DNA from: an uncultured archaeon
GTDB lineage: Archaea; Aenigmatarchaeota; Aenigmatarchaeia; QMZP01
Direction: 5' to 3'
Length of the DNA: 53,640 nucleotides
Assembly: GCA_964484305.1 (NCBI GenBank)
Contig: CAZAEI010000005.1
Location: 1-53,640, forward strand
Shown here: in pieces, positions 1-53,640 of the stretch
Layout: every line of letters begins with the position of its first letter
Numbering within the stretch: position 1 is the stretch's first letter
Made by a program: the position numbers and the translations under genes
Notes under the pieces: model-generated
What the model was told of the DNA's origin: nothing
Database searches by the model: none
The model's input: only the letters and a program-made list of their open reading frames with translations

Positions 1-1
1 A

Positions 2-346
2 TTCTGGTTTATTTTCACAAAGAAACATTCCTGTGAATGGGGATGTAGAAAATTCATTTGCTATTACAGGAGAGCCTGCTATCATATTACCATTTATCCC
101 ATTTAGCCCAGAACCAGCAAGCAAATCTATGTAAATCACATTTTTAAAAAATTTTTGCGTCTTCTGAGAGAAAGCTATCTTTGAAAAAAGTTCAACATAT
201 AAGAGAAGGGTTATTAATTTCAGAGCAGACCATGGTCCTGTTGGATAAAAAACATCAGGTTCTATTTTACTTATTGTGGATGTTTTTTGTATTAACGCAA
301 CAAGGTGTTTTTCCAACCAGTCCCAATTTGTGCCATATGCCTTCAT
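2..346 (-). CDS. Three-Cys-motif partner protein TcmP-like (Rossmann methyltransferase-like); 3' end runs off the window
   Basis: Not in the ORF track; translated by hand from ATG at 346: MKAYGTNWDWLEKH...GPWSALKLITLLLYVELFSKI...VIYIDLLAGSGLN...IAGSPVIA. The W-x2-KL-x5-Y, YIDLxAGxG and GSP motifs match TcmP. AT-rich. Confidence 0.7.
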   Translation of the reverse strand, partial: MKAYGTNWDWLEKHLVALIQKTSTISKIEPDVFYPTGPWSALKLITLLLYVELFSKIAFSQKTQKFFKNVIYIDLLAGSGLNGINGNMIAGSPVIANEFSTSPFTGMFLCENKPE

Positions 347-354
347 AAAACCAC

Positions 355-1344
355 TTAATTTATACAGTTACACTTTATCTCCCTGTAGTCCATGCCGAGG
401 CTGTCCCACATCTCGGTGGTCTCCTTGCACATGGCCACGCGCCTGAAGCCGTGGCTGTCCTTGAGGTGGTTGATTGTGGTTGAGTACATCTCATGGCGGG
501 TCTGGAAGTCTATCTTTCTGCCCCAGTTTGAGCGTTCTGATAGGTAGGGGACCCAGCTCCTGTCTGTTGCGTTGTTTATGGTGCTCTGGAGGCCGCGCAG
601 GGAGCCTATAGTTATTCTTTCCGGGGTCAGGTTGGAAAATATCTTGTCTATCAGGTTGTTGTAGTGTTCCTTCCAGTTTTCCACAGGGACCATGGGGTCT
701 ATCCTGAGGCGCACCTTGTATCCCACTTCGCTTAGTTTCCTCGCGGCCTTTATCCTAAGCCTGGTGCTTGGGGCCCTGTGTTCCCACCTGTCGGATACGT
801 GCTCTGCATTGAGCGTAAAGCTGACTATGGGACAGTAGTTTGACGGGATTTTAAGAAGGTTTTTTATATTGACGGTTTTTGTTAGGAACAAGACTTTGTG
901 TTTTTTCTGCGATTCGAATAGGGATATTATGAATTCTGAGAATGGGCTGCCGTTGTTTTCATCCATGAGGGAGTCTGCAAGCTCTCCTGTGTTGAGGACC
1001 TCCCTTTGGTAACCGTTTGACACGGTTTCATCAAAGAAACTCATGACGTGGCTTCTGATTTTATCCCTATCCTTGAGCCTGGGATGTGCTTTTGTCGGAA
1101 GGAACCTGAATGTTCCCTTCAAGTAGCACCACGCACAGTCAAAGGGGCACCCATTGGCCCATTTTAATTCGAGGAAATGGGGACACACAACATCCGTTGA
1201 TTTTTGTGGTGGAGGGGTTCTATCGAACCGTGTTATTATTGAACCGTCACCTACTGTTTTCACCAGTTTTTGGTGTCTGTGGGGATTTTTAAGTAACTGG
1301 TAGTTATGGTATCTGACTGCTACCTTTTTGAAGGCAGGCTCCAT
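355..1344 (-). CDS. Radical SAM protein, spore photoproduct lyase (SplB)-like family
   Basis: CxxxCxxC motif (GCPFDCAWCYL), TGELADSL, LFLTK, SFTLN, RLRIDPMVP, ERITIGSLR. Start placed at the second Met (1344); the track start is 1389. Confidence 0.75.
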   Translation of the reverse strand: MEPAFKKVAVRYHNYQLLKNPHRHQKLVKTVGDGSIITRFDRTPPPQKSTDVVCPHFLELKWANGCPFDCAWCYLKGTFRFLPTKAHPRLKDRDKIRSHVMSFFDETVSNGYQREVLNTGELADSLMDENNGSPFSEFIISLFESQKKHKVLFLTKTVNIKNLLKIPSNYCPIVSFTLNAEHVSDRWEHRAPSTRLRIKAARKLSEVGYKVRLRIDPMVPVENWKEHYNNLIDKIFSNLTPERITIGSLRGLQSTINNATDRSWVPYLSERSNWGRKIDFQTRHEMYSTTINHLKDSHGFRRVAMCKETTEMWDSLGMDYREIKCNCIN

Positions 1345-1418
1345 AATAAACCCTTGCCGTGGGGGTATAAAAGCCTGAGCATAGGACATTTCCGTTTTCC
1401 GTTAGGATTTCTGACCTC

Positions 1419-2540
1419 TCACCAGTCACTGAAGTGCAGTTCATGCCTGCCCTTCCTCTTTCTTACTATCCCCTCAAGGATGCCACGGAAGTAGGAAGTG
1501 GTCATTGTTGGGAAGTAGAGGAGCATGAACCTGAGTGTCCTTAAGGGGAGGAAGCCACCCCCACCCGTGCGGAATAATATCAGGGAGTGGAGGTACATGG
1601 CCACGAACACGGATACGAGCTCGATTATTATGGGTGCCGCCAGTGAGGGAAAAAGAAGTGGTGAGAGGATGAGTAAGATGGAGAGGAGACCTGTGGCTAT
1701 GCCCAGGGCGAAGTAGGGATAGAAGAAGCTTATGAACTGGGGGGAGCCCAGATAGAACCTCCAGTGCCCCCGGAAGGCAAGGTAAGCGCCCTCGCCCCAT
1801 CTCCTCTTCTGACGCCTGAGCTCATGTGTGGTTCCCGGCTCACGGGTGTGCGTGACCGCAAGGGGCTCCCACACTATCCTGTGGCCCTGACTGGCCAGGG
1901 TTGCGGAGAGGTGGTTGTCCTCCATCAGGGTTTCCGGCCAGGGGTGCCTCTCCAGAATGTCCCTCCTTATAAGGACGCTGCAGCCCCTGAACCCCACCAT
2001 GCCCCCAAAGAACATGTGGATGCGCAGGAGGGCAAAGGTGAACAGGTTCTCCAGGGCAGCCAGCCTGGACACAGGGCTGCTGTTCTTCAGGAGGTACCTG
2101 GGCATGACCGCGGCCACCTCCCTTCTGGAGAACCATGGAACCATCCTCTTCAGGCAGTCCCTGGATGCCGTGGTGTCAGAGTCCAGGAAGAAGAGGAGCT
2201 CACCCCTGGATGCCCCTACTGCCCTGTTCAGGGAGGCCGGCTTGCCCGTCCTCTCAGGGTTCTGGATGACCCTAGCACCGTAGCTCCTCGCTATTGCAGG
2301 CGTGCTGTCCCTGGAGTCGTTTACCACTATCATCTCCTTTCTTGGGTAATCAAGGGCCCTTGCTGATTTGAGGGTCCCCCCTATTGTCTTCTGGGAGTTG
2401 TAGGCCGGGATTATTACCGATACGAGGGGCTGCCTGGATGGGGGGAGGGCATCCCTCTCCCTGTCGAGCCTTGACATGCCGGCCCTGCCGAGAATGAGAT
2501 AGGCTGATGTCAGGGCCGCGACAGCTGTTAGCATAAGCAT
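1419..2540 (-). CDS. Glycosyltransferase family 2, membrane-bound
   Basis: VSVIIPAYN, VVND, GKPASLN, FLDSD (DxD), EDNHL, QKRRW (QxxRW); C-terminal TM helices. Confidence 0.9.
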   Translation of the reverse strand: MLMLTAVAALTSAYLILGRAGMSRLDRERDALPPSRQPLVSVIIPAYNSQKTIGGTLKSARALDYPRKEMIVVNDSRDSTPAIARSYGARVIQNPERTGKPASLNRAVGASRGELLFFLDSDTTASRDCLKRMVPWFSRREVAAVMPRYLLKNSSPVSRLAALENLFTFALLRIHMFFGGMVGFRGCSVLIRRDILERHPWPETLMEDNHLSATLASQGHRIVWEPLAVTHTREPGTTHELRRQKRRWGEGAYLAFRGHWRFYLGSPQFISFFYPYFALGIATGLLSILLILSPLLFPSLAAPIIIELVSVFVAMYLHSLILFRTGGGGFLPLRTLRFMLLYFPTMTTSYFRGILEGIVRKRKGRHELHFSDW

Positions 2541-2561
2541 AATCTATATTGCGGCGGGGTG

Positions 2562-3227
2562 TTAAAAATAGGTTCTTATCTTCATGAGGCCGCGCTTTAT
2601 GCGGGGCTTCACTGCCTGGCTGCTGGTGAAGAGCTCTGCCCTTCCGGAGCCTATGGCATCGAGTATGGCCCGGGTCTCCCTGGGGGCACTGACAAGCATG
2701 TAGACCCCTCCCATCTCCTCGGGGAAGTGGCTGTCGCTTCCGACCACTCCCGGAAGGCCATGTTCCCTGGCAAAGGAGAGGGCCCTTTCATTGAACCTCC
2801 TGAAGATTGTTCTTGCATTGAAGACCTCGATTGCGTCTATGTGCTTGAGGCAGGGTGTGATAGCGTTGCCCAGCCCCTTCCTCATAAGGTCAAAGGGGTG
2901 CGGGGTTATGACAAAGCCGCCTGCCTGCCTGGCCTGCCTGGCTGTTTCAGGGGCAGGCCTGCCGCTGGCCAGGGTCTTCCTCAGGCCCAGGGCTATCAGC
3001 TCGCCCTCAGAGGTGAGGATCTCCTGGCCCGGGATTACAAGGAGCCCGGTTCCCCCCGCGAGCCGCTCAGCCTCAAGGGAGCCCGAGACTGTTCCGTGAT
3101 CGGTCACTGCTATGGCATCAAAACCAAGCTCCAGTGCCCGGTTGACCATGCTTTCAGGGCTGGCCCTGCTGTCCCTGGAGTGGTTCGTGTGGATGTGGAG
3201 GTCCACCTTGAGTGGTTTTGGGGTCAT
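2562..3227 (-). CDS. PHP-domain metal-dependent phosphoesterase
   Basis: DLHIHTNHS, IAVTDH, GQEI, PHPF, GSDSH motifs. Confidence 0.9.
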   Translation of the reverse strand: MTPKPLKVDLHIHTNHSRDSRASPESMVNRALELGFDAIAVTDHGTVSGSLEAERLAGGTGLLVIPGQEILTSEGELIALGLRKTLASGRPAPETARQARQAGGFVITPHPFDLMRKGLGNAITPCLKHIDAIEVFNARTIFRRFNERALSFAREHGLPGVVGSDSHFPEEMGGVYMLVSAPRETRAILDAIGSGRAELFTSSQAVKPRIKRGLMKIRTYF

Positions 3228-3299
3228 GCCAATCACACTGGAGATATTTTGATAAAAACAATATAAAAACAGGATACATTCTCAACATAGGGTGATTCA

Positions 3300-4105
3300 C
3301 TGAAGGATTCCGGCCTTTCAGGGCTGATGTCGCTGTGCCAGGGGGCATGGTAGACCAAGGTCCTGTCTGTAGCCATTGAGACAGAGCTATTCACCAGGAT
3401 TTCCAGGGGAGCCAACACCGTGGACAAGCTATCCCAGGAGTCCGGGATGGATGTAAGGATACTCAAGATGCTGACAAATGCGTGCAGGGCCCTGGGCCTT
3501 CTTAACGGTGAGGGTGAGACCCTGAAGAACTCCCCAGGGGCCGATGTGTTTCTGGTCAAGGAAGGGGAGTCCTATATAGGAGATTTCATAACCCCGATTG
3601 GCGGGGAGTATTATGATGTTTGGAGGGGCCTTAAGGAGGTCGTTGTAACAGGGAAGCCTGTCAGGGATGACAGGATGGTCCGGCTGAGCAAGCCGGGATA
3701 CGCCGAGGCCTATGTAAGAGCCATGCAGGGCATATCCCAAGGGGCGGCCGCAGGGCTTGCCAGGGCCATGGATATCTCGGGGCAGAAGAGCCTGCTCGAG
3801 GTCGGGGGTGGTTCCGGGACATACTCCATAGCACTCGCCAAGAAGAACCCGGGCCTCAGAGGGTGTATGAGGCCCTTCCCAGGGGAGGGGCTGTTGTTGT
3901 GAACGAGTTCCTCTTGGAAGGTGGTGGAGCAAGCCCTGTGTTTTCGAGCCTGTTTGCCCTGAATGCATTCATGTTCTCAGATGGGGGCTCCCTCCACACC
4001 AGGGATGAGATATCAGATTGGCTCACGGATGTGGGGTTTGAGGGCGTTAAAGCTATAAAAACATCTGACTTCATAATCAGTTTAGCCGCAAAGAGGGTGG
4101 GATAG
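3300..4105 (+). pseudogene. Degraded SAM-dependent O-methyltransferase (dimerisation domain plus methyltransferase domain)
   Basis: GGTGA RBS at 3291 is followed by CTG rather than ATG. In-frame TAG at 3351-3353 within GAW*TKVLSVAIETELFT; LLEVGGGSG motif I. A deletion/frameshift near 3862-3868 jumps from PGLRG to VYEALPRGG in another frame. Confidence 0.8.
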
Positions 4106-5646
4106 TGAAATCCGAGAAAATCCTTGATATAGCCAAGAGAAGGGGCTTCTTCTGGCAGAACTCCCTGGTCCACGGCCCGATTGCCGGGTTCTATGATTAC
4201 GCACACCTGGGAGCGGCCCTCAAGAGGAAATGGGAGAATGAGTGGAGGGGCTTCTTTCTGGGGCTGGATGACAACTTCCATGAGATACAGGCCTGCCAGA
4301 TAATGCCCGAGGGGGTATTCAAGGCATCAGGCCACCTGGAATCCTTCATAGACCCTGTGGTGAAGTGCAAGAAGTGCGGGAATGTCGAGCGTGCTGACCA
4401 CGTTCTTTCAGATGAGGTAGTGGGGGATTTTGAGGGGGTCTCGCTTGAGAGGATGGGTGAGCTCATAAGGAAGCACGGGCTCCGCTGCAAGAAATGCGGG
4501 GGTGAGTTTGCAGAAGTCGGTGTGCTCAACATGATGTTTCCCTTGGAGATAGGGACGGGTAAGACAAAGGGGACGGGCTACCTCTCACCAGAGACCGCCC
4601 AGGGGGCGTATGTCAATTTCAAGCTTGAGTTCGAGTCCCTGAGGAGGCGGCTTCCCCTGGGGCTAGCCATAGTAGGGAAGGCGTTCAGGAACGAGATTTC
4701 CCCGAGGAATGCCCTGATAAGGATGAGGGAGTTCACCCAGGCCGAACTCCAGATATTCTTTGACCCCGGCACGATTAAGGAGCATCCCAGGTTCGGGGAG
4801 GTCGCGGGCTACAAGCTCAGGGTGTTCCCTGTCAGGAACAGGAAGTCGGGGAGGATAGATGAGATTAAGTGCAGCGAGGCTGTGACCAAGCTGAGGCTTC
4901 CCAGATTCTGTGTGTATCACATGGCCAGGGTTCAGCAGTTCTATCTCGACCACATGAAGCTGCCCAGGGAGAGGTTCAGGCTGAAGCAGCTGACGAATGA
5001 TGAGAAGGCCTTTTACAACAAGTACCACTGGGATGTCGAGCTCGACCTGGAGAGCCTGGGTGGTTTTCGGGAGATGGCCGGTGTGCATTTTCGCACAGAC
5101 CACGACCTGAAGGGCCACCAGAGGGTTTCGGGTGAGAGCATGGAGGTGAACATGAACGGAAAGAGCTTCATTCCCAATGTCCTGGAGCTCAGTTTTGGCG
5201 TGGACAGGAACATCTATGCCCTGTTCGAGCTCGCCTTATCTGAGGAGAAGGACAGGACTGTCATGAGATTCCCCAGGAGGGTCTCCCCCTTCGACGCCGG
5301 GATATTCCCCCTCGTGAACAAGGACGGCCTCCAGGAAAAGACCAGGGGGATCCATGCCATGCTCAAGAAGGCCGGGTTCAGTGTGTTCTATGACGAGAGC
5401 GGCAGCATCGGCAGGAGGTATAGACGGGTCGATGAGGTTGGTATAGCAGCGTCCTTTACAGTCGACCATCAGACACTTGAGGATGACACAGTCACCCTGA
5501 GGGACCGGGATACCATGAAGCAGATAAGGGTAAAGATAGGGGAGTTGCCCGGGGTCCTGGGGGAGTTCCTTGCCGGGAAGGCCCTTGAAAGGCTCGGTGT
5601 TATCATAAACCATAGTAAACAAAATCAAGTGCCCCATCATAAATGA
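4105..5646 (+). CDS. glyS: Glycyl-tRNA synthetase (archaeal/eukaryotic alpha2 type)
   Basis: YLSPETAQGAYVNF (motif LRPETAQG), GKAFRNEISPRN, RMREFTQAELQIF, ELSFGVDR, and a C-terminal anticodon-binding domain (GSIGRRYRRVDEVG). GTG start. Confidence 0.95.
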   Translation: MKSEKILDIAKRRGFFWQNSLVHGPIAGFYDYAHLGAALKRKWENEWRGFFLGLDDNFHEIQACQIMPEGVFKASGHLESFIDPVVKCKKCGNVERADHVLSDEVVGDFEGVSLERMGELIRKHGLRCKKCGGEFAEVGVLNMMFPLEIGTGKTKGTGYLSPETAQGAYVNFKLEFESLRRRLPLGLAIVGKAFRNEISPRNALIRMREFTQAELQIFFDPGTIKEHPRFGEVAGYKLRVFPVRNRKSGRIDEIKCSEAVTKLRLPRFCVYHMARVQQFYLDHMKLPRERFRLKQLTNDEKAFYNKYHWDVELDLESLGGFREMAGVHFRTDHDLKGHQRVSGESMEVNMNGKSFIPNVLELSFGVDRNIYALFELALSEEKDRTVMRFPRRVSPFDAGIFPLVNKDGLQEKTRGIHAMLKKAGFSVFYDESGSIGRRYRRVDEVGIAASFTVDHQTLEDDTVTLRDRDTMKQIRVKIGELPGVLGEFLAGKALERLGVIINHSKQNQVPHHK

Positions 5647-5973
5647 TGGAGTATGCATATGAGCATGCATCGATTATCTGTGTGGGGTACATCTTGCAAC
5701 CCCCACCCTGAAAGGTGGATATAAGGGATTGCAATAAATAATCTCTGCTTGGATTTGATTTGCTGGTTGTGCTCTCAACGATTATAGTAAAGGGCATAAC
5801 AAATTAGAAATTGTCCTTTGCTAGTTGTATCGGAATTGATTCCAAAAAGTCTTGCATGCCAATGCGAGAGATATGCATGCACTCTCGTGCTGATGCACAA
5901 GATTTTGTCCGATACTATAATAGTCAGGTTTATTGTTTGGAGCACTATAGTTCTGCCGGGGGGGGCCGAAGGG

Positions 5974-8673
5974 TTATATGTCCGGCCTGAAGAGCCTGTC
6001 CCTGAGCCATATTATGGCCAGGATCGTGCTCGAGACCGCGAGTATCTCCAGCCATTCCACAAGGCCCAGGGCCATTGTGGTGAATATGGGCTGGAGTACA
6101 GGGGTGTAGACAACCAGGAGCTGGAGCAGTATGGAGACTACCATGGCCAGGAGCAGCTTCCTGTTTGAGAAGACCCCTATCCTGTACTTGAGCCTCACGG
6201 ACTGGACCCTGACCATCTCGAAGACGACCAGGGATGTGAAGGCCATGGTCACTGCCTTGGTGGCACCCCCCGGGAGGTTCAGCCAGAACAGGAAGAGCGT
6301 TCCCATGCAGATTATCACACCTACGAGCCAGATGTCAGTGAGCATGCCCCTGGAGAGTATCCTCTCCTTGGGGCTCCTCGGCGGCCGCTCCATGATGTTG
6401 GGGGCAGGCGGGTCAACGCCCAGGGCCAGGGCAGGGAGGCCGTCTGTCAGGAGGTTTATCCAGAGGAGCTGAATGGCAGTGACGGGGATGAGGACAGCCC
6501 CGGTGGCCGGGTCGGTGAAGCCTATTAGTATGGCCAGGAAGACAACAAGGACCTCACCCACGTTGCTTGAGAGCAGGTACTGTATGAACTTCTTGATATT
6601 GTCATAGATGGCACGGCCTCCCTTGACGGCTGTTACGATGTTTGAGAAGTTGTCATCCCTCAGGACCATGTCCGAGGCCTCCCTGGCAACGTCCGTTCCC
6701 TTGATGCCCATGGCTATCCCTATGTCAGCCTTCTTCAGGGCAGGGGCGTCATTGACCCCGTCACCTGTCATGGCTATTATGTGGCCCTTACCCTTCAGGG
6801 CTTCCACTATACGGACCTTGTGTTCCGGGTTTACCCTGGCATAGACCGAGACGTCCCTGGCTATGGAGGCCAGCTTATCTTCAGAGAGGTTGTCGAGCTC
6901 CTCACCTGTAAGGGCCATTACATTGCCATGGTTGAGGTTCAGCTGCCTTGCTATTGCGACAGCCGTATTCCGGTGGTCTCCTGTTATCATAACCACCTTA
7001 ATGCCTGCCCTGCTGCAGAGCTCTATGTCCTCCCTGACACCATCCCTGGGAGGGTCTATCATACCCACAAGGCCCAGAAGGGTCAGGCCTGACTCTGCCT
7101 GCCTCTGGCTGGCCGTGTCCCTCAGCGGCCTTGTGGCCACTGCCAGGACCCGGAGCGCCTTGCTCGTCATCTCAAGGTTGGCGTCGAGGATGACCTTCCT
7201 GTCCCTCTGGGTGAGCCTTACCCTCTGACCATTCCTGAGCATATGCGTGGAAAGGGAGAGTATGGTCTCAGGCGCGCCCTTGGCGTGAAGAAACGACCTG
7301 TCTGCCCTGCAGATGACGCTCATCCGCTTTCTTTCAGAGGAGAACGGAAATTCCCTTATTCGCTTGTGCCTGGAGAGCCCTTCCGGGGCAATGCCTGCCT
7401 TGGCTGCGGCAACGATAAGGGAGCCCTCGGTGGGGTCGCCGATTATTGACCACAACCCCTTATCCTTCACGAGCCTGGCGTTGTTGCACAGGGCGCCTGA
7501 GCGGAGGATGGCCTTCAGGGTGGTGTCTGTAGAGGGGTGAACAGGCCTTCCCCTGAAGAGGAATTCCCCGGTTGGGGAATATCCCTCCCCTGTTATCTCA
7601 ATTGTCTTGCCGCTGTGCCATATCTGGGTTATTGTCATCTCGTTCTTGGTGAGGGTTCCTGTCTTGTCAGCACAGATTGCCGTGGTCGAGCCAAGGGCCT
7701 CCACTGCGGGGAGCTTCCTTATCAGGACGTTGTGCTTGGAGAGCCGTTGCAGGCCAAGGGCCAGGGTTATGGTGACCACAATAGGGAGGCCCTCGGGTAT
7801 GGCAGCCACTGCCAGGGCTATGCCTATTATCACCATGGATATCAGGAGATCCTGGGTTATGGGAAGCCCTGCCAGGGGTCCTGACCTGAGGATTCCCAGG
7901 AGGACTACTGCGGCGCATATGGCCAGGATGAGGGTGCCCAGCCTCCTTCCAAAGGAGTCCAGTTTCTTCTGGAGCGGGGTGAGCTCCTCCCCGGCCTCCT
8001 GAACAACATTTGCTATCATTCCCATCTGGGTTGACATGCCTGTCTCAGTGACCACCCCCCGTGCACGGCCGTAGGTGACGCTTGTCCCGGCCCAGGCCAT
8101 GTTGCTTATGTCGGCCAGGGAATCCTTACTGACCGGTTTGGTGATTTTATTGACAGGGGTAGACTCCCCTGTAAGCGCGGCCTCATCCAGCTTGAGGTTG
8201 ACCACCTCGAGGAGGCGCATGTCAGCAGGGACCCTGGTGCCCTGCTCCAATATAACAATGTCCCCCGGGACCAGGAGCCTGCTGGGAATCCTGGCCTCCC
8301 GGCCGTCCCTGAGGACAACTGCCTCGTGGGCTGCCATGCACTTGAGTGCTGCCATGGTCTTTTCAGCCCGGTATTCCTGGATGAAGCCGAATATCGCATT
8401 GAGAATTACTATTATTATGATGCCCAGGGCATCTGTGAAATAACCAATAAGGGCCGAGAATATGGTGGCGGCTATCAGTATTGCGATGAGGAAGCTCTTG
8501 AACTGGTTGAGAAATATGGAGACCGGCCCGGGCCCCTTCTCCTCCCTCAGCTCGTTGAGGCCGTATCTCTTTAGGCGGGAGGCTGCCTCAGTAGAAGAGA
8601 GCCCTCCCTCAGGGGTCTTCAGGTCACCCAGAACCTGGGCTGTGGTCTTCTTGTGCCAGCCAGGAAGAGTCAT
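5974..8673 (-). CDS. P-type cation-transporting ATPase (type IIA, Ca2+-ATPase-like)
   Basis: TGES, IPEGL, DKTGTLT, KGAPE, DPPR, MITGD, TGDGVNDAPAL, and LWINLLTDGLPALAL (two-site Ca-type M6). Confidence 0.95.
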   Translation of the reverse strand: MTLPGWHKKTTAQVLGDLKTPEGGLSSTEAASRLKRYGLNELREEKGPGPVSIFLNQFKSFLIAILIAATIFSALIGYFTDALGIIIIVILNAIFGFIQEYRAEKTMAALKCMAAHEAVVLRDGREARIPSRLLVPGDIVILEQGTRVPADMRLLEVVNLKLDEAALTGESTPVNKITKPVSKDSLADISNMAWAGTSVTYGRARGVVTETGMSTQMGMIANVVQEAGEELTPLQKKLDSFGRRLGTLILAICAAVVLLGILRSGPLAGLPITQDLLISMVIIGIALAVAAIPEGLPIVVTITLALGLQRLSKHNVLIRKLPAVEALGSTTAICADKTGTLTKNEMTITQIWHSGKTIEITGEGYSPTGEFLFRGRPVHPSTDTTLKAILRSGALCNNARLVKDKGLWSIIGDPTEGSLIVAAAKAGIAPEGLSRHKRIREFPFSSERKRMSVICRADRSFLHAKGAPETILSLSTHMLRNGQRVRLTQRDRKVILDANLEMTSKALRVLAVATRPLRDTASQRQAESGLTLLGLVGMIDPPRDGVREDIELCSRAGIKVVMITGDHRNTAVAIARQLNLNHGNVMALTGEELDNLSEDKLASIARDVSVYARVNPEHKVRIVEALKGKGHIIAMTGDGVNDAPALKKADIGIAMGIKGTDVAREASDMVLRDDNFSNIVTAVKGGRAIYDNIKKFIQYLLSSNVGEVLVVFLAILIGFTDPATGAVLIPVTAIQLLWINLLTDGLPALALGVDPPAPNIMERPPRSPKERILSRGMLTDIWLVGVIICMGTLFLFWLNLPGGATKAVTMAFTSLVVFEMVRVQSVRLKYRIGVFSNRKLLLAMVVSILLQLLVVYTPVLQPIFTTMALGLVEWLEILAVSSTILAIIWLRDRLFRPDI

Positions 8674-8709
8674 ATCTTTAGTATTGTCTGACCTGGCTTA
8701 ATAGTTTCC

Positions 8710-9252
8710 TCAGTAGGGCATCTGGAATCCCTGGGGGCCGCCGTATTCCGCCATGAAGGGCACGAGGAAGCTCAGGGCCATGAGCGCCAGTACAGCCAGT
8801 ATTATCATCGGCACTATGAAGGCTATCAGTATGGAGAGCGCTGCCCTGTCCCCTGGCATGCCGTGCAGCTTCTGGAGGCCTGTCCAGTCCAGGTAGAGGG
8901 ACCAGAGCCAGAAGAGTATGCCTATATAGGGTATCCATCCCAGCAGATAGCTGGGAGTGCCCCCATAGAAGACTGTCTTGAGGGTCTGGTGTAGCCCCTT
9001 CTTGGCCCCAAACACATAGGCCCACAGGTGCAGCCAGAGGCCGGCTATCACAGCTCCTACTATCCCGAATATGTAGATTGTTATAAAGGTCAGGGGATTG
9101 AGGGATATTATAGCAGATAGCACCGAAACGATAAGGAAGAGGATGGCCATGTACTTGAAGGCCTCAATAACATCGGTTCCCTTCTCCTTATCATACGCCT
9201 TGGCGGGTTGCTGCAGAAATCCCATTGCCTTTTGGAATATGTCGTTTAACAT
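8710..9252 (-). CDS. Yip1-family membrane protein
   Basis: Five hydrophobic segments; N-terminal LQQPAKAY, YGGTPSYLLGWIP and GLQKLHG pattern typical of Yip1. Confidence 0.7.
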   Translation of the reverse strand: MLNDIFQKAMGFLQQPAKAYDKEKGTDVIEAFKYMAILFLIVSVLSAIISLNPLTFITIYIFGIVGAVIAGLWLHLWAYVFGAKKGLHQTLKTVFYGGTPSYLLGWIPYIGILFWLWSLYLDWTGLQKLHGMPGDRAALSILIAFIVPMIILAVLALMALSFLVPFMAEYGGPQGFQMPY

Positions 9253-9316
9253 TGGTTATTCTATGTTTCTGGTATTTAAATCATCCACCCGTATGGCCGC
9301 TGGTTGGTGATAGAAG

Positions 9317-9646
9317 CTACCGGCCTTCCTCTTTCAGGCCCATTATGGCCTCTGCTATTCCACCAAACCGCTGGAGCGCTCTGCGGGCATCCTCCTGGGA
9401 GACCCCGGCCTTATCAGCTACCATCTCCACGTCATCGTCAGAGAACCCGGATTTTTCCCGCTCCTCCACATCCCCGGATATCTGGAAGGTCTCCTGGCCC
9501 ATCATGTTAACCTTGGCCACAGAGGGGTTGTGTATGACTATCTCCCCTTCAGGGGTCTTTATTATAACCTCTTCTGCGTCTATCTGGGCGCTCTGGATGC
9601 CCATCTTCCTGGCCATCTTCTCGAGCTGGCGGGGGTTTATCTTCAT
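9317..9646 (-). CDS. nac: Nascent polypeptide-associated complex protein (aeNAC)
   Basis: INPRQLEKMARKMGI, AEEVII, MGQETFQISG NAC domain plus a UBA-like tail (DDVEMV...AIMGL). GGTGA RBS precedes ATG at 9646. Confidence 0.92.
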   Translation of the reverse strand: MKINPRQLEKMARKMGIQSAQIDAEEVIIKTPEGEIVIHNPSVAKVNMMGQETFQISGDVEEREKSGFSDDDVEMVADKAGVSQEDARRALQRFGGIAEAIMGLKEEGR

Positions 9647-9712
9647 GAAACTCACCTTTATTTGGTTGGTGTTGGTTTATTTAAATGATATTGTCCTCGA
9701 AGCCCTGAATAC

Positions 9713-9727
9713 ATAACAGTGTTATAT
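9713..9727. promoter_or_regulatory. Palindromic operator-like motif, copy 1 (ATAAC-AGT-GTTATAT)
   Basis: Lies in the nac / HTH divergent intergenic region. The same motif recurs at 11398 and 18007. Confidence 0.55.
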
Positions 9728-9791
9728 CCGTTTGTTTTTCAGGCGGCCACATAAAAGAAGGTTTTAAATACACATATCATAATTATCGAAC

Positions 9792-10520
9792 ATGGATAGT
9801 GTAACTGACGAATTTTCACTTGCAAAACAGAAGCTGGCCAAGGACGTTGTGGGGGAGATTGTCCTTACCGAGAGCTCAGAGATGGTTATAAAGAAGTGGA
9901 GGAGTATATTCAAGATTTCCCAGAAGGCCCTGGCCAACGAGCTCGGGATAACCCCCTCTGTTATATCTGATTACGAGTCAGGCAGGCGAAGGTCCCCTGG
10001 TATAAAGCTGGTGGGAAGGTATGTGAACGCCCTCCTGAAGATAGACGAGGATAAGGGAGGCAGCGTCATCAGGAGCTTCTCCAAAACCAACCATGAAATA
10101 CCAAGCATATCCAATGCCATTATTGACATAAGGGAATTCTCATCCACTGTCAGCATACAGGATATCTGCCGCCACCTGAACGCACCATTTGTCGTGAAGA
10201 ACGGCATGGACAAACCTGTCTACGGCTATACTGTTATTGATTCACTCAAGGCAATCACAGAGCTTTCGTTTAATGAGTTGATAAAGCTCTATGGCATAAC
10301 ATCACAGCGGGCCCTCATATTCACCAAGGTCTCCACTGGAAAGACCCCCATGGTGGCCATAAAGCTGACAAACCTCCACCCGGCTCTGGTTGTCCTGCAC
10401 GGTCTTGATGTTGTGGATGGGGTTGCGAAAAGGATTGCTGAGGTAGAGGGCATCCCACTGGCCGTTTCCAGGGTGGCGTCCCCCGAGGACATAGTTGAGA
10501 GGATGAAGGAATTTGAATAA
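9792..10520 (+). CDS. XRE-type HTH transcriptional regulator with a C-terminal DRTGG-like domain (COG1709-like)
   Basis: GEIVLTES...IKKWRSIFKISQKALANELGITPSVISDYESGRRRSPG; C-terminal YGYTVIDSLKAI, RALIFTKVSTGKTPMVAIK. Confidence 0.85.
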   Translation: MDSVTDEFSLAKQKLAKDVVGEIVLTESSEMVIKKWRSIFKISQKALANELGITPSVISDYESGRRRSPGIKLVGRYVNALLKIDEDKGGSVIRSFSKTNHEIPSISNAIIDIREFSSTVSIQDICRHLNAPFVVKNGMDKPVYGYTVIDSLKAITELSFNELIKLYGITSQRALIFTKVSTGKTPMVAIKLTNLHPALVVLHGLDVVDGVAKRIAEVEGIPLAVSRVASPEDIVERMKEFE

Positions 10521-11207
10521 TCAGGCCTTGAGGATCACCCTCTTTATCTCACACTCTATTTTCCCTTTATTTATGGTCACGATACCATACCTTCCGGTAT
10601 AGAAGGGTCCCGGATAGAAAAGCACGCTTTTACCTATCCTGTCCTCCCCAATCGATTCATGTATGTGGGCGGATATCACGAGTTTTGGTTTCCTCTTCTC
10701 AATAAACTCCCTTATTACCGGAGAACCAGCATGCTCGCCTGTGGCTGTCCTGTCAAGCTTCGTGTCCCTGGGTGGGTTGTGTAGTATAAGGATAAAATCA
10801 TCACCTGCCCTTTTTGCCATCCCCTCAAGGGCCTCCTTGGTCTCCTCTTCTGTGGGCTCAAATGCTGTGTTGAAGGGGGTGAGGGCGCCGCCCCAACCAA
10901 TAAAGGTTTCTCCACCAAACTTCCTTACCTTACCATGGAGATTCACATCATACTCCTCGAACGCATCTATTATTTCATAGGGATCGTGGTTTCCAGGCAC
11001 ACAAAGCAGCGGAACCCCAAAGGAAACCAGCTTCTGTAGTATAAGGTCTGCTATGTTGTGTTGGGAGAACCCGGGTGGTTGGTTGAACATGTCAGTAAAG
11101 TCCCCCGGGGAGATAATAAGGTCAAATCCCGTGGCGTCTATCTTCTTAAAGAACTCTGAGATGTCATCAGAATAGCCATGCAGGTCTGCTATTATTAGTA
11201 TCTTCAT
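10521..11207 (-). CDS. Calcineurin-like metallophosphoesterase (Icc-related)
   Basis: IADLHG, PGDFTD, VPGNHD, LHNPP, SAHIHE. Start moved to MKILII at 11207. Confidence 0.9.
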   Translation of the reverse strand: MKILIIADLHGYSDDISEFFKKIDATGFDLIISPGDFTDMFNQPPGFSQHNIADLILQKLVSFGVPLLCVPGNHDPYEIIDAFEEYDVNLHGKVRKFGGETFIGWGGALTPFNTAFEPTEEETKEALEGMAKRAGDDFILILHNPPRDTKLDRTATGEHAGSPVIREFIEKRKPKLVISAHIHESIGEDRIGKSVLFYPGPFYTGRYGIVTINKGKIECEIKRVILKA

Positions 11208-11306
11208 ATAACCACCAACACCACCCCGCCACATTGTTGTGGGGCCGGATGTGTTGTTTGGTTTACAACTTAGTAGGCAAAGCCTTAAAAGCATGTGTTT
11301 GTGGTT

Positions 11307-11478
11307 CCCTTGTTTCCTGTGGAGATGGTTTTTTCAGACACCCCTCCATGGTTTCCTGTGGAGACTTAAAAAGAGAAAACAAGCAACAAGCAAACATATA
11401 TAACAGTGTTATATTATAGTTATAGTTATTCAATAACAAAAAGGTTTATAATACTCCCTCCATAAGAAACAAGGGGGG
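11307..11478. other. Candidate replication origin / Cdc6-binding region: three ORB elements around an AT-rich spacer
   Basis: ORB-like TCCACAGGAAAC-N-G-string on the minus strand at 11307-11325 and 11341-11365, and CTCCATAAGAAACAAGGGGGG on the plus strand at 11458-11478. A 92-bp AT-rich spacer (11366-11457) separates them, directly upstream of cdc6. Confidence 0.8.
11398..11414. promoter_or_regulatory. Palindromic operator-like motif, copy 2 (ATATAAC-AGT-GTTATAT)
   Basis: Perfect 7-bp inverted repeat with a 3-nt spacer, upstream of the cdc6 TATA box (TTTATAAT near 11446). Confidence 0.55.
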
Positions 11479-11483
11479 TGTAC

Positions 11484-12689
11484 ATGGAGCAGTCCAGCCT
11501 GAAAAACATATTCAATTCCTATATATCAGAAAGGAATATATTCAAGAACAAAGATACACTCACAACACGCTTTACACCGGAGAACATACCACACAGGGAT
11601 TCCCAGATAAAGCAGATTGCCCACATCCTGGCCCCGATACTGAGAAACGAGAAGCCATCAAACATATTCATATATGGCAAGACCGGGACAGGAAAAACCC
11701 TCGTTATAAGGAACATTATAGAGACCCTCACAAAGACAGCCGCGGCCTCTGGCGTCGGCCTGAAGGCCATATATGTGAACTGCAAGATGCAGAAGATAAC
11801 AGACACAGAATACCGCCTGCTTGCCTGCCTTATTAACGAGTTTGGTGAGTCAGTCCCCTACACCGGGCTGCCAACCAACGAGCTTTACAAGAAGCTGTTC
11901 AAATATCTTGAAGTGGGGGACAAGAACACAATTATAGTCCTCGATGAGGTGGATTCCCTTGTAAACAAGATAGGTGACGGGGTTCTGTACAACCTCACCA
12001 GGATAAACCAGGAACCAGAAAAAACAAAACTTACCATAATAGGGATATCAAACAACCTAACCTTTGTAGAATCCCTTGACCCCAGGGTGAGATCCTCACT
12101 CTCAGACGAGGAAATTGTCTTCCCTCCCTACAACGCCACCCAACTCAAGGACATACTCTCTGTCCGCGCTGGGGAGGCCTTCATCCCCAACACACTCTCC
12201 CCTGGGGTGATAGCCAAGTGCGCTGCCCTGGCTGCCCAGGAGCACGGGGATGCCAGAAAGGCCCTCGATCTGCTCAGGGTTTCTGGTGAGATGGTGGAGC
12301 GTGAGGGGACCTCCACGGTCACAGAGGTATATGTGGACATGGCGCAGAAGAAGCTTGACACAGACCGCTTCATGGAGACCATAAAAACCCTACCCAAGCA
12401 ATCCCAGGCGGTCTTTATAGCCATACTGAACCTCTCTGTGGGTGGGAAGGGGGGTATCCAGACAGGCGCTGTCTACGACACCTACTCAAGCACCTGCAGG
12501 GGTGTCGGGATGAATCCACTCACGCAGAGGAGGGTCTCAGACCTGATATCAGAGCTTGAGACCGCTGGGATAATAAACACATCAGTAACCTCCCGGGGAA
12601 GGTATGGCCGGACAAGGATAATAAACATTCCCCTCTCGGACAGCCTGGTAAAGAAGATGAAGGGGGTTCTCTTAAAGGAGTTTTCGTGA
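11484..12689 (+). CDS. cdc6: Orc1/Cdc6 replication initiator
   Basis: Walker A GKTGTGKT, Walker B IIVLDEVD, LDPRVRSSL, FPPYNATQL, HGDARKALDLL, and a wH domain (RRVSDLISELE, GRYGRTR). ATG at 11484 preferred over GTG at 11478. Confidence 0.97.
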   Translation: MEQSSLKNIFNSYISERNIFKNKDTLTTRFTPENIPHRDSQIKQIAHILAPILRNEKPSNIFIYGKTGTGKTLVIRNIIETLTKTAAASGVGLKAIYVNCKMQKITDTEYRLLACLINEFGESVPYTGLPTNELYKKLFKYLEVGDKNTIIVLDEVDSLVNKIGDGVLYNLTRINQEPEKTKLTIIGISNNLTFVESLDPRVRSSLSDEEIVFPPYNATQLKDILSVRAGEAFIPNTLSPGVIAKCAALAAQEHGDARKALDLLRVSGEMVEREGTSTVTEVYVDMAQKKLDTDRFMETIKTLPKQSQAVFIAILNLSVGGKGGIQTGAVYDTYSSTCRGVGMNPLTQRRVSDLISELETAGIINTSVTSRGRYGRTRIINIPLSDSLVKKMKGVLLKEFS

Positions 12690-12690
12690 T

Positions 12691-13671
12691 ATGGACAGAC
12701 AGGCCGTGGTAAGGGAGCTTACAAAGAAGGGAATCATCGTAACCCCCGAGATGCTTGAGGGTGACGGCCCGGGCATGCCACACAAAGGTGATGCATCCCA
12801 GGCCCCGCTATCCAAACAACCAAAGGCCAGGCTCTCCGTCAAGGTAGCGAGGGTGGATGGGCTGCCCAGGATGTCTGCTGGTGACTTCACTTCCTACTAC
12901 AACAGCCGCTATAACGGGCTGAGGGACATCCTCCTGAAGAAGATGCCCGCGCTCTCCATAAACAAGGCCAGAGAGAGCCTTTCTGAAGTCTCTGTTATAG
13001 GCATGGTTAAGGAGAGAACCCCTCAGGGGTTTGTCCTTGAGGACACCACTGGTGAGATTCCTGTCGTGAGCAGTGACGAGGTCAGGGACGATGATGTTGT
13101 TGGCGTAAAGGGGGCGGTCAGGGAGGGCCGCCTGTTCCAGGGGGAGCTTGTCTGGCCAGACATCCCCCTAAGCAACGGGGCGAGGTTTGTGCCCGGCATG
13201 ACGCTGCTGCTCTCGACCATCTTGGACGAAGGCATAAGAAAGGCAGCCAGGGACGCCAGCCTGGTGTTCATTCCAGAGAGGCCGGAAACAGCGCTGACAG
13301 AAGACGAGGAGAGGAGGCTGATAACAGCCCTGCCAAACCCCTGCCATGCTGCCATAATGAAGGAAGACGAGACATTCAACCTGCTTATATACCACCCAGG
13401 CAGGCCGGTATCCGGGCAGGATGCCCTGGGGATGCTGAGAAGGAGGCACCTCTCCCCTGACAGGAGAGAGATATCCACAACAACCGACCCCTATCTTATA
13501 GAGCCCGTCCCGGACCTGTTCTGGATAATGTCCCAGGAGCGCCACACCGAGAGGTATAGGGGCGTCACTGTGATAATAACAGGCAACCAGGACGCTGTAA
13601 AATACAACGCAGAAACAGGTGAGGCCACCTTTACCCACGACATCGCACCTTCACGCGCCGTGCCGGCCTGA
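12691..13671 (+). CDS. Shortened, catalytically inactivated DNA polymerase D small subunit (DP1)/B-subunit-like protein
   Basis: OB fold (YYNSRYNGLRDIL, VSVIGMVKE, LEDTTGEIPV, DDVVGVKG) and DP1 C-terminal signatures (LPNP, LIYH, RRRHLSP, DPYLIEPVPDLF, YRGV). The SDxH, GDxxDG, GNHD and GHxH motifs are absent. Confidence 0.75.
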   Translation: MDRQAVVRELTKKGIIVTPEMLEGDGPGMPHKGDASQAPLSKQPKARLSVKVARVDGLPRMSAGDFTSYYNSRYNGLRDILLKKMPALSINKARESLSEVSVIGMVKERTPQGFVLEDTTGEIPVVSSDEVRDDDVVGVKGAVREGRLFQGELVWPDIPLSNGARFVPGMTLLLSTILDEGIRKAARDASLVFIPERPETALTEDEERRLITALPNPCHAAIMKEDETFNLLIYHPGRPVSGQDALGMLRRRHLSPDRREISTTTDPYLIEPVPDLFWIMSQERHTERYRGVTVIITGNQDAVKYNAETGEATFTHDIAPSRAVPA

Positions 13672-13703
13672 CAAACATTTTTGTCATCACCCCAAATATA
13701 ACC

Positions 13704-14930
13704 ATGTTCCTGGATATCCTCCTGTTCATGCTCCTGGGCATACTCATCGGAACCATTACCGGCCTCATGCCCGGGATACACCCAAACACCGTCTTCGTGG
13801 CCATGATATCAGCGGTTGCCCTTCTGCCACCCACCCAGACAGAGCTGCTCCTTGTGTTCATCATGGCGCTCGCCGTCTCCAACACCTTTGTGGATTTCCT
13901 CCCCTCCATCATATTCGGCGCGCCTGACCCCGCGACCGCCCTCTCGGTCCTGCCTGGCCACAGGTTCCTGCTTGAGGGTAGGGGGTATGAGGCAGTCCTT
14001 CTTACGGTCATGGGCGGCCTGGGTGTTGCCCTGCTCACGCTACTCACACTCCCCCTTCTAATCTACATTATACCGGGGATATACCACATCATAAGGCCCG
14101 CCCTGCACATCCTTCTCCTCCTGGTCGTTGCCTGGATGATTCTTACAGAGGCCGGCTGGGGCAGGGTCCTCGCCCTGGCGGTCTTCTCACTATCAGGGCT
14201 GCTCGGCCTTGTAACCCTGAACGCCTTTGCCTCTGAGTCCATGCTCTTCCCCACCCTGACAGGCCTCTTTGCCCTGAGCACCCTCCTTGTGAGCTTCTAT
14301 ACCAGGAGCGTGATACCCGTCCAAGCAAGGACCGGGGAAATCAGGGGTGACCACAGAAAGGGAATCCTGACAGGATGGCTTGCCGGGTGGTTTGCAGGCA
14401 TGCTGCCTGGTGTGGGTGCTGCCCAGGCCGGGGTCCTGGCTGCGCAGTCCCTGAGGGCCAGCACCAGGGAGTTCCTGACCGCTCTTGGGGGAATCAACAC
14501 CTCAAACATAATGTTTACGTTCATAGTATTCTATTCAATATCAAAAACCCGCTCAGGTGCTGTGTGGGCAATATCCCAGCTGGTCTCCACCATCACGCTC
14601 TGGGACATGCTCCTCCTGGTTATGGTCGGGATAACAGCCTGCTTCATCTCAGCCATCCTAACCCTCGGTCTCGCAAGGGCCCTCCTAAGCCAGATAGGAA
14701 GGATAAACTACAGCACAGTGAGCCTGGGGGTGCTGATATTCCTTGTCCTGGTGGTCGCTGTCCTCTCAGGCCCCCTGGGCCTCCTGGCAGCGCTTGCAGG
14801 GACCTTCACAGGCCTGCTCGCAATCCTCTTCAGGGTCAGGCGCTCCCACCTGATGGGTTACCTCCTGCTCCCCACCATACTCTACTTTTCAGGCCTCTCC
14901 CCCACAGTGATGGTAACCATGGGAATATGA
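13704..14930 (+). CDS. TctA-family (DUF112-like) membrane transporter
   Basis: GTITGLMPGIHPNT, DFLPSIIFGAPD, VLPGHRFLLEGRG, LPGVGAAQA; about 11-12 TM helices. Confidence 0.85.
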   Translation: MFLDILLFMLLGILIGTITGLMPGIHPNTVFVAMISAVALLPPTQTELLLVFIMALAVSNTFVDFLPSIIFGAPDPATALSVLPGHRFLLEGRGYEAVLLTVMGGLGVALLTLLTLPLLIYIIPGIYHIIRPALHILLLLVVAWMILTEAGWGRVLALAVFSLSGLLGLVTLNAFASESMLFPTLTGLFALSTLLVSFYTRSVIPVQARTGEIRGDHRKGILTGWLAGWFAGMLPGVGAAQAGVLAAQSLRASTREFLTALGGINTSNIMFTFIVFYSISKTRSGAVWAISQLVSTITLWDMLLLVMVGITACFISAILTLGLARALLSQIGRINYSTVSLGVLIFLVLVVAVLSGPLGLLAALAGTFTGLLAILFRVRRSHLMGYLLLPTILYFSGLSPTVMVTMGI

Positions 14931-14948
14931 TGGTTAATGAACCAGGGC

Positions 14949-15083
14949 AAGGTAATGTGAACTTCCACAGGAAACAGGGGGGTGTTCCGGCCCTGCATGC
15001 TATCGAAATGAACACAAAATGAAGGTAATGTGAACCCCATGGTTTCCGGTGGAGAAACCACACCCCCTCACTTCCACTGGAGG
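14949..15083. other. Second ORB cluster (candidate origin core)
   Basis: CTTCCACAGGAAACAGGGGGG (+, 14962-14982), TCTCCACCGGAAACCATGGGG (-, 15035-15055) and CCTCCAGTGGAAGTGAGGGGG (-, 15063-15083). A 14-bp direct repeat AAGGTAATGTGAAC occurs at 14949 and 15022. Confidence 0.75.
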
Positions 15084-15222
15084 CTTCTACACTGCTTCAC
15101 AGAAACACGCAAACTTAACGCACGGCGCAGTGAAGTGATTGTTAACAAAACCATGGCACGTTAATGTCATGTGAACAAGAATGGTGCCGGCTCTGGAATG
15201 GCACGTAGGGTGCCTGGGCCAG

Positions 15223-17877
15223 CTATCTTCCCGGGCCCTGGGTGGTGACCATCTCTGCTGTCCCGCCTCTATGGGAGAAGAGAAGCCTCCCCCCGCAGGA
15301 GCAGGCCCCGACCAGGGGGATTCTGGGGTAGAACCTCCCGCATTTCTCACAAGCGAAGCCGCTCATGTCCGCAACCGGAATCTCCCTTACAGGCCCCTTC
15401 TGCTCTGCCTGGGTGTTGATTATGTGCATGAGGTCAGACTGCCTCCCTCCACCCATGAGCATAGAGCGTGAAACCCCCAGGACGCTGAATATCCTCTCCA
15501 TTGGAGGCAGGAGCTGGTTCTCGATATAATACCTGGAGTCCACCTGGATGCCGTTCTCCTCAACATATGTGGGGTCCTCGGCGCGCTTGGAGAGCAGACC
15601 CATACCCTTCACAATGACATAACCTATCCGGTCTCCCACACCAGGCACCTCACCGCTGTTCCTTGTCTGGAGCTTCTTCACCAGCTCTATATGCGGCTGC
15701 ATGCCCTCATATTTTTCCGGCGGCTTGGTCATGGTCTTGGTAACCACAAGCTTCTGCACAGACACCTCGTTCTTCACAAGCTTCTGGACTATTTCTGTGA
15801 AGTATGATACAGCCTCCATGGGATCGTCCCTCTTCAGGACAATCTCTATGACATTCCTGAGGGTATCGCCCACGAGCTCGCACCAGTCCCTCCGGACGGT
15901 CTCTATACCCTTCATCTCTATGCCCTCCTTCCATCCGCCATCCACAGGCTCAAATCTCCAGGCAAAGTAGCGCTTCTTGGTCAGCGGCAGAAACCTCTTG
16001 AACACCTTCTCAAACTCCAGCTCTATGATGCCAGGCAGCTTATCTGTCACATCCTTGGATATCCTGTTCGCTATCTTTCTTATCTTCTCCAGGTCATCCG
16101 TGTCAACCTTAATGACAACGGAATCAGTGTCACCATAGACCACCCTGTAGCCATACTCCTTCTCAATAATGTCCTTGGTTTTGTGGATGATGTCCCTTCC
16201 ACAGGCCGTGATGGTATTGGCCACGCTCAGGTCATATATCCTTGCCCTGGAGTATCCCATGTGCCCGTAGAAGGCATTGGCCATTATCTTGAGAGCCCAC
16301 TGCTCTGCCTCATAGGCCTTCTTCTTGAAGGGGTCCTTTGCCCTGGCCTTCTTTTTCTTGGCCTCCACCCTGCTCTCCAGCAGGCCCTCGATTATGGTTG
16401 GTATGATACCCACCCTTACCTTTCTGGGGGCGAATTTCGTTCCCGCAACAGTCTCTATGGGGTTGTCAACGGGCTTGTCCCTGATAATCGTGGTCGGGCA
16501 TATATTGAACGACCTTACTATGGAGGGGTACATGCTCTTGAAGTCCAGGACCACCACATTTGAATGGGGCTTCTTTTCAGGCTCGAACACAAAGCCGCCC
16601 TTGAGCTCCCTCTTCTTATCATCCTCCCTCCTGGCTATCTCGCTGCTTGTGGGCCTGCACGGAAGGATATAGCCCGCCCTGTTGAATTCCCTGAGAAGGA
16701 AGTTCTCTATCCTTGTTGTTTCACCGCTGTTCAGGGTGTCCTGCAGCAGGGTCCCGGAGACCTTGGAAAGGGCCACATACTTGTCTATCAGGTTGAGCCT
16801 CTGTACAAGAGACATTGCCAGAACCGAGTCCTTCTGCGAATACTTCACAAGCCTGGCAAACTCCTCAGGGCTGCCCCTCCAGAACCTCTCTATCTCACGC
16901 AGCTTCACAGGCTCCTTGTGGTCATTCAGGAGCCTCTCTGCGACAAAATCAAGGCCGTACCTCGCAAGGGAGTAGTCCTTCTTTACAATCTCAAAGCTGT
17001 CCACAACAACCCTGCCTATTATGGATATCCTGTACCTGGCCATGAGCTTCCTGGCATTGACCTGCTTCTGGTTGCAGCGGCCCATGAAAGGCCTTATCCT
17101 ATGTTCTCTCATCCTGTCCAGTATGTAGGGGATGTCGAAGTTGTTTACGTTGTAGCCGGTCAGGATGTCAGGGTCGTACTGGTTTATTATCTCAGCAAAC
17201 CTCTCCAGCATCTCCTTCTCTGATGAGAGGGTAGTCACGCCAGGGCCCGGCCTCGTGCTAAGCACCATCCTTTCAGCGCCCTTGAAGGGCTCCCCAAAGA
17301 CCATGGATATGAGGACAATGGGGTCCCTGGAAGCCTCTGGCAGGGTCCCTGGCCTTACAGACACGCACTCTATGTCAAAGGCAAGCATCCTTAGGGGAAC
17401 ATCCTTGAGCCCCTCCACGGGCTCCACCGAGCTGACCCTTACACACCTGTCAACATTAACGGTTTCGGTGGAGACGCCGTTTTCTTCCTTGAACCCAATC
17501 CAGCCAAGGCCCCTGATGCCCAGGTCGTTCATGAACCTGTACTTGAAGAGTATGTCAGCCTCATAGGCCGTGACCCCCGCAGCCACCAGCCGCTCCCTTA
17601 TCTCAGGGGTCCTTGATGGGTTGGTTATGGTTATCTTATATACATCCCTGGGGTCCTGGTAGCCCATTACCATCTTCCTGGAGACCCTCTCTATCTTCTG
17701 CACCTGGGGTTCCTTCTCCATGAGTTCCCTGGTCTTCTCTCCATCTGCATAGAAATACGGCTTGTACCCCTCGTAGAAGGCGCACACGGATTTGCCTGAT
17801 TCAGTCTTGCCGAATATCCTGACTATGGGCCTCTCATCCACCAGGATGTAGTCGACATCGATAACCTGTATCTCCAT
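15223..17877 (-). CDS. polB: Family B DNA polymerase with a C-terminal Cys4 Zn-finger extension
   Basis: Exo motifs FDIEC, GYNVNNFD, YSQKDS; pol motifs LDFKSMYPSI, KIMANAFYG, YGDTDS, KKRY. PIP-like QSDLMHII, then CEKC-x12-CSC. Start at 17877 follows a GGTG RBS. Confidence 0.95.
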   Translation of the reverse strand: MEIQVIDVDYILVDERPIVRIFGKTESGKSVCAFYEGYKPYFYADGEKTRELMEKEPQVQKIERVSRKMVMGYQDPRDVYKITITNPSRTPEIRERLVAAGVTAYEADILFKYRFMNDLGIRGLGWIGFKEENGVSTETVNVDRCVRVSSVEPVEGLKDVPLRMLAFDIECVSVRPGTLPEASRDPIVLISMVFGEPFKGAERMVLSTRPGPGVTTLSSEKEMLERFAEIINQYDPDILTGYNVNNFDIPYILDRMREHRIRPFMGRCNQKQVNARKLMARYRISIIGRVVVDSFEIVKKDYSLARYGLDFVAERLLNDHKEPVKLREIERFWRGSPEEFARLVKYSQKDSVLAMSLVQRLNLIDKYVALSKVSGTLLQDTLNSGETTRIENFLLREFNRAGYILPCRPTSSEIARREDDKKRELKGGFVFEPEKKPHSNVVVLDFKSMYPSIVRSFNICPTTIIRDKPVDNPIETVAGTKFAPRKVRVGIIPTIIEGLLESRVEAKKKKARAKDPFKKKAYEAEQWALKIMANAFYGHMGYSRARIYDLSVANTITACGRDIIHKTKDIIEKEYGYRVVYGDTDSVVIKVDTDDLEKIRKIANRISKDVTDKLPGIIELEFEKVFKRFLPLTKKRYFAWRFEPVDGGWKEGIEMKGIETVRRDWCELVGDTLRNVIEIVLKRDDPMEAVSYFTEIVQKLVKNEVSVQKLVVTKTMTKPPEKYEGMQPHIELVKKLQTRNSGEVPGVGDRIGYVIVKGMGLLSKRAEDPTYVEENGIQVDSRYYIENQLLPPMERIFSVLGVSRSMLMGGGRQSDLMHIINTQAEQKGPVREIPVADMSGFACEKCGRFYPRIPLVGACSCGGRLLFSHRGGTAEMVTTQGPGR

Positions 17878-18006
17878 GGAACGCACCATTAAGGCAAAAC
17901 ACAACATTACAATCTTGCCATGAAAACAATAAAAACACAGCACGGCCCGCGTTGTATATTATGGAGAGATATTTTCCTGCCTCCTGGTTTGCGGAAGGTT
18001 GGGAAA

Positions 18007-18023
18007 ATATAACGGTGTTATAT
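18007..18023. promoter_or_regulatory. Palindromic operator-like motif, copy 3 (ATATAAC-GGT-GTTATAT)
   Basis: Perfect 7-bp inverted repeat in the polB / hjc divergent intergenic region. Confidence 0.55.
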
Positions 18024-18059
18024 CCCACCAAATTAAAAGCCATTTACCCATATATTATC

Positions 18060-18425
18060 ATGAAACTCTACCGCAAGGGCTTCAGGGCAGAGCGCGAATT
18101 GCTGAGGTTCCTGAGCGCCCGCGGCTACTCCTGCGTGCGCAGCGCCTCCTCGGGTGGCGCCCTCACTCCAGTGGATGTCGTGGCCATAAAATCAGGCAAG
18201 CTGCTTTGTTTTGAGATAAAGTCCTGGGCCAGGAAGCCCAGGCTCGACAGGAGCCAACTCTCCCGCTTCTCCGAATGGTGCAGGAACGCCCAGGCCCACG
18301 GCTTCGTTGCCTGGTACAACCAGAACCAGTGGAGGTTCCTTCCCGTAAGGGATGCCGAGGCCAACCGCTACGGTGACGAGTTCTGGATAGACTATGAATC
18401 CTTCCTAAGGGTCTTCACCCAATAA
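18060..18425 (+). CDS. hjc: Holliday junction resolvase Hjc
   Basis: YRKGFRAERELL, VRSASSGG, VDVVAIK, CFEIKS (PD-(D/E)xK). Start at ATG 18060. Confidence 0.9.
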   Translation: MKLYRKGFRAERELLRFLSARGYSCVRSASSGGALTPVDVVAIKSGKLLCFEIKSWARKPRLDRSQLSRFSEWCRNAQAHGFVAWYNQNQWRFLPVRDAEANRYGDEFWIDYESFLRVFTQ

Positions 18426-18469
18426 GCCTTTACAGGAGCTAACCGCTTTCCCAAAGGCTTAAGCCAAAC
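18423..18469. repeat. Intergenic palindromic repeat, copy A
   Basis: TAAGCCTTTACA...AAAGGCTTAAGCCAAAC with a 9-bp terminal inverted repeat. Related copies lie at 18818 and 46014. Confidence 0.7.
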
Positions 18470-18489
18470 TCACAAAATTTACAGGATAA

Positions 18490-18786
18490 TCACAACATGG
18501 TCCTCAGGCCCCTCACAACCTGCTCCTCTCCTATGTCCGGGTTCTTTATCCTGACCAGCTTTATCTTGAGCCCCACATCCTCGAGCTCCTCTGGTATGAC
18601 CATATCCACGAAGGGGGCCATCCACACGTCCAGCGTCCTTGACACCGTCCACTTGTGGAGCCCGGCCATGCGGGCTATCTCCCCCACAGTGATGTGACCC
18701 CTGTCCTCCTGGTGCGCCTTCACGAGAACCCTGTATATCTTCAGGACATTCTCAGTGGTGTTCCTATAGAACCTCGGTCTGGCCAT
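18490..18786 (-). CDS. Small winged-helix/HTH DNA-binding protein
   Basis: ITVGEIARMAGLHKWTVSRTLD HTH pattern. Confidence 0.7.
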   Translation of the reverse strand: MARPRFYRNTTENVLKIYRVLVKAHQEDRGHITVGEIARMAGLHKWTVSRTLDVWMAPFVDMVIPEELEDVGLKIKLVRIKNPDIGEEQVVRGLRTML

Positions 18787-18817
18787 GATAGTAATTTGAC
18801 TTGGGTAAATTTATTTC

Positions 18818-18958
18818 TAAGCCTTTACAGAAGGCCGAGACCTTTCTCAACACACCGTCGCTTCGCGACAGGTGGTTTTGTGCCGCAGTACGAAACATGT
18901 GGCACATATCTCGCGTCAAAGCCGCAAGATTACCTTCGGTAACAGGCTTAAGCCAAAC
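18818..18958. repeat. Intergenic palindromic repeat, copy B (expanded, multi-hairpin)
   Basis: Same ends as copy A (TAAGCCTTTACA / AGGCTTAAGCCAAAC). They enclose the hairpins GAGA-CCTT-TCTC, GTCGC-TTC-GCGAC, TGTGCCGCA...TGTGGCACA and TTACC-TTC-GGTAA. Confidence 0.7.
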
Positions 18959-18975
18959 ATGGAAACAACATCAAG

Positions 18976-20148
18976 CTATTTCTTCCCCTTTCTGACAGTC
19001 CTCTCAATCCTGTCCATGGCCTTCTCAATCTTCTCATACGCCGTCGCATAGGAGAGCCTTATGAAGCCCTCTCCCATCCCGCCGAACTCTGTCCCAGGTA
19101 TCGTCGCCACCCTTGCCTCCTTGAGCAGCCAATCCGAGGCCTTCAGGCTCTTCATCCCCATGCTCTTTATATTCGGAAACGCATAGAATGCCCCCTCAGG
19201 CTCCAGGCATGACCAGCCAGGAACCTCCCTTACTCTCTTGATAATCATCCTTCTCCTCCTGTCATACTCCCTCCTCATCCTTTCCACAGCGCCCTGCGGC
19301 CCCCCCAGGGCCTCAACCCCAGCGACCTGCGACACAGTCGGCGCGCACAGTGAGGAGAAGACATGCAGCTTGGTCATGGCCCTTATTACCTCCTCTGGCC
19401 CGCATGCATAACCAAGCCTGAACCCGGGCATGGCATAGGTCTTGGAGAAGCTGTGCAGGGTCATCACATATTTACTCATTCCATTCAGCGAACCCATGGA
19501 CACGTGCCTGGCATTCCCATACACGAACTTCTCATAGGCCTCATCAGAGAGGACAAGCAGCCCGTGCTCCACCACAAAATCAGCGACCTCCTCAAGGGTC
19601 TTCCTGCTCAGGACCGTCCCTGTGGGGTTTGAGGGAGTATTGATTATCAGCACTCTGGTCTTCTCAGGGACAATCATCCTTTCCATCACGTCCACATCAA
19701 GCTGGAACCCCTTCCCCTCCTCCAGGGGAATGGATATGGGCATCCCGTTCAGGACCTCCACTGTGGGCTTATATGAAAGAAACCCCGGGTCAGGAAGCAT
19801 CACCCCCTCTCCGGGGTCTACAGTGGCAATGAGGGCAAGCATTATGGCCTCTGTGGAGCCGCTGGTCACTATTATGTTCTCCTCCCCTGCCTCTATCCCA
19901 TTCTCCTTTTTAAGCTTCCTTATCACAGCCTTCTTAAAATCTGTCCTTCCGGCCACAGGCGAATAGTGGGTCATCCTTCTGTCCAGGGCCCCCTTAGCTG
20001 CCCTTATTATGTTCTCAGGAGAAACAAAGTCAGGCTCCCCCGGCCCCAGTGATATGACAGTCTTGCTCTCCGCAGCAATCTTCAGCATCCTCCCTATGGT
20101 GGAAACAGGAAGCTCCCTCTCCCTCTCAGAGATGATATTCCTTAGCAT
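18976..20148 (-). CDS. PLP-dependent aminotransferase class I/II (aspartate aminotransferase-like)
   Basis: LGPGEPDF, NTPSNPTG, SDEAY, SFSKTYAMPGFRLGY, PEGAFY, FIRLSYA. Confidence 0.93.
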   Translation of the reverse strand: MLRNIISERERELPVSTIGRMLKIAAESKTVISLGPGEPDFVSPENIIRAAKGALDRRMTHYSPVAGRTDFKKAVIRKLKKENGIEAGEENIIVTSGSTEAIMLALIATVDPGEGVMLPDPGFLSYKPTVEVLNGMPISIPLEEGKGFQLDVDVMERMIVPEKTRVLIINTPSNPTGTVLSRKTLEEVADFVVEHGLLVLSDEAYEKFVYGNARHVSMGSLNGMSKYVMTLHSFSKTYAMPGFRLGYACGPEEVIRAMTKLHVFSSLCAPTVSQVAGVEALGGPQGAVERMRREYDRRRRMIIKRVREVPGWSCLEPEGAFYAFPNIKSMGMKSLKASDWLLKEARVATIPGTEFGGMGEGFIRLSYATAYEKIEKAMDRIERTVRKGKK

Positions 20149-20179
20149 ATTTTATATTGCGGCCCTCCAAATAAATATC

Positions 20180-21553
20180 ATGAAGAAACTTGACTACTTT
20201 TTCCAACCCAAGTCCGTTGCCATAATAGGCGCAAGCCGCAACCCCAAGAAAATCGGCCACGTGATGCTAAGAAACCTCATTGAGGGAAAATTCCGCGGCA
20301 AGATATATCCCATAAACCCCAAGACAGACAGGATGTTCGACCTTCCCTGCTACCCCTCTGTGCTCAGGGTCCCCGGCAGAATAGACCTTGCCGCCATCTC
20401 TGTCCCGGCTCCCATTGTCCCAAAAATCCTGGACGAGTGTGGAAGAAAGCATATCCCCGCGGTGATAATAATATCAGGCGGCTTTGCCGAGGTCGGCAAC
20501 ACCGAGCTCGAACAGGACTGCGCAAGGATAATCAGGCGCTACCGCATGCGTGCTCTGGGCCCCAATTGTATTGGGGTGTTCGACCCCTGCTCAGGGGTGG
20601 ACACCTTTTTCCTCCCCAGGTACAAGCTCGAGAGGCCCAAGGAAGGCAGCGTGGCCTTCATCTCCCAGTCCGGTGCCCTGGGCTCCGTGGTCCTTGACTG
20701 GATGGCCATGAAAGGCTACAAGATATCCAAGTTCATCTCCTATGGCAACGCCATCGACGTGGACGAGGCTGACCTGACAGAATACCTTGCAGACGACCCC
20801 AAGACCAGGGTGATATGCTGCTACTTCGAGGGCCTCAGGCAGGGCCGGAAGTTCTTCAACACACTTAGGAGGGCCTCCAGGAAGAAGCCTGTGATTATAC
20901 TCAAGGGCGGCACGACCCAGGAGGGCACCCACGCAGTCTCCTCCCATACAGGCTCCCTTGCCGGCTCCAAGCAGATCCATTCTGCTGCCTTCAGGCAGGC
21001 CGGGGCAATACAGGCCCAGAGCCTTGAGGAGCTCTTTGACTTTGCCAGGGTCCTGACCTCACAGCCCATACCCAGGGGCGACCGGGTCCAGATAATAACA
21101 GACGGCGGGGGCTTCGGCGTCCTCACCACAGACTGGGTAATCGAGAACAGGCTCTCCCTTGCCCGGATGGACAGGAAGATTCTGGCATCCCTCAGGAAGG
21201 CCTTCCCACCCCACGTGGTCCTCAAGAACCCACTTGACCTTACAGGTGACGCCGATGTCGAGCGCTACAGGCTCGCCATCGATGCCGCAATCCAGGATTC
21301 AAATGTGGACATGATAGCTCTCATAACACTTTTCCAGATACCCACGCTCACAGCAGACATAACCGATGTTGTCTCCGCAGCTTCTGAGAGGAGTAGCAAA
21401 CCCCTTGTGGTGATAGCGGCAGGGGGCCGCTTCACCGAGGTGCTTAAAAAGACCTTGGAGGACTCGGGCGTGCCGACCTTCTCATACCCGGAGAGGGCTG
21501 CCCAGGCCCTGCGCGCACTCTACGAGTTCGGCCAGGAAAGGAGGAAAAGATGA
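20180..21553 (+). CDS. acdA: Acetyl-CoA/acyl-CoA synthetase (ADP-forming), alpha subunit
   Basis: PKSVAIIGAS, GPNCIG, ISQSGALG, YGNAIDV, SHTGSLAG (phospho-His), TDGGG, NPLDLTGDA. Start at ATG 20180. Confidence 0.9.
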   Translation: MKKLDYFFQPKSVAIIGASRNPKKIGHVMLRNLIEGKFRGKIYPINPKTDRMFDLPCYPSVLRVPGRIDLAAISVPAPIVPKILDECGRKHIPAVIIISGGFAEVGNTELEQDCARIIRRYRMRALGPNCIGVFDPCSGVDTFFLPRYKLERPKEGSVAFISQSGALGSVVLDWMAMKGYKISKFISYGNAIDVDEADLTEYLADDPKTRVICCYFEGLRQGRKFFNTLRRASRKKPVIILKGGTTQEGTHAVSSHTGSLAGSKQIHSAAFRQAGAIQAQSLEELFDFARVLTSQPIPRGDRVQIITDGGGFGVLTTDWVIENRLSLARMDRKILASLRKAFPPHVVLKNPLDLTGDADVERYRLAIDAAIQDSNVDMIALITLFQIPTLTADITDVVSAASERSSKPLVVIAAGGRFTEVLKKTLEDSGVPTFSYPERAAQALRALYEFGQERRKR

Positions 21554-23013
21554 AAGCCCATGGAATCCTTATCAGAGGAAAGTGGATAAAGTCCAGTTCA
21601 GGCGAGACCCAGGAGAGCATAAACCCCACAACAGAGAAACCACTCGGCCTGTTCCAGAGGGGAACAGCCCACGATGTTGACCTTGCAGTGGATGCAGCAG
21701 AGAAGGCCCTTCCGGCATGGAGGGATCTCCCTGCCCCAAGGCGGGGCGAAATCCTGCTCAGAATAGCCAACCTCCTCAGAAAAAACAAGGAGCGTCTAGC
21801 CAGGCTCATGACCATGGAGATGGGTAAGGTGATATCCGAGGCCCGCGGAGACGTTCAGGAAGCCATTGACATAACCGAGTACATGGCAGGCGAGGGCCGC
21901 CGCCTCTTTGGCCACACCACCCCCTCAGAACTCCGTGACAAGTTCTGCATGACCATGAGGATGCCCCTTGGCGTCTGCGGCCTGATAACACCCTGGAACT
22001 TTCCCATAGCCATCCCTTCCTGGAAGCTCATGCCCGCCCTGATATGCGGCAACACCGTGGTATTCAAGCCTGCATCTGACACCCCTCTCTGCGCAATCGA
22101 GTTTGTCAAGCTCATGGAATCCACTGGCCTCCCCAGGGGTGTGGTCAACCTCGTGACAGGCCCGGGCAGCTCTGTGGGCACCGCCTTGGTGAAGCACCGC
22201 GACATCAGGGGCATCTCCTTCACAGGCTCCAGGGACGTCGGTGAGTTCATCTCCCGCGAGGCCGGACTCAAGAAGGTTGGCCTTGAGTTGGGCGGCAAGA
22301 ACGGTATAATAGTCATGGACGACGCCAACCTCGAGCTTGCCCTGGATGGAGTGATATGGGGGGCCTTCGGCACAACCGGCCAGCGCTGCACAGCGGCCTC
22401 CAGGGTAATCGTCCACAAAAAAATCAAACCAAAATTCGAGAAGATGCTGGTCTCCAGGATAGGCAAACTCAGGCTCGGGGACGGCCTCAAACCCTACACG
22501 GATGTGGGTCCCCTAATCAACAGGACGGCCCAGAGAAAGGTTCACTACTACACCGGTGTGGGCCTCAGCGAGGGGGCCAGGCTCCTCTGCGGCGGCTCCC
22601 CTGTCAAGGGCAGGGGATTCTTCTACAGACCCACCCTTTTCACCGATGTCACCCCCAACATGCACATAGCCCAGGAGGAGATATTCGGACCCTCCCTCTC
22701 CCTAATCGAGGTCCAGAACCTCGACCAGGCCATCGATGCCATGAACTCCATAACCTACGGCCTCAGCTCTGCGATATACACAAACAACGTCAGCAGGGCC
22801 ATGGAGGCAGTGGAGAGGATAGAATCGGGCCTGGTCTATGTCAACTCCAGCACCATCGGCTCCGAGGTTCACCTGCCCTTCGGCGGGGTCAAGGCCACGG
22901 GCCACGGCCGCGAGGCCGGCATTGAGGGCCTCAACGAGTTCTCCGAAACCAAGACAGTCTACATAGACTACTCCGGCCGCCTCCAGAAGGCCCAGATTGA
23001 CGTGATCAAATGA
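21550..23013 (+). CDS. NAD(P)-dependent aldehyde dehydrogenase
   Basis: ITPWNFP, FKPAS, FTGS, LELGGKN, GQRCTA, EEIFGP, PFGGVK. Confidence 0.95.
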   Translation: MKAHGILIRGKWIKSSSGETQESINPTTEKPLGLFQRGTAHDVDLAVDAAEKALPAWRDLPAPRRGEILLRIANLLRKNKERLARLMTMEMGKVISEARGDVQEAIDITEYMAGEGRRLFGHTTPSELRDKFCMTMRMPLGVCGLITPWNFPIAIPSWKLMPALICGNTVVFKPASDTPLCAIEFVKLMESTGLPRGVVNLVTGPGSSVGTALVKHRDIRGISFTGSRDVGEFISREAGLKKVGLELGGKNGIIVMDDANLELALDGVIWGAFGTTGQRCTAASRVIVHKKIKPKFEKMLVSRIGKLRLGDGLKPYTDVGPLINRTAQRKVHYYTGVGLSEGARLLCGGSPVKGRGFFYRPTLFTDVTPNMHIAQEEIFGPSLSLIEVQNLDQAIDAMNSITYGLSSAIYTNNVSRAMEAVERIESGLVYVNSSTIGSEVHLPFGGVKATGHGREAGIEGLNEFSETKTVYIDYSGRLQKAQIDVIK

Positions 23014-23096
23014 AATAAAGTCCGACGCATTCCCCCTTGTTGATGGGGGAGTTAGTAGGGTATAATTATTTAAATAACTGATTACAATACATTACT

Positions 23097-23228
23097 ATGA
23101 TGAAGAGAAAATGCCTAAAATGTGGACATAGGTGGGTTCCAAGAATAGATAATCCAAGGGTGTGTCCCAAATGCCATTCCGCATGGTGGGATAAGGAAAC
23201 TAAACATGCAAGTGGCAAAAACCGTTAG
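23097..23228 (+). CDS. 43-aa zinc-ribbon microprotein inside the IS, upstream of tnpB
   Basis: Translated by hand: MMKRKCLKCGHRWVPRIDNPRVCPKCHSAWWDKETKHASGKNR*. Two CxxC pairs; overlaps the tnpB start. Confidence 0.65.
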   Translation: MMKRKCLKCGHRWVPRIDNPRVCPKCHSAWWDKETKHASGKNR

Positions 23229-24318
23229 GTGCAAGATACACTCCCTTACAGGGATAAAGGAACAGATACTCAGCGATGAGTATAACGATTACCAAACTTT
23301 GTGCAAAGAGGTGTCGGATTGCGTGGACAACGACTGCATGCCACAGCTTCCATATTTCACATTCAAGAAGCCCCACAGGTACAGTGCGACCGTGTGGGGG
23401 GCCATAAGGAGTATAGAAAAGAAGAGACAGTTCGACAACATCAAGGAGCAGCCATTACACCTACGCAACGATGTTTTTACAGTCGTGGAGAAGCAGACCG
23501 AGGTGTCCAAGCATTGGCTCAGGCTACCCACCAAGCAGAGGCATGGTGGGGTTTGGCTACCAGTCATAGTCCCAAGGAAATACGAGAGCCTGCTAAAGCT
23601 AAATGTAGGCGACTCGAAGATAGCCAGGAACAAGAATGGATGGTTCTTGATGCTGACCGTCAGGAAGGAAGTAACTATCCGAAAATCATACTCTAACATA
23701 CTCGCCATAGATCTGGGGGAGAAAGTCATAGCGACTGTCTGTGGCAGTTTCAACAGCCAGAGACCCGAGTTTCTGGGGCGGGAGGTTAGGGGAACACGAA
23801 GGCACTATGCATGGCTACGCAAGAGGCTCGGAAAGAAGAAACTCCCAAAGGTAATCAAGCAGATAGGACAAACGGAACAGAGGAAGGCCAACGACACCCT
23901 GTTCAAGATAGCAAGGCATGTCAACGATCTGGCAGAGGAGCACAACGCTATAATCGTCCTTGGAGACCTTAAGGGCATAAGGAACTCAGCCAAAGGTAAG
24001 AGATTCAATAGAATAGTATCTTCTATGCCATACTTCAAACTAACCCAAACCATAACACACATGGCTAACTGGGATGGAAGACAGGTAATCAAGATAGATG
24101 AGAGGGGAAGGACATCCCACACATGTTCAAGGTGTGGAAGCAAGGGGACAAGACCACACCAGGGCTTATTCGGATACCCCCACTGCGGATACCAAGCGAA
24201 TGCCGACCATAATGGTGCAAAAAGAATCGCACAGATAGGTCTTGAGACTATACCATCTCTTGATGGGGCGACACTGGCATCGCCCATAACTTTAGGAGCG
24301 TGGCAACGTGCCCACTAA
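23206..24318 (+). CDS. tnpB: TnpB RNA-guided endonuclease
   Basis: RuvC-I LAIDLG, IVLGDLKGI, KIDER before TSHTCSRCG, RuvC-III NADHNGAKRI; 370 aa. Confidence 0.92.
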   Translation: MQVAKTVRCKIHSLTGIKEQILSDEYNDYQTLCKEVSDCVDNDCMPQLPYFTFKKPHRYSATVWGAIRSIEKKRQFDNIKEQPLHLRNDVFTVVEKQTEVSKHWLRLPTKQRHGGVWLPVIVPRKYESLLKLNVGDSKIARNKNGWFLMLTVRKEVTIRKSYSNILAIDLGEKVIATVCGSFNSQRPEFLGREVRGTRRHYAWLRKRLGKKKLPKVIKQIGQTEQRKANDTLFKIARHVNDLAEEHNAIIVLGDLKGIRNSAKGKRFNRIVSSMPYFKLTQTITHMANWDGRQVIKIDERGRTSHTCSRCGSKGTRPHQGLFGYPHCGYQANADHNGAKRIAQIGLETIPSLDGATLASPITLGAWQRAH

Positions 24319-25195
24319 AGAACCCTCACCCTTCAGGGTGGGGAGTGTCAGATACATCTCCAGGGGCTTTGTCAGGAAGTCCTATCCCGAAAGGCCAGCA
24401 TGGTCCCACAAGGGGGACTTCGGCAGGCTCCTTGTGGTGGGCGGCTCCAGGAGATACTCAGGCGCCCCTGCCCTGGCCGCCTTGGCTGCCCTCCGCTCTG
24501 GCTGCGACCTCGTGACAGTGGCTGCCCCTGAGCGTGCTGCCAACATCATAGCCTCCTTCTCCCCTGACCTGATAACAGAGCCCATAACAGGAAACTGCCT
24601 CAACAACTGGCACACCCGCTCAGTTCTTGAGATGGCCAAGCAGGCAGATGCCGTCGTCCTGGGAGGCGGCCTCGGAAGGAGGCCCGAGACCATGACCTTT
24701 GTCCAGAACCTCCTGGCCCGCCTTGACAAACCCTGCGTCATAGATGCCGATGCCATCCACGCTGTCTCGGCAAACAAGAAGCTCCTCGGGGGCAGCTTCA
24801 TCCTCACTCCCCACTCAGGGGAGTTCCTCACCCTCACAGACCACGAACCCAGCCAGAATATAAAGGAAAGGCTCGAGCAGGCCAGGCTCTTCTCCTCCCA
24901 CATGGGCTGTGCCATACTCCTCAAGGGCCACATCGATGTCATATCAGACGGCAAGTCCGTGGCCCTGAACAGGACTGGCATACCATTCATGACCAAGGGC
25001 GGAACAGGCGACATCCTTGCAGGCATCTGCGGCGCCCTCCTAGCAATGGGCCTGGAGCCATTCGGGGCGGCCTGCTCAGCAGCCTATATAAACGGCCTTG
25101 CGGGTGACCTGGCCTCAAGGGAGTTCGGCCCGGGTCTGCTCGCCTCAGACCTGATTTCTTTCATACCCAGGGCCCTGAAGTCAATCCTTGGATAG
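24308..25195 (+). CDS. nnrD: ADP-dependent NAD(P)H-hydrate dehydratase, 5' end interrupted by the IS (native start 23010)
   Basis: HKGDFGRLLVVGGS, YSGAPALA, VIDADA, LTPHSGEF, LLKG, KGGTGDILAG. The first 15 codons of the track ORF are IS right-end sequence. Confidence 0.88.
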   Translation: MPTKEPSPFRVGSVRYISRGFVRKSYPERPAWSHKGDFGRLLVVGGSRRYSGAPALAALAALRSGCDLVTVAAPERAANIIASFSPDLITEPITGNCLNNWHTRSVLEMAKQADAVVLGGGLGRRPETMTFVQNLLARLDKPCVIDADAIHAVSANKKLLGGSFILTPHSGEFLTLTDHEPSQNIKERLEQARLFSSHMGCAILLKGHIDVISDGKSVALNRTGIPFMTKGGTGDILAGICGALLAMGLEPFGAACSAAYINGLAGDLASREFGPGLLASDLISFIPRALKSILG

Positions 25196-25630
25196 CTTGG
25201 ACCTTATACAGTCTATCACATCGATGTCTGCTTGAAATCCCAGGATATTTCTGGCCCTGCTGGTATCCGCCTGCGTCTCCTTTACATGGTTCTTTATGGG
25301 GGTTTCAACCAATCTATATTCTTTCAGGCCCACGGCCTCTATTATATCCCTGAGCGAGTGCACCCTTTCGGTTCCGATGTTCATCACATCCGAGACCACA
25401 CTGGAATTCATGGCTTTAATAAAGGCCTCCACCACATCATCAACATGAACAAAATCCCTCAACGTCTCCATATCATAGACATCAAATTGTTCTCCTGATT
25501 CCTTTGCCCAAATCATCTGCGAGGCTATATTTGCATGTCTTCCCTTACTTTTCTCATTATTACCATACACGCTAAACAGCCTGAGTCCGACCGACTCGAG
25601 CCCGAAGAAATTACGCCATGTACCATTCAT
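25181..25630 (-). pseudogene. C-terminal fragment of an NAD-dependent epimerase/dehydratase (extended SDR)
   Basis: GLRLFSVYG, RDFVHVDDVVEA, NIGT, ADTSRARNILGF. The N-terminal GxxGxxG and YxxxK regions are missing. Confidence 0.75.
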
Positions 25631-25926
25631 TACTGGCTATCCTATACAAGCTGGGTTATGGGAGCAGGAACCAGGAATGTACAATCAATGCAATAGAATA
25701 TTTCATTGATGAAGAAAAACTGGATATCGACAGGGAGTATATAGAAATGATAAGGTCTGCCAAGAAGAGGGAGGGTGCAAAATCAACAAGAGAAGATATG
25801 CAATACGGTGCAAAAACAAGGCTGGAGGAGGACAGGTGCAGGGGCTTAATGCACAATGCCATGAGGTTTGTTGAAAAGATGAGGGTTGCGTTAAAGATAA
25901 TAGACATTGACACCAACGGAGAGTGA
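25612..25926 (+). pseudogene. N-terminally truncated HEPN-domain protein
   Basis: YAMYHSLLAIL...SRNQEC...RE-x2-QY pattern of archaeal HEPN proteins. The first helix is missing, and the fragment is back-to-back with the epimerase fragment. Confidence 0.6.
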
Positions 25927-25994
25927 GAACAAACCAGGCCATTCTTGTATGTCTGCAGGACTGGGGCTGTTTTTTATTCCAGGGCCGGCTGAAA

Positions 25995-27464
25995 TCATGT
26001 GTATATCCTGAGCCTGCTGTAGAGCCGCCTTATCCTGTCATAGAGCATGTTGACATCCTGATAATCCTCTGCCTCATTGAGCTGGTCATACAGGGAGACT
26101 GTCTCCCTGTAGAGCTTCTTGGCGATGTCAAGGTTCCCCCTCTTTATGGCCTCTTCGATCTGGTCCATCAGGGAGTCCATGCTGCCCTCTATCGCAAGGA
26201 CAGGGCTAATCTGTGTCAGGGGTCTATTCTCTGTACCGGGCTGTGGCGGGCCCCCCTCTCGGACAGGTGCAGGGGGAATCCTTCCCCCGGTTTTTTTAAC
26301 ATCCTCCGTTCTCGGGAGAGCCTTCCTAGGAACTTCCCCGGACTCTGGCTTCTCCCGGACAGGGGCCTTGGGGATTTTCCTGACATGCTGTTGCCTTACC
26401 ATTTCAGAGAAATCCGGACCCGTTCCCTTTATTTCACCAGCGAACTCTATCCTCTTCTCCCTCACAGTCTGCGCTGTGGCCTCCCTGAGCATGTCCAGCT
26501 TGGCGCCTATCTCCTCCAGGTCATCCTTGGTCGCAAACATCCTGTCCAGCCTTGACTTGCCCACACTTTCCATGATACCCTTCATACCGCTTTCCTTTAG
26601 CGCTGTAAGAAGGCTATCCACAAGCTTCTTGAGTTCATATAGCTTGTCATCACCCTCTGTTCTCACCCGCTCGAACCTCTCCTCAACGGAGCCCTCCAAT
26701 TTCTTCAGGTCATCCTTCTTTGTGGTTTCATCGAACCTTGTCTCGAGCGTGTCAACAACCTTCATTATCTCGTGCATGGTCTCCTCATTGAATGCTATTC
26801 TGTCCTTGTAGCTCTGGAACTCCCCGAGCTTGTTGCTGAGGTCCGAGAACATAGTCTCTATCTTTCCGGCTGTTCTTGATGTGAACTTCCTGTCATCATC
26901 TATCTTACCCATCTTCTCCTTGAGCGTCTGAACAACACCAGACATCTCCTTGATTCCCCTGATGTTTTCCAGCACATCGGAGTTAGCCTTTATGTCCTTT
27001 CTCAGCTGCTTTATCTGTACAGCAAGGGCCTCTATTGTTGCCTGGTTCTTCTCAATTGACTCATCCTTCTCGGCGAGCTGCCTGGTTATCTTCTCGGGCT
27101 CCATACCCTCTGCCATCTCCTTTATACTGGAGAATCCCTTCTGGACCTCCCTGGTAACCCTGTCCCTCTCCATCACAGAGGACCTGAGCTCGCCAATCTC
27201 CTGGTTGAGGCCAGAGAGCCTCTCATCCACAGCCTTCCGGTAGTCTGCCATGGCCTCTATCTTTCCCTCAAGCTTCTCTGTCTTCAGAACAAGCATCTCC
27301 ACATCAGTGGCCTTTTCTCTGCGGGGCGGTTTCGGTACTGCCTCCACCTTGGCAGGGGTCTTCTTGAGCCTTACCTTCTTTTCCTCTTTCTTCTCAAGCT
27401 CCTCAAATTCTGAGGGGGTTATCACATTCTCTTCATTAGAGGATTTCTTGTCCTTTTCTTCCAA
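25995..27464 (-). CDS. Uncharacterised cytoplasmic long coiled-coil protein
   Basis: About 300 aa of E/K/L heptad-rich sequence, a Pro-rich linker and a helical C-terminal domain. TTG start after a GGTGA RBS, abutting the stop of the giant gene. Confidence 0.7.
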   Translation of the reverse strand: MEEKDKKSSNEENVITPSEFEELEKKEEKKVRLKKTPAKVEAVPKPPRREKATDVEMLVLKTEKLEGKIEAMADYRKAVDERLSGLNQEIGELRSSVMERDRVTREVQKGFSSIKEMAEGMEPEKITRQLAEKDESIEKNQATIEALAVQIKQLRKDIKANSDVLENIRGIKEMSGVVQTLKEKMGKIDDDRKFTSRTAGKIETMFSDLSNKLGEFQSYKDRIAFNEETMHEIMKVVDTLETRFDETTKKDDLKKLEGSVEERFERVRTEGDDKLYELKKLVDSLLTALKESGMKGIMESVGKSRLDRMFATKDDLEEIGAKLDMLREATAQTVREKRIEFAGEIKGTGPDFSEMVRQQHVRKIPKAPVREKPESGEVPRKALPRTEDVKKTGGRIPPAPVREGGPPQPGTENRPLTQISPVLAIEGSMDSLMDQIEEAIKRGNLDIAKKLYRETVSLYDQLNEAEDYQDVNMLYDRIRRLYSRLRIYT

Positions 27465-30400
27465 TCACTCACCCTTGCTTAAATGTTGCTCAAGGGACGT
27501 TATATAGATTTGCGCCATCCTGAAACGCCCCTGCTTCAGCTTGTCCCTGGCCAGCTTGAGCTCAAGCTCAATCTCAAATGTATCCTCTCCAGCCTTCTTG
27601 AGCCGCTCTATCTTTACATCTATCTCCTCGAGCCTCCCTGCAAAGTCACTGTAGAGCTCCATCTCCTTGTTGCTTATCTTGTGCGGATTATGCCACGTGG
27701 GCCTGAACTGGACAAAGTACGGCTTGCCGTCATTATACTTGGGGTTCTGAAGCATGCCCACGCCGACACCCTGCCTGGATATTTTCTTGGCATACTCCCC
27801 ACCGTACTTGGTCTCCACCTTCTGTATGTCTGTAATAGACTTGGTGTTTAGCTGCACCTCTGTCAGGACATTTCCTGCAATGGCCTCCTTGAAGTCAGCC
27901 AGGACCTGGCTGCACATTATGATGCCTATGCCCCACTTCCTGAACTCCCTGGCTGCCTTCTCCAGGGACACGTAGCCGCCCTTGCCCCCGTACTTCTCAA
28001 GAAGCCTGTGCACCTCATCAAATACCATTATCACCTTTAGCGTGGTGGATTCCTCCCAGTTCATGCTGAAGAGGGAGTCTATTATTATGCCAACGGCCTC
28101 ATCATACTGTCCTGGCTTGAGCTTGTCGAGCGCGAATACCGTGATTTCACCCGGGGCAAGGTATTTTTTAAATCCCTTCTTTATATCACGGAGAAGCTCC
28201 TGGGGGTCTGTCACCTCGAATATCATGCCCTTGAACGGCCTGGTCGACTTCGGGTCCATGCCGAACATGCTGTAGTATTTCATAAGGTTCCTGTCCTCCA
28301 GGGCCTTGACAAAGCCTGTCCACTGGGCAGTGGGGTCGAATACAATCACAGGGATGTTCTTGTCCAGGGCCTCCTCCACAAACACCGAGGCCCCCACTGA
28401 CTTGCCAGCCCCTGTGGCGCCGGCCACTATAATGTGCGTGGTGAGGTCCGCGGGATTGAACCACGCATTCCTGTCTGTTTCAGCAACCCTGCCTATCCAG
28501 AATGAGTCCCCGCTCTCCTGGGGCATCTTTCTGTAGTTAATGGGAAATATGTACCTGGCCCTTTCAGACTTCCACTTCTTATATAATCCCCACCCATAGT
28601 AACCTACGATACCCATGCCCAGCATGGAGAGTATAAGCAGTATGATTTTTCCCTCCCAGGAAGACCAGTAGGGCTCGACCAGATTGAACACTGCCACCTC
28701 ATTTACGGACTTCCCGTCTGCAAAATACGCCCATATATCCAGGTAGTACTGGCCCGTGGGATTGTTCCCTTTCATTTCTATGGATTTCGTGAACGCGAGG
28801 GACTCCTCCAGGAAGACATACTCGCTCGCATCAGCCACTACCCGCTCCCTCTCACTGTCCTTGATTATGTACACTATGCTGACATTGAACCCGGGCGGTA
28901 GTGCCAGGTTTTTGAGCTCCACACCAAACCTGAGCTTGCCCCCCGGGTTGACATTCGGGGTCAGTATATTGATGCTGAGTGAGACCAGGTCCTTGGCCTC
29001 AATGCTCACAGTCATGGTTATGGGTATCTCCTGGCTCCTCCCTGCAGCCGTGACCAGGATGCTTCCTGTATATGTCCCTGTTCCCATGGTATCCGGAACG
29101 GACACCACAACATCTATACTCTCACTGCCATTGTAGGCAATCTCTAGGAGGCTCTTCTCCGGGAATATGAAATCCTCCAGGCCCTGGACGTCCAGGGAGA
29201 CAGTCAGGTTCTCGCTGGCCTTGTTCTTTACCGAGAACAGATAGGTCTTGTTCTCCCCGGGGTGAATCCTGATGCTGCCTATCGAGGTAGTAACAGTAAA
29301 GGGTATGGTCGTTGTGATGGTGCTCACAATCGATGACCTGCTGCTACCCCCTGTACTCCCGGTCCCGTCATCGCCATTACCATTCCCGTTCTCGCCTGTA
29401 CCCTCCCACTCGGCCACCACATAGGACGATGCCCCTGTGGTATTGAAGCCTACCCTATCCTCTATAGTATCCACGCTCGCTGATATGGAGACATTCTCGA
29501 ACCCCCCTGTGCAGGACCTCTCGCTTATGCTCCAGTTCGAGCATCGGTAGACCCCCAGGCTGGACTCTGTTATAGAGCCTATTGGCGTATAGGTGTAGAA
29601 GTCCTGGAGTGCTTGGGTGTAGTCAAGACTGAAACTTGTGATGCTGCTGGTCCTTGTAAGGTTGTGCTCCAGGGCAATCACCATGATGGGGTTCTCGGCC
29701 CCTTCGGGAAGGGTAACCCCTATCTGGGTGGTGTTCTCTGCTGTATAGAGGTCCAGTGTTATCGGGCTGGTCAGGTTGTCTGGATACTCTACTCCGTGCT
29801 GGTTCACAGCAGAGGCATTAACATCCACCCCGTAGAGCAAGACCTCGTGTCCAGAGAACCCCAGCTTCGTGTCATAGACCCTTCTGTGGAGGGTGTGGTT
29901 GTAGCCGCCTGAACTGTTGGCACTGAATCTATCGTGTATCTCCCAGAGGGTGCCGCTCTTGTAGAACGTGAAGTTCGCCTCTATGGCCACCCCGTCCTTG
30001 TCCGCCAGCGTCCCGTTCAGGTCTATCGGATGGTAGAGGTCAAAGTACCCCATGAGCGATGATGAGGTATTGGCCTCGTTCCCTGTGCTGTCGTTGGCAA
30101 AAACCACGGCCCTGTAGTCCCCCTCTGTCAGGGAGGAGCTGAAATTAAACTTCCATGTGCCCGGGGATATCTCGTACATTCCGGACGTATTCCTGAGGGT
30201 TCCCTCATAATAAATCCATGCCCATGCGGATGTTACATTTTCATTGTCAGTCAGGTCAGATTCCATCACCACTTCGCTTCTGCTTCCAGAATATTGAAGG
30301 TTCCCCTCATCATCCACGTCCGAATTCACAACCCTTATGTCATGTATCTGCGGCGCGGTCACGTCCCTGTATATCACTGCATCCGTCTCTTCTGCCGGGA

Positions 30401-33400
30401 AGGATACATCCTCTGTTTCATAGTATCCCGTGAGGTTGAGGATGTTTTTTATGAAATTGCCCGGAATGTCGGGGGCGCTGCAGTTTATGTGCCAGAGCTG
30501 GTCAGTTAGATTATAGGCGCTCTGGACGTTGCCACAGAATAAGCCACCCACCACAACGTACCATGTTATGTTTTCATCCACAGGGCTGCCGCCCATGGTC
30601 GCATTGGCCGTTATGTTCAGGATATCCCACGGCACGATATCAGTAGCAGGGTTACTCTGGTTCGGGAAGAGTATGTCTATGGAGAAGTTTATAACATTGA
30701 GGGAGACAGAGACATTGATGCTCTGGGGGACGGCGTCCTCATTGTTGGCTATGGTTATGTTGGTCAGGTAGAGGCCCTCTGCATATTCGCCTGTGGTGTT
30801 GTGGTAGACCTCGAGGCTGAAGGCCGAAAACGGGGTTAGCGTGAAATTACTAGCCGAGACCGTTATGTTTCCCGTCCCGTTGGCCTGGTCATCCATGGTC
30901 ACATTGAATGACCAGTCTGCATCCTTGCTGTTTATCACCTGGATTGTCCCTATGCTCCCGTTGATGGGGGTTGGGTTGCGCCCTATGGTCTTGTTGAGAT
31001 GGGTATCAGAGACCCTCCAGTCAAGCATGCTCACATTGAGATTGAACACGAGGCTGTCCCAGCACAGGTTTGCCGGGCTGCAGTCCGAGCCAGTGGCATT
31101 TGCTGTTATGTTCGCGGTGTAGAGCCCCACTGTCGCATTATCCGGGACAGTCACTGTTATGTTCACCAGCTGCTTCCCGTCGTGGGGAATCACGCTTACC
31201 GGGGGCTCAGGCGAATAGGTCAGGTTCCACTGGCTGATCTCGCTTGCATTCCCGCCTGAAAGTGAGAAGTTAACAGAGAGCAGCTCGGTGTTCCCAAAGG
31301 ATTCCACAGTGAAGTTGCCCGCCAGGGCAGAGCCTCCCTTGGGCATTGTGTAGTTTAACTCACTCTCGACTATGTTGAGGACTGTGTTGTTCTCCACAAC
31401 AACCCCGGTGGCATTTGAGACATTCCCCTGGGAGGTATCCGAGTTTATCCAGGTCACATTCACATAGATATCCTTGAAGCCCGCTGTGGCCAGGTATGTG
31501 ACATTTACAACAGAGGTCCTGTTGCAGCTCTCTGCGGGCGGTATGGGTGGGCAGTTCACGGTCTCTGCGTGGATGCCTCCTGATGTGAGAGATGTGTTTA
31601 TCCCCACAACGACATCGTACATGCTCTCTGTAGCGCCCGTGTTTGTTATGTTGATGTAGAGGTAGTATGTACTGTTGAATATCTTGGTCAGGTTCCCGGC
31701 CGGCGTTGGGGGCGTCAGGTCTGTCCCCAGTTCCGCTGTGGTTGTTCCGGAGCTTATGTTGAACACTATCTCTGCGCTGTTGTTATCGCTCGCATTATAG
31801 AATATATCTGAGTCATTCGTAATATTGCAGACTATGCTGTGGTTGCCCTCTGAATCAGAGGAGTTTACCCAGTTTATGAGGGACACCCCATCAGAATCCG
31901 TGATATTGGAGCCTATATAAACCCCGTCCCCCCAGAAGCTCACATTGTGGCCCTCGAGCGGCTCTGAGATATTGGCATCCCAGACATAGCAGAACACATC
32001 CATACTGGCGTTCTGCCTGCACACCCAGGTATCATTATAGGTGCAGTTTGTTGATGATATGTTGCCTGCATCCAGGCTGCTCCACCCGTATATATATACA
32101 TAGAGATTCTCAACATCAGGCTTGTAGCGCTCTCCTGAGGCATTGGCAGCCACCCTCCTCAACCCAACAGTCTCATTCAGGGGAATTGTCCATGTTATGT
32201 TGTCAGAATGGTTCAGGGGTGTTTCAGAGAGTATTGACACAGTGTGCGGGTATCCCGAGTGGTAGTTTACGCAGTCCCCGCTGGAATTTGCCAGGCAGAC
32301 GTAGTCTATGTGGACATGGGAAGCGCCACCTTCACCCCCACCATCGCCATAGTCATGAACCGTGATATTGACCCAGAGCGCCGATGAGAAGGAGGCATTG
32401 TAGCAGACCTCCTCGAGCCATACACCGGTTGTGTTGTCAAGCTCGCACATACCAGAGCCAGCATATAGTCTTATGTACGCGTCATTGGCGAACTCCCCGG
32501 TGGGTTTGTACCTTATCTTTATCCCGTCCTGTCCCAGGGGCCAGCCCGCGGAAAGGCTGGCGCTCTGGAGGGCCGGGTCATCTGACCCTTTATTTTCTGA
32601 TGAGAGATAGAGTGAATAACTCCCATTGGTCTCATTGCCCTCCTGCCTGATTTCGCACTGGCAGTACTGGCCTGTGCAGTTCGAGGAGAAGCACCCCCAT
32701 GGAAGAATCACACCTGACTCAAATCCCCCGTTCTCCAGATAACCAAACTCCTCCTGCTCATCAGAGCGGTTGTAAACAACCTCATAGGTCAGGTTCTCCC
32801 ACCCTGACTGGTTGACCAGAAAGACAAGCTCTGAATAGCTGTTGAAATATTCCTGCGACCAATTTATGACAGTTCTGCTGCTGTCGTTCCATGCATTGAT
32901 TCTGCTTGGCACATCCACACCATTCAGGAGGACCCTGGTGTGGTTTATGTCCCAGTCCCCGAAATCGATGTTCCGGGCCTCCAGACCGCTGGCGTTCACT
33001 ATCACCGGAAAGGTCTGCTCATCATATCCAGGGGTCTTGTTTACAGCTGCCTCTAGCCTCCTCTTCCACTTTACAGACCAGTTAACAGAGTAGTTTCCAG
33101 GGCTGCAGAGCCCGCACGTGTCGTTCACACTCGAATTGAAGCCCGCACCATTGCCCCTGTGGAAGAGGCTGTAATCCTGCGGCTCCAGTATGGTGATATT
33201 TAACTCATCGTGCAGGGAGACATTACTCCAGTCCATTTCATTGAGGATGGAGTAGCTCCCGTTCGGCTCTGTCAGGGTCACATTGACCAGATAGTCCTGT
33301 CTTGAATACCCGCACGGAGGGGTCCAGGATATATTGCAGCGCCCGTACTCGGTTGTGTTACTGGAATCCAGATACGTATAATTGAACCAGAAGCTGCAGT

Positions 33401-36314
33401 TGAACCCCGACTGGTTGACATCAAGGCCGTACTGGTCCACCAGCCCGGCCTCGAGGCGGTTGCTCGAGTTCCTGTGAAGGATTCCCCCATCCTCCGGCGC
33501 TGTGAGGCTTATGTTGACCCTCCCGCTTACTGTAAGGACAAAGCCACTGGAGTTCGAATCATTATAGTAGGTGTCATCCCAGACCCCAACCTTCCAGGTC
33601 TGGTTCCCGGCCGAGTAGTTCCCGTCCGGGGTGAAGTGGAAGACACAGTAACCCGATGAATTTGTAGAGCTGCTGTTACCCCCATCAAAACCCGAGCCAT
33701 TGTATGTCACCCAGAGTGTGCAGCTGACGCCCCCCTGGACCCATGTCTCAGTGTCAGTGTCGTTTATCATTACCACAAGCTCCACAGACTCTGACCTGTT
33801 CACCGAGCTCTCGTTGCCAGACACATAGACAACCTCGGTGCTGTGCTTCCTGGCCAGGGGCCCCCAGTATATGATGGTGTTCCGGGAGGAGTGCATTGGC
33901 CAGCCCGAGGAATTGAAGTCCTGATACTGGAACCCATACTTATTCACCCCTGACCAGTCCTTGTCCGAGGACATGTTGAACCAGGCTGTGCCATTGCCTG
34001 TTATATTGGTTGTGCTCCCATTGAACCATGAACCCATGTTCTCCAGCCAGTACCAGAGCGTGACGCTCACGTTGTCCCCGTCCGTGTCATTGACAAAAAC
34101 AGAGTAGTTGAACCACTCTCCCCATAGGCTGTCGTTCAGCGTCACGTTCGGGCTGCTCAGGTTCGCAGGAAGATTGGTGGCCCCGCCTGCCTGGTAGCTC
34201 ACACTGGAATTGGAATAAGGCTGCACCCACCTGAAGAATGTGTCCTTCTTGCAAACATAGAATGTGTCAGAACCGCAGCTGAACGGGGCGTATACAGGAC
34301 TCCCGAAGTCGCATGAGGAATCGTCCTGCTGTGGTGTTATGTTGCATGCCTGGCCAGACCAGGTGACATTCAGGAACAGCATGCCCTTGATTGAGGAATC
34401 ATCAACAGTGGTGTTTCCCGTTATGTTATAGAATGTTGTATTGGTCTCGTTCCATATGTTTATCGTCTTGCTGGAAAGGAAGCAGTCGGTCTCATTTGTA
34501 TAGGAATACCCTGATTCATTGCCCTTCACAGGCACGGCCGATGCCATGCTGTCATCCCAGAAATGGAACGGCTCAGGGAGCGGTCCTGCCTCATTAATCG
34601 TGAAGTCCGGCACATCACATGTGTTGTCCGGGCCCACTGCAGCGGTCTGGCAGGAACTCCCGTTGAAGTCGCACCTGCTGGCAGAGCCCGGAATCTTTAT
34701 GTACCTGACCTCAATGTCATGGTCCGGGCCTGCAGGGAAGCTCACGTTCCTGACCTCATATCCCACACTCTCGTTAACCCGGATATTCCATGTCCTTGAC
34801 GACGTGTTCGTGAGATTGGCATAGCTTACCACACCGCTGGCGTTATAGGAATATGATATATTCAGGCCGGATATATTGAGCCTTCCCTTGGCATCCGAGT
34901 GAAAAATAAGGCTGGTGTTGCATAAACTCTCTCCGCAAGAATCAAGTGCATCCTGGAACTCCCCCGCTATCCCAGTAACGGTTTGCATGGCCCTGAGCTT
35001 CCCTGACTTGTTCCAGTTGTATCCATCATCACCCCCCACGTCCAGCGAAACATTGGTTGGGAAGTAATCGAAATTGAAAACGTAAAGGTTTCCGTCTGAG
35101 ATTGTGGGGACATCACCTGCAAGCATCTCGTTCCCTATATCATTTGTAACGTCTCCTATAGCCACTGTTCTGACTATCTTCCCGGTCTGGTAGCTCCAAA
35201 TCAGATCCCCCGTTGAATCCAGTGTCAATATATCCCCGTTCTCCAGGCCCGCAACGATTTCGTTTCCCGGATATTCTTCAGTTGAGTCATCAATAGCAAC
35301 GTCTCTTACAATCGAACCTGTGGAATAGTTCCAGAGTTCATCACCACTCGAGTTGATAAGATATATCCTGGTGTTCGTCCCAAGGACTATCTCATCATTC
35401 TGGTCCGAGGTGATGTTGCCCGCTCCGACGCTGTTGATGTTAGAGACACTCTTACTCCAAAGGGTGTTTCCCTGTGAGTCAAGAACATAAACATTGGAAT
35501 CCGTGCCCACAACCGTTTCATTGCCTGAGGAGGAGTTTACATCACCCAAAGCAATCTCATTTATCGCCCCTGTGAAACCTGTTGAGTTCCATGCCAGGGT
35601 CTGGTTGTCCCAGTATACATAGACAGTGCTGGAATCCGCAGCGACTATCTCATTAATCTCGTCTCCATCCAGGTCTCCTATCTCCAAAGAATTAACTGCG
35701 TTTGATGGTCCAGCTGAGACATTGAAAGTCCACGCAACGGTCCCTCCCGCATCATTACAGTCTATTATATAAACGCTATTGTTCGAGCTCCCTGTCCCGG
35801 CCACAACCTCATCTCCAGGATTATTGGTCACATTTCCGACATCAGTAGCCAGAACCTCGTAGCTTCCTCCAAGAGAAAGGCTCCATATCAGGGTTCCGTT
35901 CTCCCCGTAAAGAACCCTTATAAGGCCCTCGGCTCCATCGGTTCCAACCACCGTCTCATTCCCATTGTGGGTTGTGATGTTTCCCACAGAGAGGCCCCTC
36001 AACCCAAGGAGGTTAACGGTCTCTGTATAGATTGGCGTCATTATCCCTGTCAGGCTCATGGTTGCGTTCAAAATTGTGGAGTTCTTCGGTACCTGAACAT
36101 AATAGGTCTTGTTCCCCCCTAATATTGGGAAATCGTGTATCTGGAAATAGCCAGAATCATTGAAAGTATCTTGCTCAAACGGGAAAACAGGACTGGCCAG
36201 GTCGAGGACAAACCCCTTCTGGACAGCTGCTGTTATCTCTGGGCTTCTGTACGCAACCAGGAGAAGCAGGAATATTGCTACAACTACGGCTAACCCCGCC
36301 CTTTTTGATACCAT
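27465..36314 (-). CDS. Giant (2949 aa) surface protein fused through a TM helix to a HerA/VirB4/FtsK-like (DUF87-like) ATPase
   Basis: N-terminal signal/TM, FG-GAP-like repeats (IGDLDGDEINEIV etc.), long N/S/T-rich beta-sandwich region, TM (IILLILSMLGMGIVGYYGW). Then HIIVAGATGAGKS, MVFDEVH, REFRKWGIGIIMCSQ. Confidence 0.88.
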   Translation of the reverse strand: MVSKRAGLAVVVAIFLLLLVAYRSPEITAAVQKGFVLDLASPVFPFEQDTFNDSGYFQIHDFPILGGNKTYYVQVPKNSTILNATMSLTGIMTPIYTETVNLLGLRGLSVGNITTHNGNETVVGTDGAEGLIRVLYGENGTLIWSLSLGGSYEVLATDVGNVTNNPGDEVVAGTGSSNNSVYIIDCNDAGGTVAWTFNVSAGPSNAVNSLEIGDLDGDEINEIVAADSSTVYVYWDNQTLAWNSTGFTGAINEIALGDVNSSSGNETVVGTDSNVYVLDSQGNTLWSKSVSNINSVGAGNITSDQNDEIVLGTNTRIYLINSSGDELWNYSTGSIVRDVAIDDSTEEYPGNEIVAGLENGDILTLDSTGDLIWSYQTGKIVRTVAIGDVTNDIGNEMLAGDVPTISDGNLYVFNFDYFPTNVSLDVGGDDGYNWNKSGKLRAMQTVTGIAGEFQDALDSCGESLCNTSLIFHSDAKGRLNISGLNISYSYNASGVVSYANLTNTSSRTWNIRVNESVGYEVRNVSFPAGPDHDIEVRYIKIPGSASRCDFNGSSCQTAAVGPDNTCDVPDFTINEAGPLPEPFHFWDDSMASAVPVKGNESGYSYTNETDCFLSSKTINIWNETNTTFYNITGNTTVDDSSIKGMLFLNVTWSGQACNITPQQDDSSCDFGSPVYAPFSCGSDTFYVCKKDTFFRWVQPYSNSSVSYQAGGATNLPANLSSPNVTLNDSLWGEWFNYSVFVNDTDGDNVSVTLWYWLENMGSWFNGSTTNITGNGTAWFNMSSDKDWSGVNKYGFQYQDFNSSGWPMHSSRNTIIYWGPLARKHSTEVVYVSGNESSVNRSESVELVVMINDTDTETWVQGGVSCTLWVTYNGSGFDGGNSSSTNSSGYCVFHFTPDGNYSAGNQTWKVGVWDDTYYNDSNSSGFVLTVSGRVNISLTAPEDGGILHRNSSNRLEAGLVDQYGLDVNQSGFNCSFWFNYTYLDSSNTTEYGRCNISWTPPCGYSRQDYLVNVTLTEPNGSYSILNEMDWSNVSLHDELNITILEPQDYSLFHRGNGAGFNSSVNDTCGLCSPGNYSVNWSVKWKRRLEAAVNKTPGYDEQTFPVIVNASGLEARNIDFGDWDINHTRVLLNGVDVPSRINAWNDSSRTVINWSQEYFNSYSELVFLVNQSGWENLTYEVVYNRSDEQEEFGYLENGGFESGVILPWGCFSSNCTGQYCQCEIRQEGNETNGSYSLYLSSENKGSDDPALQSASLSAGWPLGQDGIKIRYKPTGEFANDAYIRLYAGSGMCELDNTTGVWLEEVCYNASFSSALWVNITVHDYGDGGGEGGASHVHIDYVCLANSSGDCVNYHSGYPHTVSILSETPLNHSDNITWTIPLNETVGLRRVAANASGERYKPDVENLYVYIYGWSSLDAGNISSTNCTYNDTWVCRQNASMDVFCYVWDANISEPLEGHNVSFWGDGVYIGSNITDSDGVSLINWVNSSDSEGNHSIVCNITNDSDIFYNASDNNSAEIVFNISSGTTTAELGTDLTPPTPAGNLTKIFNSTYYLYINITNTGATESMYDVVVGINTSLTSGGIHAETVNCPPIPPAESCNRTSVVNVTYLATAGFKDIYVNVTWINSDTSQGNVSNATGVVVENNTVLNIVESELNYTMPKGGSALAGNFTVESFGNTELLSVNFSLSGGNASEISQWNLTYSPEPPVSVIPHDGKQLVNITVTVPDNATVGLYTANITANATGSDCSPANLCWDSLVFNLNVSMLDWRVSDTHLNKTIGRNPTPINGSIGTIQVINSKDADWSFNVTMDDQANGTGNITVSASNFTLTPFSAFSLEVYHNTTGEYAEGLYLTNITIANNEDAVPQSINVSVSLNVINFSIDILFPNQSNPATDIVPWDILNITANATMGGSPVDENITWYVVVGGLFCGNVQSAYNLTDQLWHINCSAPDIPGNFIKNILNLTGYYETEDVSFPAEETDAVIYRDVTAPQIHDIRVVNSDVDDEGNLQYSGSRSEVVMESDLTDNENVTSAWAWIYYEGTLRNTSGMYEISPGTWKFNFSSSLTEGDYRAVVFANDSTGNEANTSSSLMGYFDLYHPIDLNGTLADKDGVAIEANFTFYKSGTLWEIHDRFSANSSGGYNHTLHRRVYDTKLGFSGHEVLLYGVDVNASAVNQHGVEYPDNLTSPITLDLYTAENTTQIGVTLPEGAENPIMVIALEHNLTRTSSITSFSLDYTQALQDFYTYTPIGSITESSLGVYRCSNWSISERSCTGGFENVSISASVDTIEDRVGFNTTGASSYVVAEWEGTGENGNGNGDDGTGSTGGSSRSSIVSTITTTIPFTVTTSIGSIRIHPGENKTYLFSVKNKASENLTVSLDVQGLEDFIFPEKSLLEIAYNGSESIDVVVSVPDTMGTGTYTGSILVTAAGRSQEIPITMTVSIEAKDLVSLSINILTPNVNPGGKLRFGVELKNLALPPGFNVSIVYIIKDSERERVVADASEYVFLEESLAFTKSIEMKGNNPTGQYYLDIWAYFADGKSVNEVAVFNLVEPYWSSWEGKIILLILSMLGMGIVGYYGWGLYKKWKSERARYIFPINYRKMPQESGDSFWIGRVAETDRNAWFNPADLTTHIIVAGATGAGKSVGASVFVEEALDKNIPVIVFDPTAQWTGFVKALEDRNLMKYYSMFGMDPKSTRPFKGMIFEVTDPQELLRDIKKGFKKYLAPGEITVFALDKLKPGQYDEAVGIIIDSLFSMNWEESTTLKVIMVFDEVHRLLEKYGGKGGYVSLEKAAREFRKWGIGIIMCSQVLADFKEAIAGNVLTEVQLNTKSITDIQKVETKYGGEYAKKISRQGVGVGMLQNPKYNDGKPYFVQFRPTWHNPHKISNKEMELYSDFAGRLEEIDVKIERLKKAGEDTFEIELELKLARDKLKQGRFRMAQIYITSLEQHLSKGE

Positions 36315-36390
36315 GTATTATAATTACTTAACTTCATAATAAACCTTAACGGTTAACGTTGCGACAACTAACCAATAAAAAGCATCGGTT

Positions 36391-36606
36391 CTACTTTGCG
36401 TTCTTGATGACTTCCCTGAGGCTGGCTACTTCCTTCCTGAGCTCCCTCATCTCGTTGCTGAGCTGGAGCTCCTCCTCATCGAACTTCCTTGTTATCACCC
36501 TGAGTTGCCTGAACTCGAACTCCAGGATGACGAGGTAGACAACCACCACCGTGGAGAATATGACGAGCAACTCCAGTATGGGTACGTCAATGCCGAATAT
36601 GTACAT
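36391..36606 (-). CDS. 71-aa bitopic membrane protein with a C-terminal coiled coil
   Basis: Hydrophobic LELLVIFSTVVVVYLVIL followed by heptads; its ATG directly follows the upstream TAG. Confidence 0.7.
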   Translation of the reverse strand: MYIFGIDVPILELLVIFSTVVVVYLVILEFEFRQLRVITRKFDEEELQLSNEMRELRKEVASLREVIKNAK

Positions 36607-39600
36607 CTAGATACCCCCGTACGCCTGCGGCCTCCTTGACCTTACCTCCCTCAGACGCCTGAAGGAGAAGTATATCAATATCAGAGACACCATCACTATC
36701 ATGAGAATCTCAAGGGATTCGGGAATGCCCCCTGACACACCCATTACATAGAAGTTCCCTGTGGCAGAGGCCAGGACAGCAAAGTCCTCCCTGAATCTTG
36801 CCGAGGCGACATACATGCCGGACGGGGCAGCAGCGGGAATCACGAACTTCTCGTATGTCTCGGTCTTCTCCAGGGGCTCCATCCCCTCCAGACTCTCTAT
36901 GTTGGTGAATATCACATCCATTCCAGGCGTGTATATCTCAACCTCAAGGTAGGGATAATCAATCTTCTCCCCCCCGTTAATCACCAGGATCTCCAGGCTC
37001 ACGGGGCTGTTGAGGTTATACCTGTCCCTGTCAGGTGTTATTATAATAGTCGGGTAGCTCTCCTTGTATATCACCGTTATGGTCTTGAGCAGGCCTGCAT
37101 CCATCCTATCCACGGTTATGCTGCTAGTCTCCGGGCCCCCTGTGAATGGAAGCCTGTTGCCAAAACCATCCCTCACCTCCTCCACGTTCTGATAGGCAAT
37201 GGGAAGATTCAGGATAACATTCTCATAGCTCTCCTGGGCAAAGCTCTTGAGGTAGACATCCATCTTGAGCCTGACCTTCTTTTCAGGCAGCTGCTCCAGA
37301 ACCTCGATATCCCTGTCTATCTCAAGGACAGGGGGCGTCAGCACAGTAACCTCATAACTCCTGGTCTCAAATGCATTTATCGAGCCCTGCCATTGCATGA
37401 CCCTCCTTCCCTGTGAGTCCTTTGAGAATACAACAACCTCTTCTATCCTCCTTCCACTTTCATCAAAATAGCTTACATATCCGTCTGTTGCATCATCAAA
37501 AACCACGGCTTCGAAATCTGAACTGAGCCTTCTCGGATTCGGGTTGTATACATCAAAGTCCTTGTTCCATACAGCGGGCTTGCCCACAAGCACGGTCTTG
37601 GACTGCTTGAGTTCCCCCTCATCTATTGTCAGGGGTATGTTGGGCTCTGGTATGACTACCTTAACCACTCCATAGAGTGTGGTTGCCAGGGATGCTCCTG
37701 TATCAGGGTCGAATGCAGCTATCATGACAGGAAGCACATATGCCCCGGGGGTGGTGAAGTTTATCTGGTAAATAACCTCTATGTATTCATCATTCGTGAG
37801 GTTCCAGCCCTGGTATGTCCCGTTCACGAACTCGAACATCTGGACAGTTAGGCCATCTGAAAGGCTTGTCGTCCCGTTATCGGTTATATGGTAATCCACA
37901 CCATAGGTCAATACAGTGCCGTTGCGAATCACAACAGCATCGCCATTAGAGAAATTACCCCAATAGTCAGTATAGCTTATGGTGTTGTCAGGGACATAAT
38001 CCATGAACTTTATTCCTGATATGCCAGAACCCATGGTGTCCTCAACAGAAATGTTTATGGTTGTATTAATCAGCGTGGGGGTGCCGGGTGTGTAGGCTAT
38101 GAGGTCCTTGTAGCCAGTTATCCTCTTTCCTGACACAGTGACTGTCTGGTTGTTGAAGTATTCCCTGTCCTGGGTGTCAGAACTCGAGTTGAGTTGCCCG
38201 ATGCCCGAGAATACGTATTCATCACCGGTTGTCATCGCAATATCGGATGTGACCTTATATGATATCGTCAGGTTGTCGCTGTCGCTGCCACCGTTCGAAT
38301 TAAAGGTGTGACCGACCTTGTCCGATGTGCCCCAGAATACGCAGTTGGGAAGGTCGTATATGCTGACATTAACAAGACCGTCAGAGCTTTCTGTGGGGTC
38401 TGTTATCTCCAGCACGCAGTTGCTGTCGTTCTTGAGCCTGTAGGTTTCGTTCAGGTATATCACGACATCGTCCTGTATGTCCCAGCCGCTCCCCCTCCAG
38501 TACCCCAGATGTGTTTTGCTGGGAACATAGGAAAGAATCTGTACAAAATGGGGCTCTGTCTCATTGGCACCCACATTGTGAAGGGTGTCGTTTATTGTCA
38601 CATTTTCACCACCCATTTCAGGGGAGATCGTGCCAGAGACTGACTTTATACCATCCAGGTCGACCATGTATAGCACGGGAAGGTCCAGTGTTGTGTTTAT
38701 GTATGTTATATTGTTCTCGCTGTTTGTGGAGTTCCATATCACCTCCCAATTAAAGTAGACAGCTATATAGGGCTTGGAACCCGACGATGTATTGAACATG
38801 GTCTTGTTCGATGACCTTGAGGCATCGGTTGTGTATATCCTCCCATCATCGGGCGTTATGAGGTCAGTGGTCCCCGGAGTCACATTGAATCTCCCTGTCT
38901 GGTTGGCCGTGTCATAGGGCACACCCGATGACTGTATCTCATATATACCCCATTCGCTTATGTTGTATGTTAGGTTGTAGCCAGTGTCTGCTGCATCGCC
39001 CATGTTCCTTATGAGGCCCCTCACATACCAGAACCCCCCGTTTGAGGAGAGGTCAACACCATGCCTGATTGGTCCCCTAGTGAACTTGTCAGAAACCGTT
39101 ACCCCCGAGAACATATAGCTCGTGTTTGAATAGGTGGCGTTCTGACCGTCCCCTGAACCGGGCTGCAGGTCCACGCTGTCCGTCGTTCCGCTTATGTGAA
39201 CCCCTCCCGTTATGTTCAGCACGACAGTCAGGTTGACAGTCGAGGCTTTCCCTACATCCACGCTCGACCATGTTATGTAATCATTGAGTGTGCCAGTATC
39301 ATCACCACCATCATCAGAGACGGATACTGAACCGTCCTGTGCCGATGTGTCTATAACCGCAGGCTCGTCATTACCCTCAACATCCTTTACAAAGTTGATG
39401 ATTGATGTGATATCAACAAGGTCCCTTGTCGAGCTCGGGTTAGTGAGGCTGAAAACCAGGGTCATGTTGTTGTCAGGGTCATCTATGTTGGACTCATCAT
39501 AGAGGTCGTATCCCCCCCTGTCATTGGAATAATAAACCGAGAGGTTTATGGTCGGGGCAATGTTGGCAACATCATTGTCTATTGTGTAGCTGGTTGAGGA

Positions 39601-39966
39601 GTAGTCACCGGTGATGTTGACATAGAGGAGACTCCACTTGTCATCGGTGGGAAAGGATGTCAGAACATCCTGGTATACGGTGTCGTTATCTATGTCGGTA
39701 TTTGTGTTGTATCCGGAGTCAAGAGTCACCCTCATGTACTGGAGCACATCCTCATTGTTGGGAACAGACGCAAAGAACTGTCCGGTCCTTGCGGCAGTGG
39801 TCTTCACTGTCCCGTTGTGATAGTATTCGCCTGTCACATCCTCCTGTATCAGGAGCTTGGGCCCGTATATCTGGGCACGGGCACCCCCCAGAAGCACCGC
39901 TGTTAATATGAAGACAACACCTGTAACTAGAAGAATCCTTCTTGCCATCCACAAAGAAAGCCGCAT
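36607..39966 (-). CDS. Large C-terminally anchored surface (S-layer/adhesin-like) protein, paralog 1
   Basis: Signal peptide, Ig-like beta-rich body with many NxS/T sequons, C-terminal TM plus basic tail. Start at 39966 or 39948. Confidence 0.75.
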   Translation of the reverse strand: MRLSLWMARRILLVTGVVFILTAVLLGGARAQIYGPKLLIQEDVTGEYYHNGTVKTTAARTGQFFASVPNNEDVLQYMRVTLDSGYNTNTDIDNDTVYQDVLTSFPTDDKWSLLYVNITGDYSSTSYTIDNDVANIAPTINLSVYYSNDRGGYDLYDESNIDDPDNNMTLVFSLTNPSSTRDLVDITSIINFVKDVEGNDEPAVIDTSAQDGSVSVSDDGGDDTGTLNDYITWSSVDVGKASTVNLTVVLNITGGVHISGTTDSVDLQPGSGDGQNATYSNTSYMFSGVTVSDKFTRGPIRHGVDLSSNGGFWYVRGLIRNMGDAADTGYNLTYNISEWGIYEIQSSGVPYDTANQTGRFNVTPGTTDLITPDDGRIYTTDASRSSNKTMFNTSSGSKPYIAVYFNWEVIWNSTNSENNITYINTTLDLPVLYMVDLDGIKSVSGTISPEMGGENVTINDTLHNVGANETEPHFVQILSYVPSKTHLGYWRGSGWDIQDDVVIYLNETYRLKNDSNCVLEITDPTESSDGLVNVSIYDLPNCVFWGTSDKVGHTFNSNGGSDSDNLTISYKVTSDIAMTTGDEYVFSGIGQLNSSSDTQDREYFNNQTVTVSGKRITGYKDLIAYTPGTPTLINTTINISVEDTMGSGISGIKFMDYVPDNTISYTDYWGNFSNGDAVVIRNGTVLTYGVDYHITDNGTTSLSDGLTVQMFEFVNGTYQGWNLTNDEYIEVIYQINFTTPGAYVLPVMIAAFDPDTGASLATTLYGVVKVVIPEPNIPLTIDEGELKQSKTVLVGKPAVWNKDFDVYNPNPRRLSSDFEAVVFDDATDGYVSYFDESGRRIEEVVVFSKDSQGRRVMQWQGSINAFETRSYEVTVLTPPVLEIDRDIEVLEQLPEKKVRLKMDVYLKSFAQESYENVILNLPIAYQNVEEVRDGFGNRLPFTGGPETSSITVDRMDAGLLKTITVIYKESYPTIIITPDRDRYNLNSPVSLEILVINGGEKIDYPYLEVEIYTPGMDVIFTNIESLEGMEPLEKTETYEKFVIPAAAPSGMYVASARFREDFAVLASATGNFYVMGVSGGIPESLEILMIVMVSLILIYFSFRRLREVRSRRPQAYGGI

Positions 39967-40031
39967 ATTAATATTTAATGGTATGGTAAATATATAAAAC
40001 TTATACAAAACTTGTCTAATTTCCAGGATAT

Positions 40032-43000
40032 TTATCTTAATTCCCTCAGCTTCCTCTTGAGCTCCCCTATACCCTCCGGCCTCTTCCTCCTCCAGAACCT
40101 GAACAGCAGGTAGCCTATTGCTGCCAGGGCCACGGCCAGGAATACCATCCAGCTCAATGAAACAATGGTCCTTTCAGGGCAGTTCACATAGAAGTCTGAG
40201 TGGTCTGTAAGTATGGTCTGGAAGTCCTTCTTGAACCTGCTATAGACCGAATACTTCCCGTCAGAGAAGCTCCTCAAGTCCACCGAAAAGGGCAGCCTGA
40301 CCTCTTCCCATGGCCAGACATCCTTCATCTCCACAAGCTGGGCATTCATGGTCTTGAGGTGGGGACTGGGTCCCACCACCTCAATCTCCAGGTAGGAGCC
40401 TGTCTCCCTTTCAGAGGGGATTACGAACACCGTTATGTTGGCATAATCGCTGCACCCGTGCATCACCGCACCCATGGCAGTCAGAAGTATTGGCGGGACC
40501 TCTGTATAGACTATCGTGAGCTCCCTCTTCCGGCCAGCCTCCATCCTTCCCAGGAATATCTCTGTGGTAGAGTTGTCATATTCACTGTAGTTTAGCAGGT
40601 TCTCCCCCTCCATCACATATACAACGTTGCCGGTCCCTGACTTGAACAGGAGAGACACCCCGCTATAGACCTCGAGTGCAAAGTTCTCCACAGTGGTATT
40701 GACCACGAATCTTATCTCCCTCTCACCCGATTCCAGGACATTCACAACCCTCTTGGTTTCCAAGACAGGCGGTGTTACAGCCTCCAAGACATAGGTCTTG
40801 GTCTCACCAGACTTCAGCCTGAACGTGATGTCCACATGGGTTGTTTCACCCTCCTTGAGAGCCAGGGATTCCCTGTCTCCCCCCTCCCGAATGACATGGG
40901 CGCTCAGGGTGTCAGGAAAGACCTCCAGCCTCATTAAGTGCTCCACAGAGACACTGTTTGGATTATGAACCGTCAGGCCCTTTGTCCATCTTACAGGGAC
41001 GCCCACACGCACCCCCTCTACTTGCCATCCCCCATCCACGACCTCAAGGTCCTGAAGAATCCCCTCCCTCCTGACAGGGATGTACATATCCTCAAATATG
41101 TATTTATCCTCATAGTAGTTGTAGCCAAACACCCTTGTTATAAGGAAGCTGGTTCCCACAGGAACCGTGGTTTTGTAGCTGATCTCTATCTTGTCCCCAT
41201 TGAACAGGTTCAGGCTCTCCTCAAGCAGCCCGCCTGATGTAATCTTGGTTATAAGGTATTCCCTGTGCCTTCTGCCATTCACCAAGGTCATGCCGTTATC
41301 GGTCATCTTGTAGTCATTTCCCGGGTTCCACTCAATCCATTTCCCCGAAGAGTTTTCATATATCCTGAATGAGAGGGATGAGATGTCAAGGCTCCCGTAC
41401 TCGGGTATGTAAATAACGGCCTTGATATCCTTTACCCCCTTGTTCCCTGTATCAATTATATTATATCTTGCCAGAACACGGACGAGGTTATCTGCTATAA
41501 AGTAGCCCTCTCCCATCTCCCTTGCTATGTCAGCATACATGGCGGGTTCAACAGGCCCTCCGCCAGGGCCACCCGGTTCAGGCTCTCCACCAACCCCCGG
41601 AATGACCACATCCTGGCATACATTCTTGGTCACAGGCGTGCCCGAGAGCGTGACCAGTGTGGATGTCTGGCAGAACTGATATGTATGTGTGCTGGCATGG
41701 GAGCCCCCTGCCACGTCATACTCAAGCCTTATATCCTCATTCTGCTGGAGGCCGTGGCCCAGAAGAGAAGTTAAATTGTTTATGCTTACATTCACAAAAC
41801 CATCGTTCAGGGTGGTGGCTGCCTGGGTCATTATGGAGACCTGGGTGGTTATCTCTGTCTGTCCAGATGCGTTTATATAGAACACCCTGACATCAGATGG
41901 GGCCCAGTTGTTGCTTGTACCCCCGGCTGACTGATGTGGTATGACAGAGCCTATACTAACAGAACCGACTGAGAGGCCTGAATGCCCGATGTGCCTGGCC
42001 AGGTCCTGTACCGACAGGCCCGTTCCGCTCTCGGTGCTGTACCCCACAACTACGCTCTTGTCCACCCATGCATCTATCTCATAGAGCACAGGCAGGCTTA
42101 TGGTAGCCTGGCTCATGCTTGAATAATATGACGAACCCCAGACTACCTCCCAGTCCCAGGACGTGCTGTAATATCCTCCCTTGTCCTGCATTCCCGGAAG
42201 GCCTGTGTCATACCAGTCCGTATATTTGGTTTCGCCTGGGTTGAAGGGATATATCTCCTCACTTGAGGATATGACCGGAGAGCCCTGACCTATCTGATAC
42301 AGCCCCCATCCGTGTATCCTGTAGTCCAGTCCCAGTGCCATGTTCCTGATGAAACCCCTCACTATCCATGTATCCATGGTGAGCATATCCACACCCACCC
42401 TCACCGGGCCGCGGGAGAACCTGTCAACAAAGCTTATCCCAGTGGGGGTGGATGTTCCTGTACTTGTGTGGGTGGCCTGGCTCGTGGTCTCCTGGTCAAG
42501 GTCCACATACATGAAGTTTTCATTAAAGTTCACATCGGGTGTGATGTATCCCCGGAAGTATATCTCCACATCCACGCCGGCTGACAGGGGACCAGTCCAG
42601 GAGAGCATATCAAAGAAGCCGTCCCCGTCAGAATCCCAGGAATCACTATTCCCTGAGGTGGGGGATACCCCATAGAGGTGAATGGAATCATTGAGACCAA
42701 GCGTGTTCCTGGCGAACCTCAGGTAGACAGAGACCCCGTTCAGGTCATGCGTGGAGTTTATGGTCAGATCGAAGCTGAATGAATTGGTTCCGCCCGAATA
42801 GATGTCCCTCCCCCCGGCATCGTTTGCATACTCCATGCCAAGGTATATCACCGGCATCACACCACCGGTTATATTATAGCTTATGTTGCTCTCGCTGCTT
42901 GTTGTGTTGACATAGAGCCTGGTCCTGTCACCGGGGCTTGGTGATGCCGCCACCCCCCTGTAGGTAAGGGTTGACTGAAGGTTTGTGTTGGCGGTTCCAG

Positions 43001-43229
43001 AGAGCTCAAGAACGAGATACTGGAGAACATCCAGCTGGTTCGGGACCTCGACCTCCACGTATCCAAGGCACACCACCGGGCTTACCAGGGAGCCGTCTGT
43101 GTTGTAATCTGCACCGGAAACCTCTGTTATATAGGATGTCGGAACATCCGCCCTGGCGACAGCCGGATATAAAAGCAGGGAAACCAAACTTATCACTAGG
43201 ACGGACTTCCAATGGGCTGGCCAAACCAT
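40032..43229 (-). CDS. Large C-terminally anchored surface protein, paralog 2
   Basis: Collinear motifs shared with paralog 1 (VPNxxDVLQY, RGPxRxGVD, WxVRGxIRNM, WEVxW, LPVLY, TPPVLE); C-terminal TM. Confidence 0.75.
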   Translation of the reverse strand: MVWPAHWKSVLVISLVSLLLYPAVARADVPTSYITEVSGADYNTDGSLVSPVVCLGYVEVEVPNQLDVLQYLVLELSGTANTNLQSTLTYRGVAASPSPGDRTRLYVNTTSSESNISYNITGGVMPVIYLGMEYANDAGGRDIYSGGTNSFSFDLTINSTHDLNGVSVYLRFARNTLGLNDSIHLYGVSPTSGNSDSWDSDGDGFFDMLSWTGPLSAGVDVEIYFRGYITPDVNFNENFMYVDLDQETTSQATHTSTGTSTPTGISFVDRFSRGPVRVGVDMLTMDTWIVRGFIRNMALGLDYRIHGWGLYQIGQGSPVISSSEEIYPFNPGETKYTDWYDTGLPGMQDKGGYYSTSWDWEVVWGSSYYSSMSQATISLPVLYEIDAWVDKSVVVGYSTESGTGLSVQDLARHIGHSGLSVGSVSIGSVIPHQSAGGTSNNWAPSDVRVFYINASGQTEITTQVSIMTQAATTLNDGFVNVSINNLTSLLGHGLQQNEDIRLEYDVAGGSHASTHTYQFCQTSTLVTLSGTPVTKNVCQDVVIPGVGGEPEPGGPGGGPVEPAMYADIAREMGEGYFIADNLVRVLARYNIIDTGNKGVKDIKAVIYIPEYGSLDISSLSFRIYENSSGKWIEWNPGNDYKMTDNGMTLVNGRRHREYLITKITSGGLLEESLNLFNGDKIEISYKTTVPVGTSFLITRVFGYNYYEDKYIFEDMYIPVRREGILQDLEVVDGGWQVEGVRVGVPVRWTKGLTVHNPNSVSVEHLMRLEVFPDTLSAHVIREGGDRESLALKEGETTHVDITFRLKSGETKTYVLEAVTPPVLETKRVVNVLESGEREIRFVVNTTVENFALEVYSGVSLLFKSGTGNVVYVMEGENLLNYSEYDNSTTEIFLGRMEAGRKRELTIVYTEVPPILLTAMGAVMHGCSDYANITVFVIPSERETGSYLEIEVVGPSPHLKTMNAQLVEMKDVWPWEEVRLPFSVDLRSFSDGKYSVYSRFKKDFQTILTDHSDFYVNCPERTIVSLSWMVFLAVALAAIGYLLFRFWRRKRPEGIGELKRKLRELR

Positions 43230-43397
43230 GTATAATAATTATCCTGAATAATAAATAAAGCAGACCTATCAATACTTTACACGCCAATTTCATAGTATAG
43301 GATTCTAACGGAATATCGGAAAGATGCTATCCATAGACTTATATAACAAGATATGTAAGCCTAAATTGATAAAGAATATACGATAAGGCATGGAAAA

Positions 43398-44747
43398 ATG
43401 ACTGAAATCCCTGTATGCAAAATTGAAGTAAAGGGAAAATCAGAGCAAATCACAATAAAGAAAGGTGCTGTTAATCTCAAAAACAACAATATTCTTCTCT
43501 TAAGGTCTTCACAAGAAAACATCTCTTGGCTGGCTAAAGTGTCTTCGCATGGTTATTCTAATTACATTCGTTTGACCTCAAATCTAAAACAAAGACCTAC
43601 TGATATTGAGGTTATTAAAATAGCTAAAGTAGGCGAAAGACCTCCCCTTGGGCCGCTTTCTAGAAACCAAGTGGATATATTGAACTTTATTAATGATAAT
43701 TGTACATGCATAGAAAGACCTCAAGGAAATGTTAGCATATACAAGCCACCCAAAGGACCCAGCATAACAATAAAAAGAATAATAAACCTGGACGAAGATT
43801 TAGCATGGTCAATAGGATTTTACCTCGCCGAAGGTCCTAAGGTCAGTTATGGTGTTGGAATAACCAATCACGAACTTTATCTTTTAAAACACTTTCAAGA
43901 GTCTATAGAAAAGAATTTTGATATTCAAAATAAAGAGTGGTTTGTTTATATCCATTCTCGTAATAAAGATAGTTCTAAAAAATTTAAAAGCAGGATTGTG
44001 CGCATCTTCCAAACAAATAAAATTAGTGATGTCAAGGCCAGATTAGCAACTAAAGATACTATTGAATTAAAAATTAACAATACCTTATTTGCCATTATTT
44101 TTAACCAATTTGTTTCAAAAGCAATAGAATTAATATTAGAAGATACATCTCTTGCTTTGGCGTTTTTAAAAGGCTATGAAATTGGCGATGGTTGTATTCT
44201 TCAACGTAATAGCTGCTATTTATATGGTATATGTATAACAACTAAAAACAACAGCAACAAAGAAATTTTAGTAAAAACATTGCAAAAATTGTATAATAAA
44301 AAACCAAGAATAAGAAGTAATAAAGGCTGTTATGAGATTACATGTACAGGAATAAATTTAATGACAGAATTTATTTTGGATGAACATTTTTCTTCATCAC
44401 CAAAACAGTGGAAAAAAATAATAAATTCTTATCTTAAGAAACAATATACAAGATCCCACATTAGATATTGGTTGGCATTAAAAAATAAAAAATTGCTTAC
44501 AAGAGAAATGGCACAAATTGCTGGTAGATCATATTGGTCGGTTCTAGATGCTATGAATAAAGATGCAAAATTAGGATTGATAAAAACTGAAAAGAGAAGG
44601 TTTCCTAACAAAGCGGGTCTCCACAATATTTATTCCCTCACAAACAAGGGGGACAAGCTATTGAGTTTAATAGGAGGTGTTGATGAAAAAACCAATTCGA
44701 GTAGCCTTGATGGGAGCTGGGGGAAGAGACAGGCGCTGGCCCTCTAA
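43398..44747 (+). CDS. Free-standing two-motif LAGLIDADG endonuclease with a C-terminal winged HTH
   Basis: LAWSIGFYLAEG and LAFLKGYEIGDG motifs; C-terminal TREMAQIAGRSYWSVLDAM...IYSLTNKG. Strongly AT-rich; overlaps the next gene by 65 nt. Confidence 0.8.
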   Translation: MTEIPVCKIEVKGKSEQITIKKGAVNLKNNNILLLRSSQENISWLAKVSSHGYSNYIRLTSNLKQRPTDIEVIKIAKVGERPPLGPLSRNQVDILNFINDNCTCIERPQGNVSIYKPPKGPSITIKRIINLDEDLAWSIGFYLAEGPKVSYGVGITNHELYLLKHFQESIEKNFDIQNKEWFVYIHSRNKDSSKKFKSRIVRIFQTNKISDVKARLATKDTIELKINNTLFAIIFNQFVSKAIELILEDTSLALAFLKGYEIGDGCILQRNSCYLYGICITTKNNSNKEILVKTLQKLYNKKPRIRSNKGCYEITCTGINLMTEFILDEHFSSSPKQWKKIINSYLKKQYTRSHIRYWLALKNKKLLTREMAQIAGRSYWSVLDAMNKDAKLGLIKTEKRRFPNKAGLHNIYSLTNKGDKLLSLIGGVDEKTNSSSLDGSWGKRQALAL

Positions 44748-46016
44748 TTCCACAACTTCCTTGTATACTTTAAGGACAACCCAACCTACAAAGTCGTATG
44801 CTTTACGGCTACCCAGATACCTGGAATAGAAAACAGAACATTCCCAAAAGAGTTTGCTGACAAGCTTTATACCAGAGGTATACCTATCTATCCCGAGGAA
44901 AGACTACCAGAACTTATCAGGAAATATAAAATCGATATGGTGGTCCTGGCCTACAGCGACCTCTCCCACGCAGACGTGATGCACAGGGCAAGCCTGGTTA
45001 ATTCCCTGGGTCCTGACTTTGTCCTTATGGGAACCAGGAACACCATGCTGAAATCCCGCAGGCCTGTGATAGCCGTGACTGCCGTGAGGACGGGCTGCGG
45101 CAAGTCCCAGACCACCAGGAAGCTCGCCATGATTCTCAAAACCCTTGGAAAGAGGGCCGCCGTGGTCAGGCACCCCATGCCCTATGGAGACCTCAGGAAG
45201 CAGGCCTGCCAGAGGTATGAGCGCTTCAAGGACCTTGACATACACAGGTGCACAATCGAGGAGAGGGAGGAATACGAACCACTTATAGAGGACTCTGACA
45301 TACTCTATGCCGGGGTTGACTATGAAAGAATTCTCAGGGAGGCTGAGGGGGAGGCCGATGTCATAATCTGGGACGGCGGGAACAACGACACCCCCTTCTT
45401 CAGACCAGACCTCCACATCGTCATAGTAGACCCCCACAGGGCCTTCCATGAGATATCATACCATCCCGGCGAGACCAACTTCAGAATGGCCGACGTGATC
45501 ATAATCAACAAGGAAAGGACCGCACCAGAGGGCAGCGTGAGGATAATCAGGGAGCACATCAGGGCATACAACCCCAAGGCCACGGTTGTGGATGCGAACT
45601 CTGTGATAACAGTGAACGACCCCGCCCTTATCCAGGGCAGGCGCGTCCTGGTTGTTGAGGACGGCCCCACCCTGACCCACGGCGGTATGTCCTATGGCGC
45701 CGGGACAATTGCGGCCAGGCATTTCTCTGCCAGACCAGTGGACCCCAGGCCCTATGCCACGGACTCCATAAAGAGGGTCTTCATGAAATACCCGCACCTC
45801 GGCAATGTCCTGCCGGCCATGGGATACTCTGAGAAGCAGGTGAGGGAGCTCGGGCGCACCATAAACAGGGTCAAATGCGACGCCGTCATATCCGGCACCC
45901 CAATAGACCTGAGAAGGATAATCCATGTCAGGAAACCCATAGTCCGGATACATTACAACCTCGAGGAGACCAGCAGGCCCAACCTCACGGACATAGTTAA
46001 GGACTTCCTCAAATAA
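44683..46016 (+). CDS. P-loop GTPase, COG2403 / cyclic 2,3-diphosphoglycerate synthase-like; predicted spliced, join(44683..44730,44748..46016), 438 aa
   Basis: GGAGGTG RBS and ATG at 44683. Exon 1 MKKPIRVALMGAGGRD joined to FHNFLVYFKDNPTYKVVCFTATQIPGI restores the family motif GRDFHNF. Also AVRTGCGKSQT, WDGGNND, EDGPT. Confidence 0.85.
44731..44747 (+). other. Candidate 17-nt bulge-helix-bulge (BHB) mRNA intron
   Basis: AGGCGCTGGCCCTCTAA. Forms a 3-nt bulge (ACA), a 4-bp helix (AGAG/CUCU) and a 3-nt bulge (AAU). Cleavage after the second nt of each bulge excises exactly these 17 nt. Confidence 0.82.
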
Positions 46017-46043
46017 GCCTTTCAAAAAAAGGCTTAAGCCAAA
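46014..46043. repeat. Intergenic palindromic repeat, copy C (minimal)
   Basis: TAAGCCTTT-CAAAA-AAAGGCTTAAGCCAAA; starts at the GTPase stop codon, between convergent genes. Confidence 0.7.
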
Positions 46044-46074
46044 AGGAGATTCACTTCGTTCGCTTCCACGACAA

Positions 46075-46719
46075 TCAGAACAGCTTATCCACATTCTGTA
46101 CCTCTTCCAGGGGGGCCACCATTATGACGGTGTCCCCCTGCTGAATCCTTTCCTTGGGAGAGGCCTTGAGGAACCCCCCGTCCCTGAATATGGCCGCTAT
46201 GGTGAACTTCTCCCCATCAAATTCCTTTACACTCCTGTTTGCTATCCTGGACTTGCTGTCCACCAGGCGCTCGAATACCTCGGCCTTTTCACCCGCCACC
46301 AGGTTCACCAGCCTCTTTCCGGGTTTCTCTATAACCCTCTTGAAGGCGAGGATTGCAGAAACTGTGGTGTTTATGCTGGCTGTTATTCCGAGCTTGGAGA
46401 AAATCGGGTCATTGGACGAATCCACGACCCTTGAGACTATGCTCGGGACCTTGAAGTCCTTGGCTATCTCGCACACAAGCAGATTGGTCTTGTCATCCCC
46501 TGTCATTGCAATGAGGGCATCGCACTTCTTGATGCTCCCGTCCTTGAGAACCTTTCTCTCTGTCCCGTCCCCGTGCAGGACGAGTGCATCCAGGTTCTCG
46601 CCCAGGTATTCAGCCCTCTTGTCATTCTTCTCCACCACCACGACATCGTGCTTCTCCTTGACAAGCAGGCCGGCGAGCCCGTTCCCCAGGTGCCCCCCAC
46701 CCACAATGATTACCTTCAT
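46075..46719 (-). CDS. trkA: TrkA-family potassium uptake regulatory protein (RCK N and C domains)
   Basis: MKVIIVGGGHLG, VLHGDGT, MTGDDKTNL, IQQGDTV. AAGGTG RBS precedes 46719. Confidence 0.9.
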   Translation of the reverse strand: MKVIIVGGGHLGNGLAGLLVKEKHDVVVVEKNDKRAEYLGENLDALVLHGDGTERKVLKDGSIKKCDALIAMTGDDKTNLLVCEIAKDFKVPSIVSRVVDSSNDPIFSKLGITASINTTVSAILAFKRVIEKPGKRLVNLVAGEKAEVFERLVDSKSRIANRSVKEFDGEKFTIAAIFRDGGFLKASPKERIQQGDTVIMVAPLEEVQNVDKLF

Positions 46720-46845
46720 ATCAACACCTTCCTTCCAGACCTGATTATACAAACCCAACCCATCTCCTGAGATGACAGCGAGCACATCGGGAAGTTCTGG
46801 TAATTATGATTTATTAGTGGGCCCTGTAAATATAAAACTGATACA

Positions 46846-48039
46846 ATGATGTGGCTCAAAGACATCAGGACCCGTGCCGAACTCGGCAGGCCGCCCGTTC
46901 TCTCAGGCAGGAGCGCCAAGCTCGGCAAGGTGAGCTTCGATGACCTTGTCTTTGTCCCTGCCCAGCTATCTAGGGTCCCTGTGGATTACTTCAGGGAGAG
47001 CATCTCCTCCGAGACCATAATAGGCAGGACCAGCAGGAAACCACTCAAGCTCTCCATGCCAATCGTGTTCGCAGGCATGAGCTTCGGTGCCCTCTCCAGG
47101 GAGGCCAAGATTGCGATAGCCAGGGCCAGCACAATCCTCGGTACCTGTACAAACACAGGAGAGGGCGGCATGCTCCCGGATGAGAGGAAACACGCCAGGC
47201 TCCTTATCGCTCAGTACTCAACAGGCCGCTTTGGTGTGGACGATGCCTACCTCAGGGCAGCTGACGCAATTGAGATAAAAATCGGCCAGGGGGCCAAGCC
47301 CGGCCAGGGGGGGCTCCTCCCCAAGGAGAAGGTGACCATGGAAATCATGAAGGTCAGGAAGCTCCCCAGACAGATGGATGTCCACTCTCCTGCCTCCCAC
47401 CCCGACATCAGGACCCCCTCAGACCTGAAAAAGAAGGTGGACATGCTCAGAAAGAAGTCAGGGGGCAAGCCTGTAATAATAAAGCTTGGGGCCGGCCATG
47501 TCAGTGACGATGTCAGGATTGCCCTGAAGGCAAACCCGGATATCATATCCCTGGACGGCATGTCCGGCGGGACAGGTGCCGCCCCTGAGATAATGCTCGA
47601 TGACTTTGGGGTTCCCATCCTCCCTGCAATAGTCCAGGCCCGCACGCTCATGGACAGGCTCAGGGCCAGGCAGGACCTGATAGTGGGAGGGGGATTCAGC
47701 AAGGGCGCGGACATTGCCAAGGCCCTGGCCCTCGGGGCAGACGCTGTCTTCATGGGCTTCCCCCTCATGATAGCCATGGGCTGCATCTACTGCAGAAAGT
47801 GCTACAAGGGAGAGTGCCCGTACGGCATAGCCACCCAGGACCCGAAGAAGAGGAAAAACCTCAAGATTGATGAAGCCACCCAGAGCATAGTCAACTTTGT
47901 TAGGGCCTGCTCCGAGGAGGTCAAGATGGCAGCCGGAGCTACGGGCCACGACAGCGTCCACAAGATGACCCCGGACGACATGAGGGCTCTTGACTTCAAT
48001 ATGGCCAGGATATCCGGAGTCAAACTGGTAGGGGACTAA
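46846..48039 (+). CDS. FMN-binding glutamate synthase family protein (stand-alone GltB FMN domain)
   Basis: GMSFGALS, NTGEGG, QYSTGRFG, EIKIGQGAKPGQGGLL, DGMSGGTGAAP, C-x2-C-x2-C-x4-CPYGIATQDP. Confidence 0.9.
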   Translation: MMWLKDIRTRAELGRPPVLSGRSAKLGKVSFDDLVFVPAQLSRVPVDYFRESISSETIIGRTSRKPLKLSMPIVFAGMSFGALSREAKIAIARASTILGTCTNTGEGGMLPDERKHARLLIAQYSTGRFGVDDAYLRAADAIEIKIGQGAKPGQGGLLPKEKVTMEIMKVRKLPRQMDVHSPASHPDIRTPSDLKKKVDMLRKKSGGKPVIIKLGAGHVSDDVRIALKANPDIISLDGMSGGTGAAPEIMLDDFGVPILPAIVQARTLMDRLRARQDLIVGGGFSKGADIAKALALGADAVFMGFPLMIAMGCIYCRKCYKGECPYGIATQDPKKRKNLKIDEATQSIVNFVRACSEEVKMAAGATGHDSVHKMTPDDMRALDFNMARISGVKLVGD

Positions 48040-48109
48040 CCACCTCCCCACAAGTATCCTTCGGAAACTGAAAGAACATATTCCACTTATTTGACGCATA
48101 TGCAAGGTG

Positions 48110-48598
48110 TTACCAGTACCAGACAGTCACCTTAAGCAGCTTCTGGTCCATATCACTTATACCAAACCTGGTGACCCTGGCGTTCTGTATACCGCTGGGA
48201 AGACTTCCACACTCGAGCAGGTTAGTCTCACCCCCGGAGCCCAGGGACTTGTTTACCTCCAGCGCTATCCAATGCATTTGAGAATCGACATTGAGAAGTC
48301 GAATCACATCATTCATGCTGCTCTGGCACAACGTTTCCAGGTCGCTTATCTTATCCTCATCGAGCTCGGGCCACTCATTCGCAAGGCCCAGCGCCAAGGG
48401 AGGGCTTCCTGACCAGTCCCCCTGGCTCCTGACCAACACCTCTGAAATCTGCCAGGCCTTGCTCTCAAGGATATTGATGTGGTGGTCACTGGAATAGAGA
48501 AAGACCGTACTGTTGAGATAGTTTATGGTGTACATGATTATTGCGAGAAAGAACAGGGTCGCTACAATGAACTCGAAAACAAGCTGGCCTTTCAACAC
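48110..48598 (-). CDS. Archaeal type IV pilin-like protein (class III signal peptide)
   Basis: KG/QLVFEFIVATLFFLAII prepilin cleavage motif with +5 Glu. Start at GTG 48598 or TTG 48595 after GGAGG. Confidence 0.75.
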   Translation of the reverse strand: MLKGQLVFEFIVATLFFLAIIMYTINYLNSTVFLYSSDHHINILESKAWQISEVLVRSQGDWSGSPPLALGLANEWPELDEDKISDLETLCQSSMNDVIRLLNVDSQMHWIALEVNKSLGSGGETNLLECGSLPSGIQNARVTRFGISDMDQKLLKVTVWYW

Positions 48599-48697
48599 CC
48601 TCCCTCCGTCTTGCTCCACCCTACTCAAGACGGTATCTGATCTTGCCCGGCTGTGACCCCTCATAATAATATATACTTTCCACGGCATATAATTAAT

Positions 48698-49762
48698 ATG
48701 CGCGCTCCCCTCATTATACTGCCCATAATACTCACACTCCTCGTCTCAGGCTGCACCATACCAGGCATGCCTAGCGGCTTCTGCATACCAGGCCTGACCT
48801 GCGGCGCCACAGTGGAGGAGACCCACGACGTCATTATCATTGAGAGCCTCCAGGCCCTCCCCAACAACATCCCGCCCGAGGGGACCATAAAGCTCGTGGC
48901 CATTGTCAGCAACGTGGCCGATGTCAAAGCCGAGATAAGGGACGTCGATGTCTATGTCCAGCTTTATGATTACTGCTCAGGCCTTTTTAAGGAACCTACC
49001 AAACAAACCCAGCAAATCAAACTCTTAAGGGGCGAGAAAAAACAGATAGAGTGGACCCTTCAGGCCCTCCCAAAGACCTGGGTCCCTGTCAAGACCGAGT
49101 GCACACTCAAGATCCTGGCCAAATACCCCTATGCCACCAAGAGCATAACCACCCTTCACCTTATAGACTACGCCGAGATGCAGAGGAGGATAAACGAGGG
49201 GACCTACAAGGAGATAGGCTCATACACATCTGTCGGCTACGGACCGATAAAACCCTACATAACAGTCGAGGGCACCCAGCCCATACCGGTTGAAAACAAT
49301 AAGATAAATACAGTCCTCTCTCTCCAGATAAAGAACCGCGGCAAGGGCTTCCTCTCAACCCCCTATTGCAAGGATGAGGCAGAATGCAAGAAATACAGGT
49401 GTCCCTCAACCGCAAAAGGCAATGACGACGCAGGACCTATAATAAGAAGGGAACAGGTTAAAGTCACGTCCGTTGCCAAGGACCAAATCTCCCAAGATAT
49501 TTCAGGGATATTGCATAAGGACGGTGCTAAAAATGACGCACTCGATGATTTCTTCACTAGCACATGCGCAGCCGGGGATTATAAAGATCAGGCCTATGTA
49601 AAGCTCATAAAAAAGGAATCCACCCCCATGCCCTGCACTGTCACAAGAACACTCAGCGGAAATGTCCCTGTAGAGTCCACAAAGACACTCCAGGCTGAGA
49701 TAAGTAATTACTGGTACGAGTTCAGGAAGGAAATCAAGGTCACTGTGGAGCCAAAGTTCTGA
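48698..49762 (+). CDS. Predicted lipoprotein, paralog 1 (Cys-rich)
   Basis: Hydrophobic leader ending LLVSGC; beta-rich body with several Cys pairs. Confidence 0.7.
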   Translation: MRAPLIILPIILTLLVSGCTIPGMPSGFCIPGLTCGATVEETHDVIIIESLQALPNNIPPEGTIKLVAIVSNVADVKAEIRDVDVYVQLYDYCSGLFKEPTKQTQQIKLLRGEKKQIEWTLQALPKTWVPVKTECTLKILAKYPYATKSITTLHLIDYAEMQRRINEGTYKEIGSYTSVGYGPIKPYITVEGTQPIPVENNKINTVLSLQIKNRGKGFLSTPYCKDEAECKKYRCPSTAKGNDDAGPIIRREQVKVTSVAKDQISQDISGILHKDGAKNDALDDFFTSTCAAGDYKDQAYVKLIKKESTPMPCTVTRTLSGNVPVESTKTLQAEISNYWYEFRKEIKVTVEPKF

Positions 49763-49822
49763 CGCCCGGGGAAAACAACCGCAAACTTATAAATTAGTTA
49801 AGGGCCAAATATATAACAGGTA

Positions 49823-50776
49823 ATGGTTCTGATGGCGGAAAGAAATCCCCCTGGTGCGAAGCCCCTGATGTTTCTCCTAATCCTTTCTGCAGTCCTGATT
49901 GTATCCGGCTGCGTTACTGACGGGGGCATCTCCTACGGCAAGGGTGTTGCCATAACCGATTTCAATTCTGACTTCAGCTCTGTGCAGTCAGGTGATGATG
50001 TAACCCTTCGGGTCAGGGTCCAGAACCAGGGAGAGATGGACGCCGAGAATGTCAAGGCCCAGATAATAGGCATAGACCTGGACGAATGGGGCACGGGCTA
50101 CGGCTGGAGCGATGAAAAGGACCTCGGAACCCTCATTGCAGCAGACCCTACAACAGGCACCGAGGGCCAGACCAAGCAGTCTGAGTGGTACCTTGAAGCC
50201 CCGGACTATCCCAAGAACATAAAATTCACGCACACCCCTGAGGTAAGGGTTATTTACGATTACAAGACCACGGCATTCAAGCCCATAACGCTTGTGGATG
50301 AGGATGAGCTCAGAAGGATAAGGGACGCGGGCAGGACCATCCCAGGCGGCGCCACAGAATCCTCTGCCGGCCCGCTCTCTGTTCAGATAAAGACAGGGAA
50401 CTTCATCAAGACCCAGGACTATGACGACCCCTTCCCGCTCAACATAATCATAACCAATGATTTAACGGGCAGTGTTATCGAGGGCTCTGGTTACTACGGC
50501 GGCCGGATATCTGAGGACTATAAATCCCCTGTCAAGGTAACGATAACCCTTCCCCCTGGCATGAACCTTGAGTCAAGCGAGGGCTGCAGCACCTCAGGCG
50601 AATGGGTGAACCTGTTCAAGGGCAGGGACCACATGCTGACCTGCGAGATAAGTATTGACGACCCGCCTGAGTACAAGGTTGAGAAATTCATCCAGGTCGA
50701 GCTCGAGTACACCTATTCTGTCGACGCCTCCACCACAATCGAGGTCATAGGGACAGAGGAAGGCTGGGGCTGGTAA
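49823..50776 (+). CDS. Predicted lipoprotein, paralog 2
   Basis: Leader ending LIVSGC; shares the LRVRVQNQG, YDYKT, GPLSV and LEYTY pattern with its neighbours. Confidence 0.7.
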   Translation: MVLMAERNPPGAKPLMFLLILSAVLIVSGCVTDGGISYGKGVAITDFNSDFSSVQSGDDVTLRVRVQNQGEMDAENVKAQIIGIDLDEWGTGYGWSDEKDLGTLIAADPTTGTEGQTKQSEWYLEAPDYPKNIKFTHTPEVRVIYDYKTTAFKPITLVDEDELRRIRDAGRTIPGGATESSAGPLSVQIKTGNFIKTQDYDDPFPLNIIITNDLTGSVIEGSGYYGGRISEDYKSPVKVTITLPPGMNLESSEGCSTSGEWVNLFKGRDHMLTCEISIDDPPEYKVEKFIQVELEYTYSVDASTTIEVIGTEEGWGW

Positions 50777-50825
50777 GCCCTATTCTTAACCCAATATTAA
50801 TAGCTTAACGAACAAATATAAACCG

Positions 50826-51767
50826 ATGAGCAGACATGCTTTGCCTGGCCTGGTTCTCCTCCTTGCAGCAGTCGTAGTTGCATCAGGATGCACCAATCCC
50901 AGCCTCCAGACCGGGGACGGTGTCGCCATACAGGAGTTCACCCCAGGCTTCTCCGAGGTCTATCCAGGGGAGCCCGTAACATTCTTACTCAAGTTCAAGA
51001 ACATCGGCTCTGTCGAGGCCACGGGGGTCTTTGCCGAGCTCCTGGGCCTGGATGAGGACTGGGCAGCCTCCAGCAGCGGACTTGGCACAATACTCAATAA
51101 TGAGATGCTCCCCCAGGAGGCCAAGTGCCAGTACCCTAACATGGGAAACCATTTCTCCATGAAGCCCCCAGACCTGTTCTACGGGACCGAGGGGGAGACA
51201 TCCACGTGCACATGGAAGTACAAGGCCCCGCCCGTCCCCGGAGGCTTTGGGGTCACCTATCCCATCACAGCCAGGCTGTTCTACAGCTACAGGACAGCCA
51301 TCGTGAAGTCCTTTACCATCCTCTCCACAGGGGAGCTCACGAGATACAACCAGCAGGGCAAGACAGTCCCCTCAAGCACGGTGAGCTCCACACGGTCACC
51401 CATAACCATAACAGCCGAGGCCATGGACCCCATAAGGTTCTGGGAGGGCAGCATAACCTTCCCCATTGCCATAACCTTCTCCAACACGGGCGGGGGCATG
51501 GTCTGCCTCAAGGACCACTGCAAGAAGACCAATGGACAGGAGTGGAACCAGCTCGGGTTCTCAATCAAGGAGATAAGCAAGGGGGTCAAGGTCGACTGCT
51601 TCGGCCGCAATGAGATTGAGGTCTGGCCAAACAGGGACAACACCATAGTGTGCGATGTCACGGTTTCAGACACCTCCCAGATTACAGGCCACGAGGAGAG
51701 GATAATCAGCATATCAGCAGACTACAGCTACTTCACAGATGCCGAGGCCTCGATAACCGTACTCTAG
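50826..51767 (+). CDS. Predicted lipoprotein, paralog 3
   Basis: Leader ending VVASGC; shares the FKNIG, YSYRT, SPITI and ADYSY pattern. Confidence 0.7.
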   Translation: MSRHALPGLVLLLAAVVVASGCTNPSLQTGDGVAIQEFTPGFSEVYPGEPVTFLLKFKNIGSVEATGVFAELLGLDEDWAASSSGLGTILNNEMLPQEAKCQYPNMGNHFSMKPPDLFYGTEGETSTCTWKYKAPPVPGGFGVTYPITARLFYSYRTAIVKSFTILSTGELTRYNQQGKTVPSSTVSSTRSPITITAEAMDPIRFWEGSITFPIAITFSNTGGGMVCLKDHCKKTNGQEWNQLGFSIKEISKGVKVDCFGRNEIEVWPNRDNTIVCDVTVSDTSQITGHEERIISISADYSYFTDAEASITVL

Positions 51768-53023
51768 AAATCCATTATGCTTCTCTGCTTCCCAGCCGCG
51801 GGCTCCCCTGTGAGCTTCTCTGGCTCCCCCCTGAACAGGGGCCTTCCATACTCGCCATCAAAACCTGGCTGCATCCTGACCTGGCCGTTCCTCACCCTTA
51901 CCACAGCCTCTGCTATCCTGGGGTCCACGACCCTGGCCATCTCACCCTGCCCTGCCTCCATCAGGACCCTGTACTCAGAGCCAAAGGCCTCTATCAGCCT
52001 GTTGTACTCTGCCCAGACCTTCCTCGAGGACACGAGACCTGTCCCGAGAATGGAGGCTATTATCTCCGATAACGGTATAAGGCTCCTGAAGGGCCTCGCC
52101 CCCTCGGGCCTGAAGCCCTCCTCCCTGTCAGCCAGCTCCTCCACCCTATGGAGCACCCCTATGGTGAGGGGCCTCCTGCACACAGGGCAGACATTCCCTG
52201 CCCTGATGCTCTCCCCGGGCTCCATGCATACCCCACAGGCCCTGTGGCCGTCATAGTGGTACTTGCCCTCCTCGGGGAAGAATTCCAGCGTCTCTGTGAG
52301 GCCCTCCCTTGTCCTTATGGCCTTGATCATATTGCTATAATCCAACTCCTTCAGGTCAAAGACAGTGGCCTCCCTTCCCAGCCTCCACGGCCACGGCGAA
52401 TGGGAATCAGAGAACGAGACCAGGGAATACCTGTCAAGGGCGGACAGCCTCCAGTTCATTTTGGGATCGCTCGACAGCCCGGTCTCCAGTGCATGTATGT
52501 GCCTGGCCTGGTCCCCAAAACACTCCTCCACTGAGTTGAAACCAGATGAGGCACCCATCGCCCCAAAATGTGGAGTCCAGATGTGTGCAGGTATAACCTC
52601 TATTTTATCATCAATGTTTCTCATAGCTTCTACAAGTTCAATGCAGCTGAATCCGAATATTGGTCTCCCGTCATAATCAACCCTACCTTTTGTTTTCAGC
52701 CAATCTGTTATCTTTTCAGCAGTTTCACAATCTGGAGCAAGTATCACGTTATGAACCTTTCGCCCCCTTCCTCCTTGAGTGTATATAAGGGAGATTTCAG
52801 TAGAGAAAAGGAATTTCATTCCATTATATTCATAAATACCAGAAGACACCTCTGTGAGCCTGTTCTTGAGTTCAGAAAACCAATGTGGGTGGGTGAAGTC
52901 CCCTGTCCCCAGAAGGTTCACGCCCTTTACCTTGGCATACTTGGAAAGTTCCTCCATGTTCATGAGCTTTGACGTTGCCCTGCTGTAGTGGCTGTGTATG
53001 TGCAGGTCAGCTATAATTCGCAT
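51764..53023 (-). CDS. Endonuclease Q (TIGR00375-like PHP-domain DNA repair endonuclease)
   Basis: DLHIHSHYSRATS, GTGDFTHP, DGRP, IPAHIWTP, ETGLSSDP, SDSHS, GKYHYDGHRAC, CPVC, C-terminal PIP box QRSIMDF. Confidence 0.88.
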   Translation of the reverse strand: MRIIADLHIHSHYSRATSKLMNMEELSKYAKVKGVNLLGTGDFTHPHWFSELKNRLTEVSSGIYEYNGMKFLFSTEISLIYTQGGRGRKVHNVILAPDCETAEKITDWLKTKGRVDYDGRPIFGFSCIELVEAMRNIDDKIEVIPAHIWTPHFGAMGASSGFNSVEECFGDQARHIHALETGLSSDPKMNWRLSALDRYSLVSFSDSHSPWPWRLGREATVFDLKELDYSNMIKAIRTREGLTETLEFFPEEGKYHYDGHRACGVCMEPGESIRAGNVCPVCRRPLTIGVLHRVEELADREEGFRPEGARPFRSLIPLSEIIASILGTGLVSSRKVWAEYNRLIEAFGSEYRVLMEAGQGEMARVVDPRIAEAVVRVRNGQVRMQPGFDGEYGRPLFRGEPEKLTGEPAAGKQRSIMDF

Positions 53024-53640
53024 GAATTCACCTTGTATTCAGCATATCTTCTTATATTGCCAGCATAATATGGTAGGATTGTTTTAACAATATCCCTTCT
53101 TCTGTAGTTGCAGAGGAGATTCCGACACGACCCAACAGCACGCCCTGTCGCTCTTGCCAAATCAAGCGAGTTGAATGAGCACTTCTCCTTCTCAATAGAT
53201 TTCATCTTAGAAATATAAATATCAGAACATTCCTTTTTTCGATATTGAATAACCTTAAAACTATTTATGAGCCCTCTCAGCTTTCTCCTTTTTTCAAGAT
53301 GCCTTAAGTTGAATGAACCATTAATTCTTTTTATCTGATATGAGCCATTAATCTGAATTACTTTTTGAATCCTGTCTCTTCCTCTAACAGAACCATATTT
53401 TTTTCGTTGATAAACAGCTGGCTCAACACCTAGGTCTTCAAACAATCTTGTTATTCCTTCGACGAGATGGAATGTTTTGTGATTCTCCTCGATAGCAAAA
53501 TTCATTTTTATGTGCTTTGAAGCTAGATTAACGCTTCCTTCGTCATCAAAAAGCTGGGATAAGAACTCCCATTTTTTGTCTTTGGTTAGATTGAAAATGA
53601 AATCAGGTATCTTTTGGTTGTTTACTACCTTTCTTCCGGG
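53011..53640 (-). CDS. Second LAGLIDADG endonuclease with a C-terminal HTH; 5' end outside the window
   Basis: The frame is open from the window edge: PGRKVVNNQKIPDFIFNLTKDKKWEFLSQLFDDEGSV (LAGLIDADG motif), ending in SLDLARATGRAVGSCRNLL. AT-rich; overlaps the endoQ RBS and start. Confidence 0.72.
   Translation of the reverse strand, partial: PGRKVVNNQKIPDFIFNLTKDKKWEFLSQLFDDEGSVNLASKHIKMNFAIEENHKTFHLVEGITRLFEDLGVEPAVYQRKKYGSVRGRDRIQKVIQINGSYQIKRINGSFNLRHLEKRRKLRGLINSFKVIQYRKKECSDIYISKMKSIEKEKCSFNSLDLARATGRAVGSCRNLLCNYRRRDIVKTILPYYAGNIRRYAEYKVNSCEL

What the first reader, a model, noticed from the sequence alone, without database searches (positions are those of the whole stretch)
52540..53640. 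Second LAGLIDADG-HTH gene with the same overlap architecture at endoQ, but no intron
Seen: another AT-rich LAGLIDADG ORF with a C-terminal HTH embeds the endoQ RBS (AAGGTGA) and overlaps its start. The endoQ segment at about 52560-52890 is AT-richer than the rest of the gene and reads TPHFGAMGASSGF where the family more typically has TPWFSxFGSxSGF (from recall). Inference: a recurring class of free-standing archaeal homing endonucleases that park upstream of conserved genes and convert their 5' part to a resistant allele, by substitution here and by intron at 44731.
Basis: partly seen in the sequence, partly recalled or inferred. Interest (0 to 1): 0.7.

Follow-up and report, generated by a model that had tools for sequence, protein, structure and literature searches.

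The report
Mobile endonuclease gene docked at endoQ
The window ends inside a selfish "homing endonuclease" gene that has inserted exactly in front of the start codon of the DNA-repair gene endoQ. A 332-base stretch inside endoQ has also been replaced by foreign DNA, and close relatives in other metagenomes lack both changes.

Summary
Window 53011-53640 (-) is the C-terminal 209 codons of an AT-rich (GC 0.36) LAGLIDADG + winged-helix gene. Its last codons contain the endoQ Shine-Dalgarno sequence (AAGGTGA, 4 nt before the ATG), and it overlaps endoQ by 13 nt.

An exhaustive search found a family of about 390-aa free-standing proteins: N-terminal HTH, two LAGLIDADG motifs with the catalytic D and E kept, and a C-terminal winged helix. 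All 20 close relatives that have downstream sequence sit immediately 5' of endoQ, with the same Shine-Dalgarno/ATG geometry. More distant relatives sit the same way in front of nreA, rpl22 (between rps19 and rpl22), a prefoldin gene and others.

None of the 80 best endoQ loci from reference genomes carries the gene. Related strains in marine-sediment metagenomes (90-96% identical) have an empty site at the ATG and the canonical TPWFSIFGSK motif. The window reads TPHFGAMGAS inside a foreign tract (codons 49-159, GC3 0.30 against 0.74).

So this is a free-standing homing endonuclease with a mosaic target gene. Cleavage, the target site and resistance are untested. The tract is not contiguous with the endonuclease gene, and one related allele has the tract without that gene. 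The window's two LAGLIDADG genes are not demonstrably one family.

The parts
53011..53640 (-). C-terminal 209 codons plus TAG stop of a free-standing double-motif LAGLIDADG endonuclease gene. By comparison with relatives, about 185 codons lie beyond the window end.
   Evidence: Open frame. Aligns with residues about 183-388 of 385-410 aa relatives, E 3.6e-53 to 1e-33. GC 0.36 against 0.52 for the window. Logan contigs of independent runs continue about 2 kb past 53640.
53530..53574 (-). Second LAGLIDADG motif, KWEFLSQLFDDEGSV, with the catalytic acidic residue (E before G).
   Evidence: D213 and D214 of P0001 are invariant across 30 family members, G216 is nearly invariant, and the residue between them is E in most members and D in a few. 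This D/E pair arrangement is that of I-DmoI (own knowledge).
53029..53229 (-). C-terminal winged-helix (wHTH) DNA-binding region.
   Evidence: Aligns with P0001 residues 319-385, which fold as three helices plus a beta wing in an AlphaFold model (pLDDT 93.5) and match MarR- and TFE-type winged helices.
53028..53034 (-). Shine-Dalgarno sequence AAGGTGA for endoQ, embedded in the endonuclease codons ..YKV...
   Evidence: Sequence. The same GGTGA-N4-ATG geometry is conserved in the relatives' junctions..AAATATAGGGTGATAAAATGA.
53011..53023 (-). 13-nt overlap between the endonuclease stop and the endoQ start.
   Evidence: Most relatives overlap by 4 nt (ATGA). Here the native second codon CGA removes the TGA, so the frame runs on for three more codons to a TAG.
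51764..53023 (-). endoQ (endonuclease Q), 419 aa.
   Evidence: PfuEndoQ 5ZB8, E 1.1e-59 over residues 3-395. TIGR00375, E 2.6e-55.
52880..53023 (-). endoQ codons 1-48, native-type (host-like GC3 of about 0.7).
   Evidence: The segment is 90-98% identical to endonuclease-free alleles in runs X28 and X29, right up to the ATG.
52548..52879 (-). Foreign (imported) tract, endoQ codons 49-159.
   Evidence: GC3 0.30 against 0.74. Contigs of 90-96% identical relatives match on both sides and diverge exactly at 52547/52548 and 52879/52880, inside the conserved motifs SGFN and GDFTHPHW.
52547..52576 (-). Variant active-site-proximal motif TPHFGAMGAS (codons 150-159), at the 3' edge of the tract.
   Evidence: The endonuclease-free relative encodes TPWFSIFGSK at the same place. 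TPWFS/TPHFS predominates in endonuclease-free homologues and occurs in only one of the 13 endonuclease-linked alleles shown, window included.
51140..52430 (.). Segment with two co-existing haplotypes (about 7% apart) in the source population, abutting the tract.
   Evidence: Logan contig bubbles occur only here. The segments 41000-51140 and 52431-53640 (plus about 2 kb beyond) show a single haplotype. The minor haplotype shares variants with the X28 lineage.
43398..44747 (+). The other AT-rich LAGLIDADG + wHTH gene of the window. It has the same kind of docking but is not demonstrably the same family.
   Evidence: LAGLIDADG_3 E 2e-5. BLASTP against the fragment E 0.77 and hhalign probability 6.6%. 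Absent from X28 and X29 relatives: joints 43264->44930 and 43239->44710.

Best explanation
The window ends inside a free-standing homing-endonuclease gene (HEG). Its product is a monomeric, I-DmoI-like double-LAGLIDADG enzyme of about 390 aa, flanked by an N-terminal HTH and a C-terminal winged helix. It belongs to a subfamily whose genomic home is the position immediately 5' of the endoQ start codon.

The element is built to be harmless there. Its last codons (A-K/E-Y-K/R-V) encode the Shine-Dalgarno sequence for endoQ, 4 nt before the ATG, and its stop overlaps the ATG. endoQ therefore stays expressed, probably by co-transcription and translational coupling.

In this fairly GC-rich (0.52) archaeon, which looks DPANN-like, the gene is a recent import from an AT-rich donor. 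An internal 332-nt piece of endoQ (codons 49-159) was also replaced by AT-rich foreign sequence, with both junctions inside conserved motifs. This replacement changed TPWFSIFGSK to TPHFGAMGAS.

The most likely mechanism is intronless homing. The enzyme cuts endonuclease-free endoQ alleles. Double-strand-break repair from an endonuclease-carrying allele then copies the gene in front of the ATG and co-converts nearby coding sequence.

Shown here:
- LAGLIDADG fold and conserved catalytic residues in the family
- strict linkage of the subfamily to endoQ, with a conserved junction
- presence/absence polymorphism with a precise empty site
- the foreign tract and its borders

Inferred:
- nuclease activity
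- the cleavage site (candidates: the TPWFS region or the start-codon region)
- that the tract arose in the same event as the insertion
- that the tract confers resistance
For: Family and fold.
- 92 relatives were found, 11 of them at E<1e-30, mostly 385-410 aa. The fragment aligns with their C-terminal half.
- The AlphaFold model of P0001 has pLDDT 93.5. Its best PDB matches are the TliVMA intein endonuclease domain, I-Tsp061I, PI-SceI and I-DmoI, at E 1e-9 to 1e-5.
- The acidic residues of both motifs are invariant.

Linkage to endoQ.
- All 20 close relatives with downstream sequence have endoQ starting within about 20 nt of the endonuclease stop on either side, mostly as a 4-nt ATGA overlap.
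- The junction ..AAATATAGGGTGATAAAATGA is conserved. The window has the same GGTGA-N4-ATG geometry.

Mobility.
- None of the 80 best reference endoQ loci has the gene.
- Endonuclease and endoQ phylogenies disagree. The L092 endonuclease is 54-58% identical to those of L085 and L103, but its endoQ is only about 40% identical to theirs.
- Degenerate copies exist (L091, L097).
- The gene has GC 0.36 in a 0.52 genome.
- In marine-sediment runs X28 and X29, strains 90-96% identical in the flanks give no coverage of 53030-53640. Their sequence upstream of the start reads ..CCGGCATTAATAACC|ATGCGAATTATAGCTGACCT, against the window's ..AAGGTGAATTC|ATGCGAATTATAGCTGACCT.

Mosaic endoQ.
- GC3 is 0.30 in the tract against 0.74 outside, with a log-likelihood ratio of 31.6.
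- Relatives' contigs diverge at 52547/8 and 52879/80 and encode TPWFSIFGSK and HW|LRELRERLSD.
- The G in place of S after TP.F, as in the window, is seen in 8 of 12 endonuclease-linked alleles but in only a few endonuclease-free ones. L097 even reads FGAMG.

Against an assembly artefact.
- The region holds 100% of its sampled words in 14 or more independent salt-marsh runs.
- It lies on single Logan contigs with no differences.

The class more broadly.
- Distant relatives are docked in front of nreA, between rps19 and rpl22, and between eIF-6 and a prefoldin gene.
- Free-standing phage endonucleases are known to cleave hundreds of bp from their own gene and to co-convert flanking DNA (PMC2988022).
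Against: - The foreign tract is not contiguous with the endonuclease gene. 144 nt of native-type sequence (codons 1-48) lie between them, which a single continuous conversion tract does not predict.
- One related allele (run X24) carries the tract (52725-52879 at about 94% identity) joined to an endonuclease-free upstream region. Tract and endonuclease gene can therefore exist apart.
- At the protein level the tract is not phylogenetically discordant compared with other archaeal pairs.
- Most endonuclease-linked endoQ alleles form a divergent clade (EVNPAYGKYH instead of EFFPEEGKYHYD). Endonuclease and endoQ distances correlate moderately (Spearman 0.50). Much of the association is therefore long-term co-inheritance rather than frequent jumping.
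- No cleavage assay, target site or transcript evidence exists. No RNA runs could be listed.
- The N-terminal half of this particular copy is outside the window, so its intactness is unknown.
Confidence: 0.75

Rival explanations
1. Domesticated regulator or operon partner. The LAGLIDADG-HTH protein would no longer be a mobile nuclease. It would be a WhiA-like DNA-binding factor, or an EndoQ accessory protein, kept upstream of endoQ because it controls or assists it.
For: - The gene pair is strictly conserved with translational coupling in 20 loci whose endonucleases are only 37-60% identical.
- The protein has two extra DNA-binding modules (HTH and winged helix), as WhiA has an HTH.
- WhiA structures appear among the fold matches, at E about 1.6e-5.
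- Most copies are intact ORFs.
- Some loci add a conserved 71-aa wHTH ORF upstream.
Against: - The catalytic D and E are invariant or nearly so in the family, whereas WhiA has lost them (the WhiA point is own knowledge).
- There are no WhiA Pfam hits.
- The gene is absent from the 80 best reference endoQ loci, including the closest DPANN ones, and from 90-96% identical strains.
- Its composition is foreign in this genome.
- Relatives sit in front of functionally unrelated genes, including inside the universally conserved L2-S19-L22-S3 operon.
- The endonuclease and endoQ trees disagree for L092.
Confidence: 0.12
2. The AT-rich tract in endoQ is an independent homologous-recombination import from a co-resident AT-rich archaeon. 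It would be unrelated to the endonuclease, which inserted separately at the start codon.
For: - The tract and the endonuclease gene are separated by 144 nt of native sequence.
- A tract-positive, endonuclease-negative allele exists in run X24.
- Both junctions lie in conserved motifs where any recombination between divergent alleles would resolve.
- The adjacent 1.3 kb shows ongoing allele exchange in the population.
Against: - These are two foreign AT-rich segments of similar composition within 150 nt of each other, in a window whose other genes show no comparable anomaly apart from the 5' part of the gene downstream of the other LAGLIDADG gene.
- The tract brings in a motif variant (F-G..MG) typical of endonuclease-linked alleles.
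- The other LAGLIDADG gene of the window also has an AT-rich stretch in the 5' part of its downstream gene.
- Strains lacking the endonuclease gene in X28 and X29 also lack the tract.
Confidence: 0.3
3. Metagenome assembly chimera. AT-rich pieces of another organism's endoQ locus would have been stitched onto a GC-rich contig at conserved motifs.
For: The window ends inside the AT-rich gene. Composition switches at conserved motifs, where k-mers could be shared.
Against: - Three switches would be needed.
- The same sequence, with 97-100% of sampled words, is present in 10 or more independent runs.
- Single Logan contigs with zero differences span from 52275-52431 through to 53640 plus about 2 kb beyond, in four runs at depths of 12-41.
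- The other AT-rich LAGLIDADG gene lies fully inside a 29.6-kb contig.
Confidence: 0.02
4. Remnant of an intein or an intron-encoded endonuclease whose host context lies beyond the window end.
For: NCBIfam hits are to intein-containing proteins (RtcB, Tes). The top structural matches include intein endonuclease domains. The N-terminus of this copy is not visible.
Against: - Those hits cover only the LAGLIDADG core.
- Eleven or more full-length relatives are stand-alone ORFs of about 390 aa with their own start and an N-terminal HTH. They have no Hint domain hit, variable upstream neighbours and a stop at the endoQ ATG.
Confidence: 0.03

Closest known systems
I-DmoI / I-Tsp061I type monomeric archaeal LAGLIDADG homing endonucleases (rRNA-intron encoded)
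   Same: The core is a single-chain double-LAGLIDADG fold. Motif 1 ends in D-G and motif 2 in E/D-G, the D21/E117 arrangement of I-DmoI (own knowledge). Fold matches are at E 3e-8 to 1e-5.
   Different: The gene is not inside an intron. The protein is twice as long, with an added N-terminal HTH and a C-terminal winged helix. It is inserted in front of a protein-coding gene's start codon. Sequence identity to the solved enzymes is only 15-19%.
Free-standing phage homing endonucleases and 'intronless homing' (T4 SegF, SegG, MobE)
   Same: These are stand-alone endonuclease genes lodged between or next to conserved genes. They show presence/absence polymorphism between relatives and mosaic flanking genes from co-conversion. 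Their cleavage sites can lie hundreds of bp from the gene (PMC2988022; PMC2790892).
   Different: Those enzymes are GIY-YIG or HNH enzymes of phages. This one is a LAGLIDADG enzyme in cellular archaeal chromosomes, and none was found in viral contigs. It docks precisely at a start codon and donates the Shine-Dalgarno sequence. The converted tract here is discontinuous.
HO endonuclease (F-SceII) and PI-SceI
   Same: These are LAGLIDADG cores extended by extra DNA-binding regions, and HO is free-standing (own knowledge). PI-SceI is among the fold matches.
   Different: HO derives from an intein and retains Hint remnants and zinc fingers. No Hint or zinc-finger domain is detected here.
WhiA (bacterial LAGLIDADG-derived transcription factor)
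   Same: The architecture is a LAGLIDADG scaffold plus a C-terminal HTH. The fold match is at E about 1.6e-5.
   Different: WhiA lacks the catalytic acidic residues and is a conserved bacterial housekeeping regulator (own knowledge; see PMC3384342, listed). Here the acidic residues are conserved, the distribution is sporadic and there is no WhiA Pfam hit.

Membership tests
LAGLIDADG endonuclease superfamily (double-motif, monomeric) | Two LAGLIDADG helices, each ending in a catalytic acidic residue before G | tested here: met
   In the family, motif 1 reads ..ILGDG.. (D116 and G117 invariant). Motif 2 reads ..FDDEG.. (D213 and D214 invariant, E/D215, G216 at 90% or more). Only motif 2 (FLSQLFDDEGSV) is visible in the window.
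LAGLIDADG endonuclease superfamily (double-motif, monomeric) | Alpha-beta-beta-alpha-beta-beta-alpha fold, duplicated | tested here: met
   AlphaFold model of relative P0001, pLDDT 93.5. Foldseek matches I-Tsp061I, I-DmoI, PI-SceI and the TliVMA endonuclease domain at probability 1.00. This was tested on a 47%-identical relative, not on the truncated window copy.
LAGLIDADG endonuclease superfamily (double-motif, monomeric) | Curated Pfam threshold for a LAGLIDADG model | tested here: inconclusive
   The window fragment scores 18.1 bits against a cutoff of 22.5. Several full-length relatives pass, at 25-42 bits.
Homing endonuclease gene (mobile, free-standing) | Presence/absence polymorphism at one precise site among close relatives | tested here: met
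   Strains in X28 and X29 (90-96% identical in the flanks) lack the gene. Their sequence is identical to the window from the ATG on and unrelated upstream of it. The gene is also absent from 80 reference endoQ loci.
Homing endonuclease gene (mobile, free-standing) | Site-specific double-strand cleavage of the endonuclease-free allele | not testable with these tools
   This needs an in vitro or in vivo cleavage assay. Only conservation of the catalytic residues is shown.
Homing endonuclease gene (mobile, free-standing) | Co-conversion of flanking target sequence | tested here: inconclusive
   A 332-nt foreign tract in endoQ is shown. It is separated from the gene by 144 nt of native sequence and also occurs without the gene in X24.
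Homing endonuclease gene (mobile, free-standing) | Not embedded in an intron or intein | tested here: met
   Full-length relatives are separate ORFs with their own start codon and no Hint domain. For the window copy itself the N-terminus is outside the window.
WhiA-type LAGLIDADG-derived regulators | Loss of the catalytic acidic residues, with WhiA_N / HTH_WhiA domains | tested here: not met
   The acidic residues are conserved. There are no WhiA family hits in Pfam or NCBIfam.
Intein | Hint splicing blocks flanking the endonuclease domain, in frame with a host protein | tested here: not met
   No Hint or intein-splicing Pfam hit in 10 full-length relatives. NCBIfam hits to intein-containing proteins cover only the endonuclease part.
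Endonuclease Q (EndoQ) | Full-length similarity to a solved EndoQ, including the PHP motif DLHIHS and the zinc-finger cysteines | tested here: met
   5ZB8 PfuEndoQ, E 1.1e-59 over residues 3-395. TIGR00375 gives E 2.6e-55 but 188 bits against a curated cutoff of 326.6. The DLHIHS and CGVC...CPVC motifs are present.

The most novel reading that the evidence does not exclude
These proteins may form an undescribed, widespread clade of archaeal (apparently DPANN) free-standing LAGLIDADG endonucleases. Each subfamily would specialise on the start-codon position of one conserved gene (endoQ, nreA, rpl22, a prefoldin gene and others), and the element donates the ribosome-binding site. With two extra DNA-binding domains they could be living intermediates between selfish homing endonucleases and WhiA-like regulators: active nucleases that also set the expression of the gene they dock on. 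In doing so they would drive substitutions in conserved active-site-proximal motifs of their targets, such as TPWFS to TPHFG in EndoQ.
Probability: 0.2. Interest if true: 0.85.

Novelty: new variant of a known kind. Interest (0 to 1): 0.68.

Why it matters
Homing endonucleases of the LAGLIDADG type are textbook residents of introns and inteins. Free-standing homing with co-conversion is known mainly from GIY-YIG and HNH genes of T-even phages.

Here a LAGLIDADG family lives free in archaeal chromosomes. It docks exactly at the start codons of conserved genes and supplies their ribosome-binding site. It can be caught in natural populations in three states: empty site, tract only, and endonuclease gene plus tract.

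This provides several things:
- a natural system for following the homing cycle in uncultured archaea
- a source of new long-site nucleases with modular HTH extensions
- a warning for annotation and phylogenomics, because mosaic endoQ (and rpl22, nreA) alleles and small 'operon' genes in DPANN genomes may be footprints of these elements
- a concrete hypothesis that a selfish element reshapes a conserved motif of a DNA-repair enzyme

No paper in the searchable library mentions EndoQ together with LAGLIDADG. None of the papers that mention LAGLIDADG together with DPANN appears, from title and abstract, to describe such elements.

Tried and rejected
- The word-index protein search with the fragment found nothing. 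Only the exhaustive HMMER search found the family.
- The exact look-up of the window's EndoQ found no contig, so the contig could not be extended. Logan contigs run about 2 kb beyond 53640, but the tools do not return their sequence.
- PDB sequence search and PHROGs with the fragment were uninformative.
- I tested whether the tract is phylogenetically discordant at protein level. The tract-minus-rest identity difference for the window (-5.3) equals that of other archaeal pairs (-5.6). This test therefore gives no support, and the case rests on composition and on direct comparison with endonuclease-free alleles.
- A differential-conservation scan (endonuclease-linked against endonuclease-free alleles) pointed to several motifs: EFFPEEGKYHYD, PAHxWTPWFS, and residues 2-13. 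It therefore does not single out a target site.
- I could not show homology between the two LAGLIDADG genes of the window.
- The viral-contig scan found no relatives.
- No RNA runs could be listed.
- Low-coverage salt-marsh runs (X18-X22, X26) turned out to hold the same endonuclease-carrying strain, not an empty-site strain.
- The chimera hypothesis was rejected on read evidence.
- The taxon of the window could not be fixed. The evidence is limited to endoQ being closest to an Aenigmatarchaeota MAG (62%) and local synteny with Aenigmatarchaeota and other DPANN-like loci.
Full report
**What is at the coordinates**

On the minus strand, endoQ occupies 51764-53023 (419 aa). It matches the solved P. 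furiosus EndoQ over its whole length (5ZB8, E 1.1e-59) and TIGR00375 (E 2.6e-55).

Upstream of it, an ORF is open from the window edge (53640) to a TAG at 53011-53013, 209 codons. The minus strand reads ..GAA TAC AAG GTG AAT TCA TGC GAA TTA TAG. AAGGTGA (53028-53034) therefore lies 4 nt before the endoQ ATG (53021-53023), and the two genes overlap by 13 nt. The ORF has GC 0.36, against 0.52 for the window.

**Identity of the upstream ORF**

Pfam gives only a sub-threshold LAGLIDADG_3 hit (E 0.0033), and the indexed protein search found nothing. The exhaustive HMMER search found 92 relatives, 11 of them at E<1e-30. Nearly all are 385-410 aa, and the fragment aligns with their residues about 183-388. 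Roughly 185 codons of this gene therefore lie beyond the window.

The family has four parts:
- an N-terminal HTH-like region
- a first motif, ..ILGDG..
- a second motif, ..FLSQ.FDDEG.. (FLSQLFDDEGSV in the window)
- a C-terminal winged helix

The acidic residues that end each LAGLIDADG helix are invariant or nearly so. This is the D/E pair known from I-DmoI (own knowledge).

An AlphaFold model of relative P0001 (47% identical to the fragment) is confident, with pLDDT 93.5. Its best PDB matches are endonuclease domains of inteins, I-Tsp061I, PI-SceI and I-DmoI. WhiA matches further down the list.

Full-length relatives have their own start codon and no Hint or WhiA domains.

**The family's home is endoQ**

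I looked up or scanned for relatives in metagenome collections. Every close relative (37% or more identical to the fragment) that has sequence downstream has endoQ starting within about 20 nt of the endonuclease stop on either side. That is 20 of 20 loci, usually with a 4-nt ATGA overlap.

The junction is conserved at nucleotide level..GC.AAATATAGGGTGATAAAATGA. This is the peptide AKYRVIK* carrying GGTGA 4 nt before the ATG. The window has the same geometry. Because the native second codon of endoQ is CGA, there is no TGA, and the endonuclease frame runs on for three more codons to a TAG.

Upstream neighbours vary, and some loci carry a conserved 71-aa wHTH ORF.

**The wider class**

More distant relatives (24-30% identical) are docked in the same manner in front of other conserved genes:
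- nreA (L117, L118)
- rpl22, inside the otherwise universal L2-S19-L22-S3 operon (L111, L120, L121)
- a prefoldin gene, after eIF-6 (L132)
- a PIN gene
- an ABC ATPase gene
- a TPP enzyme gene

This is what one expects of selfish elements that target conserved genes. It is not what one expects of a dedicated EndoQ partner.

**Mobility**

- None of the 80 best endoQ loci from species-representative genomes carries the gene. These include the closest one, an Aenigmatarchaeota MAG at 62%.
- Endonuclease and endoQ divergences correlate only moderately (Spearman 0.50). There is clear discordance for L092, whose endonuclease is close to those of L085 and L103 but whose endoQ is of a very different clade.
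- Two copies are degenerate (L091, L097).
- No relative was found on viral contigs.

**Read evidence for mobility**

The window region is present with 97-100% of its sampled words in 10 or more salt-marsh metagenome runs. It lies on single Logan contigs that continue about 2 kb past the window end. This excludes a chimera.

Two marine-sediment runs (X28, X29) hold strains 90-96% identical in the flanking genes. They give no coverage of 53030-53640. Their contigs read ..CCGGCATTAATAACC|ATGCGAATTATAGCTGACCT, where the window reads ..AAGGTGAATTC|ATGCGAATTATAGCTGACCT. This is an empty site whose boundary is the endoQ start codon.

The other LAGLIDADG gene of the window (43398-44747) is likewise skipped in these strains.

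**The mosaic endoQ**

GC3 along endoQ is about 0.7 for codons 1-59, 0.30 for codons 60-161, and 0.74 afterwards. The log-likelihood ratio is 31.6, against at most 11.7 in shuffles. No equal-sized window in the 29 other genes falls below 0.42.

The endonuclease-free relatives fix the borders. Their contigs match the window up to 52547 and from 52880 onwards, and diverge in between. At the edges they encode TPWFSIFGSKSGFN and GDFTHPHW|LRELRERLSD, where the window has TPHFGAMGASSGFN and GDFTHPHW|FSELKNRLTE. The replaced tract is therefore 52548-52879 (codons 49-159), with both junctions inside conserved motifs.

TPWFS/TPHFS predominates among endonuclease-free homologues but occurs in only one of the 13 endonuclease-linked alleles shown, window included. 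Eight of the 12 endonuclease-linked alleles share the window's G after TP.F, and L097 even reads FGAMG.

**Limits of the co-conversion reading**

- The tract is not the 5' part of endoQ. Codons 1-48 are native-type right up to the ATG. A single continuous conversion tract from a cleavage site to the endonuclease gene is therefore not what is seen.
- In run X24 a contig carries the tract (52725-52879 at about 94% identity) joined to an endonuclease-free upstream region homologous to the X28/X29 empty site. An endonuclease contig at 97.5% identity is also present in that sample. Tract-only alleles thus exist. This fits either a homing cycle (loss of the gene, or tract first) or an unrelated import.
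- At the protein level the tract is not more discordant than in other archaeal pairs.
- A scan for positions that distinguish endonuclease-linked alleles points to several motifs, not one.
- Most endonuclease-linked endoQ alleles form a divergent clade, so long co-residence is common.

I therefore give about 0.75 to 'free-standing homing endonuclease recently inserted at endoQ, with a mosaic target'. I give about 0.5 to 'the tract came with the endonuclease', and about 0.3 to 'the tract makes the allele resistant'.

**Mechanism proposed**

The gene is read through with endoQ. Its 3' codons provide the Shine-Dalgarno sequence and its stop overlaps the start, so insertion costs the host little.

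The enzyme, with a LAGLIDADG core for cleavage and HTH and winged-helix modules for an extended site, cuts endonuclease-free alleles. Repair from an endonuclease-carrying allele then installs the gene at the ATG and converts nearby sequence.

Free-standing phage endonucleases are known to cut hundreds of bp from their own gene (PMC2988022). A site in the conserved TPWFS-coding region, about 450 nt from the insertion point, is therefore plausible. A site at the start-codon region that is split by the insertion is equally possible. Nuclease activity, site and immunity are all inferences.

**Comparison with known systems**

The system works like intronless homing of T4 Seg and Mob endonucleases. 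In fold it is an I-DmoI-type LAGLIDADG enzyme, extended by DNA-binding modules as in HO and PI-SceI. It resembles WhiA in architecture but fails WhiA's defining feature, the loss of the catalytic residues.

I found no paper that links EndoQ and LAGLIDADG. None of the papers that mention LAGLIDADG with DPANN appears, from title and abstract, to describe such elements. That library is incomplete.

I class this as a new variant of a known kind.

**Population observation**

The salt-marsh population is clonal over 41000-51140 and over 52431-53640 (plus about 2 kb beyond). It carries two haplotypes about 7% apart in 51140-52430, directly next to the tract. The minor one shares variants with the X28 lineage. 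This looks like recent allele exchange focused on this locus. Whether the endonuclease stimulates it is unknown.

Noticed in passing
window 51140-52430: In an otherwise clonal salt-marsh population, only this 1.3 kb (the endoQ 3' two-thirds plus the end of the convergent neighbour gene) shows two haplotypes about 7% apart. The minor one shares variants (for example 52216, 52229-52235) with the marine-sediment X28 lineage. This may be a recombination hot spot next to the endonuclease gene and the tract.
   Followed up: partly
window 43239-44937: The first LAGLIDADG gene (43398-44747) is also absent from X28 and X29 relatives. One joint runs 43264->44930 with 233 other letters between. Another runs 43239->44710 and keeps the AT-rich 5' part of the downstream gene at 88% identity. 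The three states seen at endoQ (empty, tract only, endonuclease gene plus tract) therefore seem to exist here too.
   Followed up: partly
window 44684-44760: The downstream gene starts MKKPIRVALMGAGGRD in one frame and continues FHNFLVYFKDNPTYK.. in another. The two parts are separated by 17 nt (AGGCGCTGGCCCTCTAA) that hold the endonuclease stop codon. The X28 endonuclease-free allele covering 44710-44857 shows no indel there. Whether this is an intron, a frameshift or a pseudogene was not resolved.
   Followed up: partly
L111 3413-4648, L120 3419-4645, L121 3398-4639: A distant subfamily of the same LAGLIDADG-HTH proteins is inserted between rps19 and rpl22 in the ribosomal protein operon (L2-S19-[endonuclease]-L22-S3). 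L111 has an extra 102-aa ORF before rpl22.
   Followed up: partly
L117 3251-4642, L118 3359-4675, L132 3416-4741: Other subfamilies are docked directly in front of the DNA-repair gene nreA (two loci), and between eIF-6 and a prefoldin gene, again with overlaps or gaps of about 4 nt.
   Followed up: partly
L083 725-940, L087 208-426, L092 1626-1886, L097 3525-3740: A conserved 71-aa winged-helix (HTH_24-like) ORF overlaps the start of the endonuclease gene in one subfamily (52-73% identical between loci). Its function is unknown, and it may be part of the mobile unit.
   Followed up: no
endoQ of L089, L097, L099, L100 (first 12 codons); L104 from its junction DNA: Several endonuclease-linked endoQ alleles read DLQIHS or DFQVHS instead of the PHP metal-binding motif DLHIHS found in the endonuclease-free alleles examined. 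This could be target-site escape near the insertion point or relaxed constraint.
   Followed up: no
L091 881-1837, L097 3710-4615: Degenerate endonuclease copies. L091 is 76% identical to P0001 but about 80 codons shorter. L097 lacks the N-terminal HTH region. This is consistent with decay in a homing cycle.
   Followed up: no
window 43302-43336: Other contigs in run X6 share only a stretch of about 32 nt just upstream of the first LAGLIDADG gene and then diverge on both sides. This may be a short repeated or conserved element.
   Followed up: no
window 27465-43229 and 49823-51767: There are three very large secreted or surface-type ORFs (2949, 1133 and 1065 aa). There are also two paralogous proteins of about 315 aa with lipobox-like N-termini, whose homologues sit next to endoQ in Aenigmatarchaeota and other DPANN-like loci. 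This is the only taxonomic hint for the window.
   Followed up: partly
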